A stretch of 64,000 nucleotides of DNA, from positions 1 to 64,000 of the forward strand of contig JAUCBJ010006078.1 of assembly GCA_032718475.1 (NCBI GenBank), given 5' to 3'. The DNA comes from Nemertoderma westbladi (taxonomy: Eukaryota; Animalia; Xenacoelomorpha). The notes under the pieces are model-generated. The model was not told the DNA's origin, made no database searches, and saw only the letters and a list, made by a program, of their open reading frames with translations. The translations under genes were made by a program, and so were the position numbers. This document shows positions 1 to 64,000 of this stretch, piece after piece (position 1 is the first letter of the stretch; every line of letters starts with the position of its first letter).

Positions 1-375
1 TTATGGGTGAAATATTTTTTGAGAGGCTGCGGCATTTTAAATTAAAAATATAAGATGTTGACATGTACAGTAATTTAAATTTTTTATTTGGTTTTAAAAC
101 TTTTTTCAGTGTAGGTTCCTCCATTAATATTAAGATTAGTTATATTGTCATCTGCGTCTAGGATTGAAAAGGGGTATGTAAGGACTGTGGAAACAGGTAA
201 TATGTAGGCCTAGTATGTGTATGGTAATATGTGTATGGTAAGGACATTGTGTAAACAGTCTTTGATTAGGCTGGATTTATACACAGCTGGGGACTAGTAA
301 TATATACATTAGGTATAAATAAAACCCAAGATTAAATATACAAATATATATTTTTATGGTTTAAATATTTTCTAG

Positions 376-533
376 TTGGATTCTGTACGACGGCGATTTT
401 GATGGCCCAACAGACATCGTTACGTTCGGCAGTTATACAAGTTCCCAACTCCCTGCCACTGCTGACAAGCTCAGTTCCTTGAGAGTCGTACCGAAATCAG
501 GGTTAATGTTATTCGATGAAATTGACTTTACAG
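376..533 (+). CDS. Host gene exon: beta/gamma-crystallin Greek-key motifs (upstream exons not identified, probably outside the window)
   Basis: tctag|...acag|gtaaat splice sites; manual translation WILYDGDFDG...GSY...ADKLSSLRVV...LMLFDEIDFTG; starts phase 2, ends phase 1. Confidence 0.85.
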
Positions 534-1016
534 GTAAATTTATATGATAATTCATAAAAATTGTAGGTAAATAATGTTAAATCTAAAGAATTTATATTAT
601 CATAACTTAACTTCATTCATTCAGGGATACCCCCCGGTCGAGGGGGGGGGGGGGGGGGGGGGGGGGGGTTACAGCTCTAACTTAGTATTGTAGGTTGTAC
701 TGAAGGTCAATATCACTGTTATGTGGTGTTCAACCAACGTTGCAAGGCCAAATTTTTTTTCTGTCCTCGCTCTAGCGGCGTGTGGCGGAATAAATATTTC
801 ACTACAAACACTACTAGTCCCTTAATATTTATCCAAATTTTATGTAACCAACTTTTTTGGACTCAGCACCTTCGAATCTACAACAATTTTCCAGCCGATT
901 TTTTAAATTATTAATTTTTAAGTAAATCAGTTAATTTAAATAAATAAAATTAATTAATATTTTCAATAAAATTGAAAAATCGTGAATGTAATAAATATAA
1001 TAAAATTTAACAAGTA

Positions 1017-1330
1017 TTTGTCTGCATCCTTCACTTTCTAAAGGAACATTATTCTAATCATCATTTGCCCCATTGCCGTATCGCTTAATTACATACCTAT
1101 CAAATGTTGCATCAGCTATAATCATTCATTTACTTCAATATTTCTGTTTAACACCCATCATTATTCATTATTGCTTTACCTGATTTGTCTGCATCCTTCA
1201 TTTTCTAATAGAACATTATTTTAATCATCATTTGCCCCATTGCCGTATCGCTTAATTACATACCTATCAAATTGTGCATCAGCTATCACTAAATCATTAA
1301 TTTATTTCTTAAATATTTTTGTTTAATACT
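1017..1330. repeat. Tandem duplication, period ~167 bp
   Basis: tttgtctgcatccttca...catcagctat occurs at ~1017 and ~1184. Confidence 0.85.
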
Positions 1331-1339
1331 TTTGTTTGA

Positions 1340-3660
1340 TTATTATTCACTATTGCCGATATAGTACCGCTCTGTTTAGGTATTTCATATTATTAGATTT
1401 ATTTTGGTACAAACAGCAGACAGTTCTATGATGCCAGCCTGCTGTGGGTGTCACCCTATGAAAGGGAAATGTTCCCGGTGCGCATGTGTTAAGCTGGGAC
1501 GTCCATGTACCACATGTGCGCCTGCTGTGGGTGGGCGCTGCTCGAATTCGATCGGAATAATCAGGTCCCAACCCGATATCCCCCATTCCGATCCTGCAGA
1601 TGTAATTTATCCATCACCAACGAGTTTTTCGCAGCCGGCTAACAGCGACAGTGCCCCATATGTTAGCAGATATGTCCGAGAGGATACTCCCCCAGTTCCT
1701 GTCCAGTCGGTTGTAGCAATATCTGCGAATGGACCGACTTCCACCGATACAGAACACATAGCGATGCCTCCCGGCTACGGTGGTTCTGTGGGGCATGGTG
1801 TCCTCGACTACTTGATGATGAATTCACCAAGAGCGAGACAGGCTACTGCTTCACTACGAGTCAATGATGATATACCACGAGATATAAACACTCACACGCA
1901 TACAAACTCAACTGTGGACGAACTAGATGACATAATAATGGACCTCACATCAACGCCTGGTAATGATAATGATTACATTGACTTGGACAGTACGCTAATC
2001 AGGTCCGTGAACAACGCAATGGGACCTGCCCCAGGGTGGGCAATCAGTCATTCTGGCGATGCCCTTGTTCAGTCCGGTTTCGCAGCTGGTCATTCAAATG
2101 AAACAACTGGTATCACCATTGTTGGTCAGTATGGTATTGATGAGGCTGGTCAGCCCGGTATAGATGAACTCAGCCTGTCGGGTTTCACAGTTAGTCAAGC
2201 TGGTTTCGTAGCTGGTCAGTCCAATATCGCCATTGTTGGCCAGTCCGGTATCGCCGTCATAGATCAGTCTGGTAATGATGAAGTTAGCCAGTCCAGTTTC
2301 ACAGTTGGTCAGGACGTTGCATCAGTTGATATTGTTGCTGGTCTGTCCGGTTTCGCTGCTGGTCAGCCTGGTATTGACGAAGTCACTCATCAGTCCGGTG
2401 TTGGTCAGTCTGGGGTTGGTCAGATTGAGGTTAGTCAGGCTGACATTGACCAGTCTGGTATCGATCAGTCTGGGGGCAGTCAATCCAGTGCCGGTCAGTC
2501 CGGCATTCGACAGTCTGGTATCAATCAGCCCGGTGCTGGTCAGATTGGGGTAAGTCAGTATGGTACTGGTCAGCCTGGTGTCAGTAAGTCAGGTGCTGGC
2601 CCAGGTGTCAGTCAGTCTGGCATCAATCAGTCCGGTTCTGGCACTGGTGTCAGTCAGTCTGGCGCCAATCATTCTGGTGTTGTTCAGTCTAGCTTCAGTG
2701 AATATGGGGACCGTCCTCCCGGAGCACCAACCCATATACCAGCTCAGTCAGGTCTCGGTCGGTCTGTCGATGGTCATTCTGGTATACCAATACTCAGGGA
2801 TGGTCAGTCCATATCACTACCCAGTGGCAGGCAGATTGGTGTCATGCCCAGTGTCAGTCAGTGCGGTTCACCAATATCCACAAACATATTGGATGATCCA
2901 TCAGTAGACAGACTGATGGAACGTGCATATGGAGCTAAACTGACCCACAACAAAGACCTATGTGCCGAGTCTGTGTGGCATAAACGTTGGTGCCAGGTGA
3001 CGGATAACACTGTACCATCACTATACATTGTCCCCGGTGGTGCAGTTGGCCGACACTTCGTGTCAGCTCTGTCCATTGAGGTGGAAAAACTGGCATCAGA
3101 TTGTTTGATATTCGAGTTGTTGACTCTGACGCCCCCTCTTATGCTACCAGATCAGTACAGTCGCTATTGAGCAGCGCAGAAAGAGAGAAGAAAAATAAAT
3201 ATCTGGACGCTTGCGCACAACGTCAGGCTGACTTCTCCCCTTTGGTTACCACAGTAGATGGCGTTCTGGGTACAGAGTACTCCATGGTCCTCCGCCGCCT
3301 GGCTGAGTTCCTCAGTACCAAGTGGGATAAACCCTACTCCCAGGTAATGTGCTGGGTCCGAACCAGACTGTCATTTGCGACGCTGAGGGCCACCTGTGCC
3401 TGTTTTAGATCATCCAGGTCACGTTGGCGGTGCTCAGGTGTAACGGATGGAGCTGCACTACCTCGATTTACACTCGAGAACTAGACACTTCCTGCAGCTG
3501 ATATTGAATAGTTTGCATTTTCAGGTTGTACAGTTTGCAGGGTTATCAACACTATTTTACTATAGCTACTGTATATATGTTTGTCTTCTGTCTTTCCTCC
3601 ACTTTTTGGCCATATTTCATTAATATTCTGTGCAGGTTATTGTTATTGTTATTGTTATTT
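1340..3660 (+). mobile_element. CRE-clade-like non-LTR retrotransposon, internally deleted (no RT); outer boundaries approximate
   Basis: ORF 1404-3170 has an N-terminal Cys cluster, G/Q/S repeats and the pre-RT segment LYIVPGGAVGRHFV, joined out of frame to a restriction-like endonuclease C-terminus (DIRVVDSDAPSY..AEREKKNKY..FSPLVTTVDG..WVRTRLSFA, 3101-3484); (TTATTG)n tail. Confidence 0.7.
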
Positions 3661-3669
3661 ACCATTAAT

Positions 3670-4520
3670 TAATAATCTTTATATATTGCAAATATAAAAA
3701 AAGAAAAAAATAAATATAATAAAATAAAAATAAAATAATAAAAAATAATAATAATAATAAAATAATAATAAAAAATAAAATAATAAAAAGATAATAAAAT
3801 CTTTTATTTAAAACAGTTTGTAACCGGATGCACCAATATAAATAAAAGTGACTATATATAATCACCATGTTACACAAGTAGAATACTATCTTTTAAAGAT
3901 CTCGACCCGTGTAACGATACCAATTTGTCATCTTATCCCAATTCACTTATTTATTAGTCCATCACATGTGGTAATTTGATGCTCAAATTTAAGAGTCGGT
4001 GTTATTGATTAATTGGTAAATCTAAATGTCTAAGTTAGTGCAGTAAATGTAATTCATGTGACACCATGGCACCCCCCAAACGAAATCAGAATTGATAGTG
4101 GTGACTTAATCCAAATGCATGCCTTTGTTTTGTGATGTACAACTTGTGCAATGAGATAGTGCTACAACAAGGGAGGAGACTTAGGCACGTTGAAATACTG
4201 TAAAATTCTTGAGTGCTTTCTCGAAAATGTTTAACAAGTTGTTCATCCATTTGCGACTGATGCGATGGTGCTAATACATCTATATTCTAATCTAATACGT
4301 CTATATTCTAATCTGTCTATATTATAGATTGTGGAGAGGTCCTTTTCGTATATAATATATAATCTTTGGTATAGGTCTCCTAGCCATGCGTCATTACAGT
4401 ATACAGTAGTTACATCAAGGCCTGCATATTCAATGGTGCATAAGACGTTTCCTGTATAGAAGTTGAAGAGTTGGTGAAAGCAAGGAACCTTGTTTCACTC
4501 GTTTTAATAGATGGATTCCG
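3670..4520 (-). mobile_element. Highly degraded LINE 3' fragment (CR1/L2-like)
   Basis: Minus-strand remnants resembling FY...IEYA and a (TTA)n-rich tail at 3670-3800. Confidence 0.3.
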
Positions 4521-4957
4521 CAAGGGTCGATGATGGTTCAAATTTGAGGTACAACACTGTGTATGTATACTGTATAGTATGACAATAGAGCTAAGCAGAT
4601 ATATGGATTTACATATGGATGGAGATACCGATGGTTCAGTGTATTGTTTTCTAAAAGTAAAATTTAATTCTTTCTAGTTTGAGAACTTTTCTACACTGAA
4701 TCAAACTGCTAATTGTTCATTTTTACAGAAATGTGTGAGCACATTTGAAACCAACAACATTGATATCAAGCTTGGAATGAAGTTATTAGCGAATGATGTA
4801 CTCTAGTTTTACTCCAATCAGTATGCCAATAAAATATGATCTCCTTCTCTTATTTAATGAAAATCATTGATGATTTTGAAATTTAATTTTGGAACATACA
4901 TTATTGGTATTTATTTGATCATTATAATTTTTTACTGATAACTTGTTTTTCGCTTAG

Positions 4958-5108
4958 GAAACTCATTCATATCATGTAACGGTCCAGTATACAAAGTAGA
5001 CGCCGACACAGACCGAAGGTGCAACGTTCCCGACTTAGGAGTCGATGAGTTTGACAACATCGCCAGTTCCATTATAATTACAGGAATCTTTCCTTGGCAT
5101 ATATACAG
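4958..5108 (+). CDS. Host gene exon: beta/gamma-crystallin
   Basis: cttag|...acag|gtgatt; translation GNSFISCNG...EFDNIASSIIITGIFPWHIY contains a D-N-x-x-S-S crystallin Ca-binding-type motif; phase-compatible with both neighbours. Confidence 0.85.
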
Positions 5109-5675
5109 GTGATTAATATTTCTATGAAAAATAACCGATTGTATTCGCAAATTATATAATTAAAGAATTACAATATAATTATTAATCTGATAATTGGACT
5201 ATATCCCAAGCTATGATGTACTTAGAAGCTATGATATTCAATTTAGTCATAAGCTCCCTCTATAATAATAATCTTCCATCTTCACTTACGTTTTGGAACA
5301 TGAATGTTGAAGCTGATTTACCTGCAGCTGTAAATTGTGTATATTCTTACAAATGGCTTATTTCTTCATCTTTGATGACATATTTGATTCAGAACTTCTT
5401 TAATTCCTGCTCTAACTTTAAACATTCGACTTGTTGCATAATAGACTGACTATATGACATTTATTTATTTTGCCAGACATATTAATAATAAATTTAGTCT
5501 CTCCTGTGTTTACATAAATTGTTACTTATGCTTCTAAGATTTTAATTTGTATTGTAACTCATCCTGTATATTTGATTGTAAAGAACTTATAATCATCACC
5601 TATCACATTAAGTATATTTCTTAGCATTACTCATAATAATAACGACGAACTATACCGGGATAATATTAAATGCAG

Positions 5676-5797
5676 CGGTGCCGATTACACTGGAGACAAC
5701 ATGAAACTTGAACCAGGTTTCTATGGATCAGAGTTACCAGTTGAAGATATCAGTGCGCTCATGATATATTGCAGAGAAGCAAAGAAACAGCCAAAAC
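5676..5797 (+). CDS. Host gene exon: beta/gamma-crystallin C-terminal motif
   Basis: tgcag|...aaac|gtaagt; translation SGADYTGDNMKLEPGFY...EDISALMIYC; phase 2 to phase 1. Confidence 0.8.
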
Positions 5798-6189
5798 GTA
5801 AGTTCTTGAAGACTTTGATTGACTTTCAAAAACAATAACCTAAAAAAAATAATTTTACCAATATTTTTATGGGCTGCTATATTAAGCGTGGAATAACTAA
5901 TGATATATATATAATTATTATTATAATATAATTTAATCAAAATATAATGGTTAAAATAAAAATCAGCTGACGTTCAATCACTTGGTGTTTTACAATTGCT
6001 GTTTTAAAAGTAATATATTTTAGGCGTGGAGGTGACCCAATTTGTAGGAAATATTATAACTTACCTTATGACGTTTTACTATTGATACTGAAATATTAAT
6101 TTACCATGTCGATGTCACATCAAAATTATTTAGCTATATTTATTCTAAACAATCACCATTAAATACTAAGCCAATCATTTTGCGAGATA

Positions 6190-7260
6190 AACAATAAGCA
6201 AGCTTGTCTTATTACTCTGGGGCCTAACACTATTGCATGTCCTATAGAATTACACCTTGCTGGAATGGTGGTGAGGTGGAACTGGTCGGACTGATTCCAA
6301 GCCCGGCAAACACACCGGACGTGTTCTAGCTAAATCAGCGATTGCACTTTGCGATATTTTTGCCCTCTAGCGGCAGACTAGAGAACTACAGACAGATGAG
6401 CCTCCTTTGAATGACACAGTTAATGGTCTAGTACAAATATGCCAAGTTTCAGAAAATGTGATGTTTAATATCTAGACATGTAGCCCTCTAGCGAGAGACA
6501 GAGGATTTGATGGTGTCTGGAAGTTCCTAAAAAAACAAAACTTATGGTCTTATTGATGCCTACTAATTTTAGACTCAAAGCTTTAAATCCGACAAAATTA
6601 TAAGTAAGTCAAAATCGTGATGATCGTAAACGATGATGACATACAGTACCATTATTGAATGAACTATTTTCCATAATTGACCTACCCCCCTAAGAGATAG
6701 CGTCAGTTCGCAAAGGCTCCGCCAACTTCGTGGCTCGGACCCCATACCCCATGCTATAAAATGTATTCGATCGATATACAATTATATATTAATCCGCTAG
6801 GTGGTGTCAAATTATTGTTCGGCAATTTCGTACTTGTACAGTACAGCAGTACCGTACCGGTAGGCCTATGTCATTACTTCGGAGTCTCTAGCCGATCCCC
6901 AATTAAATGTCTTAACTTTTCAATTTCGTAGAAGATAGACTTTATGATTCTCTACAAGCAACCAAAATTTCAGTTCCGGAAAATGAGGCGTTCCCGAGAA
7001 ATTTAACATTTTCTAAAAACCACATAATCTGTCGTAGCTGACGTCCGACTGCATGATTTTTCACCAAACTTTACAAATTTTCTAAGCTTTCCCTCTACTA
7101 CTTACCTACTAAGTTTGCTTCAATTTCGAATCAGCGATGCTGAGAAATTCGCTTTCAAGCATTTACCAGACAGACAGACGGACGGACAGTCAGACGGATA
7201 TGCTCCATTTGCCCTATATGAACCGTCTGTCAACGCTCGCCGACTACGTGTCCCGCCCCA
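6190..7260 (+). mobile_element. Possible non-autonomous Helentron/DINE-1-like element
   Basis: (CAGA/CGGA)n microsatellite at ~7166-7200 near the 3' end; internal repeated ccctctagcg motifs; no coding capacity. Confidence 0.3.
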
Positions 7261-8877
7261 CACCAAGTAGTTATCGATTAACAAAGTCACTTCCCCTCCC
7301 GGTTACTTCCCACCGGTCCCCCCCCCCCCCCCCCCCCTCCAATGTTATACTTTAATGTTATAACATTATTATACAATATTGTAATGTTAAACAATATTAA
7401 TTACATGCAATTAAACTAACAAAACACCGCAAAAATAAACTGTAAATTAGACAAACAACGAAGATACTGGAAATAAATACATTAATAATTTCAAATAAAC
7501 CATATCACAAAATGAAATAAAATAAATTGACCAAAGTTCAGTTTTGGAGTAAAACAGTTGAATTACTCGGATCCACTCTCAACCACCTTACTATTATGGC
7601 CAATTACGCGAAGATATGTCAGTTTATCATTGCGATTATTGGCAATGGCTGAAGCCAGGCGTTTCTCCTGGTTGATAGTAAATCACGCCTCTTAACCAGT
7701 GTGTATATTGAAAGTTAATCAAAATGCATCAATGTTGTTCTGAAACAGTTATATGAATAAGTTAGCTACCACTTTGGTAGCGAAAAAAATTTCCGAAATT
7801 CCCTTCCAGTCTGCCAAACCGGCCCTAGTTACTGCCTTAGCAACCGATTTATGAAATTTAATTTAATAATTGCTTCATCTCATCTTTCCTTTTCCTGATA
7901 AAATCAACAAACTGTTTTAAAATTAAAAAACCCATCACACAACTTAAATAATATCTTGGGAACACATCAAGGGCAATACAAAATCTAATAGCATCCAATG
8001 TCGCAGACACTGGCCCATTATTTGGACCAGAGTAATTTACACAAGTATCAAAATATTAAGTGTAGAATTCGCGTACTGTATATTTGTAATTATTTTAAAA
8101 TATCACTACAGCTCAGTAGCATGGTGACACTTCCCGTCATATTGTACACATTCGGGTGACATTTACATTTTACAATTCACGCTACCATAGCAACAGACCA
8201 AATAAGACATTTTAATAATAATTTAATTTACAGTGTAACTAACGATAATGCAGTTTTTCTTAGTTTACCTTGTCAGAGTTTTGAGAGATTAAATGTGACA
8301 CACGTCGCATAGCTAAAACCTTCGACTGTTAGTCAACATCATATCATATTGTTTAATACATATATGAATTTTAAAGTATCTCTGGCGTTTATCGATCGAG
8401 AACTACAGTTAAAAATCAGTACCGGTACCTCCAAGTTATCTACTTAAGAAATTTGATCACAGGCGTTTAAACTATGTAAATTCCCAGATTCAAGTTTCTA
8501 AGGAAACAAGTTGTGGATAATCTGGTTGATATGCAACTGTGATATACACTCTTAATTCTGCAACAGGCAGGTAGGTACATTGGACATTGATACAGAACAT
8601 TGGCCAAATTATAGATTCACATCTTACGCTTGAAAAGCAAGTGTCCCTAACAGTAAGCGAATCATAATATCACCTTCGCAATCTTGGTAGAGTGCGCCGC
8701 TATTTCACGTGTCTCTTTTTGTTTCAAAAGTCTCTTTCAAAAGTGTCTCTTTTTTAATCCCTCTTCTTCTGATTTTGAGGTATTAATACATGCATTTTTT
8801 CCAGCAAACTCGATAACAACAATGCCTTGCTATATGGTTTACCTAATAAACTGTTGAAATTGCAGTATGTACAAAAT

Positions 8878-9350
8878 ACTACTACTACTACTACTAGGAT
8901 CGGCATGCTGCATTGCAGCTGCATTTTTAAGAATGCTGTGCCGGCTTATCGACAAAATTGCACCGCCACAACTCCCTATCACCCATGACATTTGCTAGAT
9001 CATCCGCATCTTCAAGGCCAGTGTCCTTTAAGATGCGTCTCAAGAAAGTCATGGGCTGTCCACCATGCTTATTCACTCCATGAGGCTGCCAAAGTACAAG
9101 ATTATGCACTGGCTGGTCCTCACGGCGAAAGCAATGTCCTGCAAAGCGGAGGCGATTTTGTTCTAGTGTCAAGCTTGGGGGAACCAATGAGACACCTCCA
9201 ATGTTATATAGTGTCTGGTTGGAGATGTGTGCATTGTACTTGACACAATGAACCTGGTGTAGCATTCTTGTGAATGTGCCTTCTAGAGAGATTTGGTGTC
9301 CTCAGCAGTTAGAGCCCAGCATGGACTTCCATAGAGGAGTACTGGAACTA
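8878..9350 (-). mobile_element. RTE-clade LINE 3' fragment, copy 1
   Basis: LEQNRLRFAGHCFRR..LVLWQP..DRELWR C-terminus, (TAG)n tail; closely similar to copies at 20143 and 49845. Confidence 0.8.
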
Positions 9351-9359
9351 CTGCAATAA

Positions 9360-9620
9360 TAGACAAAATAGTGCGGCACGTCTACTATGTGGGATTACAA
9401 AGCGGGATCATATACACATGACCCCAGTATTAAGAAATCTCCACTGGCTACCGATATTACGACACGATAAAATAGCCCAATTGACATACAAATGCCTAAA
9501 TGGACTCGCTCCTGATTACTTGACTGACTTGCTTTGCGCTACAATCCTCCCAGAAACCTACGTTCGAGGAACCAAAATTTATTGGTTAACCCCAGATTAA
9601 CTGGATGCAAATCCAATCTC
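9360..9620 (+). mobile_element. L2/CR1-group LINE ORF2 C-terminal fragment
   Basis: QNSAARL..RDHI..TPVLRNLHWLPI..LTYKCLNGLAPDYL..YNPPRNLRS. Confidence 0.75.
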
Positions 9621-9980
9621 GGCGAATTGTTATTTTTTTGCAATGTTAAATTATCGATTTATGGAAAAGGACAGGTTACAGTGGCACGTTATTCTAACCA
9701 AAACAACAAAAGAAAGGCAATCTAACAACAGATTAATGTTTTATTTTTTAGAGTAATGAGCTGTTATTTGCGTCGATTTTTCCCTGGAGAGTGATGAATT
9801 TTGACTGCGTCGAAAGTCCCCCCACCCCCTCCCTCATCTGGCACAATCTTATCGTCCTACTGTACCTAACAGCAATGTTTACTTACTTAGAGAATGGTTT
9901 TCACTATCACTTGCATCTGAATAGGCCTATTATTATTATAACTTGATGGAAATGGATGGTGACGGACATATTCCTATTCT

Positions 9981-10447
9981 TAAAAGGAAAACTTGCCCGA
10001 ATGTAGTCTGTGAAGAGACATGCATAGTATGTGGAGCAAATAAAGATGAGCCATTAAGAATTGCTTCAGTTGACGGAAAGTTAATTAATTAAATTAAATT
10101 AATGAAATTAATTAATTTTGCACAAAAAAGGTTGGTATTTCAAGATATTTCTAATATAGAGCCCATTGATTATATACAAAGTATGACTGAAGAAGATTGG
10201 GCTACTATTGCTTTAAAATACCATTTAAAAGGAAAACTTGCCCGAATGTGGTCTGTGAAGAGACATGCATAGTATGTGGAGCAAATAAAGATGATCCATT
10301 AAGAATTGCTTCAGTTGACGGAAAGTTAAAATTAAAGGTGTCAGCACAAAAAAGGTTGGTAATTCAAGATATTTCTAATATAGAGGCCATTGATTATATA
10401 CAAAGTTTCTCTGAAGAAGATTGGGCTACTATTGCTTTAAAATACCA
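9981..10447. repeat. ~245 bp tandem duplication within the Academ 5' coding region
   Basis: taaaaggaaaacttgcccgaatg at 9981 and 10226. Confidence 0.85.
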
Positions 10448-10923
10448 TAAGTCATGTTATAACAGCTTTACCTCTTCTGAAAAAGGAAACGCTTACAATG
10501 TAAATTTCAACATAACGAAAATGTCAAACTTCAGATACAAAGAGACATTCAAACAAGCTCATCAGCAGTATCTTGGGAAAGATGTATATTTTACCAACTG
10601 TAATAAGCAAAAACTTGTAATATTGAAACAATAGAAAAGTCCCATCAGATTCTGAAATATCATGACCCTGATTTGATTTGAAGGTTTTCTAATATTAATG
10701 ACGTTTATCTCTGTAGGAAGCAAATATCATCTTAAATGTTTTGTTCAATTTGAGCATGGAGTTGTGAAGGAGATGTGCAGTAGTGAGATAGATTACACAT
10801 CCATTTTGAAAATTTTATGCAATAATATAGAGATAGAACTAGGATGACAACAAATTATAGATATGGGAAATGTCTGGCAATGTCTAGTTGACAAATTAAA
10901 CTCACTAAACTTACCAATCACAT

Positions 10924-11535
10924 TAAAATCAATCCTATACGGCCAGAAATGTAAGGATCTGAACAAACTTATTAATGCGGTATCAAAATATATATTGGAC
11001 TCTAAACGATTTAGCTCAGTTGAAATATAAACTATAAAGGCTCTAGTGTGTAGAGAACTACAAAAAATTCCAAATTAATAAATAAATTAGCACTCCTAAT
11101 CAAATGTATTTTTGGACCTAAATATACTGTGAATAAATTGAGAGCATTCACTTTCGTGTTGGAACTATTTATATGTACGTACAGTATAACAACACACAAT
11201 CATTTGTTGTATGTAATATATCTAATTTAACTTTGCTCTTCTACCCTTCTTGTTAACTATGTATGTAGGGTAATTGTGGAATATACAATAGCCTAGACTA
11301 GCCATAGCTATGACTAGGATTGTGACTGTGAGGTTTTCACCGGCGCTCGTGTTGGGTATGCGCTGCAAATATCTGTCGGTACAGAAATAATATATCTATA
11401 TTTAATAATAGTATGTTTATCATGAATTTGTTGGTGGTGTATCATGTAACAAACCCGTGAGGGCAGGATATAGGGCTTTGCCCTGTTTGCCCGTAATTAA
11501 AGAAATATTAATGTAAAAAAAAAAAAAAAAAAAAA
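10924..11535 (+). mobile_element. 5'-truncated CR1-like LINE end with poly(A), inserted in the Academ element
   Basis: ILYG..NKLINAVSKYILDSKRF C-terminus, 3'UTR, ~21-nt poly(A) at 11515-11535, short acat/cat duplication. Confidence 0.65.
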
Positions 11536-11975
11536 CATGCTGTCCCTCAGAAGTACTTATCTAGATTACAATCTTTTTTACGAAGATATTAAACCAATCA
11601 TTGGAAGCAAAGCTAGATTTATGCGTCCATTACACCCACATAAATGTATCTTAATATGCCCTAGTAATACACCTTATTTATTACTTTCTGCTGCGTTGAC
11701 AGACATACGTCGAATCAAGCGGTTGCAGATGCAGAACCTGTAAATGATAATATAGTATAGTATAAACCAAGAACATGTTGATAAAATTATTCCACGCAGT
11801 CTAAGTATGTTTCTTTCCCTTCTCTTTGGTTTCGAAAATGCCTTGGAATGTTCCAGTAGTCATAACACTACAAATCATGCTATTAGTAGCATCGCTCAAG
11901 ATATCATATATAGTGTTTCCAATAGAACTAAACTAACTCCGGAACACTTTGGTCTAGGTCTGGCATTACTTCAAG

Positions 11976-12685
11976 TAACCGGTTTACCGGTACCTGTAGT
12001 TACTGTATGGTTTGGTGTAGTTTTTCCTGTGGTAGTTGGGTTGGGTTATGTAGCACTAAAATCGATTTGGTATTTTGTTTTTTAATGGGCCTTAGTGCCT
12101 GAGTACTAACAGTGGCCCAAGTGGCCCTAAATGCTAGGTAGTATCTGAGGGAATAAGACCCCCATGTCCTATTCTATTGTTTTCATATTAATATCACAAT
12201 CCCTCTAAAGTCGTGGTTGTCTAACATCATATAGTTATATATTTACAGGGGCATTTTCTGACATCTGTGCAATTTTGTTTAAAAATCTGATCATTTATCT
12301 GTACATACCGGTAGGTGCTAATTGGGGTTGGTTGCATTCAGTGGGGAATCATGTTTGTTTATGCATTTGGGGCTGATGGTAACATACTTTGGGGGTGGGT
12401 GGTTTCAACTCTGTTTGGTGGTACGGTAGGATTTCTAATTTATTGGTCATTGTCTTAATTTAGTGGTGCAGTTATGTTAGGGTAGGGGTGGGGTTCGTGG
12501 CACACTGCTGATGAGGAGAACCACGGATCCCAGGGTTCAACCTCAGGGTGCCTGAGTACTAACAGTGGCCCAAGTGGCCCTAAATGCTAGGTAGTATCTG
12601 AGGGAATAAGACCCCATGTCCTATTCTATTGTTTTCATATTAATATCACAATCCCTCTAAAGTCGTGGTTGTCTAACATCATATA
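11976..12685. mobile_element. Non-coding insertion with a ~138 bp direct repeat (possible Penelope pseudo-LTR remnant)
   Basis: Repeat at 12095-12233 and 12548-12685; flanked by the 11-bp near-duplication attac(t/a)tcaag that interrupts the Academ GLALHQATR codons. Confidence 0.6.
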
Positions 12686-12896
12686 ATTACATCAAGCAAC
12701 AAGGTCAGAGCAATTGGTAAATTTATTTCATGCCACCAATCACATTGTTGGTATTGAAACTATAAGAAGATTTGACAATGCAATTGCCAACTCAATTCTG
12801 GATAAATATATATATTGGTAATTAAAAAAAATATATATATTATATATAATATATATATATATAATATAGATATAATATATAACATATAATAACTTA

Positions 12897-14740
12897 TTAG
12901 ATATTCTATTAAAACCGTATCTGCAATTCATTGGGGCGCATGTAAAGGACACATTTGATTTTCTCCGAAAGTTTAGTAATTTTAAGGATGTGTTCAAGGA
13001 GCTAGAGGTGGTTCACCTTATAACAGTGGATGTAGAAAGTATGTATCCCTCAATGACATGGGAGTTGGGCGAAAAGGCCAATATCCTACTGGTTAGATAA
13101 GCACCCGGAATGTTTAAACAAACGATTTACCAAGGAGTTTGTATTGAAGGGGTTGGAAATTGTGCTGAACAACAATACAATGGAGTTCCAGGGGATGTAT
13201 TATATACAAGTTAAAGGGACGGCTATTGGAACTATATTGGCACCAACTTATTCAGATTTGGTAATGGGTTACTTGGAACATAATAAATTTTATCCAGAGA
13301 TAGAACGAAAATATGGAAAGACCGTTGCTAATTTTATTGAGAAAATGTGGACCAGATTTTTAGATGACGGTGAACTTGCGGTCGATGATGCCATCATTAA
13401 ACCGAACCAAATACTGCAGATATTGAATACCATGTCACCGGGAATAAGTTTTACGATGGAAACAAGTCAAACGAGTATAAACTATTTAAATGTTACAATA
13501 AACCGCATTAATAATATTTTAGAAACCGAAGTATTTTTCAAGCCAACAGATTCAAGGGAGTACCTTCCATTTTCTTCCTGCCATCCAAGACATGTAAAAA
13601 TAAATATACCATACAATATGTCACGTTTGCTGGCTACAATTATTGATAATAGAAGTATTCTAGAAACCAGGTTAATAGAACTAAAAGAGTCACTGATACG
13701 ATCAGGTTATCCGGAAGACCTTTGTGGTGACGCAGTGGAATGGGCGTTAACGTTGAACAAACCACACTATTGAAAGAAAAAGTGAAATCGAGTACAAACA
13801 TTCTGCCAATGGTTCTAAACTACAATCCATTAAACCCACACGTGTTCCCTATGGTAAAAAATTGCATCGCTCAAATGTCTAAATCAAACTATCGTATTCG
13901 AACTGTTTTTGGGAATACCAAGGTGATTTGTAGTTACAGACGGGCGCCAACATTAAAGGATATATTTCACTCTGATCTTTTCATGAAGGAGAACCCAGGA
14001 GTCAATAAATGCAACGTTAAAAAATGCAAGACATGCGACCCCATTGTGGATCGTTTCGAAAGAAGTACTTTTTAAGAGGGCAAGCTATGATATTCAAAAG
14101 AAAAAAGACTGCACGGTTAAAAATGTGATATACGTTTTAAATTGCAATGGATGCGGTGAGCAGTATATTGGGGAGACCATTGATTTGAGGCACAGAGTTT
14201 CACTGCACAAGTCACAGATTAAAAATGGACAGTATAGAAATTTGAAAGTATCGAAGCATATCTGGGAGTGTGCGGCTCATCTTGAGGTCCAATTTAATAT
14301 AACTCCATTTCACAAAATGAGAATTGGCTCAACACCTGTGGCAAGGCGGATAAAGGAAGATTTATTTATTAAAAGATATAAGCCCTCCCTCAACAGTTGA
14401 ATCTGGAACACAATGGAATGGAACAGTGAACCGCAAAGGAACTATAGAATTAGTATCATTAGTAGCCCCCCCCCCCCCCCGCCCTTCTTCGTCCCCTAAT
14501 GATTATCTAACTCATATTGCCTAAACTGGTGTATTGCATAGTATATTACACATACTTTAGGCCCTCATTTACTATAATTCTATAATTTGCCTGAAGATAA
14601 CTTTAAGTTTGAAATGCATTGCAATTTTTATAAATAATTTTAAATACAGTATTTTACCTCATATTTATTATTTTATTTATTTTATTTGCCATAATATTGT
14701 TTTAATTGGAAATTAAATATAATAACTGAATCTGTGAATC
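12897..14740 (+). mobile_element. Penelope-like element (RT + GIY-YIG endonuclease), 5'-truncated and frameshifted
   Basis: DVESMYP, KGTAIGT..AP, WTRFLDD, FKPTDSREYL..SCHP, NVIYVLNC..C..QYIGET..R...H, PSLN; TA-rich flanks. Confidence 0.92.
14587..14624 (+). ncRNA. Minimal type I hammerhead ribozyme in the Penelope 3' region
   Basis: ttgc-CTGAAGA-t-aactt/t/aagtt-t-GAAA-tgca(palindromic stem III)-tt-gcaa: full catalytic core with stems I and II. Confidence 0.75.
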
Positions 14741-16756
14741 ATTTTATCTCAATTGCTGTACATATAATAAATATATATATATAAATAATAAATATAATAT
14801 ATATAACAATATATAATATGTAACATCTACATACCCAGTAATATTGGGAAGGGACCATTTATTCACTGCAGTTGTGACAACATTGATGTATTGGAAGCAA
14901 CAATAGATGGGGAAAATACTTTCCACAGCACGCAACTAATGGCTTGTTAAAGAGAAAATGTTGCAGAAACCACTAATGAATCAAATTTATTTCCTAATAT
15001 AAACTTGAGACGAAATCTAAATGAGAATGTCCTGAAACAATTTCACAAAATAGACAAAGCTTACCTAATACCTAGCAAACGACCAAGAACCAATTTTTTT
15101 TGTCTGGAATTGACTTTCATATTGGAAATTGGTTAGAAAATAAATCATCAATGAATAATGCTGTAATGAGAGATATTGGCTGGTTATTAACATGGCTCTA
15201 TAATCCTGAAAACCAAAGCATACCTCACTGGGGAGCATACAATGAAGCAGTCTCAATATCTGATCATCCTATAACAGTTGCTGGTATGCTTCCTATTTTA
15301 CATGGGGTGGCTGATGATTATAATACAATGGCAACCGTAATTCATTGCTTCATCAATATAAGTAAACAGTTTGACCAGACATATACAGTTATAACTGCAG
15401 ACCAACCTTTATACAGCAAGTGCAAGGAATTAGTTTGGTCAAATCCTAATAAATATAAAAATGTAATACTTCGCATGGGTGGTTTACATGTTTGCTTCAA
15501 CTTTTTAAAAGCAATTGGACAGCATGGAGAGTGCGTGGGTCTTGATGATGTGTGGATAGAGGCTGGTATCTTTGCCCCAAATACAACAGAGGTTGTATTA
15601 GTAGGTAAAGCTTACTATAGAGCAGTTCGTGGTAATTTATTAGCATACAAATCACTTTGGAGATTACCATGGAATATGTTTAAGACATGGCTATGTGAAA
15701 CAGGACTTCTTGGTATCGTGTGCCTTTGCGCAATCAATGAAATTATCTACAAGAATTAAACGTAATAGAAAACGAAGGCCTATACAAAAACGTATCAGTA
15801 ATGCCAAGGTGCCCTTGCCACAAGTTTGGGACCAGTATATTGCACTAGAAGAAAAAAGCTGACTTAGCTCATTTCATTTCTGAACAAGTTTTGACTGAAG
15901 CTGCTAATCTACCTGCAAAATATGAAGTAGTTGCAGGTAGTGGATTCCCAGCACCTGTGTATGCAAAATCAAGCACGCACAGTGTTAAAACCTGAGGTGT
16001 AGATGATGAAGAGGCAGATAACCGTCTCATTGCTCACATTAGAGACGCTGTTAAACAGGGAATATATAAACGAATTATTGTATATTGTCGTGACACCGAT
16101 GTGTTAGTTCTGCTACTGCACCATTTTTCCAACATTAGCTTAGAGTTATGGATGATTTCAACTGTGTCAAAACAGTGGAAGTATATTCCAATACATAGGA
16201 TAGCAAGAAAATTGGATAGCAATTTTTTATTCAATATCCTAGGGTTCCACGCTTTCATAGGCAGTGATACAATCTTGTTATTTAACCGCATCAGCAAGAA
16301 GTCATGGTTTAATTTATTTTGCAAATATCCAACTATGGTCACTGGAATTGGTCGAGATGGTCCGTTTATTGAGGTAGAGAAGTTCGCATGTCTTATGTAT
16401 GGTGGAGAAGGAGTTCTATGTGAACCTAGAACCGATATCGATTCTATAAGACTGTGAATGGTAAAGGTTTAAGAAATGTTACCACCCACTAAAGACGCAC
16501 TCGAACTGCATTATTATATAAGGGCCAATCATCAAACAATGATTTGGCTGAACACCAATGACATCTGGAGTAATCAGATCTCAGGCCCTTTCCTTTGTAT
16601 AGAATGGATATCAAACACTCCTTCCAGATGTTTGAGAGTTAACCGATGTTGAGACAAGCATTGAATAGCAGGCGACATCTACATAAACCAGTCAACCCTC
16701 AATACCTCGATCCCTGAAGTCTCACCGATCCACCCGGGTTTTACGACCTCTTTTAA

Positions 16757-18322
16757 CCCTATTAGTACCGGGCTATAATAAAATGTTGTACAAATACCGG
16801 GGGGGGGGGGGTCATATTGACCCCCCCCCCCCTCTAAAATCTACAAATATTTACGAAAACGTCTGATTTTTTGTTTGTACGTAGGTATCACTTGTCTGGA
16901 TCCGACCGAAAAAAAAAATTTTCGAAAAAATGTACTGGGGTGGTTATATTGCAGCACCAAAATTACAAGTAGTGCACAATTTTCACAAAATTTGAAAGTT
17001 ACATTTTCGGCTAATTATTTTTCAATACAGGTTTTCTGGGGTGCAAAATACATTGGAAAATATTCAAAAATGATATGATTACTATAAATAGCTGTTTAGT
17101 CCTCTCTGCGTAGGAATAAAATGAAAAAAACAAGTAACCAGCACTTTTCAGTTAGAACACAAAATTTTTAATTCACTTATACGATGCTATAAATTTACAT
17201 TTTCAGGTTTTCGAGGGCGCTGATTCTAATGGAATACGTTTCTAATATGCCAGATCATTGCTACTTGTATTTTTCGGCGTAATTTGGCAAATTTTGGTGC
17301 TAGCACCAAATTTCGTACCCATCACCAAAAAGTACAATTTTGCGATGTCCAGTGCTGTTTTTATTGATTCCATCGGATTCAGGACCCTCATAAACCCGTA
17401 TAACGCAAGAAACAAGGTGATACTATCTACTGATCAATTTGCATATTTTCCAAAATTTGGTGCTGGCACAACAATTTTCACCCACCGGCGAAAAATACAA
17501 GTTTGAGGACTCTTATGAAATTTTTACTGATTCCATTGAATTCAGAACCATCACAAACCCATATAACGCAAGAAACAAGGTGACACAATCAATTGATATA
17601 TTTGATGGTTTTCAAAATTTGGTGCTAGCACCACATTTTGCACCCACATCCGAAAAATACAAGTTTGAGATGTCTAGTTCGATAATTATATATTCCATTG
17701 AATTCAGAACAGCCATAAACCTCTAAAACGCAAGAAATAAATTGTCACAAGCAATTTTATCTATTGAATGGATTTTCAAAATTTCGTGCTAGCACCAAAA
17801 TTTGCACACAGCACCGAAAAATACAAGTTTGATACGCTTGGTGCAACTCGTATATATTTCATCGAATCCAGAACCCCAAAAAACCCCAATTGCGTAAAAA
17901 ACAAGTTTCAAACAATCAATTTACAAAATTGACATATTTCAAAATTTGGTGCTGGCACCAAAATTTGGCACCCACCGAAAAAAACAAGTTTGAAATTTCT
18001 AAATCAATTTATATGAATTCCATCCAATTTCTAACACCAAAAAACCGGTGTAAATCAAAAATAGAGATGTTACAATTCATATTTAATGAAATGTAATTTT
18101 CAAAAAACGTCTCAAAAAAAGTGCCAAAAGTAGGGTTAATAAAAAATGGTGCAATAACTCGAAAAGTACCTAATATTTTTGAAAACGGTTTTCACTACTA
18201 GGAAGACAATAGATTTTTAGGAAAAGTCATAAAATTTCAGATTCCCAACTGCGTTTGTTTCAGAATTATAATAAAAAAACCACGGGGTGGGTCATATTGA
18301 CCCCCCCCCGGGTTTAATAGGG
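16757..18322. mobile_element. Non-autonomous piggyBac-like MITE
   Basis: TTAA target duplication on both sides, ccctatta/taataggg TIRs, subterminal gggtcatattgaccc palindromes, internal ~175-180 bp tandem units. Confidence 0.85.
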
Positions 18323-18474
18323 TTAAGACTGGGTGTTACCTGAACAGCTAATCGGCGGAGGTCGAGCCAGGCTGAATATCGTAGAAGTTTGCCCATGAAT
18401 CTCTTCAGTGGAGCACCTGGATGTGTGTTATCTTATACTATCCAAGAAGGGCGATCTGGCAGAATTGGAGAATC

Positions 18475-18536
18475 ACATTTTCCGCTTTCGGTGATCTCAA
18501 TGGGTGACCATTGAGATCACCGAAAGCGGAAAATGT
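18475..18536. repeat. Perfect 29-bp-arm hairpin
   Basis: acattttccgctttcggtgatctcaatgg-gtga-ccattgagatcaccgaaagcggaaaatgt. Confidence 0.95.
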
Positions 18537-19477
18537 AATATTAGAAAGTGTAACATTAGTGTAACTATTAAACTCAAGTCCCCCTTCCTGGGAAGGATTT
18601 TGCGACTAAAAACTCGCATTTTATTAGCAATGCGCCGTCTTACTCCAAAACCATAGAACAGATGGGTAAGATTTATAAATCTATAAAAGCCAAATGCCCT
18701 GCCGTGTTCATTTTTGGTATCCACTTTTAGTATTCCCGTACCTCCTTTTTAGTGGTGGGAATGCAGCCAATAAGAGACCTTTTCATTTTCTTCTCACCAT
18801 TGAACTCCAGTAAATAAACCTAGTAACTAAGCTTCTGATTGGAAGTTACTATGTAGATCACCGTGATTCAGCGTTCTAAGCATTCTGTGCAATGCATTCG
18901 ACACCAGGTGAGTTTTGTGCTGCATTGTAAGTGCAACATCTCTTTGTTCAGTGTGTATTCTGCTTTGCTGATAGCAGGATGTTTTGCCGATAACACCAGG
19001 CTTAAAGTTTATGAATTATAGTTAATCACCGCAACATTGCATCAGTTTATGTATTAGTAACGATAGGGAGATTCTGCTATATTAACACTGCAAAACTTCG
19101 AACTTGTTCATATTTATATTTAACGAGGTAAGCTTTTGGGCTAATCATATCATCTTATCGTCCATATGTAACCCGGTATGGGGTTGGTCCGTTATCATAG
19201 ACCAACAAAGGTAAATCCTACTTTAGTCTATAAGTTTGAAGAAGAAGCAACAACAGCAATTATAATAACATTAATACACATCTCAAATACTATTTACAAA
19301 CTGTACTAACAAATATTTTGAAAATTTTAATCATCAATTATTGGATGCCCGCCCACACAACATTAAAGCAATATTGGAACCAAATGTACTAAGTTTTCAA
19401 TATCATACCAGCCAATGCCCATGCTTATCATTTGACCACAGAATAAATATATTCTATCATGCTTTATGTTATTGCAG

Positions 19478-19675
19478 TTCGGGATTGCTCAACAGTCGCA
19501 GGGCCACGACCTTTTCGGAATTGTGTGTTCCCATTCAAATATAATGGCAACGAGTACATCAATAAGTGTCCTGTCGACCACAATGATGAGCCATGGTGCC
19601 CCACCGAAGTTGACAGCGGTAGCAATTATGTTCTGGGTTCAGGAAATTGGGGAATATGTAATTTGCAATGTGTTG
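19478..19675 (+). CDS. Host gene exon: fibronectin type II domain
   Basis: ttgcag|...gttg|gtatgt; CVFPFKYNG...C...PWCPTEVD...NWGIC FN2 signature; symmetric phase 1. Confidence 0.9.
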
Positions 19676-20012
19676 GTATGTATGTACTTTATGTTCAATG
19701 TACAAGAATTGCAGAAATTACATAAGATGGATGAATAGAAACAGATACATAGATAGATGTTTATTATATTTCCTTTTTAAATTATTTTACTGCTTTGAAT
19801 CTTTGATATTATCTTTGATATATTAAGATTAGGCCGATTTTCCAATAAAATCATAATATTATTCATCAAAAAGGATTGAATATGATTTGACGCAAGTTTG
19901 TGGTGATTGGATATGTTGGTAGTGAGTGAAGTGTTAGTGATACTTTCAAGAGCAGTTAATTTATAGACATTAATTTACATGATAATAATTTACTTTTATA
20001 AATATTTTGCAG

Positions 20013-20129
20013 ATGAATGTGAAACAAATATTCACAGTTGTCACCACAATGCGATTTGCACAGATACCCATGACAGTTACACTTGTTCATGTAATCCTCC
20101 CTATATAGGAGATGGATATTCATGTGAAG
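20013..20129 (+). CDS. Host gene exon: calcium-binding EGF domain
   Basis: ttgcag|...gaag|gtaaga; DECETNIHSCHHNAICTDTHDSYTCSCNPPYIGDGYSCE six-Cys EGF pattern; phase 1. Confidence 0.92.
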
Positions 20130-20142
20130 GTAAGACAATAGT

Positions 20143-21060
20143 TACTACTACTACTATTATGATCGGCATGATGCATTGCAGCTGCATTTTTAAGAATGCT
20201 GTGCCGGCTTGTCGACAAAATTGCACCGACACAACTCCCTCTAGATCATCCGCATCTTCAAGGCCAGCATCCTTTAAGATGCGTCTCAAGAATGTCATAG
20301 ACTGACCACCATTATGCATTATGCATTGGCTGGTCCTCACGGCGAAAGCAATGTCCTGCAAAGCGGAGGCGACTTTGTTATAGTGTCAAGCTTGGGGCAA
20401 CCACTGAGACACCTCCAATATTATATAGTGTCTGGTTGGAGATGTGTGCATTGTACTTTACACAATGAACCCGGCGTAGCATTCTCGAATGTGCCATCCA
20501 GAGATTTTGTGTCCTCAGCAGTTAAGCCCAGCATGGACTCCCATAGAGGGAACTACTACTGCTCTAAATAATCGGACCTTAAACTTCCAGATCCTGGAAA
20601 ACCTATTCAAGGCTGCCCATGCCTTTCCCTTACGTATTCGAAGGTCCTCACCTTACTTCCGGATCCATGATCCCAGGTAACAGAAGTCGTCCACATGCTT
20701 CAGCATACCATCCTTTGAGCTTATGCTCATCCAGTCAGCGTCTTGCTGAGGACTTTCAAAGTTAACTGTAAAAATTTTGGTCTTTCTGGAGTTAATAAAA
20801 AGACAAACACTAGAAGCAGCCTGTTCTAATGAGCTGAGGGGCCTTTGGGCTCCCTCTAATGATTCTGAGAGTACTCCTAAGTCATTAGTTAGTAACTAGA
20901 TCAGTTAGGTACTTGGCAGGATTTCCTCGACTTCTGGAGCCAGTAGGTGGAGTTATCATCACCCCATCATCATTATGATTATCTAAGGACATGCGTAGAA
21001 CATTTATGCACGAGTTCAACAATTATGAACAAGAATGGTGCAAGTGTGTCTCCTCAGAGG
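20143..21060 (-). mobile_element. RTE-clade LINE fragment, copy 2, with RT remnants
   Basis: Same 3' end and (TAG)n tail as copy 1; extends to GDTLAPFLFIIV; its tail lies 14 nt downstream of the EGF exon donor. Confidence 0.8.
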
Positions 21061-21171
21061 ACGCGTGTTCAATTTTGAACGTTAATAACTCGATCAATCC
21101 TCGATGAAATGTAACCAAACTTGGTAGACAAATAGTCTGTCAAAAGTTTAGAAATTTTCCAAGTTGAATTT

Positions 21172-22558
21172 GTTTGGGGCCTTCGTGCAGCACCAGTCTT
21201 ACTGACTTACAGTTATAATAAATTGATTTATCCAAAATTATAACGCTTGACATCAGCGGGTTGCTAGGAGACTAAATCAGCTGGGTTTCTGGCAAATTAC
21301 GAAATTACACTAATACCATTGTGGCCTATCTGCCTGTACCGCAGTACCGGTACTATACTCAATCCCTGAATCCAGGAATCCTGCAATTAGACAATACTGC
21401 AATTCCATACTGTGTTCGGTGTTTTACAGTACTGGCTGCCTGGTACCGCGGTACCGGTGCAGTGATTATAGATCACGTATACTGGTACAGGACAGGCCTA
21501 ATTTTATAGGCCCTCATTCAGTAATTAGCCATGCTTTGAGGGTCCGTTGGCGCCGTCCGCTGTACCGCCCTACCTGCCTTCTACTGTCAGACTGTAGAAC
21601 CGGACTGGTACCAATTGCCAACTACAGATCTAGATGTACCGGTACATACCAATCTGCCAATACAACAATAGCAATAGGCCTACCCCTCCTACCAACCATC
21701 CATCGACTCTGGACTCGGCAACCAGGCAACTGCAACCATGGAAGTTATGCGGACTAACCAGCTGACTGGCATTCTTAGTTCAGGTACCCACTACCACCAG
21801 AGTCTACCCAGCTGCCCAGAAAAGTGTTGGAATTGAAATCAAACAACTCACCACCAAGGCCGCCTCTGTCTGTTACCTCGACTTTCGGTATCGCTGCCGC
21901 TACGGCAAACTGGACTAACCGTAGCCGAGGATGAAATAATTCGGTTTTTTAATCTCACTCTCTCTGCCATCACCCAGTGCCCGGCGGTATTGAAATTGAC
22001 ACGCATTGTACAAGCAGTAGGCCTATTGCTCCGAATTTCCGGCTGGTTGGGTGCAACTGCTGCATCTACATTGCCATGTTTCCACACTATAACTCGGACT
22101 CATGAGGACGAGTGCTGCGTAGACTATTCCTATAAACCAAAACCATACCTGGCTTCGCCTATTGAACGCATCGGTAGTTATCAGTCTTCGTTTAAGAAAT
22201 ATATTTAAATACAAAACAGGGCGAACTCAACGTGGCTTATAATGAAGACGAGTACTGCGTTTATTATATTCCTATAAACCACATGGCTTCGCATATTGGA
22301 CGTGCGATTGGAAATAAGTTTATCCTACCCTCCGCCCCGTGGGTGGTAGATGTCGCGGTTATGTATTGGTTGGTAGGAAGGGGGGGGGGGGGGGGGGTGG
22401 TGCAGATTAAAAGGGCTGAACACGTACTGTCCCCCTTTCTTTGATTGATTAGCGGTGTGGTTGAATTTCTCAAACAAATACTGATTTTCTGATACAGTCG
22501 CTCAATTTTAATTTGTATCTCATAACTGGGCCTCGTGCTGCGCGAAGGCCCCACGAAC
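21172..22558. mobile_element. Possible non-autonomous element bounded by imperfect inverted repeats
   Basis: gtttggggccttcgtgcagcac (21172) versus the reverse complement of cgtgctgcgcgaaggccccacgaac (ends 22558). Confidence 0.35.
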
Positions 22559-24354
22559 GTGTATATTGTTATTATCCATTAATCCGTCAAGGATAGACAT
22601 TAATTCGATGGATCGAATAATTAATGTATGTTTAGGGGTAAATAAGAGCGTTGTGAAAAGGGGCTGGGCTGTGATGTCGGATGGGGTGGTGTAGAGTGAA
22701 GATTCATCTAATATAATGTAATCAATGCTATTCTAACAACTATCTTTCTTGACTTACAGTAGAATGATAATTACCTCCCATGCAAATGTGCATATTGCAA
22801 TAAAATATGAATATAATCATAAAAATAGCAATGATACTCTCCGCCTGATTTAAAATTCTTCACTATTTTAGTTATATCATCCATCAACAGCCTTATTAGT
22901 TATTTGTTATAAATAAACATAATATTTCACTCCTTCTTCATAGGCCTCTACTGCTGTGTTTCAAATTCAGCCACTGCACTGGTATGGCTGCGCGCGTTTA
23001 ATGTTATATAATTAAAGTATCCTCGTTTATTCTTGATCGTTAATATACAAGGGGCCTTCTGTAATTTAATTTAATACGATGTATAGGGCCTCGTATTTGC
23101 TGCGTATATTTGTGTATATGGGGAGGGGGCGAGGGCGGGGGGAGGGGGCTTTCACTGTGCTTTAACATTATATCTTATTTTTTTTACAACTAGTATACAA
23201 ACAATACCTGCGTTACAATATCAGCTCACAAGCAGGGCTGCTTTATCGCCTAGGCTCAAAATGCCTCATCCTTGGGGCCATGGCTTAAAAGAGGACACTA
23301 AATGTTAAAATAACCGATGAGTGGATGAGAAATTCAAAAGGCCCCACCCGGCACCTACCTTTCGTCTTAATTCCAAAAAGTTTAAATTTTCGCTCGCTTT
23401 GCTCGCGTTTGCTTCTGGCCAAACCTATTTTATAATACCATTATGGTGAAAATTATAACCAAAGCCTAAAAAAAAGCAATAGTTAATCACGAAGAAAGTT
23501 AGCAAATTTCGTCAATTTGTTTTATTTAGTTAAGCGGCTCTCTAGTTACATAACAAACATTCGAGAACACTAAATTATGTAACATTGAGTAAGGCAGTAT
23601 CAGGAGTTGAAATGTACAAAAATTGCAATCGCAGTAACCATGGAAGCAATAATATAGTAAAATACTACAATTCTATTTATTTTGAGCAACACTTATAAAT
23701 AAAATTACCGCATTACATGGGAAAAAAACTTAAACATTTTTTCTTCAGTATTCTCTGGACCCAACAACCTCGCTGACACTCGCTAAATAAAATGCCTCGA
23801 GAATATTGTAAAAAAGTTCTACATTTTTTCCCCATGTAATAAATAATTATTTTTCAACAATTCTCTATCGTTTTCTAACATTATTATTTTAAAATAAAAA
23901 ATTTAAAATAAAAAAATAAGAGCCATTTTTCACTCAACTTACAACACAAGCTTGTTATGTTATACCATAATAATAACTCTATATACAGTAGGCCTACGTC
24001 ATTGTTCATAAAAGAGCACTATATAGCTTTACGGCACGATTGATTTTGTCAAATAACAAAACGAGGGCCGTAATGGCTTTAAATTGCTAATTATGAACAA
24101 TGGATAATTTTATTTATTTGTGGGGATTTATTTGTAGTTATGCACTTAATCTTTCTAGATCAACCTAATAATGACGTGATGAAATTCTTAAATACATAAT
24201 AAATGTATGGCGTGGGGACATAGGCCTACTGAGAAATAATGTCGCACAACGGTATAAAGTTGGAAACTACAGTATGTCGCACTGGCGATTTGGTAGTGTG
24301 ACTTTTATTCCATACAAATAAATAAAAATATGATATCATATTTATGTTTTTCAG

Positions 24355-25109
24355 TTATATGGCAAACTTTGACTGGATCATTTAAGTGGGTGAGTGCTGG
24401 AAAAGCTGGTGTTTGGAGTATCGGCACTAATGATGCAATTTTCTACCGAGAAGGGACATACGGATCATGCAGTATTGGTACGAGATGGATAACTATCCCT
24501 GGGTCGCTCATCAATATTGCTGTTGGAAATGATATTGTTTGGGGAGTAAATGTAAACAATTACATTTACTGGCGACATGTCAGTCAGCAAAATCCAAGTG
24601 GCAGTGCCTGGGAAGAGATGGACCATGTTCATCACCTTTCATGGATAACCGTTGACTCAACCAGCAACGGAGTCTGGGGTATCAATCGTGATAAGCTTGT
24701 GTTGAAAAGATTAGGTATATCGGCCTCAAATCCTGTTGGAACATCATGGTATCCTATTACTGGTGCTAGCATGGCAGACATCAGCTTCGGACCAGCAGGG
24801 CTTTGGGGGATCAACTTAGGATACGCTCCATACTACATGCAAGGCACCTTTGGTTCCAATAATAATGTTGGAAGCTTTACAGGATGGGCAGCTGCAAACT
24901 GGCTAACGATTAGTTCAGGAGCAGATGGTACTTTATGGGCTACAAAGACAAACCATGAAATATACACAGCCACAGTGGAAGAAGGGAATATAAATCCAGT
25001 TTGGGAACGTGTAGGGAGTGGACTGAGGCATGTGAGCGCCAGTGATTGGAATGATGGGGTTTGGGGGGTGGATAATTCCGACTCGATAAAGTTTAAACAA
25101 TGTTCTTAA
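24355..25109 (+). CDS. Host gene last coding exon: tectonin / tachylectin-1 / fish-egg-lectin-like beta-propeller
   Basis: tttcag| phase-1 acceptor; ~250 aa with about six repeats of W..(I/L).G.L..(I/V)S.G...VWG(V/I)N....I(Y/F); TAA stop ends at 25109. Confidence 0.9.
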
Positions 25110-25671
25110 GGTGAGAGTGTATTATTCAATCATAAATATATATACTGTACATAAATGCATAAATTTTTCTCAGTAATTCCATTCCAAAAAAAGTAAAAAT
25201 TACTAGTACAATTTTGAAACTCTAGCTGAAACTGAATGCTACCTAGAAGTAAACACTGCAATTATTTTAAATACTGAGGGTTCCATTGAAGCAAGATCAA
25301 AGCTTCCGAAATATTGGAAGAATACAGCACTACCAAAGCTACTACTTCTACAAACCTACAGTATAGACATAATCAGAAAATCTTGAGTAGTAATTACAAT
25401 ATATTTAATTGGATTAAAAGGATAAGAAATACAGTATTTAGAAAATATAATTACACCATAATAATTATATTTTCTATAACTAAAGAACTACGCAAACAAT
25501 GGTCGGCTGAAGTCAGTTAACGGACAGTTGGCTGATAAGTCGGTTTCGCTGACGAGGGTTAAAAAGGTTCCAAAGCTAGCACGGCAGTATAGAGTAAATG
25601 ATGAAGGATCTGAGGTGATAAACCAACCCAAGAAGCACCACTTTAAACTTACGCCCATCATGCTTCTGAAT

Positions 25672-25985
25672 TTTGCTTAAGGGCCAGCATGGCTAATATA
25701 ATTTTCTGGTTAATGGCCAGCATGGCTAATATAATTTATTGGTTAATGGCCAGCATGGCTAATATAATTTTTTGGTTAATGGCCAGCATGGCCAATATAA
25801 TATATTGTTTAAGGGCCAGCATGGCTAATATAATTTATGGTTAATGGCCAGCATGGCTAATATAATATATATTGGTTAAGGGCCAGCATGGCTAATATAA
25901 TTTTTTGGTTAATGGCCAGCATGGCCAATATAATAAATTGGTTAAGGGCCAGCATGACTAATTTAATTTATTGGTTAATGGTCAG
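25672..25985. repeat. 33-bp minisatellite, ~9 copies
   Basis: taatggccagcatggctaatataatttattggt units ending at the start of an LTR. Confidence 0.9.
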
Positions 25986-28373
25986 TGTAAGCGGATTCAA
26001 TTCCCTTACATTACCCACCCGAAAATGGGACCAGTGGCATTTTACCAATATAGTTGGCGATATGAGATTACCAATAATAATCTCGCCTCATAACCAACTC
26101 GGGGGGGGGGGGGGGGACACAGGCCCTAAAGCCACAGAGAGAGGTCAGATGTCAAACCACCTCAGAGGGAGAACCAGCTAGTTGAGGCTAGCAGCAGGGG
26201 GTAACACCTACAGGGAGTGCCAAAGTGACAATTAGTATATTTGCCAATAGCGGGCAGGGGAGCACGTGGGGAAAGATAGGAAAGCATCCATTGGCTAGCG
26301 AAGGCCAAAGTAGAGTAGAGGTGAAACCAATATATATGTGTATCAATCATATAGTTATCCTGATTACTGATTTACCGGTCAGTTCATTAATCACACAGTT
26401 AGGGACCAGCAATAGATTAGACCGTCATTTCATACACTGCTGTCATCATTCTGTATTGCAATTCCTACTATTGTTTGTTATACATACTGTGCTATTATCA
26501 TTGGAACATTAACATCGAGAAACACAAACTCTGTTATTTTCCCGACGGCCTTCGGCCAAAGATATTAGTCCAGCAGCCCAGCAGAGAAGTGACGCGAACA
26601 ACCTAACCCTGTCGGGATCTTTGAACTCAATCCTGTCACAGTCTAAACTAGCGACTTCCAACAACAACTGTGACCACAATCCAAAGATAAGTGAAGGAAA
26701 CCAAACGCCCTGAGAATCGGAGGAAGAAAGAATGCCGCCGCGGACCCCGGACGACACCAACCAAAAGATCTGAGATGCCGCTACGAGACGATACCAGCCC
26801 ACCACCCCGGATTCGCCAATGAGGGACGATCCGCATACCCAAGAGGAGGGCGGCCGACAACAACGAGGAGGGAAAGTCAACGATGAGTCGACGCGAGATG
26901 ACGACGGCGGTCAGAGTACCGAAGTTGCCGGCCAGCCACAGGCTGAGGGCAATGGACGCCCCACCGGAATGGCAACGGTGGGGCTGCTGGTACGACGCCA
27001 GACGAGGAGGGAAGGTAGAGTCTACGAGGAGGACGTTGGGACGAGTGATTGCTTGCGATGGGCATACAACACCACTTAGAAACTACTAAAAGAGGCTAAG
27101 GAGGGGAGAAAGGTAGACCAGCCTAAATTATACAAGAGACTAGGTGAGTCAAACAAACATTTTCGTTACTTAGTCCGTTTTGGACAGGGAGAACTGGCGA
27201 GTGAGAGAGCGAGGGGGGTCGCCACAGAACTGTTTGAATTGTGGCAGTCCGAGGTAATGGAACCAGATGTAGTGTATGTAGGCCTTACTTAGTGGATGCC
27301 AGGGGAATTAAGTTAGTAGGTTGGGCGGACCCGCATGACGGCGAATCCGAGGTTAACCTCGAGGATTCGGTGTTGTCGGTGAGTAGGAACCCCAGTAAAC
27401 AGGGGAAAATTAGAAGGACAGAGAGGCGACGGGAGTCCGTCGCGACCGATAAGTCCGCTACATCCTCCGCGAAAGCAAGAAGGGTGTTAGAGATAGATCT
27501 GGCGTGTCAACTAGACATTGTGGCGCTGGATCAAAAGGAACTGGAAAGGCAGTTAGATGAGGGAACTGCGTTGTTAGAGAGGGAGAGGGAATTAGCGAGA
27601 GAGTGTAAAGAGAGGGCTGAGAAGGTGGCGAGAAACTATAGGGAGCGGGAAGAGAGAGAGATGAATGAGCGTAGAGAGCGTGAGGAGCGGGAGGCAAGAG
27701 TGGAAAACGAGCGCAAAGAGCGGGAGGCGAGAGAGATAAACGAGCGAAAAGAGTGGGAGGCGAAAGTGGAGAATGAGCGTAGAAAGCGGGAGGCGAGGGA
27801 GACATAATTAGCCAACCAGAGTATGAGGGAGGATAGAGAGAGAGAGAGAGAGCGGGCAAGCAGATGTGGGATGATATGCATACGCGGCTGAGGGGGTTAA
27901 TGCAGTATCAAGCGAAGCAAAAGCGCCTGTTAGAATTGGCAAAAATGGGACTATCGGAGAGTGAGGCTGGTTCGGGTAGTATTTACGAGGAACCAGAGGT
28001 AATGCAAACCTTTGTTATTACCACACTTACAGGTACCCGGCGACAGACCCAGGACTGGTGTGACCATACGGGCAGGGGGGGGGGGGGGGTAATAATAATA
28101 ATACGTTAGAGGGAGTTAATATTAATAGTACCGTAATAGACAACCCTAATCAAACCTTTCTTGCAGGAAATAATGTTTTACCTGGTAACAATAACCCTAA
28201 TTTAAATGTGCAAAATAATCTAAATAATATAAATAATTCTGAGCAAAATAATTTAAATAATTTAAATAATAATTTAGGTAACAATAATACGTTAAATAAC
28301 CCTGAAGAAATTAATCAAAATAATATTATTAATAACGGTGTAACAAATCAAGGCGAAATTAATAACGGTGCTA
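25986..28373 (+). mobile_element. BEL/Pao family 2, copy C: 5' LTR (25986-26640) plus decayed gag 5' region, truncated
   Basis: TGTAAG...TCACA LTR homologous to 29659-30283 and 58541-59744 in reverse; gag region homologous to 54000-56400. Confidence 0.8.
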
Positions 28374-28377
28374 TTAA

Positions 28378-28594
28378 CCCTATTAAACCCGGGGGGGGGG
28401 TCAATATGACCCCCCCGTGGTTTTTTTATTATAATTCTGAAACAAACGCAGTTGGAAATCTGAAATTTTATGACTTTTCCTAAAAATCAGACGTTTTCGT
28501 AAATATTTGTAGATTTTAGAGGGGGGAGGGTCAATATGACCCCCCCCCCCCCCCCGGTATTTGTACAACATTTTATAGCCCGGTACTAATAGGG
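28378..28594. mobile_element. Short internally deleted copy of the TTAA MITE, inverted relative to the 16757 copy; further internal fragment at ~28640-29360
   Basis: TTAA-ccctatta...taataggg-TTAA with the same subterminal palindromes. Confidence 0.85.
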
Positions 28595-31488
28595 TTAAGC
28601 CCCACTGTGTACCCCCATTCACCCTATAGTTTCATTTTTTAACCCTACTTTTGGCACTTTTTTGAGACGTTTTTTGAAAATTACATTTCATAAATTACAA
28701 TTTGCAAAATAAATATTTTTGAGTTACACCTGTTTTTTGATGTTCGCAATTAGATGGAATTCAAATAAAATAAGTTAGAAATTTCAAACTTGTTTTTTCG
28801 GCAAGTGCAAAATTTTGGTAGCAGCACCAAATTTGAAAATACGTCGATTTTGTAAATAGGTTGTTTGAACCTTTTTTTTTGCGCAATATGGTTTTTTTGG
28901 GATTCTCTTTTCGATTGAATGTTTACGAGTTGCACCATATATATCAATATTGTATTTTTCGATGCTATGTGCAAAATTTGAAGCAAGCACGAAATTTTAA
29001 AATCTATTCAATAGTTAATTTGATTATGACAACTTATCTCTTGCATTTTAGAGGATTATGGGGGTTCTGAATTCAATGGAATAAATAATTATATAACTAG
29101 ACATCTCAAACTTACAAATGTACAAAATGTGGTCATAGCGCAATATTTTGAAACCTATCAAATATATAAATTTATCGTGTCACCTTGTTACTTGCGTTAT
29201 ACAGTACGGGTTTGTGATGTTTCTGAATTCAATTGATTAAGTAAAAATTAAGTTTTCTACACGAAATTTTCAAATTGTATTTTTCGGCGGCTTAAAATCA
29301 GGCGGCAAATCGGCGACAAATCAATAGATACAGTAGTATCATCTTGTTTCTTGAAAAAAAATGTTTTATTTTTCTACTCCATCCCCATTAGGTATTCAAA
29401 ACCTCCAAAATTCTAGCTACTGTTGATAGAGAGGGAAATTCTGTATATAAGGGGTTAAATTTCTATGACAATTGGATTTATAGATTTGGAGAAACGTGTA
29501 CCCAAGTAAGTACACTACGAGTCGCGATATCTCGAATGGTGTAAATGAGGACCCAATTTCACAACCGCATTAGCTTATATATATAATACAACCTTTAGTA
29601 TAGGTTTTGATCGACTGCTCTTTTCTGTTCTGCTGTAGAAAATTCTGAAATTCCTGGATGAGACGGGATCGTAGATCCCGACCGGGTTAGATTAAGTATG
29701 GGTCACCGTTCTGCTGGGGCTGTTGAGCTACTGGTCGTTTTGGCCCAAGGCCGTCGGGGAAAATAACAGAGTTTAGTGTTTCTCAATATTAATGTTCCGA
29801 ATGATAATAGCCAGAATCAGTATGGAATGAATATCCTGATACAGAATGACAGCAGAAAATACACAGATATTAATTGGTGATGTTGGTGGCGGTGATGGTC
29901 ATAAACTATGACCGGTCTGCAACTCTGTGATTAATGAACTGACCGGTAAATCAGTAATACAGAATAGTCATAGAATAGAATAGTTATTGGTTTCACCTCT
30001 TACTCTACTTGGCCTTCTGTACCCAGTGAATGCTTTCCTATCCCTGTTCACGTGCTTCCCTCCCTGCTATTGCCTAATATAATAATTGTCACTTTGGCAC
30101 CTCCAAGGTGGTTTGACCTCTCATCTCTCTCTGTGGCTTTAGGGCTTGTGTCGCCCCCCCCCCCCCCAAAGTTGGTTATGAGACGAGATTACTATTGGTA
30201 ATCTCGTATCCCCAACTATATTAGTAAAATGCCACTGGTCCCATTTTCGGGTGGATAATGTAATGGAATTGAATCCGCTTACACTCCCACCCATGCTATC
30301 TTCCCGGTGAGAAGATAGCATCAACCTTAAGTGCGCTTCAATTCCGCTGGAACCCAATCTAATATCGGGTGTGGGGTGGAGTTCTTTTCTCGGGGTCGGC
30401 TTTCCAGACCGCCTCCCTGGATGTGTTATTACTACCCATCCTTGGTGCAATCGCGAGCTAAGTTGCACCAAGGCATCTGATGTCTCTGTATTGGACAATT
30501 GTGCTCTCTCCTCACACAATTTTCTACAACCTCACTCTAATTTTCCTCACGTACCTCGTTGTCCCTTACTCTCACTCTCATCTTCCTTACGGACCTCGCT
30601 GTCCCTTAGTCTCACGTCGATCCCTTGGGACTCTTCCCCTCTCACTGCTCGCTCCCCACACTTGAATTGCACTCCTTTCACTCACTCACGTGTCAACACC
30701 TCCTCTCCATACTTCCCCCGATTCTCCATTTTCGTTTTCATTCTCCATACACTTATTGGGTCCCATGCATGTGCGCATCATGTTAGTGGGATCCGTCTAA
30801 GTCTTGTCCTACATATCGTACATATCATATGAGTTGTATATAATAATTAATTATTATATTATGTATTATATGTATTATATTATATGCCCGTCTATACGAC
30901 GCATCTTAACCCCCCCCCCCCTTTCAGAGGTGATATGACCCGTCACTCCCGGTCCCGTCCGTTCATGCTCTCTCCGCCTTTCACTTCCTTACTAACCTTT
31001 CCACCATCACGAACTTTTCCTGCGCTCACCCAATTGGTGGGGCCTTACAAAGGCTCAATTTAAGTGAGTGCCGTTAAACAAGATGTTACAATATACCATA
31101 CTCTACTTTCTTACTATGTGGCGCTCTCAGTGCCCACAACTTATAACTCTTATGGTACTATGTACCCTACTACTTCTATGGTATACCTACATACCATACT
31201 CTCTACTCTCTTACTTCTAACTCTTATGGTACTATGTACCCTGCTACTCTCATGGTATGTCTATATACCACACTCCCTATTCTCTAACTTCTAACTCTTA
31301 CATTACTATGTACCCTGCTACTACTCTCATGGTATGTCTATATACCACACTCCCTATTCTCTAACTACTTCAATGGTATGCCTATATACCATACTCTCTA
31401 CTACTACTATTTCTATGGTATGCCTATATATCATAGTCTCTCTACTACTTTGTGCTACGTACTATCTACTACTAATACTTTCTACTAT

Positions 31489-33288
31489 TGTAAGGGTCCA
31501 GTAGTATACCGCTTACCAGATCCTAGTAACGATGTATCTTACTATGAGACTCTAGTAATGTATACGGGCTTGTACAGTATCTGACAACAAATCCCAGTCC
31601 AGGATATCTAAACAAACAGATACAATACACAAACGACTACTGGCGAGGAACAGAGCCTAGTATCTATTCTATGTACGTGAGCGGGTTTAATGCCTACGTA
31701 CTAGACAAAAGGATACCTGTCCTCTAACCGGTGAGGCAGATGTACAGTTACAGTAACAGACCAAACTCACGGGAAAACAATCCCCGCGCAGCGAATCCTA
31801 ACTATCACTGACAGTCCTAAATACAGTAACTTGCCGCGGTGTGATTTATATGGTTTATATACGAGCTAGGTGGTTAACAGACCTAGTGTAACAATGCTGA
31901 TTACCCCTGTCTAAATCAGCCTAAAAGGTCGTGCCTAAATGTAAGGATAACTGATCCCCCTGTACGAAATCAGTCTAAAGGGTCAGGCCTAAATGTAACA
32001 ATACTGCTGGACAGAAATCAACAGTTTAATAACGAAAATGAAATACTCTATCTTGCCGCAACTAAATCAGATCCTAATTTTACAAATACAGATAATTTCT
32101 ACCCAAAATAATGTACAGTGCGCTATAGCTAGTAGAACTTTAAAGGGCAATATGTTTTAGGGCGTGTGTGTGTGGGTGTGTTACAAATAAAACAATTTCG
32201 TGTAATTCCTTTACTAGGTTTTAGTGATTTTCTGACTAAATGATACCGTGCGCTAGCTACTAAAATAAACTAGTCGCGTTTGTAGAACTTTATACTCACA
32301 AATGACGTCAAAGCTCTCTCCTTCCTATCCACAACCCAATGGGCAACCACAGTGTTAGTAACTACACCCGTGATCGGCACTAATACCAGATTCTGGTTGT
32401 AAGATAAGGAATAGGGGTTAATTGCTACCGTACGTTAGCTGATCTGGTATACTAATTTAATTCTAGAACTTTGTTGCTGCGGTAGTTAGCAGCAATACCT
32501 ATCAGTACGTGGCAAGGCGCGGTAGGATATTAATAAACCTCCATAGGCCAAGCAGTGTGCCGGTAGCAGAAATACTCCTTGCCTGATCAAATAGCTAACT
32601 CCAGACAGGGGGGGGGGGGGGGGTACTAATGTACGTTCTACAAAGCGAACCGGTACCAAACAGTCAGTGCTACGAATCACTAAATTATGGAACATATGCT
32701 GTCCGTACCTAATATGTACTCGCGTACTGACGAATGGCAATAGTTCGCACCTGTAGGAAGTACAGGTTAACCCAGGGGTTCGTAGGACTGACAAAGGGGG
32801 GGGGGTGTTTCTGTCTGAATATAATTATTTGATCCTAAATTTGCGGCGTCCAGTACGGCGTCACGCTTACCCTGATCTATAAGTCTTACCTTCTCACAAA
32901 GCGGGCGCTGCATAGCAAGTGGAGTATTTCGAAGGGCAAAGGGGGTGCGCGGTCAATCCAAATGTGGGCGCTAGTGTGTTGTGGACATCTCTTCCCTGCG
33001 TTGCTTACCGCCTAACGGTCTAGGCTGCCATCTCCCTGATGTTTGGCTGTCCCAAAGTTGGACCAAAAGAAAACATGTTCAGGAATTTGCAGTATATTTA
33101 CAGTTTTTACAAAGGATTTATCAAAATAAAGTTTCAACAAGAAACCGAAATAACTAATAACAATTTAGAATAACGTTATAAGGAGAATTTTACAAAGTGG
33201 TAAGAAGTCGTAGAAGGTGATAACCGAAGGCAAACCGGCCTTTTATACTAAATATCGCACATGGAAACTAAACAGACCCATGAACACA
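31489..33288 (-). repeat. 3' LTR of the family 1 element
   Basis: Matches 46749-48563 apart from ~3 substitutions and a few indels; PPT-like GGAGCGGTGAG|TGT on the minus strand at 33299-33289. Confidence 0.85.
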
Positions 33289-33943
33289 CTCACCGCTCCA
33301 TGAAAACAGTAAGTAAGACTGTTTTCACCAATCGAAACATAAAATATTTACAAACTACTTCTAAATCTACTAGTAGGGCCTAAAATATAAAATATAATCA
33401 CTATCTAATTATTGCATACTTAATATTGCAGATACGGCGTAAATACAATCGATCGTACATACAAATACAAATTTACGAATTAACTTTAGTGCCTAAAATA
33501 CAAAAAAAAGGCTTTCGGTTATCAAGGTAAGCAAATTAAACAAATCAGAACAAACAAATCGAACAAATAAATCAAAACAAATCAAACAAATAATTCAAAC
33601 TCTTTCGATAAATCTTTATATATTGTAAATATACCTAATAAACCTTCACCAAATTAAATCGGTCCAAATATAATATAAACATAATGCGCTAATAACTTTC
33701 AATAATGTCCTCCTGACGATCTAATAGTTCGTCCTGCTGGTCTGGATATCTTCTCCTGAGCACCAATTGCTAACGGTAGGCTCGCAAGCCTTCCTTTCCA
33801 TATCTCGCTCCTCCAAACCCAACATTCAAACATAACGTCCAATATAAATATCCAAATATAATATCCAAATATGATATCCAAATAAAATATCCAAATAAAT
33901 ATCCAAAATCGGTAGGCTCGCAAGCCTTCCTTCCACTCGCTTC

Positions 33944-34735
33944 CTATTCCTTCGCTGAGCGGGCTCGTCCACGTCCTCTAGTGCGATTGGGGGGTGGTCG
34001 AGGTCGAACTGGGCTCGGACTTCGGCGTCGAGTCGTCGGTGGTTCCAAAACGCTAGGAAAGGGGACGACGGGAGTTTCGCACATCCGTCGTGCGCTTAAT
34101 CCTCTAAATCCTCGTCCGATTCCAACTGTCGGCTTAACATCGGATCGAGTTTCTACAACGCTAGGAGGAAGTCGAAAGGGTAGGACCGTTCCGTCCGTTG
34201 ACACCTCGCTCTCTGACATCGTTTGAATCCTAATGGGTTCAGTCAAAGCGTATCCTGTCCCTCCGCGTGGTTCTCTAGCAAGGGAAACCGTGCCCCGAGT
34301 CATCCGGATTTGTGACTTCGACGTCGTCCTCTCGGCGACATTTACTATCTTCTTAATCTCTTGTCTGGCCTTCTGGGCTTTGAGTATACGAAATTGCTGA
34401 TCATCCTGTGGGTGACGCGTCTTCTCTGCTAACGGCGTGGCCTTGAAGCCAGTCTCACGCAAAACGTCGGTCTCGTCCAGAATGCACGAGGTTACGCGTT
34501 TGTGATAAAATGCGCTCCGGTATGCCCAAGCTATCGAATGCCAGGCTCCTCGATTCCGCTGTTCAACTCGCAGTTTATCGAATTCTCCGGCGGTAATCTT
34601 GTTCACCACAGTTTGAAAGTTCCAAGTATTCTTGTTGTCGGGTTGCACTTGTAAGAAATAGTCCCGCACAACTTTGAATCCACTGTCCAACGGCAATATA
34701 TCCAATACCTCCAACAATTCATCGTACTGAGGCAT
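33944..34735 (-). CDS. Accessory ORF4 of the BEL element, 263 aa, unknown function, Arg/Pro/Ser-rich basic tail
   Basis: Intact ATG-stop ORF between integrase and 3' LTR; tail RRRSPSPVRPRPPPNRTRGRGRAR; no signal peptide or TM segment seen. Confidence 0.7.
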   Translation of the reverse strand: MPQYDELLEVLDILPLDSGFKVVRDYFLQVQPDNKNTWNFQTVVNKITAGEFDKLRVEQRNRGAWHSIAWAYRSAFYHKRVTSCILDETDVLRETGFKATPLAEKTRHPQDDQQFRILKAQKARQEIKKIVNVAERTTSKSQIRMTRGTVSLAREPRGGTGYALTEPIRIQTMSESEVSTDGTVLPFRLPPSVVETRSDVKPTVGIGRGFRGLSARRMCETPVVPFPSVLEPPTTRRRSPSPVRPRPPPNRTRGRGRARSAKE

Positions 34736-34760
34736 AGCCGATACATATCCTTACATATCC

Positions 34761-36065
34761 TTATATCATAGGTTTACCAGTCCAATTGGTCGCGATATCG
34801 GTGTCGGTCTCAAACGTCCCAACTCCGATCCATAATCGAATCATTTTCGTCAGATATCCTCGCAAGATACAAGGTGCGATATCCGTCCCCGCGCGATCCA
34901 CTTCCTTAAAGTCCGTGATATGTGGAGGCACGTTGCGTACGATTTTTTGAACTATTACTTTACGCAACTCGGTTGATTCTAACACATCACAGAAGGTGAC
35001 CGATGGGAGGAAATCCAGGTTCGAGATGATCTCCGGGTGTTCAACTATAGGGATCTCGTAAGTTGTCTCCTTCCGGGTCGGTATACTAATAGGAAAACTA
35101 GTTGGTCTCGCAACCGGTACTATCGCTCCAGTAGAATGGGGCTGAGGTTCTCGCGTCATCTCGACATGAGGTATCTGTAGTCTCTGCGACAAACGCTGAG
35201 CAAAGGTAATACTATCGAAGAGCTCGGGTGTCATCTCCTTGGGTTCGGTTTGATCGTGGGATATCCAATAGAATGGTAGGCTCGCGAGCCTTCCGCCGAA
35301 CTCCTCGATCTCGCCTTTCTCGTACGCCTTGTACGCCCTGTAGAGGCTCAAAGCTTCCCGTTTCTCTTGTGTCGACTTATTAGACTCGTCCACTACCATG
35401 CTGTAGACGTCTGGTTCGACTAATTTAGGTTCGTAAATAACGATCTCACCCGCGTTCAGTCCACTCATTTTAAATGAATGATACGGATTTGTCAAAGGGT
35501 ATCCGCCTTCTTGGTAACGTAGACTTTGGTGGTATGAACATCGCGCTAATATCGGCTCGGGGTTCTCCGAGTTCAACCGCATAGGAATCGCGTTGTCTTG
35601 CACGCGCATACACGCTCCACATTTATAAAACAGTTTGTATACGGAAAACGCGTCCTTGGTCTCTGGATCCGCTCCTCGAGCGCGTCTATAAAGATGCATT
35701 CCTTCAAATTCGTCTCTAGCTGCAGGTAAGGGTTCGTTTACCGTCAAATATTGCAGCGTATGATACAATCGGCGTATTTCGGTGTCTGGATCCTCGCAAA
35801 TGTCGCTAGCGTCGCATAACGCATCGTAGGGATATAACGCATTGTATTCCGCGCGTAATTCCTCCGTTCTTTTGTTGTATGCGTCCAACCGCTGTCGCGT
35901 AACATTTGGGTCCGCCTTGGATTTAGCGAGCTTGGCCGTACTCCTAGCCATACTCTCCACTCCAAACACACTAAAGTTTTTAGCTCCATAACGATTGAAT
36001 GGCGCCTGGTGCTCTTGTTCTTGCGTAAACCCTTGACGTAACTCTTTATACATCTTCTCTGCCAT
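34761..36065 (-). CDS. Accessory ORF3 of the BEL element, 434 aa, unknown function
   Basis: Intact ORF in the env position, same strand as pol; CGAC...CSYH possible zinc site; no hydrophobic TM segment. Confidence 0.75.
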   Translation of the reverse strand: MAEKMYKELRQGFTQEQEHQAPFNRYGAKNFSVFGVESMARSTAKLAKSKADPNVTRQRLDAYNKRTEELRAEYNALYPYDALCDASDICEDPDTEIRRLYHTLQYLTVNEPLPAARDEFEGMHLYRRARGADPETKDAFSVYKLFYKCGACMRVQDNAIPMRLNSENPEPILARCSYHQSLRYQEGGYPLTNPYHSFKMSGLNAGEIVIYEPKLVEPDVYSMVVDESNKSTQEKREALSLYRAYKAYEKGEIEEFGGRLASLPFYWISHDQTEPKEMTPELFDSITFAQRLSQRLQIPHVEMTREPQPHSTGAIVPVARPTSFPISIPTRKETTYEIPIVEHPEIISNLDFLPSVTFCDVLESTELRKVIVQKIVRNVPPHITDFKEVDRAGTDIAPCILRGYLTKMIRLWIGVGTFETDTDIATNWTGKPMI

Positions 36066-36798
36066 TGTATACGAATATATGCGGTTACATATCGTTACAT
36101 TTCTACTAGATGAAGCACAAAATAGAGGTTAGATGTGAGGTGACTTAGAGTTTGTCGGCCTTTGGCTCAACTCTGCTCTAAACCCCAACCCATTTTGCCT
36201 AATGATTTCGGGTTCGCGTGATTTCGCACTGGCTCCTAATCCAAAATTGTGCCGATAAAAAACGAATTCCGGGTAAACTAGCCGCGAGTCTAAAATACTC
36301 ACCTTTTAATTTCCCAAACTACGTTTCCCAAGAAAAATAGTGCAGTCGAGAATTAATTGGTCTAAATAATAGTAGACACGACTACGTAGAACAAGGCCGA
36401 TTTTCTTTTTTCCAAAAAAAATTTATCGGTAGGCTTGCAAGCCTTCCATCCGCTCTTGTCCTCCCCAATTTTAATTTTATCTAGCTGTATTCTAGAATTT
36501 GCTTTCACTGGAGAATCGTTTTTCTTAAATTTAAATCCAAATAAATGGATTTGTCTAATAATTTTGAAAAATTGTCTCACTTGTGGGTTCCAAGTGGAAT
36601 TCCATTCCTACTGTACACACAATCCCGCTCCTATGTGATACATAAGGGTACTACCCTCCATGTTCACGTATAAAGACAATGGAATTCCACCGCTGTCTCT
36701 ATCTACAGTGAAGAGGATTACAAATGCACGTACAGTAATACAAATGCAAATAACTAAAATACAGTAGGTCTATGTGGCGGCCAACAAAGGTCCCACAT

Positions 36799-37908
36799 CT
36801 ATTTACTAATATTGGGTGGAGATTTGTAGTCTCCTGTCTCGTTTCTAGTCTCCTCAAGGAGTACGAGACGTTGTACAGGCCTATCTACGGTACGTCCGTC
36901 GATAGTCCTTACAGTAACTGTCCTCACTACACCAGATGTAGGGTGCATGGTCAAAATGACTCCAGTCAGCCAAAACCGTCTTTTCAGATTAGCTTCAGCC
37001 AATAAAACATGGTCACCACTTCTTAAACATCGGGTATTTAGATACCAAGAAGTTCTGGTCGAAATAGAGGGCAAATAATATTTCTGCCATATTTCCCAGA
37101 ATTTATTTGCAAGCAATTGAGTGATTTTCCAAGCCTTGTTGCCGTATCCGTCACTATCAACGGGTACCGAAATGGGCAACAATGTCGTCGGCGCGTGCAT
37201 AAGCAGGTGCGCTGGTGTCAAGGCAAACTGTACGTCGTTATTGTCTGGGATCAAAGCGATCGGTCTAGTATTTAAGATTGCTTCGATTTCTATTAGTAAC
37301 GTCGTTAGTTGGTCGTCTGTCAAAATGTGTTGCGTCGGTACGACTTTAGCCATAGCTGTCTTTATTGAGCCAATCAGCCTTTCCCAAACGCCGCCTCTCC
37401 CCGGACTGTCTGGAGTATTGAAAAACCAAACAATACGGTGAGGACGTAGTTCCTCGGAAATCTGGTTTTGGTCCAATTTTCTCAAAGCTCTGGTTATTTC
37501 GTTCCGTGCACCCACAAAGTTTGTCCCTTGGTCGCAGTATATGGATTTGACCAATCCACGTCTAGCGATAAATCGCCGTAAGGCTAGGATAAAGGCATTG
37601 GTGGTCAAGTCTGTCACTCGCTCTATATGGACAGCTCTGCTGGCCATGCAAGTGAAGATCAATCCCCAACGTTTTACCTGTACCCTTCCGCGTTTCGCGA
37701 TCAGAACAAACCTCGAACGTAAGTGTGATAGACAGTGGTGTCTACCTACGTGTTTGAGTTGTACATGTGCGTCCAGTATCATGGCGCGCTGTAACTCATG
37801 GTGTTGCGGTATGATGATAGGATACCTAAAGTCAAGTGCAAAGTCGATGTTTTGGAGTCTGGACTTGTGACAAAGTAAGCCCTGGTAAATAATCGGACTC
37901 CAACTCAA
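36799..37908 (-). pseudogene. BEL integrase (DDE core plus C-terminal domain), internally deleted
   Basis: HVQLKH, WGLIFTC..RAVHIE, CDQGTNF, GGVWERLI, ILNTRPI; the CxxC and first catalytic Asp (GxDxxGP) region is missing; frameshifted from RT-RH. Confidence 0.85.
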
Positions 37909-40907
37909 AATCGGTGAAGACTTAATCTGTTTACCTTGTTTGATCGCTGTGAACTCTCGTGCGAATATCGCAATTGATAATGTCGAATGATATCAACTTC
38001 ACAGTGGCCAATTTCCTTTAAGGTAAGTCTTCTAGGAAAGTCGCGTTTGCCTCTGGCATATTGTCTCAATCGTTTGAGCCATGCTAACTTGCGGCACGCG
38101 TCAGTCCAGGATCTAGTTAGGTTCACTATCCTGTCAACGTAAGTGTTAGTGACGTCATCGGGTAAGGTGTAGTCGTAGTGTGGATACTTGTCTGGACTTG
38201 GTAGGCCCACGGGCCTTCCGGTAGGTTTGTCTGAGTCCCCAAGTACGTCAATCTCTACGGTCTTACCTTTACCGTCCGCACCTAATGTGTCGACTGGCAG
38301 TAACGGTTTCAACTCTACAGTGTCAGTGTGCTCCTGTGAGCCTGTAAGCTTCCTAACCTTAGTCACACGTTTACCTGTAGGTAAGTCAAGTACCTTCTTC
38401 GAGCGGAGTGTAATCCCTGTGGCCACACCTTTGTCGTCCAGAGAAGTCAAATTCGGTAAGTCTCTAAAGGTCCGCTCCAATGGGTCTTCTAATGGAGTGT
38501 CTAGTAGACAGTCCGGTGAAGCGTCTGGTGAACAGTCTGGCGAGACGTCTGGTGAGACATAGCGCGGAACATCCAGCGAAATGTCTTGTCGTTGGTCCCA
38601 AAGTCTGTCTAGCGTAACTTCCGTCAGAAAGTCTGGTTCAAAGTCTGGTCTAAAGTCTGGTGGACAGTCTGTCGAGATGTCTGGTGGAAAGTCTGGTGAG
38701 ACGTCCGGTAGACATTCTGTCGAGAGTTCTATCAAACAATCTGGCGAACAATCCGGAGAACAATCTGGTGTCGCTTCTGGTGAATAATCTGGCGAGTAAT
38801 CTGGTGAACAATCCGGCGAAACGTCTGGTGAAATCTCCCGCGGAACATCCGGCGAAGGATTCGTACAAGCGTCTGGTCGAGTGTCTGGCGAGACGTCTGG
38901 CGTAATGTCAGGTCTGGCGTCCAGGTCATCAGATTTCGTCCGTCCTTTTTTCCTCTTGACCTTGGCGTTGGCTTTCGCTTTAGACTTGACAACCTTGTCG
39001 AGTTTTATCTCGGCACCCTCTGGTATGGTGTTGGTCGTCGCGTCGAATAACGGTGGCCATTCGTCTGATGGTCGCTGTAGGAAATCGGGTCCTCTAAACC
39101 AAAAGGATTTATTGTCCGGTTTACAAAAGTCAAGTGGTTGCATCCCCCGTGACGCGATGTCACCTGGGTTCAGCTTCCCTGGACAGTGACGCCAATCTTG
39201 TTTGAGCGACCGGTCTAGTATTTCAGCCCGTCTGTTGGCTACGAAAGTCTTGAACTCAAATGCTTTGTTGTTTATGTACCAAAGTACCAACGTCGCATCC
39301 GTCCAATACGTGACCTTCAAGTTAGCCTCCAGCTCGCGTTGAACTAGACTGATAATATCGGTGGATATCGTCCCGGCTTGCAGCTCCCCGCGAGGTACAG
39401 TCATATACTTCAATGGCATTGTTCTAGCCCTTGAAGTAACGAGAGATACATCGTAGCTGTCCGATGTCACTTGTCGTCTAAGGTATAAAGTAACCCCCAA
39501 TCCATCCTTGCTAGCGTCACTAAAGCTGTGAAGCTCTAAATCGGCAGGAAAGGTGGTTTGCAAAGGAAAGTATACCCTTGGTATGGTATAGTCTTGTAGG
39601 AACGTCAGTTGGGCTTCCCAGTCCCTCCATCGCTCAGCTAACTTTGCTGGGATGGGATCGTCCCATTCCAGTCCGGCTTGCCAAATGCTGCGGAGTATGA
39701 TCCTAGCATGTAGGATCACTGGACTAATGAAACACAATGGGTCATACAATCGACTCATGGTCGATAAGCAAGTTCTCTTAGTGAGAGGTCTAGTCTGGTC
39801 GTTGGACCTTACACGTACCCTAAAATTGTCGGTGTTAGGGAGTATGATCCTAGCATGTAGGATCACTGGACTAATGAAACACAATGGGTCATACAATCGA
39901 CTCATGGTCGATAAGCAAGTTCTCTTAGTGAGAGGTCTAGTCTGGTCGTTGGACCTTACACGTACCCTAAAATTGTCGGTGTTAGGGTCCCAACTAAGTC
40001 CTAATACTTTGGTCGTCGGCAGAGGTTCTAGGTCTAAGTCCAAGTCACCTCCACTGCGATCCGTCGGGTCAAATGAGTTCACCAGTTCGGGTTCGTTGGA
40101 AGCGAACTTCGTCAGATGAAATCCGCCCTCAGCGAGACAATCCTGGAGTTGGTGTGCTACGGTAGTAGCGCGCTCCAAGGTGTCACAACTCTTGAGGCCG
40201 TCATCCACGTAGAAGTCTCGTTCCACGGTCCGAACTACTTCTGGGTCAAATTGGTCTCGTCTGTCCAATGCTGTCTGCTTCAATGCGTACATGGTGCAGT
40301 TGGGGCTGTCCCTGGCTCCAAATACTCTTACCTGCATTTGGTAAGTTTCTGGCGGAAGTTGTAAGTTTCCGTCCGGATACCAAAGAAACCTCAAACTGTC
40401 CCTGTCCCGCTCCAAAGCCTTAACCTGGTGAAACATGGCCTCTACGTCACAGGTGAAAGCCACTTTGCGTTGTCTAAAACGCATTAGGACTCCCATGAGG
40501 TAATTATTCATATTCGGCCCGTCCATCAGTTCGCTGTTCATAGACATCCCTTGGTAAAGCGCAGCGCAGTCGTTGACTACACGCACCTTGCCAGGTTTGT
40601 CCGGGTGTCGAACAAAATGATGTGGCAGGTAATATGTCTGGTCTGTGGTTACCTCGGGATTTAACATCCTAATGGCGTATCCCTTTTGGAGATACGTCTG
40701 AAGTTGTGCATTGTATTGCATATGGGCCGTCTCGTCTCGCAACAATCGCTGCCTTATTGATTTGAGTCGCCTCAAAGCAAGCGGGTAATTGTTAACGAGT
40801 TTAGGTTGTCCATCGCGCCACAACATACCAACCTCATAGTAGCCATTCGCGGTCTGGCGAATGGTATCTCTCATAATATTTAATGACCGTTTTTCCTGTT
40901 CTGACAT
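37905..40907 (-). pseudogene. BEL pol: reverse transcriptase and RNase H
   Basis: YYLPHH, DVEAMFHQV, FYVDDGLKS, LHSFSDAS, NPGDIASRG; 147-bp in-frame tandem duplication (39692-39988) and an SPDx repeat tract. Confidence 0.9.
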
Positions 40908-43900
40908 AGCGGTCTCGTAACTACCAGGTTCTGCTGAGTCCTGTTCCGTTCAGTCAGCAGTCGGTCAAGCGCTGCTTGCACTGCGCCATGGTCCTCGTCC
41001 ACGTCTTCGTCCGCTGCGGTGGCTAGTGTCAATGTGTCTGGTAGGCTCGCAAGCCTTCCGGTGTCACTAGTCGGCGTCGAATCGTCGTGCGGCGGTTTGA
41101 CAACCTTTTGATCTGTCGGTAGGCTCGCAAGCCTTCCAAGATCAACGACCGGTGTCGAAGCCTGGTGGGTGGGGTCAATGACCTTCGGATTTTTCGGTAG
41201 GCTCGCAAGCCTTCCAAAATCCTCGTTCATCGAGTCATCCATGGCAACAACCCTTAGGTCTTCAGTAGTCAATACAACCTGGTCTACTGCAAGTAGTTGT
41301 AAGTCAGAGGTCCGTATGGTCGTGTCCAGATCGGTTACGTCAGTATCGGTGGCGTCTGCATTAGCGACGCAGGTCTGTCGTAGTGCCGTCCGTACAATTG
41401 GACCACAGGAGTGTGAAGGAGAATTATCTATCGTGTTAGTCAATAAACTACACGTACTCAAAACGTCGTCCTCCTGGTCACTTACCTCTAGTGAACGTAT
41501 TGGTGCTCTAGTATACCAACCTATGGGAGTTCTACATGCGTAGGGGTTGCCCGCTGTAATAACAGATGGGCGTGTCTCCCATACCTGATGTAAGTTAAAC
41601 TGGTCTGTCCCAATTAACATCGCAATAGAACGATAATTGACAGGACATTCCGGTATTCCAAGGTGTCGGAAATACTTACGATCTTCCGGTGATTGCTCTG
41701 GCACAGGGCCGAGCAAGTTACTAAAGTCCTTCGTAGCTGCAAAGGTCAAATTTCTTACTGGAAGTAATGAGCGCTCCACCTTGCTGTGTTCTGCTTTGGA
41801 AAGAAGAGTGTCTAAAGTTAATTTTACTCTCGTCACAGGAATCGCTCTCTTACCATGCATGCTGCTTACAGTATACTGAGCAGTCTTACCTTGACTCATG
41901 TCCGTAACTACGTCGGCTACTTGTTCGTCGACATAGCTATGCGATGACGCAGAGTCTAAGATGGCGTATATACGCTTGCTCCCTCGGGTTCCGGTAATCT
42001 TTATAGGAATCACGCTAAACCCTTTCAATTGGTTCTGTGTGAGGAGCGTTATCGAAGGCTGTTCCTCACCTGCATGCACGTAAAAAGTGTCGTCTTCCTC
42101 CTCGTCCTCGTCCGATGATCCTGACTGATCCATACAGTCGGTATAAAAGGTACGGATCTCGCGCGGCGCACGCTCCTTATAAAGCGCGTCGCATCTAGCC
42201 GCTTTATCTGGATGCTCTCGTCGAAAGCGTCTGGTCGGAGTATGACTAGTTGTGTGAAGCAACGCGTCATGGTTACGTCCACACAGAGAACATGTATCGT
42301 CGCTCGGGCAATCCTTCCGGACGTGTCCTGGCTTCATACATCTCCAACAGGAATCTAGAGATCGGATTTGGAGTCTCCTCTCCTCGATCCCTAACTCTTT
42401 AAAAGCGCGACATCCACGTAGTTTATGTCCGCTATGGTTTCTGCCGTTCCGCTCGCAGTATGAGCATCCCACAAAGTCCGCCGGCAACTGTTGTCGTGGC
42501 TGCGTGGTGCCGATAGGCGTCAGAACTTTAGAAGTCTCAGTAGGGGTGGCGTAAGTAACGGCTTTCGCGTTCGTCGGAAATGGTTTTGTCCGAGTCGGCG
42601 CAGAAACAGCTATCCCTTCCGCCGCGATATGGTGATCGGTATAGTTCGATAGAGTCTCGATCACGGCCTCCCGTGAAATAAGTTGATAGACATCGGTGAG
42701 TTTTAATAACCCTCCGGCCTCTTCACGCTGGTACTCGATGCGTCGCCATTCTCGTCGTAGTCGATGGTGAAGTCGACCGATTATTCGAATGAGAACCGTC
42801 GGTGCGTTAGCGTACTCGAGTTGTCCAATGGACCGTAAAGTCCCTATAGCGTTCTTTATTTCGTCCGCGAGTCGTAAAAGGTCGATCGGTCTCGAAATGT
42901 TGCCTCCTCTGCAGAGGTCTTCAATGATGGATTTAGCCATGGCGACGTTACCGCCGTAAATCGAATACAAACGGTCGTACGCCAATTCAAAGGCATCGGG
43001 AACTCCAATGAATGTTTCTGCTAATCGTTTCAGCTCACCAGACAGAACTTGGAGCAAGTAATTAAACTTCTCCGTCGAGGTGAAAGCACACTTAGCGATC
43101 TAGGACTCTACGTAGTCTACCAGTGTGCGCCAGTGTTTCGCGTTGCCAGAGAACTTCGGCGGTTGCTGTGCCGGTAATCCGTGTCTAGCCGCGAATTTCG
43201 CAATCTCGCTAACCAAATCCAACTGTCCGCGTCCTTGTTCGGTGGCGTCGTCCAGTCGCTCCCTTCCGTGCGTTGTTCGTCGGTAGGAATTATTAACGGG
43301 ATCTTCTTCTCGATGTGTCGGAGTCCGTCTAGTCTCCTGTTCTCTCCTCGGTGGTCGATGTTGTCTAGGTTGTTCCAACTCCACGCTGGTTCGTGATCGA
43401 TCCGACGGTTGCGCTTCGAGTCGCTCTTCTATCTGAGCTAGTCGGTCCGCTACAGGTCGCATTATTTCGGCGAGTCTGTTGGTGCTGATCGCTTCCGCTG
43501 GTTGCAACGTGGGTTTCTGTTGGGGTGTTTCTCGAGGTGGATTGTCGATGTAGGGATTCGTCGACCTCTCCTCTCGTTTGTAATCTTCCGCCGCTCCAGT
43601 ACGGAATATTTCCCGTTCCGTCGACTCCGAGTCGCTAGATGAGTCGCTGTCGTCCGGATAAGGTGGCTGGCGGGTTCGTGTCCGGCGTATTATTCTAGAT
43701 TTCGTCCGTTGCGGTCCGGAATCTACGGCTCTCCGTTGTTCGGTAGGCTCGCAAGCCTTCCACGAAGTCGTAGGTCTCGCTATACGTTGTCCGATCCCGT
43801 GGGTACTACCCACATCCATCCTCCTCCGTAATTCGGTAGGCTCGCAAGCCTTCCACGAAGTCGTAGGTTGCGTCGAACATTGTGTCAACGGTCGAGTGAA

Positions 43901-45688
43901 ATAGTCGGGTTTCGTAGTCGGTCTATAAATAACTGGATTTGCACAGCACGTCACAGGTTTAACTTGTAATGGTTTACTCACCTGTTTAATGGTCATAAAC
44001 GCAGGTTCCTCTCTTCCTACAAGTAGACTACGACTTACTGTAGGTGGACTAGTTACGTTACCTGCTAAAATCGGCGATGAAGTCGCCCTAGGTTACGGTA
44101 TTTCTGTCACAACAAACCTGTTGCCTTGCGTCGGATGCACAGGCGTTATTCCCTTAGGTTTCGTAACGAAGACCGGTTTTATCGGATTCGTGGGTTTGAG
44201 CATAGGAATAACTTGGGGAAAACGTTTACAGTAATCCTCGACGAACTCCTCTCCTCGATCTATCGCTCCCACACTTCCTTCCTCGATCCGCTTCTGTATG
44301 CCGCGATATCGAGCTTCCATACGATCCAGGGCAGACAAGTCGTGTCCAGTCCGCGATCTTATAGATCTATCTCTCGCGTCGAGTTCGAGGTCCGCTTGCG
44401 CGTTCGCTGTCTCGCGCGATCTACGATTCAATTCGAACTGTAGTTGCATCTCCCTTTCGCGTCGATTCGCTACTTGTTGTTGTGCCGCTAACTCCGCTTC
44501 CTGTATAGCTAAGCGTGCGTTTATTTGTCGTGCCTCCAACTTAGCGCGAGCATCGGACGCTGCCTTCTTCCGTGCTAACTCAGCTGCGTTTACCGCCGCA
44601 ACTCGTACTAGCTCGTCGGCTGCCGTCTGTCGTGCTAACTCGTCCGCTGCTGCTGCCGCGGCCGCTTCTTGCGCCAAGTTTTCCTCCAATCTGCGCATTT
44701 CCGAAGCTTCGAATTCGGCTTGCGCCTTGAGTTGCGCAATTCTTGCTTCGTCCTCTCTATGTTGTTTCTCTCCTTCGATGGCGATCTGTGCCATCTGGTG
44801 TTGCGCTTCTTCCTCGGCGACTTGTTGTCGGCGTGCAACCTCCTGTTGTTGTCGAGTAATTCCAGACGCTGTTCTACTAACGTCGCCAACGTCGCCAACG
44901 TCGCTCCGTACGCTAACGAACGATCTATCCAGTGGTGGATGTTGGTAGGCTCGCGAGCCTTCCGTAGTGAGAACTTCCGTCGTCCCTCGCGGTTCGACTT
45001 CCGGTTCGTCGATCGGTACGCCGCATCTACGAAGAAAATTGGTCAGCGTTTCCAACCTTCCGTCCAGGCAGTAGAGTTCTTCTTCCTCTTCGGGTTGTAA
45101 CAACGCGTCCGAAACTGACTCACCTAGCAGTTGGTCAAACTGCTCCTGTTGAGCCAATCTTATTACTGACTTAAACTGGATAATGCTTTCTCTCGCACTT
45201 ACTAATTTATCTACTATCTTTACCTGAGTAAAGTTGTCGCCACGCAACTCCGCAAGTTCGTGTAAACCTTTAAGTTTATCTACGGAGGCATGTACCCTAC
45301 TTTCTATCCTTACCTGTAAGGTGTAGAACTCGTATCTCAACATCGGGGCAGTTAACTCGCGTAAAACGCGAAAACCTTCTCCGAGGTTCCGAGTAATCTG
45401 GGCCATGGGTCCTCCTATACTTCTAATAACGTTCTCCTGGCTTCCAGTCGAACTTACCATGTCCGGTTCCCGTGATCTAGTCTGCGGGACGGTAAGGAAA
45501 TCTTCGATTCTGCCGTCGCCACGCGTTGCGGCTTCCGGTATTTCCGTTCGGGGTACCGGCGACGCAAGCGGTGTGACATCGATGGAATCTCGGGTTCTCC
45601 TTCTCGGTTCGTCTACTGTCGATCTGTCCGGGTCGAACGAGTCATAGTCGGTAGGTGGGTATCTCGTTGAACGGGGTGTGTCACTCAT
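40880..45688 (-). pseudogene. BEL gag-protease in a single frame with two in-frame stops
   Basis: ORFs 44093-45688, 43100-43996 and 40880-43057 share a frame, separated only by TAA (44093) and TAG (43100); PKFSG..W capsid-like region, three Zn knuckles, ILDSAS protease motif. Confidence 0.88.
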
Positions 45689-46748
45689 GTCTTATTATAT
45701 ACGTCAAGTACGGGTAATAAAATGTCAAAGTGTCTGAATGTTGAAGTGTCAAACTTACCTTGGTATATATAGTATATATATACCCTAACCGGTACAAATA
45801 AATCAACAAGTCAGAATGTCGAAATGTCAAAATGTCGAAATGTACAAATGTCAAACTTACCTTGTTATATATATATCATATATATACCCTAACCAGTACA
45901 AATAAACTAACAAGGTATATAATAAAATAAGTAGTAATCTAGCCTACCGGCTAAATTTGTACGAATAAATGAGATAACGATATACGTTAACAAAATATAG
46001 ATCAACAAGTACGAATAATAGGCTAAACAGCAACGTCTAACGGGAAAATAAGTACCAACAACACTACTAATAGACAGTGAAACCCACAAATTTTGAGTAC
46101 TACTGTGCTTTCTTAAGTTTGAACGACGCGAGTCATAAAACTTACGTTCCTTTGATCTTCCAGTCGTACAAATTCCCAAATACAAACCGGACGTGGGTCT
46201 TTCCATTTTTCGGCGGCGCGGACGAATTTATTGTCTCCCAAACTTTGCGAAAAGCGGTCTAATCCTCGAAGCGGTCCAGAAATGAGTCCTTGAGTCCTGA
46301 AAAGGTCGAAGGTGAGAGTTTTACTTCTACGCTTACGAAAAATCTTCCTAGGTACCGATACAAATTGGTCTTTAAACCCTATGTACCTTTTCAAGTACCG
46401 AAAAGTAACACCGCACACACACGGCGTAAAACAAAGTGCTACAAACTAACTGTTAGCTAGTCAAATATTAAATACGAAAGTACTAGCTACCCTAAAAGCC
46501 TACTGAAGCAGGGGACGTTCTAAATTACTAAATTTACTAACCTTAAATTTTAAATATCTCCTACTTTCAAATAGCTAGCAGATCTAAACAATACTATACA
46601 CTAATTTCAGAATTTGTATAATATACTTCCTACTGTTGTCAGATTGTAGTGCGCACGCACTACAAAGCGTACAGATCTAAACAATACTATACACTACGGT
46701 AGAAATACTATACACTAATTTCAGAATTTGTATAATAATACTTCCTAC

Positions 46749-48563
46749 TGTAAGGGTCCAGTAGTATACCGCTTACCAGATCCTAGTAACGATGTATCTT
46801 ACTATGAGACTCTAGTAATGTATACGGGCTTGTACAGTATCTGACAACAAATCCCAGTCCAGGATATCTAAACAAACAGATACAATACACAAACGACTAC
46901 TGGCGAGGAACAGAGCCTAGTATCTATTCTATGTACGTGAGCGGGTTTAATGCCTACGTACTAGACAAAAGGATACCTGTCCTCTAACCGGTGAGGCAGA
47001 TGTACAGTTACAGTAACAGACCAAACTCACGGGAAAACAATCCCCGCGCAGCGAATCCTAACTATCACTGACAGTCCTAAATACAGTAACTTGCCGCGGT
47101 GTGATTTATATGGTTTATATACGAGCTAGGTGGTTAACAGACCTAGTGTAACAATGCTGATTACCCCTGTCTAAATCAGCCTAAAAGGTCGTGCCTAAAT
47201 GTAACGATAACTGATCCCCCTGTACGAAATCAGTCTAAAGGGTCAGGCCTAAATGTAACAATACTGCTGGACAGAAATCAACAGTTTAATAACGAAAATG
47301 AAATACTCTATCTTGCCGCAACTAAATCAGATCCTAATTTTACAAATACAGATAATTTCTACCTAAAATAATGTACAGTGCGCTATAGCTAGTAGAACTT
47401 TAAAGGGCAATATGTTTTAGGGCGTGTGTGTGTGGGTGTGTTACAAATAAAACAATTTCGTGTAATTCCTTTACTAGGTTTTAGTGATTTTCTGACTAAA
47501 TGATACCGTGCGCTAGCTACTAAAATAAACTAGTCGCGTTTGTAGAACTTTATACTCACAAATGACGTCAAAGCTCTCTCCTTCCTATCCACAACCCAAT
47601 GGGCAACCACAGTGTTAGTAACTACACCCGTGATCGGCACTAATACCAGATTCTGGTTGTAAGATAAGGAATAGGGGTTAATTGCTACCGTACGTTAGCT
47701 GATCTGGTATACTAATTTAATTCTAGAACTTTGTTGCTGCGGTAGTTAGCAGCAATACCTATCAGTACGTGGCAAGGCGCGGTAGGATATTAATAAACCT
47801 CCCTAGGCCAAGCAGTGTGCCGGTAGCAGAAATACTCCTTGCCTGATCAAATAGCTAACTCCAGACAGGGGGGGGGGGGGGGGGGTACTAATGTACGTTC
47901 TACAAAGCGAACCGGTACCAAACAGTCAGTGCTACGAATCACTAAATTATGCTGTCCGTACCTAATATGTACTCGCGTACTGACGAATGGCAATAGTTCG
48001 CACCTGTAGGAAGTACAGGTTAACCCAGGGGTTCGTAGGACTGACAAAGGGGGGGGGGGGGGTGTTTCTGTCTGAATATAATTATTTGATCCTAAATTTG
48101 CGGCGTCCAGTACGGCGTCACGCTTACCCTGATCTATGGGTCTTACGGCGGGCAAGGGCGTCGAACAAAGTCTTACCTTCTCACAAAGCGGGCGCTGCAT
48201 AGCAAGTGGAGTATTTCGAAGGGCAAAGGGGGTGCGCGGTCAATCCAAATGTGGGCGCTAGTGTGTTGTGGACATCTCTTCCCTGCGTTGCTTACCGCCT
48301 AACGGTCTAGGCTGCCATCTCCCTGATGTTTGGCTGTCCCAAAGTTGGACCAAAAGAAAACATGTTCAGGAATTTGCAGTATATTTACAGTTTTTACAAA
48401 GGATTTATCAAAATAAAGTTTCAACAAGAAACCGAAATAACTAATAACAATTTAGAATAACGTTATAAGGAGAATTTTACAAAGTGGTAAGAAGTCGTAG
48501 AAGGTGATAACCGAAGGCAAACCGGCCTTTTATACTAAATATCGCACATGGAAACTAAACAGA
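46749..48563 (-). repeat. 5' LTR of the family 1 element (outer end anomalous)
   Basis: Direct repeat of 31489-33276. Confidence 0.85.
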
Positions 48564-48819
48564 ATTTTCCACAGCTTCACATTTGAGCAATAAAGTGCTT
48601 CGTGCCCTATGATTGGCCCAGCTCATCGTTCAACGCAGTCCGGCCCTTACACTAATCTGGGACATGGAATCCTAACAGAATTTTCCACTGCCTCACATTT
48701 GAGCAATAAGATAATTTATGCCCTATGATTGGCCTGGCTCATCATTCGCTACGTTGTACGCTTCTCATTGGCCTACCAATTAGCACCAAACGAAAATAAA
48801 TGGTCCCAAAATACAATTT

Positions 48820-48888
48820 TCCCGACCGGGATTCGAACTCGTAACCTATGTAATGTAACCAACGCCTTAACCATCTGACCACTACGCC
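48820..48888 (-). other. tRNA-derived (SINE-head-like) sequence
   Basis: A box TGGTCAGATGG and B box GTTCGAATCC at tRNA-like spacing; no intact acceptor stem. Confidence 0.65.
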
Positions 48889-49844
48889 ACGAGAGTACCT
48901 AAGGGTTTTATGTGTACAAATATGAATAGGCATATTACATTACTGTAACTCAATCAAAATACGTCGGATTTTCGAAAGTTTTTACGTTAAAGTTAAACTA
49001 CAAATGCTATCTTATAGTGAAATAATTCATCAACTATCTTACTTCTTATTTTATTATTTGCTTATTATATTTTATTATTATTTCTTATTACATTATATTA
49101 TATTCTTATTAGATTTGCCCTTATTTATTTTTTATATTTTTATGTGTGGGAAGGGCATCTCGCCCTCATTCCTACCCCACTTAGTCCAACATATTGGATG
49201 ACTAAACTCTAAGGTGACCCTTCCAATAGGCAACACTTTCCCACAGCCCTCCTGTAGGTCTTCCTATCTTTGGCCCTTATCTTCCCTCCTATCCAAGTCC
49301 GTCATGCTTCCGTCCGGGAAATACACGCATGGCATGCTGTACGTCCCCATCTCCTTTAGACTCCGCGTCCACTTGCTCCACTGTCAACTTATTTCTTCCG
49401 GGACTTCCGTATCCCACTCAACCTTTAACTTATATACTTTCTTTAGTATTTGCTTCCCCGTGACTAACAATGGGGATGCTAGGGCTAGGGGATCGTATAT
49501 CCTTGCTATGTACGATACATAGCCCCGCTTAGTGTGGATCTCTGCACCCTCTTGGCTCAGTTGATACTCCAACTCGTCCATCTCCCAGTTCCACACGATC
49601 CCTAGTGCCTTTTGCTGCGACTCCACTCTCTTGTTCTCCATAACCTGTCCCTTTCTTGTTGTGGGATTGTCCATGGTCGACTCTGGTCGTTTGTCTTCTA
49701 TGGCCTTCATAAATTCCTCAGAGCTGGACTGGAACTTAGTAAGGTTGAACCCGGATCCTTTTAGGATGTCACGAACCTCGCGTCCTATCTCCAGTATCTC
49801 TTCAACCGTGTTTCCAGATCCCATCCCATCATCTACCTCCGCTA

Positions 49845-50091
49845 TGCAGGACATTGCTTTCGCCGTGAGGACCAGCCAGTGCATAATCTTGTACTTTGGC
49901 AGCCTCATGGAGTGAATAAGCATGGTGGACAGCCCATGACTTTCTTGAGACGCATCTTAAAAGACACTGGCCTTAAAGATGCGGATGATCTAGCAAATGT
50001 CATGGGTGATAGGGAGTTGTGGCGGTGCAATTTTGTTGACAAGCCGGCACAGCATTCTTAAAAATGCAGCTGCAATGCAGCATGCATGCTA
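49845..50091 (+). mobile_element. RTE LINE 3' fragment, copy 3, inserted next to the YVDD motif of family-2 RT
   Basis: Closely matches 8905-9142 in reverse; gcta flanking duplication. Confidence 0.8.
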
Positions 50092-53000
50092 GTAATCATC
50101 TACATAGAAACCGCATTGAATCATGTCGATCGCCTTAGCACTATACTCTCCTTCCTTACCTTCTACCGTATCTCTCACAGCTGTAGTCGTTGTAAATGAG
50201 GACGACTTGGCCCCCATGTTTTGCACCACCATTTTGTACATCGGTTTCTCAGACGGTTCTTCATTGCCGTTATACCATATGAAGCTTTGACTATCGCTGT
50301 CTTCTTCCATCACACGGACTTGGTTGAACATGCCTTCAACGTCACATGTGAAGGCGTGCCTCCCATTTCTGAATCTCAACAGGACCTCTATCCCTGAGTT
50401 GTAGATGTTGGGGCCCTCCAGCAGATAGTCGTTCAGGCTCTTGCCACCGTCGCATCGATGGTGGCGTCACGTCGCGTTGACGCGTCGACCACCATCCGCA
50501 GTTTACCCTTCTTTGGATCTAAAGCCACGTGCAGTGGCAGATAGTAGGTTCTGTCTGTGTTTGGTTCGTCGACTGGTAACTCCACGGCCCACCCCTTTTC
50601 AACGTATTTCTTGATTGTCTTGTGGATGTACTCATCCTTCTCGGGGCTCCATCTGAGCGTCTGTTTCAGTTTGCGAAGCCCCGTGAGTACCATCCCTATG
50701 TTATCTGGTAATGGCATCTTTGGTTGTTTCCACACCATCCCTATGGTGTACTGTCCAACTTCGCACTTCATCGACTCCTTTACACTCTCTATCGCTTGTT
50801 TATCTTCTACTGAGGTTCCAACCCCGGCCTCCTTTAATCCTTCGAAGTCCTGCTGCTGCAGCCTCTTAAGTTGTTCCTCTGCTCCTTCATCCTCCATCTC
50901 CCTCATTGTGCCTGCGAACATGCACCCTGATGTCTCCGACACCCTGAATGGAATCTTGGTTTTAATTGGGCCGCTAAGCGTCCATCCGAATGGCGTAAGA
51001 ATCGCCATCGGATCCACTGCTTATTCTCTCTGAATATGGTCCGTACTCTCTCGTGGGCCGTCGGACAATCTATTCTGACTATGATGGATACCTTTGAGAC
51101 GTCCACTTCCGGTATTGAGAAATCGATTTCGTCCAGGAACCGGTATTGCTCGACCTCGATCCTGGTGGGTCGCCTGGCATTTATATTAACCGATTCTATT
51201 ATTTGAATGGGGTCGATGGTCGCCCCATAATCACATCCTGGTGCTATTGCTGATATCTCGCACCGTCCCATTCTCATCTCCAGGACCTCATCCTTGCTCA
51301 AGATAGTAGTTACCACCATCCTACTCGGCGTTGTCTGCAACCCTATCTCTTCAGCCACCCAATTCTCCACCAGCGTGAAGGCTGCTCCACTGTCGACCAG
51401 CATCAATGTTGTGACTGATCAGCCGCTTTCTCCTATCACCCTCACCAGTACTACCCCGAGTAGTACTGTTCCCCTTCTCTTCGTTCCTATGGTGCTTGTC
51501 GCCATCGTTTGACCTTTGCTTTGACCGAATCTTATTGGTGTCTCCTTACACTGTTCAACTTTGTGTCCGCCTACCACACATCGATGACAGATTCCACTTC
51601 TGTCCGCATATTCTACCTGATCTTGTTTGGGCAACACCTGCCAATACTTGCAGTTCATAGTCTGATGGAGTGCGTTTGAGTGTAATTGGCATTTGTTTCT
51701 CGGATTATAGCCTTCTCTATACAGTGCATTGCGTATCGCTCATATATTCATACTTAGCTGTCTAGCATTCTTATTATTTGGGTTTGGCCTACTGGGCGTG
51801 TTGGGGTTATATTTGTTTGTGTTATTATTTTGTCCCTGTTCATGCCACGGTGTGGCCCTAACCCCGGCTATCTGTGGACTTGCAGTCCCCTATGTCACCA
51901 CATATGGTAGCGATTGTCTGAACTTCGGTAATGCATTTGCTGCACTATGCTCTGGTTTCAGCCTATTGTATTCGGTTCTCGGCACCCTCCACAGACTATC
52001 CTCGCTGTAGACTGGGTCCGCGATTAGTCCGCCTCGTAATTGAGGAAGTTCAACATTTCCTCTAGGCCTGGTTCCGCACCTTTCTTCTCCCGGGTGGAGA
52101 AGGCAATCTTTCTCCACTTGTTTCTTAGCCAGATCGGTAGTGCCTGCACTATTGTGGTGATGTTGTTCGAAGCGTTGAGTTCATAAGGCCATCTAAGGTC
52201 TTTAGCACAATCAGCTTTATTTGCGAAAGTCTTGATGCTGACAGTGTTATCCTGAAGTCCACCTGATGTTATTACCATTAAGGTTTGTCGGATGATCTTA
52301 GCAGGATGTCCGAATTCCCTGTCTAGGGCCCGCCATGCAGTCTTGAATCCACCTTCGCTACCTTGGTACTGCCTTACGATGTCGTATGCTGGCCCCCCTG
52401 TGTAAACTTGTAAGTATTTTGGGCACTCCGCCTGCGTCAGGTTCTTTGTTAATATTTCATTACTGTACATACGTCAGCATTGCAGATATTCCTCCAGTTT
52501 GCTTCCATAGAATTTGAACAGTTCCACTGGTGGCAGCTCGATCCTGGGCTTAAGCGCGTCGATGAGTGTTGCCACTCCCATCGCTTGTACTTCTAGTGCG
52601 CTCGATGGATGCTGTGCAGATTCCCCTGCTGCTGGGTGTGGTTTGCCCGTCAGGCCTGTCGACCTTTTCTGCGTTGGATATATCATTGGGGGTAACGGTC
52701 CCCTCCATATCTCTGTATCACATGACTTATTTTGGTCCGAGGGGTTTGGGGTTTTTGTTCTTGGTTGAGTATATTGCTGATATTGTAATGGGGGAATGTC
52801 ACCCTGCCCCCCCCCCCCCCCCCACCGGTGTTATATTTGGTATTGGGGTTGATGTTACCATGTTAGGGCCCATACATCTATCGGAAATAGCTCCCCCTTC
52901 CCCTGGGTATATATTATATCCTTGCATATTATAGTCATACTGGTGTGCAGGTACCGGTATAGGCCTATCCACTTCTTGCCTAACTACCGGTATGTATGCC

Positions 53001-54566
53001 GCGACTTCCGGATCTAATCCCGTTGTCCACGTTACCCTATCGCCTACACTATCTCTTCCAGCATGGCCTATAGTATGTGCAGTTACGGCCTACAGTATGT
53101 CCTGCAGTCTGCCTTTGTCCTTCTGGACCGAAGTTTAATCTTCTCAAATATTCCAGGAAGTCCTCCCTGCGACTACCGTACTCTCGATCAACAGCTATGT
53201 CCCATTGGGAAGTTTCTCCTCGATCCCATCTCCGGTCCTCGTCCTCATACCGGTACATCCTGCACTCTTCTCCTGGTGTGTGGTATATCTCACCAGGCTG
53301 CGTCACTCCAGGGCGACAGCAATCTCCCGGAGTTCGACCACACTGACTCTCTAACTCCATCTCTGCTACCGATGACTCACTGTCCATCCTTCCTCTCTGG
53401 TTGCTCGTAGCAACGCTTCTTTTATTCTCCCCACCTCTTCTCACTTCAGTGCAGTAATCATCCCCGTGAGATCTCGCTTCAACCTCCCAGATAAACTCTA
53501 CTGCTCCTCTTCTGTCTTCCAACAGGGCTCGACGTCTTCCCGCTCGCCCGCCCATGGCGCCAACGTCTCTCTCTCTGCCCGGTTGGATGTTCCTGGGGAC
53601 ACTCGCAATTCCCCTACTATTCTCTGTCGTTGGGTACCGTGGTTCACCTAACTCGCCGCGCGCACTGTCCGCCGACGCTTGTGGGACATTCTCTGCCCCC
53701 CCCCCCCCCTCACGCCACTAATCTCTCGTGGTGGGGTGCCCGTAGCCCCCCCCCCCCCCATTCGCCAACTCCTACTTTGCTACCTGTTACTTCGCCTCTA
53801 CGCCCCTCTCTAGTCGACGCACTATCTCTACCCTGGCTGGGTCTACTCACCCCAGCCTCTCCCTGCGCCTCTCTCACTGCATGGCCTTGCAGGCTCCCAT
53901 TGGGTTGACTCGCCCCCTCTACTCTCTGTGCGACTACGTGGCCTTGCAGGCTCTCGTTGGCCGGACCACCTGTCTCCCCTACGTTCGTATTAATTGCACC
54001 GTTATTGATAATATTATTTTGATTAATTTCCTCGGGGTTATTACCTAACGTAACGTTGTTACCTAAATTATTTAAATTATTTTGTTTGGAATTAGGGTTA
54101 TTATTTGGATTATTTTGCACATTTAAATTAGAATCATTATTTGGATTGTTTTGCACATTTAAATTAGAATTATTATTTGGATTATTATGCATATTTAAAT
54201 TAGAATTATTATTTGGATTATTTTGCACATTTAAATTAGAATCATTATTACCGGGTAAAATATTATTTCTATTTCCTGCAACAAAGGTTTGATTAGGGTT
54301 GTCTATTAGGGTACTATCAATATTAATTCCTTCTAACGTATTATTATTAAACCCCCCCCCCCTCCCCCGCCCGTACGGTTATACCAGTCCTGGGTCTGTC
54401 GTCCGGTACCTGTAAGTGGGGATTAACAAAGGTCTCCATTACTTCTGGCTCCTTGTAAATGCTACCCGAACCAGCCTCACTCTCTGATAATCCCAACTTC
54501 ACCAGATCTAACTGGCGTTTTTGCTTCGCCTGGTATTGCATAAGCCCCCTCAACCAGGTATGCATA

Positions 54567-54870
54567 TCATCCCGCATGTGCTTTCCATCTCTCTCTCTCT
54601 CTCTCTCTGTCCTCTCTCAAACTTTGGTTCGCTAATTCTGCCTCCCTCGCCTCCCACTCTCTACGCTCGTTAACTTCTCTCTCTACCCTCGCTGCCTCTT
54701 TCGCTTCTCGCTCTTTGCGCTCATTTTCTATTCTCACCTCCCGCTCTCTGCACTCGTTTTCTACTTTCGCCTCCAATTCCTCGCGCTCTTTACGCTCACT
54801 CATCTCTTTTTCCTCCCTCTCCCTGCAGTTTATCGCCACCCTCTCGGCTCTCTGTCTACATTCACTCGCT

Positions 54871-54949
<79 letters not shown>

Positions 54950-56201
54950 ATAATGCGGTTCCCTCATCTAATTGCCTCTCCAACTCCTTCTGATCCAGCA
55001 CCACAATGTCTAGTTGATACACCAGATCTATCTCTAACACCCTTTTTGTTTTCGCGGAGGATGTAGTGGACTTATCGGTTGCGACGATTATCGGTCGCCT
55101 CTCTGTCCTACTAACTTTCCCCCATTTCCTGGGGTTTTCGCTAACCGACGACACCGAATCCTTGGGATTAACCTTGGGTTCGCCTCCGTGCGGGTCCGCC
55201 CATCCCACTAACTTAATTCCCTTAGCATCCACTAAGTAAGGCCCTGTGTACACTACGTCTGGCTCCATTACCTTGGACCGCCACAATTTAAACAGTTCCA
55301 TGGCGACCCCCCTCGCTCTCTCACTCGCCAGTTCTCCCTGTCCAAAACAGACTAAATAACGAAAATGTTTAATCAACTCACCTAACCTCTGGTATAGCTT
55401 AGGCTGGTCTACCTTTCTCCCCTCCTTAGCCTCTTTGAGTAGTTTCTTGGTGGCGTTGTAGGCCCCTCGTAGCCAATCACTCACCCCGACGTCCTCTTCG
55501 TCGACTCTACCTAGTAAGGCGTAAAACCTGGTATTCTTTACATGGGCGTAAAACCTGGTATTATTTACATGGGTGTAAAACCTGGTATTCTTTACGTGGG
55601 TGGAGAACCTGGTATTCTTTATTTTGGCGGGGAACCTGGTATTCTTTACATTGGCGTAAAACCTGGTATTCTTTACATGGGCGTAAAACCTGGTATTCTT
55701 TACGTGGGCGGAAAACCTGGTATTCTTTACATGGGCAGAAAACCTGGTATTCTTTACATGGGCGTAAAACTTGGTATTCTTTACGTGGGTGGAAAACCTG
55801 GTATTCTTTACGTGGGCGGAAAACCTGGTATTCATTACGTGCGGGTCCGCCCATCCCACTAACTTAATTTCCCTAGCATCCACTAAGTAAGGCCCTACGT
55901 ACACTACGTCTGGCTCCATTACCTTGGACCGCCACAATTCAAACAGTTCCGTGGCGACCCCCCTCACTCTCTCACTCGTCAGTTCTCCCTGTCCAAAACA
56001 GACTAAATAACGAAAATGTTTATTCAACTCACCTAGCCTCTGGTATAGTTTAGGCTGGTCTACCTTTCTCCCCTCCTTAGCCTCTTTGAGTAGTTTCTTG
56101 GTGGCGTTGTAGGCCCGTTGTAGCCAATCACTCATCCCGACGTCCTCTTCATCGACTCTACCTTCTCTCCTCGTCTGGCGTCCTACCGGCAGCCCCACCA
56201 T
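54567..56201 (-). pseudogene. Family-2 gag N-terminal region with internal duplication, 27-bp minisatellite and (AG)n-encoded ER tract
   Basis: Homologous to 26980-27860; duplicated block and HVKNTRFxA repeats, all in frame. Confidence 0.65.
55519..55843. repeat. 27-bp minisatellite, ~12 copies
   Basis: ggcgtaaaacctggtattctttacatg units. Confidence 0.92.
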
Positions 56202-56446
56202 CGCCGTACCGGTGGGCCATCCGTCACCCTCGGCCTGTGGTTGGCCGTCGATTTCGGAACTCCGACCGCTGTCATCGTCATGCGTCGACTCGTCCCTCTC
56301 TCGTGGTTGACGGCCGCCCTCCGCTTGGGTAGCCGGATCGTCCCTCGTTGGTGAATCCGGCGTCGCAGGCTGATACCGTCTCGTCGCGGCCTCTCAGATG
56401 GTTTGGTTGGTGTCATCCGGGGTCTGAGGTGGTGTTCTGGTAATCA

Positions 56447-58458
56447 ATAGTATAGCAAAACTCTATGATATGGTTCTTACGAATAGATTATATGCTTGGT
56501 ACAAGCCCCTACCAGAACAAGCGGGAGCGAGTAAGGGCCGCGGTTGCTTAGAGCAGATCCTTGCGATTAGATTACTGTGCGATTATGCCAGGAAGTACAA
56601 AAAGATTTTGTACATAATATTTGTAGACTATGAAAAAGCGTATGACAATGTTAAAAGGTGTTTTATGTTTGATACGTTAAAGAACCTCGGATGTGGATGT
56701 AAAATGCTTAATGCATTACAGGCCATGTACAAAATAACAGTCGCCAACATTAACAAGCTCCACGTTATTTGTAATAGAGGCGTTCGCCAAGGATCTCCAG
56801 GAAGCTGCTACCTATTTGTAATAGTTATAGACTTCTTCGTACGCACTTTGAAACGTCTGCCTTTTGATGATTGGCTGAAATCTTTACATAGCGTACTCCT
56901 AATGGATGATACGGCAATTCTTGGAACAAGCAGACTTTCTATATTGGATAAGTTAAAAGTTCTACGTAATTTTTGTTCCCTATCTGGCATGGTAATTAAT
57001 ATTAAAAAAACCAAATTCCTAGTGATAAATGGAGCAGAAAGCGATAAAAACTCCTTTGATATCGGCGAAAAAGAAATAGTAAATACAGATTCGTACATTT
57101 ACCTGGGCTCACCAATAACTTCAGATGGTTTAATATCTACAGTAATTTCCCTCAACGCCTCTGAAAAGCAGTGTCACCTATTAAAATTTTCGACATTTCT
57201 AAATAAGAACCCAGACTTACCTTTCGTTGTGAAAAGGAAAGTTTTTGACGCCGCAGTGATCTCTGCTATAACTTACGGTTGTGAAACCTGGTACGGGGGT
57301 TCATTGGCCCCTATGTCTAAATTGTATATGTCTATGGTAAGGCTACTATTGGGTGTTCGACCTACCACGTGCGGCGACATCTGCCTTATCGAATTGGGAC
57401 TCCCAGAGTTCGAAACCTTAATCCGTGATAAACAGCGGAAATATCTGAATAGTTTTATTCCAGTCGCCGACTCTCCATTGCAGATGGCCTTGGAAATCGG
57501 CCGGGATAACAGCTCACCCATGTTTATCGAGGTGGATCGAGTAAAGAACCTCCCGTCGGATTACAGTAAAATCCAGAACGATAAGCTGAAAAATGACGTG
57601 TTTAAGTCTGTAACAACAAAACGTCATCTGTATAAGTTAGTGAATCCGTTGTTAACTTCGCCGCAATTGTACAAAGACTGCAAAGTTCCGGAGCGGTACC
57701 GTCTAGCGTGGTCGAGATTTAGGCTGGGTAGCCACAGCTTCCCCGTAGAACGAATGAGGTGGGCCAGGGTACGAGATACTGAGCGCTTCTGTGTATGTGG
57801 AGCTATCCAGACGGAACAACATATTGTTACCGTTTGCCCATTTACTGAGCGATCCAGGAGACATGTCAATGGAAGCTGGTCTGATTTAACAAGTTTATTT
57901 GGTTTAGGTAATCAAGTGGAGGTAGCTAAAATGATCGAAAGTATGACCCACGATTATTAATAAGTGACTAAGTAACAAATAGCGAATTATTTATTGGATG
58001 GAGCGCGATTCGAGTATTTAGTATAATGTAATTTTCATTTATATATTTTATGAACCTACTGACCATAATTATTTAATTAAGTGGAACATGATAAATTGTG
58101 AAAGAAGCACTGTTCTTTATTTATTTACATAATATTATTTATTTATTTTAACTATAACTTTTTATTACAATACACTAGACCCAGTATCACACGGCTTGAC
58201 AATTATTTAGATATAACATATTTATTCATTTAATTATATTAGACCCAGCATCGCACGACTTGACAGTTAATTAGAGATGTACTCGTAAGTAGGTACTTTT
58301 ATTGTGCTATTTCTGTTCGGAATTTAAATATTTAATTTTTTCTGGTAAATCTCTTTATATTATGGTCGGCACTACCGCTTCAATCATGTATACTGTTAAT
58401 TATTGTGCAAGTATTGAACTGTATAGAGAAGTGTAGACAATAAACAATCAATCAATCA
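56447..58458 (+). mobile_element. 5'-truncated non-LTR retrotransposon (RTEX-like) with uninterrupted RT frame 56470-57960
   Basis: EQAG..GRGC, FVDYEKAYD, GVRQGSP, LMDDT, YIYLG, C-terminal CxC..QTEQH..C; aataaa plus (CAAT)n tail; aatca at both junctions. Confidence 0.85.
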
Positions 58459-59081
58459 CCCCCCTCTGACTGTCGGGGTATTCCTCCTTCACTCACTTGT
58501 CTTGCAGTCACAGCTTCAGTTGTAGGTGGCTGTTTATGACTGTGACAGGATCGTTGATCCCGACCGGGTTAGATTAAGTACACGTCACCATTCTGCTGGG
58601 GCTGTTGAGCTACTGGTCGTTTTGGTTCAAGGCCGTCAGGGAAAATAACAGAGTTTCGTGTTTCTCAATATTAATGTTCCGAATGATAATAGCACAGAAT
58701 CAGTATGTAATGAATATCATGATACAGAATGACAGCATTAAATCAGTAATAAATATTGATTGGTGGCGGTGATGGTCATAAACTATAACCGGTGTGCAAC
58801 TCTGTGATTAATGAACTGACCGGTAAATCAGTAATACAGAATAGTTATAGGATTGATACACACAGATATTGGTTTCACCTCTTACTCTACTTGGCCTTCT
58901 GTACCCAGTGGATGCTTTCCTATCCCTGTTCACGTGCTTCCCTCCCTGCTATTGCCTAATATAATAATTGTCACTTTGACACCTCCGAGGTGGTTTGACC
59001 TCTCATCTCTCTCTGTGGCTTTAGGGCTTGTGTCTCCCCCCCCCCCCCTCCCAAAGTTGGTTATGAGACGAGATTATTATT

Positions 59082-62000
59082 TGTGACGGGATCAGAAATC
59101 CCGACAGGGTAAGTTGTTTATACGCATCACCGTAGGCTGAGATGATATAGATAACTTGGCCGAGGCTGTTGGAGAAAAACGTTCAGAGTTTGATTTTCCT
59201 TGCGTTCTAATATATGTATAATAATAGCACAATATAGATTGCATATGTTAATGGTAACGAGAGGTAATATATGATTGATATACCAATATATGATGACGGT
59301 GAAACAATATTACCGGTCTGCACTGAAACTGGGTAACTGACTAATTGAATCACAAACCGGTAACGAGAGGTAATATATGATTGATATACCAATATTGCTT
59401 CACTTCCTACACTACTCTGGCCTGTTACCTAATGGGTGCTCTTCTGTGCCCTACCACGTGCTTTCCTCCCCCCTTATTGGCTAATGTTCTACTTGTCACC
59501 CTTTCACTCTCTGGGAGTGTTTCCCCTCTGCTGCTAGCCTCTACTAGCTGTGTCCCCTCTGAGGTGGTTTGACCTCTAACCTTCCTTTGTGTGTGGCTTC
59601 GGGGCTTGTGTTGCCCCCCCCCCCCCCCAAATGTTGGTTGTGATACGAGATTAATATTGCTAATCTCATATTTCCAACATATTGCTGAAAATGCCACCAT
59701 CCCATTTTCTGGTGGGTAATGAGGCAGAATTGAATCTGCTTACACTCCCCCCATGCTATCTTCCCGGTGAGAAGATAGCATCAACTACCATTGCGCTTCA
59801 ATTCCGCTGGAATCCGATCTACTATCGGGCGTAGAGTGGAGTTCCTTTCTTGGAGTCGGCTTTCCAGGCCGCTCCCTCTGGGTATGATATTGCTACCGCT
59901 TCTTGGTGCAATCGCAACCTCTGTTGCACCAAGATATCTGATGTCTCTGTTCGAGACAATTGTGGACTCTTCACTAATTTTCAAAAACTCTAACTCTGAA
60001 CTCACTCTAACCTCACTCTCAGACCCCTCTGTCCCTTACTCTCTCTCTCTCACACCTCGCTCCCCACACTTGAATTGCATTCCACTCGCTTCCTCACGCG
60101 CCAACACCTCCTCTCCATACTTCCCTCGTACTCCTCTCATACTCCCCTCGGAACTTACCCCAGTCAATCGGCTTGTGGCAGACAAGGCCCATGAGCTGGC
60201 CCATCCCCACTGCTCTACAATGTCCTGTGTTCTCTACCACTCCCAAAGTGCCAGTTTTTCTTATGTTACCCCTGTCTGTGCTATCATCCTATCTACCTTG
60301 CTACTTGCTTCTTACTATGTACTTACTATGTAACTCTCTTACTACTAAATCTATTAACTCTATTAACTCTAACGGTACTATGTACCCTAATATTGCTACT
60401 ACCTACATAAGGCTGCTACCTAATACCTACATACCACACCCTTCATCTCTCACTACGTGGCGCTTGCGGTGCCCACAACCCATCTGCTACTACCTCTATG
60501 GTATACCTACATACCATACCCTCTACTCTCTTTCTATGTGGCGCTTTCGGTGCCCACAACCCCTCTGCCACTACTTCTATGGTATACCTACATACCATAC
60601 CCTCTACTCTCTTTCTACGTGGCGCTTTCAGTACCCACAACCCCTCTACTCTCTTTCTACATGGCGCTTTCGGTTCCCACAACCCCTCTGCTATTACTTC
60701 TCATGGTATGTCTACATACCACACTCCCTCTCTTTCTACCTACTTCTAACTCTAACGGTACTACGTACCCTCCTACTCCCGTGGTATGTTTATATACCAC
60801 ACTCCCTATTTTCTGACTACTTCTAACTCTGATGGTACTATGTACCCTCCTACTCCCATGAGCTGGCCCATCCCCACTGCTCCACAATGTCCTGTGTTCT
60901 CTACCACTCCCAAAGTGCCAGTTTTTCTCATGTTACCCCTGTCTGTGCTATCATCCTATCTACCTTGCTACTTACTTCTTTACTATGTACTTACCAAGTA
61001 ACTCTCTTACTACTAACTCTATTAACTCTATTAACTCTAACAGTACTATGTACCCTAATATTGCTACTACCTACATAATACTGCTACCTAATACCTACAT
61101 ACCACACCCTTCATCTCTCACTACGTGGCGCTTTCGGTGCCCACAACCCCTCTGCTACTACCTCTATGGTATACCTACATACCATACCCTCTACTCTCTT
61201 TCTATGTGGCGCTTTCGGTGCCCACAACCCCTCTGCCACTACTTCTATGGTATACCTACATACCATACCCTCTACTCTCTTTCTACGTGGCGCTTTCAGT
61301 ACCCACAACCCCTCTACTCTCTTTCTACATGGCGCTTTCGGTTCCCACAACCCCTCTGCTATTACTTCTCATGGTATGTCTACATACCACACTCCCTCTC
61401 TTTCTACCTACTTCTAACTCTAACGGTACTACGTACCCTCCTACTCCCGTGGTATGTTTATATACCACACTCCCTATTTTCTGACTACTTCTAACTCTGA
61501 TGGTACTATGTACCCTCCTACTCCCATGAGCTGGCCCATCCCCACTGCTCCACAATGTCCTGTGTTCTCTACCACTCCCAAAGTGCCAGTTTTTCTTATG
61601 TTACCCCTGTCTGTGCTATCATCCTATCTACCTTGCTACTTACTTCTTACTATGTACTTACCATGTAACTCTCTTACTACTAACTCTATTAACTCTATTA
61701 ACTCTAACAGTACTATGTACCCTAATATTGCTACTACCTACATAATGCTGCTACCTAATACCTACATACCACACCCTTCATCTCTCACTACGTGGCGCTT
61801 TCGGTGCCCACAACCCCTCTGCTACTACCTCTATGGTATACCTACATACCATACCCTCTACTCTCTTTCTACGTGGCGCTTTCGGTGCCCACAACCCCTC
61901 TGCTACTACTTCTATGGTATACCTACATACCATACCCTCTACTCTCTTTCTACGTGGCGCTTTCAGTACCCACAACCCCTCTACTCTCTTTCTACATGGC

Positions 62001-64000
62001 GCTTTCGGTGCCCACAACCCCTCTGCTATTACTTCTCATGGTATGTCTACATACCACACTCCCTCTCCTTCTACCTACTTCTAACTCTAACGGTACTACG
62101 TACCCTCCTACTCCCGTGGTATGTTTATATACCACACTCCCTATTTTCTGACTACTTCTAACTCTGATGGTACTATGTACCCTCCTACTCCCGTGGTATG
62201 TTTATAAACCACACTCCCTAATTTCTGCCTACTTCTAACTCTGACGGTACTATGTACCCTCCTACTCCCGTGGTATGTTTATATACCACACTCCCTATAT
62301 TTCTGCCTACTTCTAACTCCCCTCTTACTCTTACTAACTTCTACTGACTTTCTAACTTCTTACTAACTTACTAACTTCTACTAACTTTCTGCTACTTACT
62401 AACTTCTACTAACTTTCTACTACTTCCTAACTACTACTTACTATCTAACTATCTACTACTATTACTTTCTAACTTTCTACTATCTCACTTCATATTTTAT
62501 TCTTATTTGCTTTTATTATTTATTTATTATAATTTGTGTAGGAAGGGCTTGTCGCCCTCATTCCCACCCCCCTCAGTCCAACATTTGGACGACTAAACTT
62601 TAAGGTGCCCCTTCTAATAGGCAGCACTTTCCTACAGCCCTCCTGTAGGTCTTCCTGTCCTTTGCTCCTATCTTGCCTCCTATTCTCACCTCCACCGACC
62701 GGACTCTTCCGTGCTCATCGGGGTAAGTATCTACCACTCTCGCTAGACTCCTTCACCACCCTAAAATCGGGATTTCCAATCGCCTTCTTGATTTCCTCAT
62801 GGTCCCCTGGCAGCAAAATCCCACCCTTCATCTTGTCGTCACCTGGTGGTAGAATGAAAAGAAATCGGAAGAATAGATAGAACAGAATGGATAATACTAA
62901 TCCTATCCCTTTCCACCCTGTCTTCTTATTTGACCTCCCCCTTTTCGGTATGCCTCTCAATCGGACCGGCATCTCCTCCGGACACTTCTCTGGACATCTC
63001 GCTGTCCACTTTTCTCCATCCTCATACCGATACTTGCCGGGGAAATCCTTGTCCCATGCCATCATCTCTAGGTCTTCCGCGTCGAATCCATTCTCCCCCG
63101 CCCACTCTCTTGCTGTTACTTCCCCTCCTGAATCATCTACTGACGGTATTTCTCTGGAACTATCCTCTATCCTTTCACCACGCTCCACTATGTGTGGTTC
63201 CAGATCCATACCCAACTCCTGGTATCTTTCCCCGGACCGCTTCTCACATGGGACCTCACCATCACCCGTCTCTGGTTTCTCCTCTACGTCCTTAACGGTG
63301 CCTGATAGCATGCACACTGATGTCTCCGACACCCTGGATGGAATCTTGGTTTTAATTGGGCCGCTAAGCGTCCCTTGTGATATTGGAGCCCACACATCTA
63401 TCGGCAATAACTTCCCCCTCCCCTGGATATATGTTATGTCCCTGCATATTATAGTCATTCTGGTGTGCAGGTACTGGTATAGGGCTATCCACTTCTTGCC
63501 TGCCTACCGGTATGTATGCCGTGACTTCTGGGTCTAATCCCGTTGTCCGCGCTACCCTGTCGCCTACACTATCTCTCCCAGCATGGCCTATAGTATGTGC
63601 AGTAAGGCCTACAGTATATCCTGCAGTCTGTATGTGTCCTTCCGAACCAAAGTTTAATCTTCTCGAATATTCCAAGAAGTCCTCCCCGCGACTACCGTAC
63701 TCTCGATCGGCAGCTAGATCCCGTCGGGAGGTTTCTCTTCGATCCCCTCTCATGTTCTCGTCCTCGTATCGGTACGTTCTGTACCCTTCTCCTGGTGTGC
63801 GGTATATCTCACCAGGCTGCGTCTCTCCGGGGCGACGGCAATCTCCCGGAGTTCGACCCCACTGACTCTCTAACTCCATCTCTACTACCGACAGTTTGCT
63901 ATCCGTCCTCACTCTCCTGTTGCTCCTAGCAACGCTTCTTCCCTTCTCTTTACTTCTTCTCTCTTCAGTGTAGCGATCCTGCTCATGAGATCTCTCTTTG
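59082..64000 (-). mobile_element. BEL/Pao family 2, copy B (3' LTR 59082-59744 plus deleted internal region), inserted into the 5' LTR of copy A
   Basis: TGTGAC...TTACA LTR, PPT ggggggag|TGT, gag and pol segments homologous to copy A fused by deletions. Confidence 0.8.
60188..62190. repeat. Three ~668-bp tandem units built from shorter subrepeats
   Basis: cccatgagctggcccatcccc at ~60188, ~60855 and ~61524; near-identical ORFs recur with period 667-668. Confidence 0.9.

Follow-up and report, generated by a model that had tools for sequence, protein, structure and literature searches.

What has kept eleven near-exact copies of a 20-nt sequence alike over one BEL/Pao retrotransposon, and whether they act as RNA or as DNA, are the questions raised by the window analysed here, a single stretch of DNA of 64 kb. 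The selection, export and packaging of their own RNA by LTR retrotransposons are poorly defined. In excerpts of a review on Ty1 and Ty3, packaging signals were described as not clearly defined, with scattered sites as possible contributors (PMC4974528), and a poor understanding of BEL/Pao replication has been noted as well (PMC8742986). With eleven near-exact copies of a 20-nt signal next to two orphan ORFs, the element offers a sharp handle on that question. Depending on the answer, the array could turn out to be an address on the RNA, an anti-silencing array on DNA (which, if true, would be the counterpart of VANC in an animal) or a code for dimerisation. All evidence on the motif comes from one defective copy of the element.

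The element (Table 1) is bordered by a 5-bp target-site duplication, ATAGT (49033-49037 and 31484-31488), and the empty insertion site is visible near 62495, in a second copy of the older host BEL family. The parts common to both LTRs, direct repeats of 1.8 kb, are only 3 substitutions and 4 indels apart, which indicates a young insertion; a fourth substitution in the comparison falls outside the LTR. The copy is defective, as judged from two in-frame stops in the Gag-protease region (44093-44095 and 43100-43102), two frame changes and a perfect tandem duplication of 147 bp (39692-39987) in the RT-RNase H ORF, which also includes a long low-complexity linker. In a check for an 18-nt primer-binding site behind the 5' LTR and a polypurine tract ahead of the 3' LTR, no site starting with TGG was found next to the 5' LTR, and the 3' LTR is without its first part. 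The best 120 database matches of the RT-RNase H region were all BEL Pol proteins with 31-44% identity; thus, there is no close family member among them. The homolog search with the Gag-protease region returned no match. Likewise, homology searches, Pfam included, revealed no homolog of ORF3 or ORF4, and their predicted structures were unusable (pLDDT of 33 and 42, respectively), the single-sequence models being too poor for a fold search. The cysteine-histidine cluster of ORF3 is possibly a zinc site, and the ORF4 product is, by composition only, a candidate RNA binder. Extra ORFs are generally known in LTR elements, as stated in the accessible parts of two reports (PMC5408684, PMC13524379).

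Table 1. The BEL/Pao element, its coding regions and the hairpin copies, in positions of the window.
Feature	Position	Strand	Description
Whole BEL/Pao element	31489..49032	-	17,544 bp; TG...CA ends; inserted in an older BEL family
5' LTR	46749..49032	-	part 46749-48563 common to the 3' LTR
3' LTR	31489..33276	-	without the first ~470 nt of the 5' LTR
Gag-protease region	40880..45688	-	DUF1759 and zinc knuckle, both Pfam matches slightly below the curated cut-off
RT-RNase H ORF	37905..40949	-	Peptidase_A17 Pfam match, E 3e-46
Integrase ORF	36799..37992	-	DUF5641; frame differs from RT-RNase H
ORF3	34761..36065	-	434 aa, orphan, intact; CxxC-x23-CxxH cluster
ORF4	33944..34735	-	263 aa, orphan, intact; Arg/Ser/Pro-rich tail, 10 Arg in the last 35 aa
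Hairpin 1	44944..44963	-	loop CGCG; Gag N-terminal region; frame offset 2
Hairpin 2	43835..43854	-	loop TGCG; in 93-bp duplication; frame offset 1
Hairpin 3	43742..43761	-	loop TGCG; in 93-bp duplication; frame offset 1
Hairpin 4	41196..41215	-	loop TGCG; PR-RT linker, 78-bp triplication; frame offset 0; predicted 7-bp lower stem
Hairpin 5	41118..41137	-	loop TGCG; frame offset 0; two double (compensatory) changes in the lower stem relative to hairpin 4
Hairpin 6	41040..41059	-	loop TGCG; unit three of 78-bp triplication; frame offset 0
Hairpin 7	38200..38219	-	variant, C-G closing pair, loop CGTG; RH-IN linker; frame offset 0
Hairpin 8	36428..36447	-	loop TGCA; integrase/ORF3 interval; outside long ORFs
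Hairpin 9	35275..35294	-	loop CGCG; within ORF3; frame offset 0
Hairpin 10	33911..33930	-	loop TGCG; 13 nt past the ORF4 stop; outside long ORFs
Hairpin 11	33775..33794	-	loop TGCG; 3' non-coding region; outside long ORFs

A search of the 64 kb with GGAAGGCTNNNNAGCCTACC recovered every site of the original prediction, ten of them exact and one, the 38200 variant, with two mismatches. In the shuffle control none of 100 shuffles came near the observed count (mean of 0.42 matches). All eleven copies are in sense orientation with respect to the element (minus strand), and they follow the 20-nt consensus GGAAGGC-N6-GCCTACC with 15 of 20 columns invariant. Four loop types were found: TGCG (seven copies), CGCG (two), TGCA and CGTG (one each). 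The A.A mismatch (GGA...ACC) is asymmetric, and it was neither corrected nor flipped in any copy. The bases at positions -1 and +1 are U.G in five copies, C.A in four and A.G in two, and never a Watson-Crick pair. These bases and those of the loop are linked and define two sub-types of the motif; isosteric covariation at -1/+1, which we considered, was given little weight, as the pattern follows the two sub-types. The 38200 copy is preceded by a duplicate of its own last six bases.

The claim that the motif is missing from the LTRs and from the rest of the window was upheld by two kinds of scan: no further site with up to 3 mismatches was found elsewhere in the 64 kb, and a search with a covariance model of the eleven copies detected no additional copy in the window at E<0.5. 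Consequently, neither the LTRs of the element nor the older second BEL family in the window carries the motif, and the count is zero in the approximately 46 kb outside the element. Rfam covariance models gave no match at E<=1 against positions 31000-49000. The number of independent sites, originally estimated at about eight, was refined to 7 clusters with 7-8 independent sites, because the 33911 and 33775 copies, which have some upstream flank in common, may represent a third local duplication.

Eight of the eleven copies are coding, five at frame offset 0, two at offset 1 and one at offset 2, and the open frames continue through all eight; the remaining three lie outside the long ORFs. The predicted frame independence of the motif was thus borne out, and a protein repeat was ruled out by the use of three coding frames together with the non-coding copies. 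An assembly or adapter artefact was rejected as well, given the four loop variants, the open frames in the eight coding copies and the confinement to one element, and so was a leader site of the TRS type, since the copies are not positioned ahead of ORF starts. None of the best 120 BEL relatives aligns over any coding copy, and the motif-encoded peptides are missing from all 120. The PR-RT linker has 335 aa in this element in comparison to a median of 168 in relatives (n=50); for the RH-IN linker the values are about 433 and 170 (n=20), so that the two linkers are about 2 and 2.5 times as long as the median of the relatives. The motif has thus settled in lineage-specific expansions, and the array provides an example of a cis signal that has come to occupy coding linkers in each of the three frames. 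No copy is present in the 5' leader, the first one being located about 750 nt into gag. The 7 clusters lie at more regular intervals than expected by chance (P about 0.02), a value confounded by the way in which conserved domains and linkers alternate.

An indication of constraint comes from the old duplications. Between the units of the 78-bp triplication, 28, 40 and 34 of 58 flank positions are different (48-69%), in contrast to 0 of 20 motif positions. Even the nearest flank of the triplication differs at 9 of 24 positions, and at that rate the calculated chance of an unchanged motif is about 8e-5. The identity ends sharply at the motif edges, while the flanks of the same duplications diverge by about half, and apart from the local duplications the sites have only a base or two of flank in common. 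An origin of all copies in recent local duplications with common flanks, which had been considered beforehand, does not fit these observations. Protein constraint cannot account for the invariance, since copies are found in every frame; to judge from the contrast between the unchanged motif and its diverged flanks, the nucleotides themselves are very likely kept by selection.

To provide a baseline, eight other BEL loci (2.1-14.6 kb, some of them partial) were taken from genome bins, found via the alignment of 25 of the 120 relatives; a weak viral match from the protein-led search (L010) was left out. None of the eight loci, nor the gag-pol of the neighbouring family, contains a hairpin recurring in at least 3 separate clusters, in comparison to 7 clusters here. 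A search of viral contigs with the element's own RT yielded no locus. The motif pattern was matched at 4 loci in IMG/VR, representing one phage site seen four times, and at 5 loci in metagenomes; we judged these matches to be due to chance, as they were single, located in GC-rich prokaryote-like DNA and without similarity to the element proteins. In the literature that was covered, mostly abstracts and with subscription journals largely outside, we found no report of such a hairpin array in BEL/Pao or other LTR elements. A text search found the motif string in no paper, and it was absent from 9 supplement files of PMC3118150 (2.0 million characters), a set that perhaps does not cover the full element FASTA. 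The feature is real, strongly constrained and, as far as tested, element-specific. Frame independence, invariance against diverged flanks and absence from other BEL loci all support the original prediction of a distributed, element-specific cis signal kept at the nucleotide level.

Whether the motif acts as RNA or as DNA was approached by folding and covariation. The first and last loop bases are able to pair in all eleven copies, and with 40 nt of context the predicted fold gives the inner stem a pairing probability of 0.53-0.96 in each of them. With 100-200 nt of context, 6 of the 11 sense copies lose the predicted hairpin, all of them from close pairs or triplets, and this loss probably reflects pairing with a neighbouring copy in the modelled fold. 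The compensatory change proposed at 38200 held up in part: the replacement of T-A by C-G is real, but it is a single event, and covariation over the whole structure, as seen in eleven copies, was not above shuffles (210 of 500 reached the observed value), so that the change has little statistical weight. In hairpins 4 and 5 the 7-bp lower stem is kept despite two non-synonymous double changes; the simulated P was about 0.003 by pair count, with the register picked post hoc, and 0.11-0.13 by energy. Flank-extension energies were not enriched overall (mean z of -0.42 for the sense and -0.60 for the antisense strand), and therefore, together with the energy-based P, they single out neither strand. 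The evidence thus favours RNA without deciding the matter. Among the points for RNA are the fixed mismatch and orientation, the closing pair at 38200, the kept lower stem, the pairable loop ends and a homoduplex centre that is fully paired in all four variants of the sense strand but in two of four of the antisense strand; among the points against it are covariation at the level of shuffles, unenriched flank stems, a loop series equal to the CpG decay of CGCG, invariant arms with a variable centre and the missing copy in the 5' leader. For a site that acts as duplex DNA, there would be no need to keep the lower stem in hairpins 4 and 5.

Arms that are invariant, with variation only in the central 6 bp, could also be expected of a pseudo-palindromic operator array in double-stranded DNA (GGWAGGC-N6-GCCTWCC), bound by a protein of the element, e.g. 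ORF3 with its CxxC...CxxH cluster, which would counteract silencing of the integrated copy or activate it in a VANC-like manner. In VANC-type arrays a protein encoded by the element binds the duplex and takes methylation away. We regard this alternative as unlikely, though it has several observations on its side. Covariation is not significant, and the element is rich in CpG (observed/expected of 1.23; the left flank reaches 0.70 and the older BEL family 0.75); this richness, however, may reflect youth, and 1 of the 8 other BEL loci also exceeds 1.0. According to the part of the Arabidopsis VANC/VANDAL study that was available (PMC5735166), VANC motifs are family-specific, occur in one orientation, are multiplied by tandem duplication and accompany accessory ORFs, as in our element, for which specificity is derived from the window and eight distant loci. 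Uniform orientation is therefore compatible with DNA. On the other hand, in the same partial account the VANC motifs have 8-9 bp, are mainly non-coding and belong to a plant DNA transposon, unlike the 20-bp pseudo-palindrome described here with 8 of 11 sites coding. A DNA operator also offers no reason for the central 6 bp being self-complementary in all four variants, it leaves unexplained the coupled change at 38200 and the compensation in the lower stem shared by hairpins 4 and 5, and the LTR promoter is without sites.

The self-complementary copies could instead pair with each other, within or between genomes, and thereby dimerise or compact the long RNA, a reading we consider improbable. 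On the sense strand all four variants are predicted to give a homoduplex whose 14-bp centre is paired throughout and which is 13-20 kcal/mol more stable than two hairpins, while on the antisense strand two of the four lose this pairing (about 8 kcal/mol), and the need to pair with other copies would account for the invariance. Nevertheless, such duplexes are possible for any palindrome, and the strand signal amounts to about two independent transitions, the loop variants matching the CpG-decay series of CGCG, though the element is not CpG-depleted. The A.A mismatch weakens the duplexes, yet it is always retained, and the 38200 variant is a poor partner for the other variants (-4 to -10 kcal/mol). 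Palindromes were proposed to mediate Ty1 dimers in the excerpted review (PMC4974528), and the array resembles the retroviral DIS and Ty1 PAL in having a self-complementary word on sense RNA with an intermolecular duplex possible in silico. In the same excerpts, the cis signals of Ty1 and Ty3 map to the RNA ends and internal sequence is mostly dispensable; the present element differs from these systems, as far as they are described there, in having eleven copies and none in the leader or 5' packaging region. A spread without function, in which template switching carried an RT-pausing hairpin into tolerant linkers and repeated copying kept it uniform, seems to us quite improbable. It would agree with the location of all coding copies in dispensable-looking expansions, with descent by copying as suggested by the two sub-types with their linked bases, and with the six-base repeat preceding the 38200 copy, which fits microhomology or a decayed tandem copy. 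It does not agree with the identity ending at the motif edges where the duplication flanks have diverged, nor with the other hairpins of the element not being multiplied and the array being absent from all eight other BEL loci. Moreover, direct repeats promote deletion during reverse transcription in retroviruses, so that repeats would be costly to keep. Mobile palindromes of the REP or RPE type are also found away from an element, in either orientation. The tiny mobile palindrome of the original prediction is the least likely option, as 11 of 11 copies have the same orientation, no copy was found outside the element in about 46 kb and there is no consistent target duplication.

Rev is an arginine-rich RNA-binding protein, and its response element, RRE, one large element with a purine-purine mismatch in the stem, is confined to unspliced RNA. 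The similarity to our element lies in an LTR element with an accessory ORF possibly serving export of unspliced RNA, as also described for the Cer1 LTR element and its accessory export protein CERV in the accessible part of that report (PMC10309623). The A.A mismatch is likewise a purine-purine mismatch in a stem, and the candidate protein would be the arginine-rich ORF4 product. In contrast to RRE, the sites here are dispersed, with 3 of 11 in or after ORF3 and ORF4, and we found no sequence or fold link between the element and CERV or Rev. The dispersed packaging signals of ssRNA viruses (MS2, STNV and the HBV pregenome), outlined in the consulted portion of another review (PMC6281560), are many short stem-loops, also in coding regions, and the array is like them in having multiple stem-loops along the genomic RNA, here as predicted folds only. 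The MS2 signal, as summarised in that portion, is a sparse loop and bulge motif, whereas in our case a near-exact 20-nt word has an invariant stem and a variable loop. Dispersed packaging signals have in common that capsid or Gag recognises them, which promotes assembly. With Belpaoviridae the element has in common the TG...CA LTRs, the target-site duplication, the Gag zinc knuckle, the PR-RT-RH-IN order and the BEL-type Pol. No primer-binding site was recognised. The element differs from them in its two orphan 3' ORFs, its long PR-RT and RH-IN linkers and its hairpin array, and in its size of 17.5 kb with LTRs of 1.8-2.3 kb, in comparison to the typical 4.2-10 kb and 0.2-1.2 kb (ICTV profile, PMC8742986), a difference that is descriptive and not phylogenetic. 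Since the array lacks, or gives no clear sign of, a defining feature of each of the dispersed packaging signals, the CERV- or Rev-type export systems and the VANC arrays, we filed it under none of these.

The reading that we tentatively prefer, although we put it slightly short of an even chance, is that the eleven motifs are protein-bound RNA hairpins by which the long genomic RNA is marked, to be exported or packaged. On the genomic RNA of the element, the motif likely folds, according to the models, as a short hairpin with an A.A mismatch. A protein would dock at many of these hairpins; our best guess is the arginine-rich ORF4 product, otherwise Gag, and the partner is a guess because ORF3 and ORF4 have neither homologs nor usable models. 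The bound protein would then mark the unusually long RNA for export or packaging. The motif itself may have spread by local duplication and by template switching of the reverse transcriptase, after which the flanks would erode and the motif be retained. A bolder version of these protein-bound hairpins, which we find somewhat unlikely, would be an RNA address system of a giant BEL/Pao lineage, in which an orphan accessory protein and a 20-nt hairpin placed in every tolerant linker would allow the full-length RNA to be recognised by counting of sites rather than by a terminal element.

The older BEL family in which the main 17.5-kb element is nested, which is without an integrase and contains tandem arrays, carries two hairpins of its own. 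Both lie in these arrays on the minus strand, with 19 and 13 matches, and the first of the two hairpins shows an outer A-T/G-C swap. Their tandem arrangement differs from the dispersed one of the main element's hairpin motif, with which they share no sequence kinship except GG...TACC.

Within the main element, the 20-mer immediately upstream of the variant hairpin (the copy with a C-G closing pair) ends in the same six bases as that hairpin and departs from the hairpin pattern by 5 mismatches; it is possibly a decayed head-to-tail copy. A purine run, ~330 nt past the integrase stop and ~15 nt ahead of hairpin 8 (located between integrase and ORF3), resembles a polypurine tract; its position is distant from the 3' LTR.

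The reverse transcriptase contains a perfect, in-frame 147-bp tandem duplication, which is either a very recent event or an assembly artefact, and a repeat with a 12-bp period codes for a linker, rich in (C/V)SPD, that connects RNase H to integrase. The portion of the 5' LTR that is missing from the 3' LTR includes a tandem unit of 118 bp, in which CCAAT boxes occur, and, as read from the sequence, a tRNA-like SINE fragment; a search with ARAGORN gave no tRNA.

Positions of the features in the window
Feature	Position
G-run/C-run palindromes, 5-nt AT centre	16806, 18286, 28395, 28525
Tectonin/Hyd_WA beta-propeller frame	24297-25109
Older BEL family, tandem arrays	31118-31434, 60457-62289
Purine run	36462-36470
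20-mer beside variant hairpin	38220-38239
12-bp period repeat	38488-38900
Reverse transcriptase duplication	39692-39987
5'-LTR-only portion	48564-49032
tRNA-like SINE fragment	~48820-48900
RVT_1 reverse transcriptase frame, separate	56428-57960

The G-run/C-run palindromes come in pairs, within a repeat family of inverted orientation that is probably a MITE or DNA transposon. The eight contigs with BEL/Pao retrotransposons used as the baseline for dispersed hairpins (L011-L018) were found within prokaryotic genome bins, and they probably represent host-animal contamination.

Follow-up and report, generated by a model that had tools for sequence, protein, structure and literature searches.

A putative accessory region lacking envelope features, and a repeated 20-nt hairpin motif, in a ~17.1-kb BEL/Pao-type retrotransposon

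Two open reading frames, ORF3 and ORF4, lie on the minus strand of a ~17.1-kb BEL/Pao element, after the integrase and before the 3′ repeat; the region that they occupy very probably constitutes a functional accessory gene of this BEL/Pao family. The sites listed in a comparison of copies support purifying selection on ORF3/4 at the level of the family, and a common nucleotide motif supports a tie between the region and the rest of the element. The window (the whole stretch of 64,000 nt that was analysed) carries one copy, in which the two frames are as follows.

34761-36065, minus strand: ORF3, 434 aa, orphan and soluble; C-terminus likely shortened in the window copy
33944-34735, minus strand: ORF4, 263 aa, orphan; either a gene in its own right or the C-terminal portion of a longer ORF3

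An earlier sequence-only reading had reported open frames of 434 and 263 aa, 25 nt apart, and this was verified at the coordinates above; both frames are free of internal stops. The chance of such an open frame at its own base composition is 5e-11 per site for ORF3 and 4e-6 for ORF4. Moreover, among the six frames the annotated one is the best match to the codon use of gag-pol, for ORF3 and ORF4 alike.

On its sequence features, the element is assigned to the BEL/Pao (Belpaoviridae) LTR retrotransposons. Its other main parts are listed here.

46733..48563, minus strand: 5′ long direct repeat (LTR-like, ~1.8 kb), 97.1% to the 3′ copy; ends approximate
40880..45688, minus strand: gag-protease, with DUF1759, CCHC knuckles and protease LDSA; broken by in-frame stops at 44093 and 43100
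37905..40949, minus strand: RT-RNase H, with YVDD and Peptidase_A17; both ends frameshifted, a 147-nt tandem duplication at 39692-39987, PDCS-type repeat
36799..37992, minus strand: integrase with DUF5641; internal deletion at 37700/37701 in the window copy, no CxxC remaining
31470..33276, minus strand: 3′ long direct repeat (LTR-like), matching the 5′ copy; ends approximate

Pfam profiles identified Peptidase_A17 (E 2.7e-46) and DUF5641 (E 5.4e-19) in pol, and DUF1759 in gag at E 2e-5, which is marginally short of its cutoff. The motifs LDSA, YVDD, FSDAS and CDQGTNF/GVWER follow one another in the order PR-RT-RNase H-IN, the BEL/Pao arrangement, and the long terminal direct repeats expected of BEL/Pao elements are present (31470-33276 and 46733-48563). 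A 118-nt tandem lies across the upstream edge of the 5′ repeat and suggests that this repeat may reach to ~48750 or further. Inspection by eye of the TG...CA ends of the element spotted no PBS (tRNA-Arg or tRNA-Gly), PPT or target-site duplication, and no relatives of the RT or the integrase were found in viral or prokaryote contigs. The stops, frameshifts and deletions previously ascribed to gag and pol could all be located: in-frame stops interrupt gag-pol at 44093 and 43100, the frame changes near 40.9 kb and again near 37.9 kb, and the 147-nt duplication and the integrase deletion (37700/37701) add to these. Since the 5′ and 3′ repeats differ by 3 substitutions per 1777 aligned nt (together with 5 indel events), most of these lesions are likely older than the last insertion. 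If so, the window copy would represent a defective lineage that was copied in trans.

Other copies were sought in contigs from three DNA runs of organism A and one run of organism B, aligned to positions 33700-38450; four organism-A DNA runs contain about half of the words of this region. The numbers of contigs aligned per run were 5784, 2440, 128 and 9, and all 30 bins of the region were covered in each of three organism-A runs. Identities in run X1 spread from below 90% (417 contigs) to 99% or above (1891 contigs). The ORF3/4 element is a large, diversified, multi-copy family. The 9 contigs of run X5 were not counted as evidence of transcription, the RNA origin of that run being a guess. The summed depth of ORF3/4 against integrase was 0.47 in X1 and 0.58 in X3 and ran in the opposite direction in X4; depth is not to be equated with copy number, and no weight was placed on these ratios.

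The rows examined comprised 40 of 360 variants, 12 of 17 indels, 15 of 30 joints, 24 of 459 loose ends and 32 of 8423 pieces. Thirty-four of the 40 variant rows fall in coding frames and the six non-coding rows were left out; 11 sites make up the selection test for ORF3/4. Segregating sites were separated from private ones at a cut of 95%, which was chosen after the data had been seen. This dN/dS-type check across copies, small as the sample is, came out in favour of the accessory module that had been proposed earlier: all five listed segregating sites in ORF3/4 are synonymous (0.305 expected, P 0.003), as are four out of four when the cut is set at 90% (P 0.009). For integrase and pol, 10 of the 17 listed segregating sites are synonymous (P 0.014). 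Differences private to the window copy in ORF3/4 are non-synonymous in five of the six cases listed, as neutrality predicts, and the window copy is drifting neutrally in this region.

The more divergent pieces point in the same direction as the segregating sites. Thirteen of the 32 pieces listed are ORF3/4 pieces that differ by at least 8%, and these hold 324 other letters and 3 gaps over 2427 nt. Five listed pieces of integrase/pol at this level of difference hold 113 other letters and 4 gaps (summed by hand), and the single divergent non-coding piece listed holds 14 other letters and 9 gaps. The ORF3/4 region is retained, with few gaps, in copies that are 10-20% diverged. ORF3 has lost a single base, at 35525 or 35977, in some contigs, and larger deletions affect ORF3/4 in others; a derivative without 34075-35502 and 35565-35792 was found in two runs. 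Such deletions, the neutral drift of the window copy and the absence of homologs are what would be expected if ORF3/4 were non-functional, its frames open by chance or recent passengers. However, the open-frame chances given above, the gag-pol-like codon use, the synonymous bias among copies and the retention at 10-20% divergence all speak against this, and we regard it as very improbable.

The sequence-only reading had gone further, setting two intact ORFs against a broken gag-pol. At 4-6 lesions per 8.9 kb, a stretch of 2.1 kb is free of lesions with P 0.24-0.39, so that the contrast is weak and falls short of significance. Nor did the description of ORF3 and ORF4 as intact survive comparison with other copies, which leave the window sequence at 34768 and rejoin it at 34752, with the ORF3 stop in between.

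34753..34767, minus strand: 15-nt stretch absent from copies breaking off here; contains the stop of ORF3 together with one copy of the 10-mer next to it

The doubled sequence that had been seen over the ORF3 stop and the spacer is indeed there, as a 10-mer pair at 34742-34763. Among the loose ends listed, the match to the window ends at 34768 in at least 10 contigs of X1, which continue into other sequence. The match ends at the same position in at least two X4 records (19 and 20), with 6 differences over 470 nt and 40 over 268 nt, respectively. In the other direction, at least two X4 contigs among the loose ends listed enter window sequence from other sequence at 34752. Records 19 and 20 of X4 together account for a depth of 136.5 out of 191.2 summed over the adjoining bin, a figure to be taken as a rough guide. 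A control is provided by loose ends of X3 and X5 at 37700/37701, which coincide with the integrase break that lacks the CxxC. Because the ORF3 stop and the 10-mer copy both lie inside 34753..34767, the junction reads as a deletion scar, and this 15-nt stretch is likely the mark of a deletion with templated insertion. The break point at 34768 is common to a close and a distant relative, so by parsimony the window form is the derived one. ORF3 and ORF4 may derive from a single, longer gene. More generally, 'intact extra ORFs' inferred from one copy can arise through deletion.

The proteins themselves are not typical of env, in agreement with what had been noted from their sequence. No TM segment was found in ORF3 or ORF4, where the maximal 19-residue hydropathy (KD19) is 0.96 and 0.78, respectively, and no signal peptide in the 697 aa of the two, with N-termini that are hydrophilic as judged by eye; ORF3 and ORF4 together have only 9 Cys. 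The CxxC..CxxH reported for ORF3 is present as C149-x2-C152-x23-C176-x2-H179 (35621-35529) and makes CxxC-x23-CxxH a candidate Zn site. Its spacing resembles that of TFIIS-type Zn ribbons or THAP; neither identity had support from Pfam. The basic RRRSPSP/RGR tail reported for ORF4 is likewise present: the protein ends in RRRSPSP/RGRGR, rich in Arg/Ser/Pro, and with 10 Arg its final 30 aa exceed every other stretch of that length in the element in Arg content. Residues 5-17 of ORF4 match a regular expression for an NES-like leucine pattern; this expression also fits 9% of shuffles and, additionally, two gag segments.

Relatives of either protein were sought widely. ORF3, the only one of the two compared with 1.84 billion protein representatives, had no match among them, nor in a word-indexed protein search, PDB, Pfam, IMG/VR, metagenome contigs or the atlas. 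ORF4 had no match in the word-indexed search at near or longer lengths or in IMG/VR, and only chance-level rows in PDB (best E 1.7) and PHROGs (best E 0.14). The PDB row, a match to EBV gH, was dismissed as chance, and a single atlas cluster matching ORF4 at 0.75 is likewise at chance level. Pfam holds no family for ORF3 or ORF4, whether whole proteins or parts were used. Single-sequence AlphaFold models reached pLDDT 33 and 42 and are unusable; the Foldseek searches made with them, which returned nothing at E <= 0.001, are therefore uninformative. No resemblance to fusogens of class I, II or III was found for ORF3 in PDB or for either protein in Pfam, with the E 1.7 row as the best for ORF4. 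Taken over fold, profile, nucleotide and protein searches, no known env or host gene was matched, the fold models being unusable.

These results bear on the possibility that ORF3/4 was captured from a virus or a host, perhaps as an unusual env with its anchor in the deleted stretch, and that the hairpins described below are unrelated to it. The region does occupy the position of env, with a predicted splice acceptor ahead of it, and the stretch likely deleted at the junction lies outside the analysed sequence; extracts of PMC9094657, moreover, describe the third genes known in BEL/Pao as captured fusogens. However, 697 aa with neither signal peptide nor TM segment and with 9 Cys only, the lack of a match (ORF3 against 1.84 billion representatives; word-indexed search; PDB, best E 1.7; IMG/VR) and a basic RS/RG tail, which suggests nucleus or RNA, make capture improbable.

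The strongest evidence in the locus is a nucleotide motif that extends across gag and pro in three codon phases.

33775..44963, minus strand: ten copies of the 20-nt self-complementary motif GGAAGGCT-YGCR-AGCCTACC (sense strand), found by pattern scan; starts, in plus-strand coordinates, at 33775, 33911, 35275, 36428, 41040, 41118, 41196, 43742, 43835 and 44944

All ten copies lie within the element and on one strand, with none elsewhere in the window, and the motif appeared in 0 of 100 shuffles even when 2 mismatches were allowed. They are found in gag, pro, ORF3 and spacers. Seven are inside ORFs, in codon phases 0, 1 and 2, which shows that the constraint acts on nucleotides; since the codon phases differ, conservation of a peptide (GRLASLP) was rejected as an explanation of the motif. 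The same orientation and the same asymmetry recur at six separate sites. The motif is also carried by tandem units of 78, 93 and 136 nt, and in four of four comparisons between units the core is identical (20/20) and the flanks are common at 8-22 of 29 positions. At 36428 the window copy has a deviant loop, and nearly all aligned contigs show the common loop there (row 36436). The four hairpins named in the sequence-only reading (36428, 33911, 33775, 35275) are present, and six further copies in gag and pro had been missed.

A stem with an A.A mismatch formed in nine of the ten local folds. In a context of 220 nt, mean pairing probability was at least 0.82 for seven copies and 0 for three, with which a neighbouring copy probably pairs. 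A scan of viral contigs for the motif gave 0 hits and no Rfam family matches it. Five single exact matches in metagenome contigs were set aside as chance, as they had no tblastn link to the element.

The hairpins could be dispersed packaging or dimer-linkage signals, read by the zinc knuckles of Gag or by RNA-RNA pairing, with ORF3/4 real and in a separate job, for example as a second nucleic-acid-binding particle protein or in counter-defence; we consider this rather unlikely. Basic RS/RG tails fit capsid-type RNA condensation, and that of ORF4 is compatible with such a role. The motif is self-complementary, its homodimer being predicted at -30.7 kcal/mol against -7.6 for the hairpin, and the Gag here has CCHC knuckles. 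Precedents exist in Ty1 RNA, which dimerises via palindromes according to extracts of PMC6844567, and in the multiple dispersed stem-loop packaging signals of RNA viruses and HBV, as excerpts of the literature describe them. However, the Ty1 dimer palindromes sit in the 5′UTR (same extracts), whereas the leader and LTR of the present element are without motif copies, and the copies are concentrated around and within the accessory region. Moreover, 16 near-invariant positions are tighter than the degenerate signals described elsewhere in those excerpts.

Alternatively, the motif could be recognised as DNA. The ORF3/4 product would then be a VANC-like factor that binds a specific sequence to counter silencing or to activate in trans, with a Zn motif that would read inverted half-sites. 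The dyad symmetry of the motif and its multiplication in tandem units with diverged flanks, as extracts of PMC5735166 report for VANC targets, would suit such a factor. So would the CpG content, since observed/expected CpG exceeds 1.15 in 7 of 64 one-kb bins, all of them in gag or the ORF3/4 region. However, CpG is not enriched (1.06) in the 41-42 kb bin, which contains three copies, the LTR promoter has no motif copy, and a symmetric DNA site would need neither a single orientation nor a constant mismatch. The coding position of seven of the ten copies also sits badly with the non-coding motifs of VANC in PMC5735166, so far as extracts show them. Overall, a DNA-binding role of this kind is unlikely.

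We tentatively prefer, at a confidence short of even, the reading that the ORF3/4 product is a trans-acting RNA adaptor, made from a predicted spliced RNA, which would act on the ten hairpins as Rev or CERV might, for nuclear export or for particles. The predicted expression route depends on the following sites.

45752..45863, minus strand: two predicted splice donors (MAG/GTAAGT; 45863 and 45761) in the leader, shortly before gag begins
36106..36132, minus strand: predicted splice acceptor (branch CTAAC, pyrimidine tract, TAG), placed 40 nt ahead of the ATG of ORF3

These two are the only MAG/GTAAGT donors on the sense strand of the element, and two or more arose in 0.04% of 5000 leader resamples; at least one acceptor as good as that at 36106 arose in 0.9% of 5000 spacer resamples. 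Splicing from the leader donors to this acceptor is predicted to remove gag-pol and seven of the ten hairpins. In-frame splice fusions of Gag to ORF3 via internal donors at 45316, 43984, 42072 and 41892 were checked by hand, and none is in frame.

Under the RNA-adaptor reading, the ORF3/4 product would be translated from the spliced RNA, enter the nucleus via its Arg-rich tail and bind the hairpins, which retain the A.A mismatch. Its leucine-rich signal would then lead to export of the unspliced genomic RNA, or to passage into particles. The protein would act in trans, so copies lacking most of ORF3/4 would still be able to spread, and the window copy would be a passenger with lesions likely older than its last insertion. 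The derivative that has lost most of ORF3/4, found in two runs, was counted in favour of action in trans, and the NES-like pattern and Arg-rich tail of ORF4 were counted as Rev-like parts. Several observations weigh against an RNA adaptor. Homologs, a family and a usable fold are absent for any function, and three of the ten hairpins would be retained in the spliced RNA. The predicted homodimer stability (-30.7 vs -7.6) is equally compatible with dimerisation or packaging, the NES expression fits 9% of shuffles plus two gag segments, and some copies have frameshifts (35525, 35977) or deletions in ORF3/4. HTLV Rex is a further export factor of the Rev type. For ORF3 and ORF4, no sequence homology to Rev/Rex/CERV-type export factors was found in the word-indexed search or PDB (nor, for ORF3, among the 1.84 billion representatives), so the comparison with Rev and CERV is one of 'works like' only.

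The novel non-env accessory module proposed in the sequence-only reading therefore stands in part. Its orphan and non-env character, the purifying selection at family level and the motif tie to the element argue for it; what has to be given up is the idea of two intact genes kept while gag-pol decayed. A bolder extension, which we hold to be possible but on the unlikely side, is a giant BEL/Pao family with its own complex-retrovirus-like circuit, in which one large orphan Zn/Arg protein from a spliced message would be paired with a distributed hairpin response element. If true, a distributed response element of this kind would have no counterpart for this group of retrotransposons in the literature searched, and its action in trans would extend to a swarm of defective copies. 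To our knowledge, the export and selection of unspliced RNA are understood for few LTR retrotransposons. The family offers a defined pair: an orphan protein on which purifying selection acts, and a 20-nt motif kept invariant in three reading frames.

Compared with known systems, the element resembles other BEL/Pao members in its gag DUF1759 and CCHC knuckles, PR-RT-RH-IN order, Peptidase_A17, DUF5641, terminal direct repeats and a third region where env sits. The ICTV profile of Belpaoviridae, whose replication it describes as poorly understood, gives genomes of 4.2-10 kb with LTRs of 0.2-1.2 kb and between one and three genes, of which env is the third (PMC8742986), and the 4.2-10 kb range recurs in extracts of PMC3118150. 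In contrast, the present element measures 17.1 kb with repeats of 1.8 kb, its third region is soluble and orphan, and it has a dispersed hairpin motif that is absent from the text of the ICTV profile (PMC8742986). In the literature searched, with most subscription journals and Repbase outside its scope, neither a third gene other than env nor a dispersed hairpin of invariant sequence was found described for BEL/Pao, and extracts of PMC6238403 mention neither. Additional ORFs in LTR retrotransposons are already known from extracts of PMC5408684, among them the ORF3s of bdelloid elements (GDSL esterase, DEDDy exonuclease), which are likewise non-env third ORFs after pol. However, those are recognisable enzymes and are not placed in BEL/Pao in these extracts, whereas ORF3/4 is without a Pfam family.

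VANC of the VANDAL transposons is also a transposon-encoded orphan protein with a short motif multiplied by tandem repeats, according to extracts of PMC5735166. There the transposon is a plant one and the motifs are non-coding DNA of 8-9 nt, whereas here a 20-nt hairpin lies mostly in coding sequence. Multiplication of the target by tandem repeats is found in both, but confinement of the motif to non-coding sequence is not, with seven of ten copies here in ORFs; no protein match to VANC was found in Pfam or, for ORF3, among the 1.84 billion representatives. In C. elegans, export of Cer1 genomic RNA requires CERV, an orphan protein that is made from a spliced RNA and has a Cys-rich loop (PMC10309623, in extract). 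CERV shares with ORF3/4 the status of an orphan LTR-retrotransposon accessory protein, a spliced RNA (predicted here), a Cys-bearing motif and a candidate NLS/NES, as far as the same extracts go. However, the exons of CERV are common with gag, whereas ORF3/4 lies downstream of the integrase, and the two have no sequence link. Extracts of PMC10309623 name no repeated RNA element for CERV, against ten hairpins here, and they report a demonstrated function, where that of ORF3/4 is inferred. HIV-1 Rev and its RRE, as described in the same extracts, provide a further parallel in an Arg-rich segment, a leucine-rich pattern for export (a candidate one here) and an RNA target that is structured and mostly intronic (as predicted here). 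Rev has no homology to ORF3/4 and is a small protein with one large structured element, whereas here a total of at least 700 aa would be matched with ten small, separate hairpins.

Over 1777 nt, 3 substitutions separate the long direct repeats that flank the BEL/Pao element (31470-33276 and 46733-48563), whereas gag-pol carries six lesions. Provided that the repeats are true LTRs and have not been homogenised, it is likely that the copy in the window arose from an already defective parent.

CpG content is uneven along the window. The observed/expected ratio exceeded 1.15 in 7 of the 64 one-kb bins, all of them within gag and the region of the orphan frames ORF3 and ORF4, and the excess in these two regions is also evident at codon boundaries. 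The ratio was approximately 1.0 in pol and 0.3-1.1 in the window outside the element. Features within the element are as follows:

33001-36000 and 42001-46000, CpG-rich bins (observed/expected up to 1.49)
36086-36100, minus strand, two minimal ATG-TAA start-stop frames between the predicted splice acceptor and the ORF3 start
38488-38856, minus strand, 12-nt repeat; between RNase H and integrase it encodes a long low-complexity insert of PDCS/PDVS type

The two ATG-TAA frames could reduce translation of ORF3.

Outside the element, the window contains the following:

1380-3170, plus strand, long repeat-rich ORF of 596 aa without a Pfam match
24297-25109, plus strand, host ORF with lectin-like Tectonin/Hyd_WA propeller repeats (E 3.6e-38)
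49315-51418, minus strand, second BEL/Pao pol of the window, unrelated to the first and surviving as a relic with Peptidase_A17 and aspartyl protease
54567-56393, minus strand, long repeat-rich ORF of 608 aa without a Pfam match
56428-57960, plus strand, RT ORF (RVT_1, E 2.6e-22)

A segment of the sequence at 54-56 kb is found again, inverted, at 26.7-28.3 kb. The pol relic shares 24-40% with pol of the first element, and a motif scan of the window found no copy of the 20-nt hairpin motif in it.

In other copies of the element, the stretch that separates the two 3′ hairpins (33775-33930) varies in both length and sequence; the joints here are anchored on the hairpins themselves, which are retained. 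Separately, a derivative lacking 34075-35502 and 35565-35792 (window 34074-35793) was found in two DNA sequencing runs, X3 and X4, its two joints being equally deep in X4. This derivative looks like a non-autonomous subfamily.
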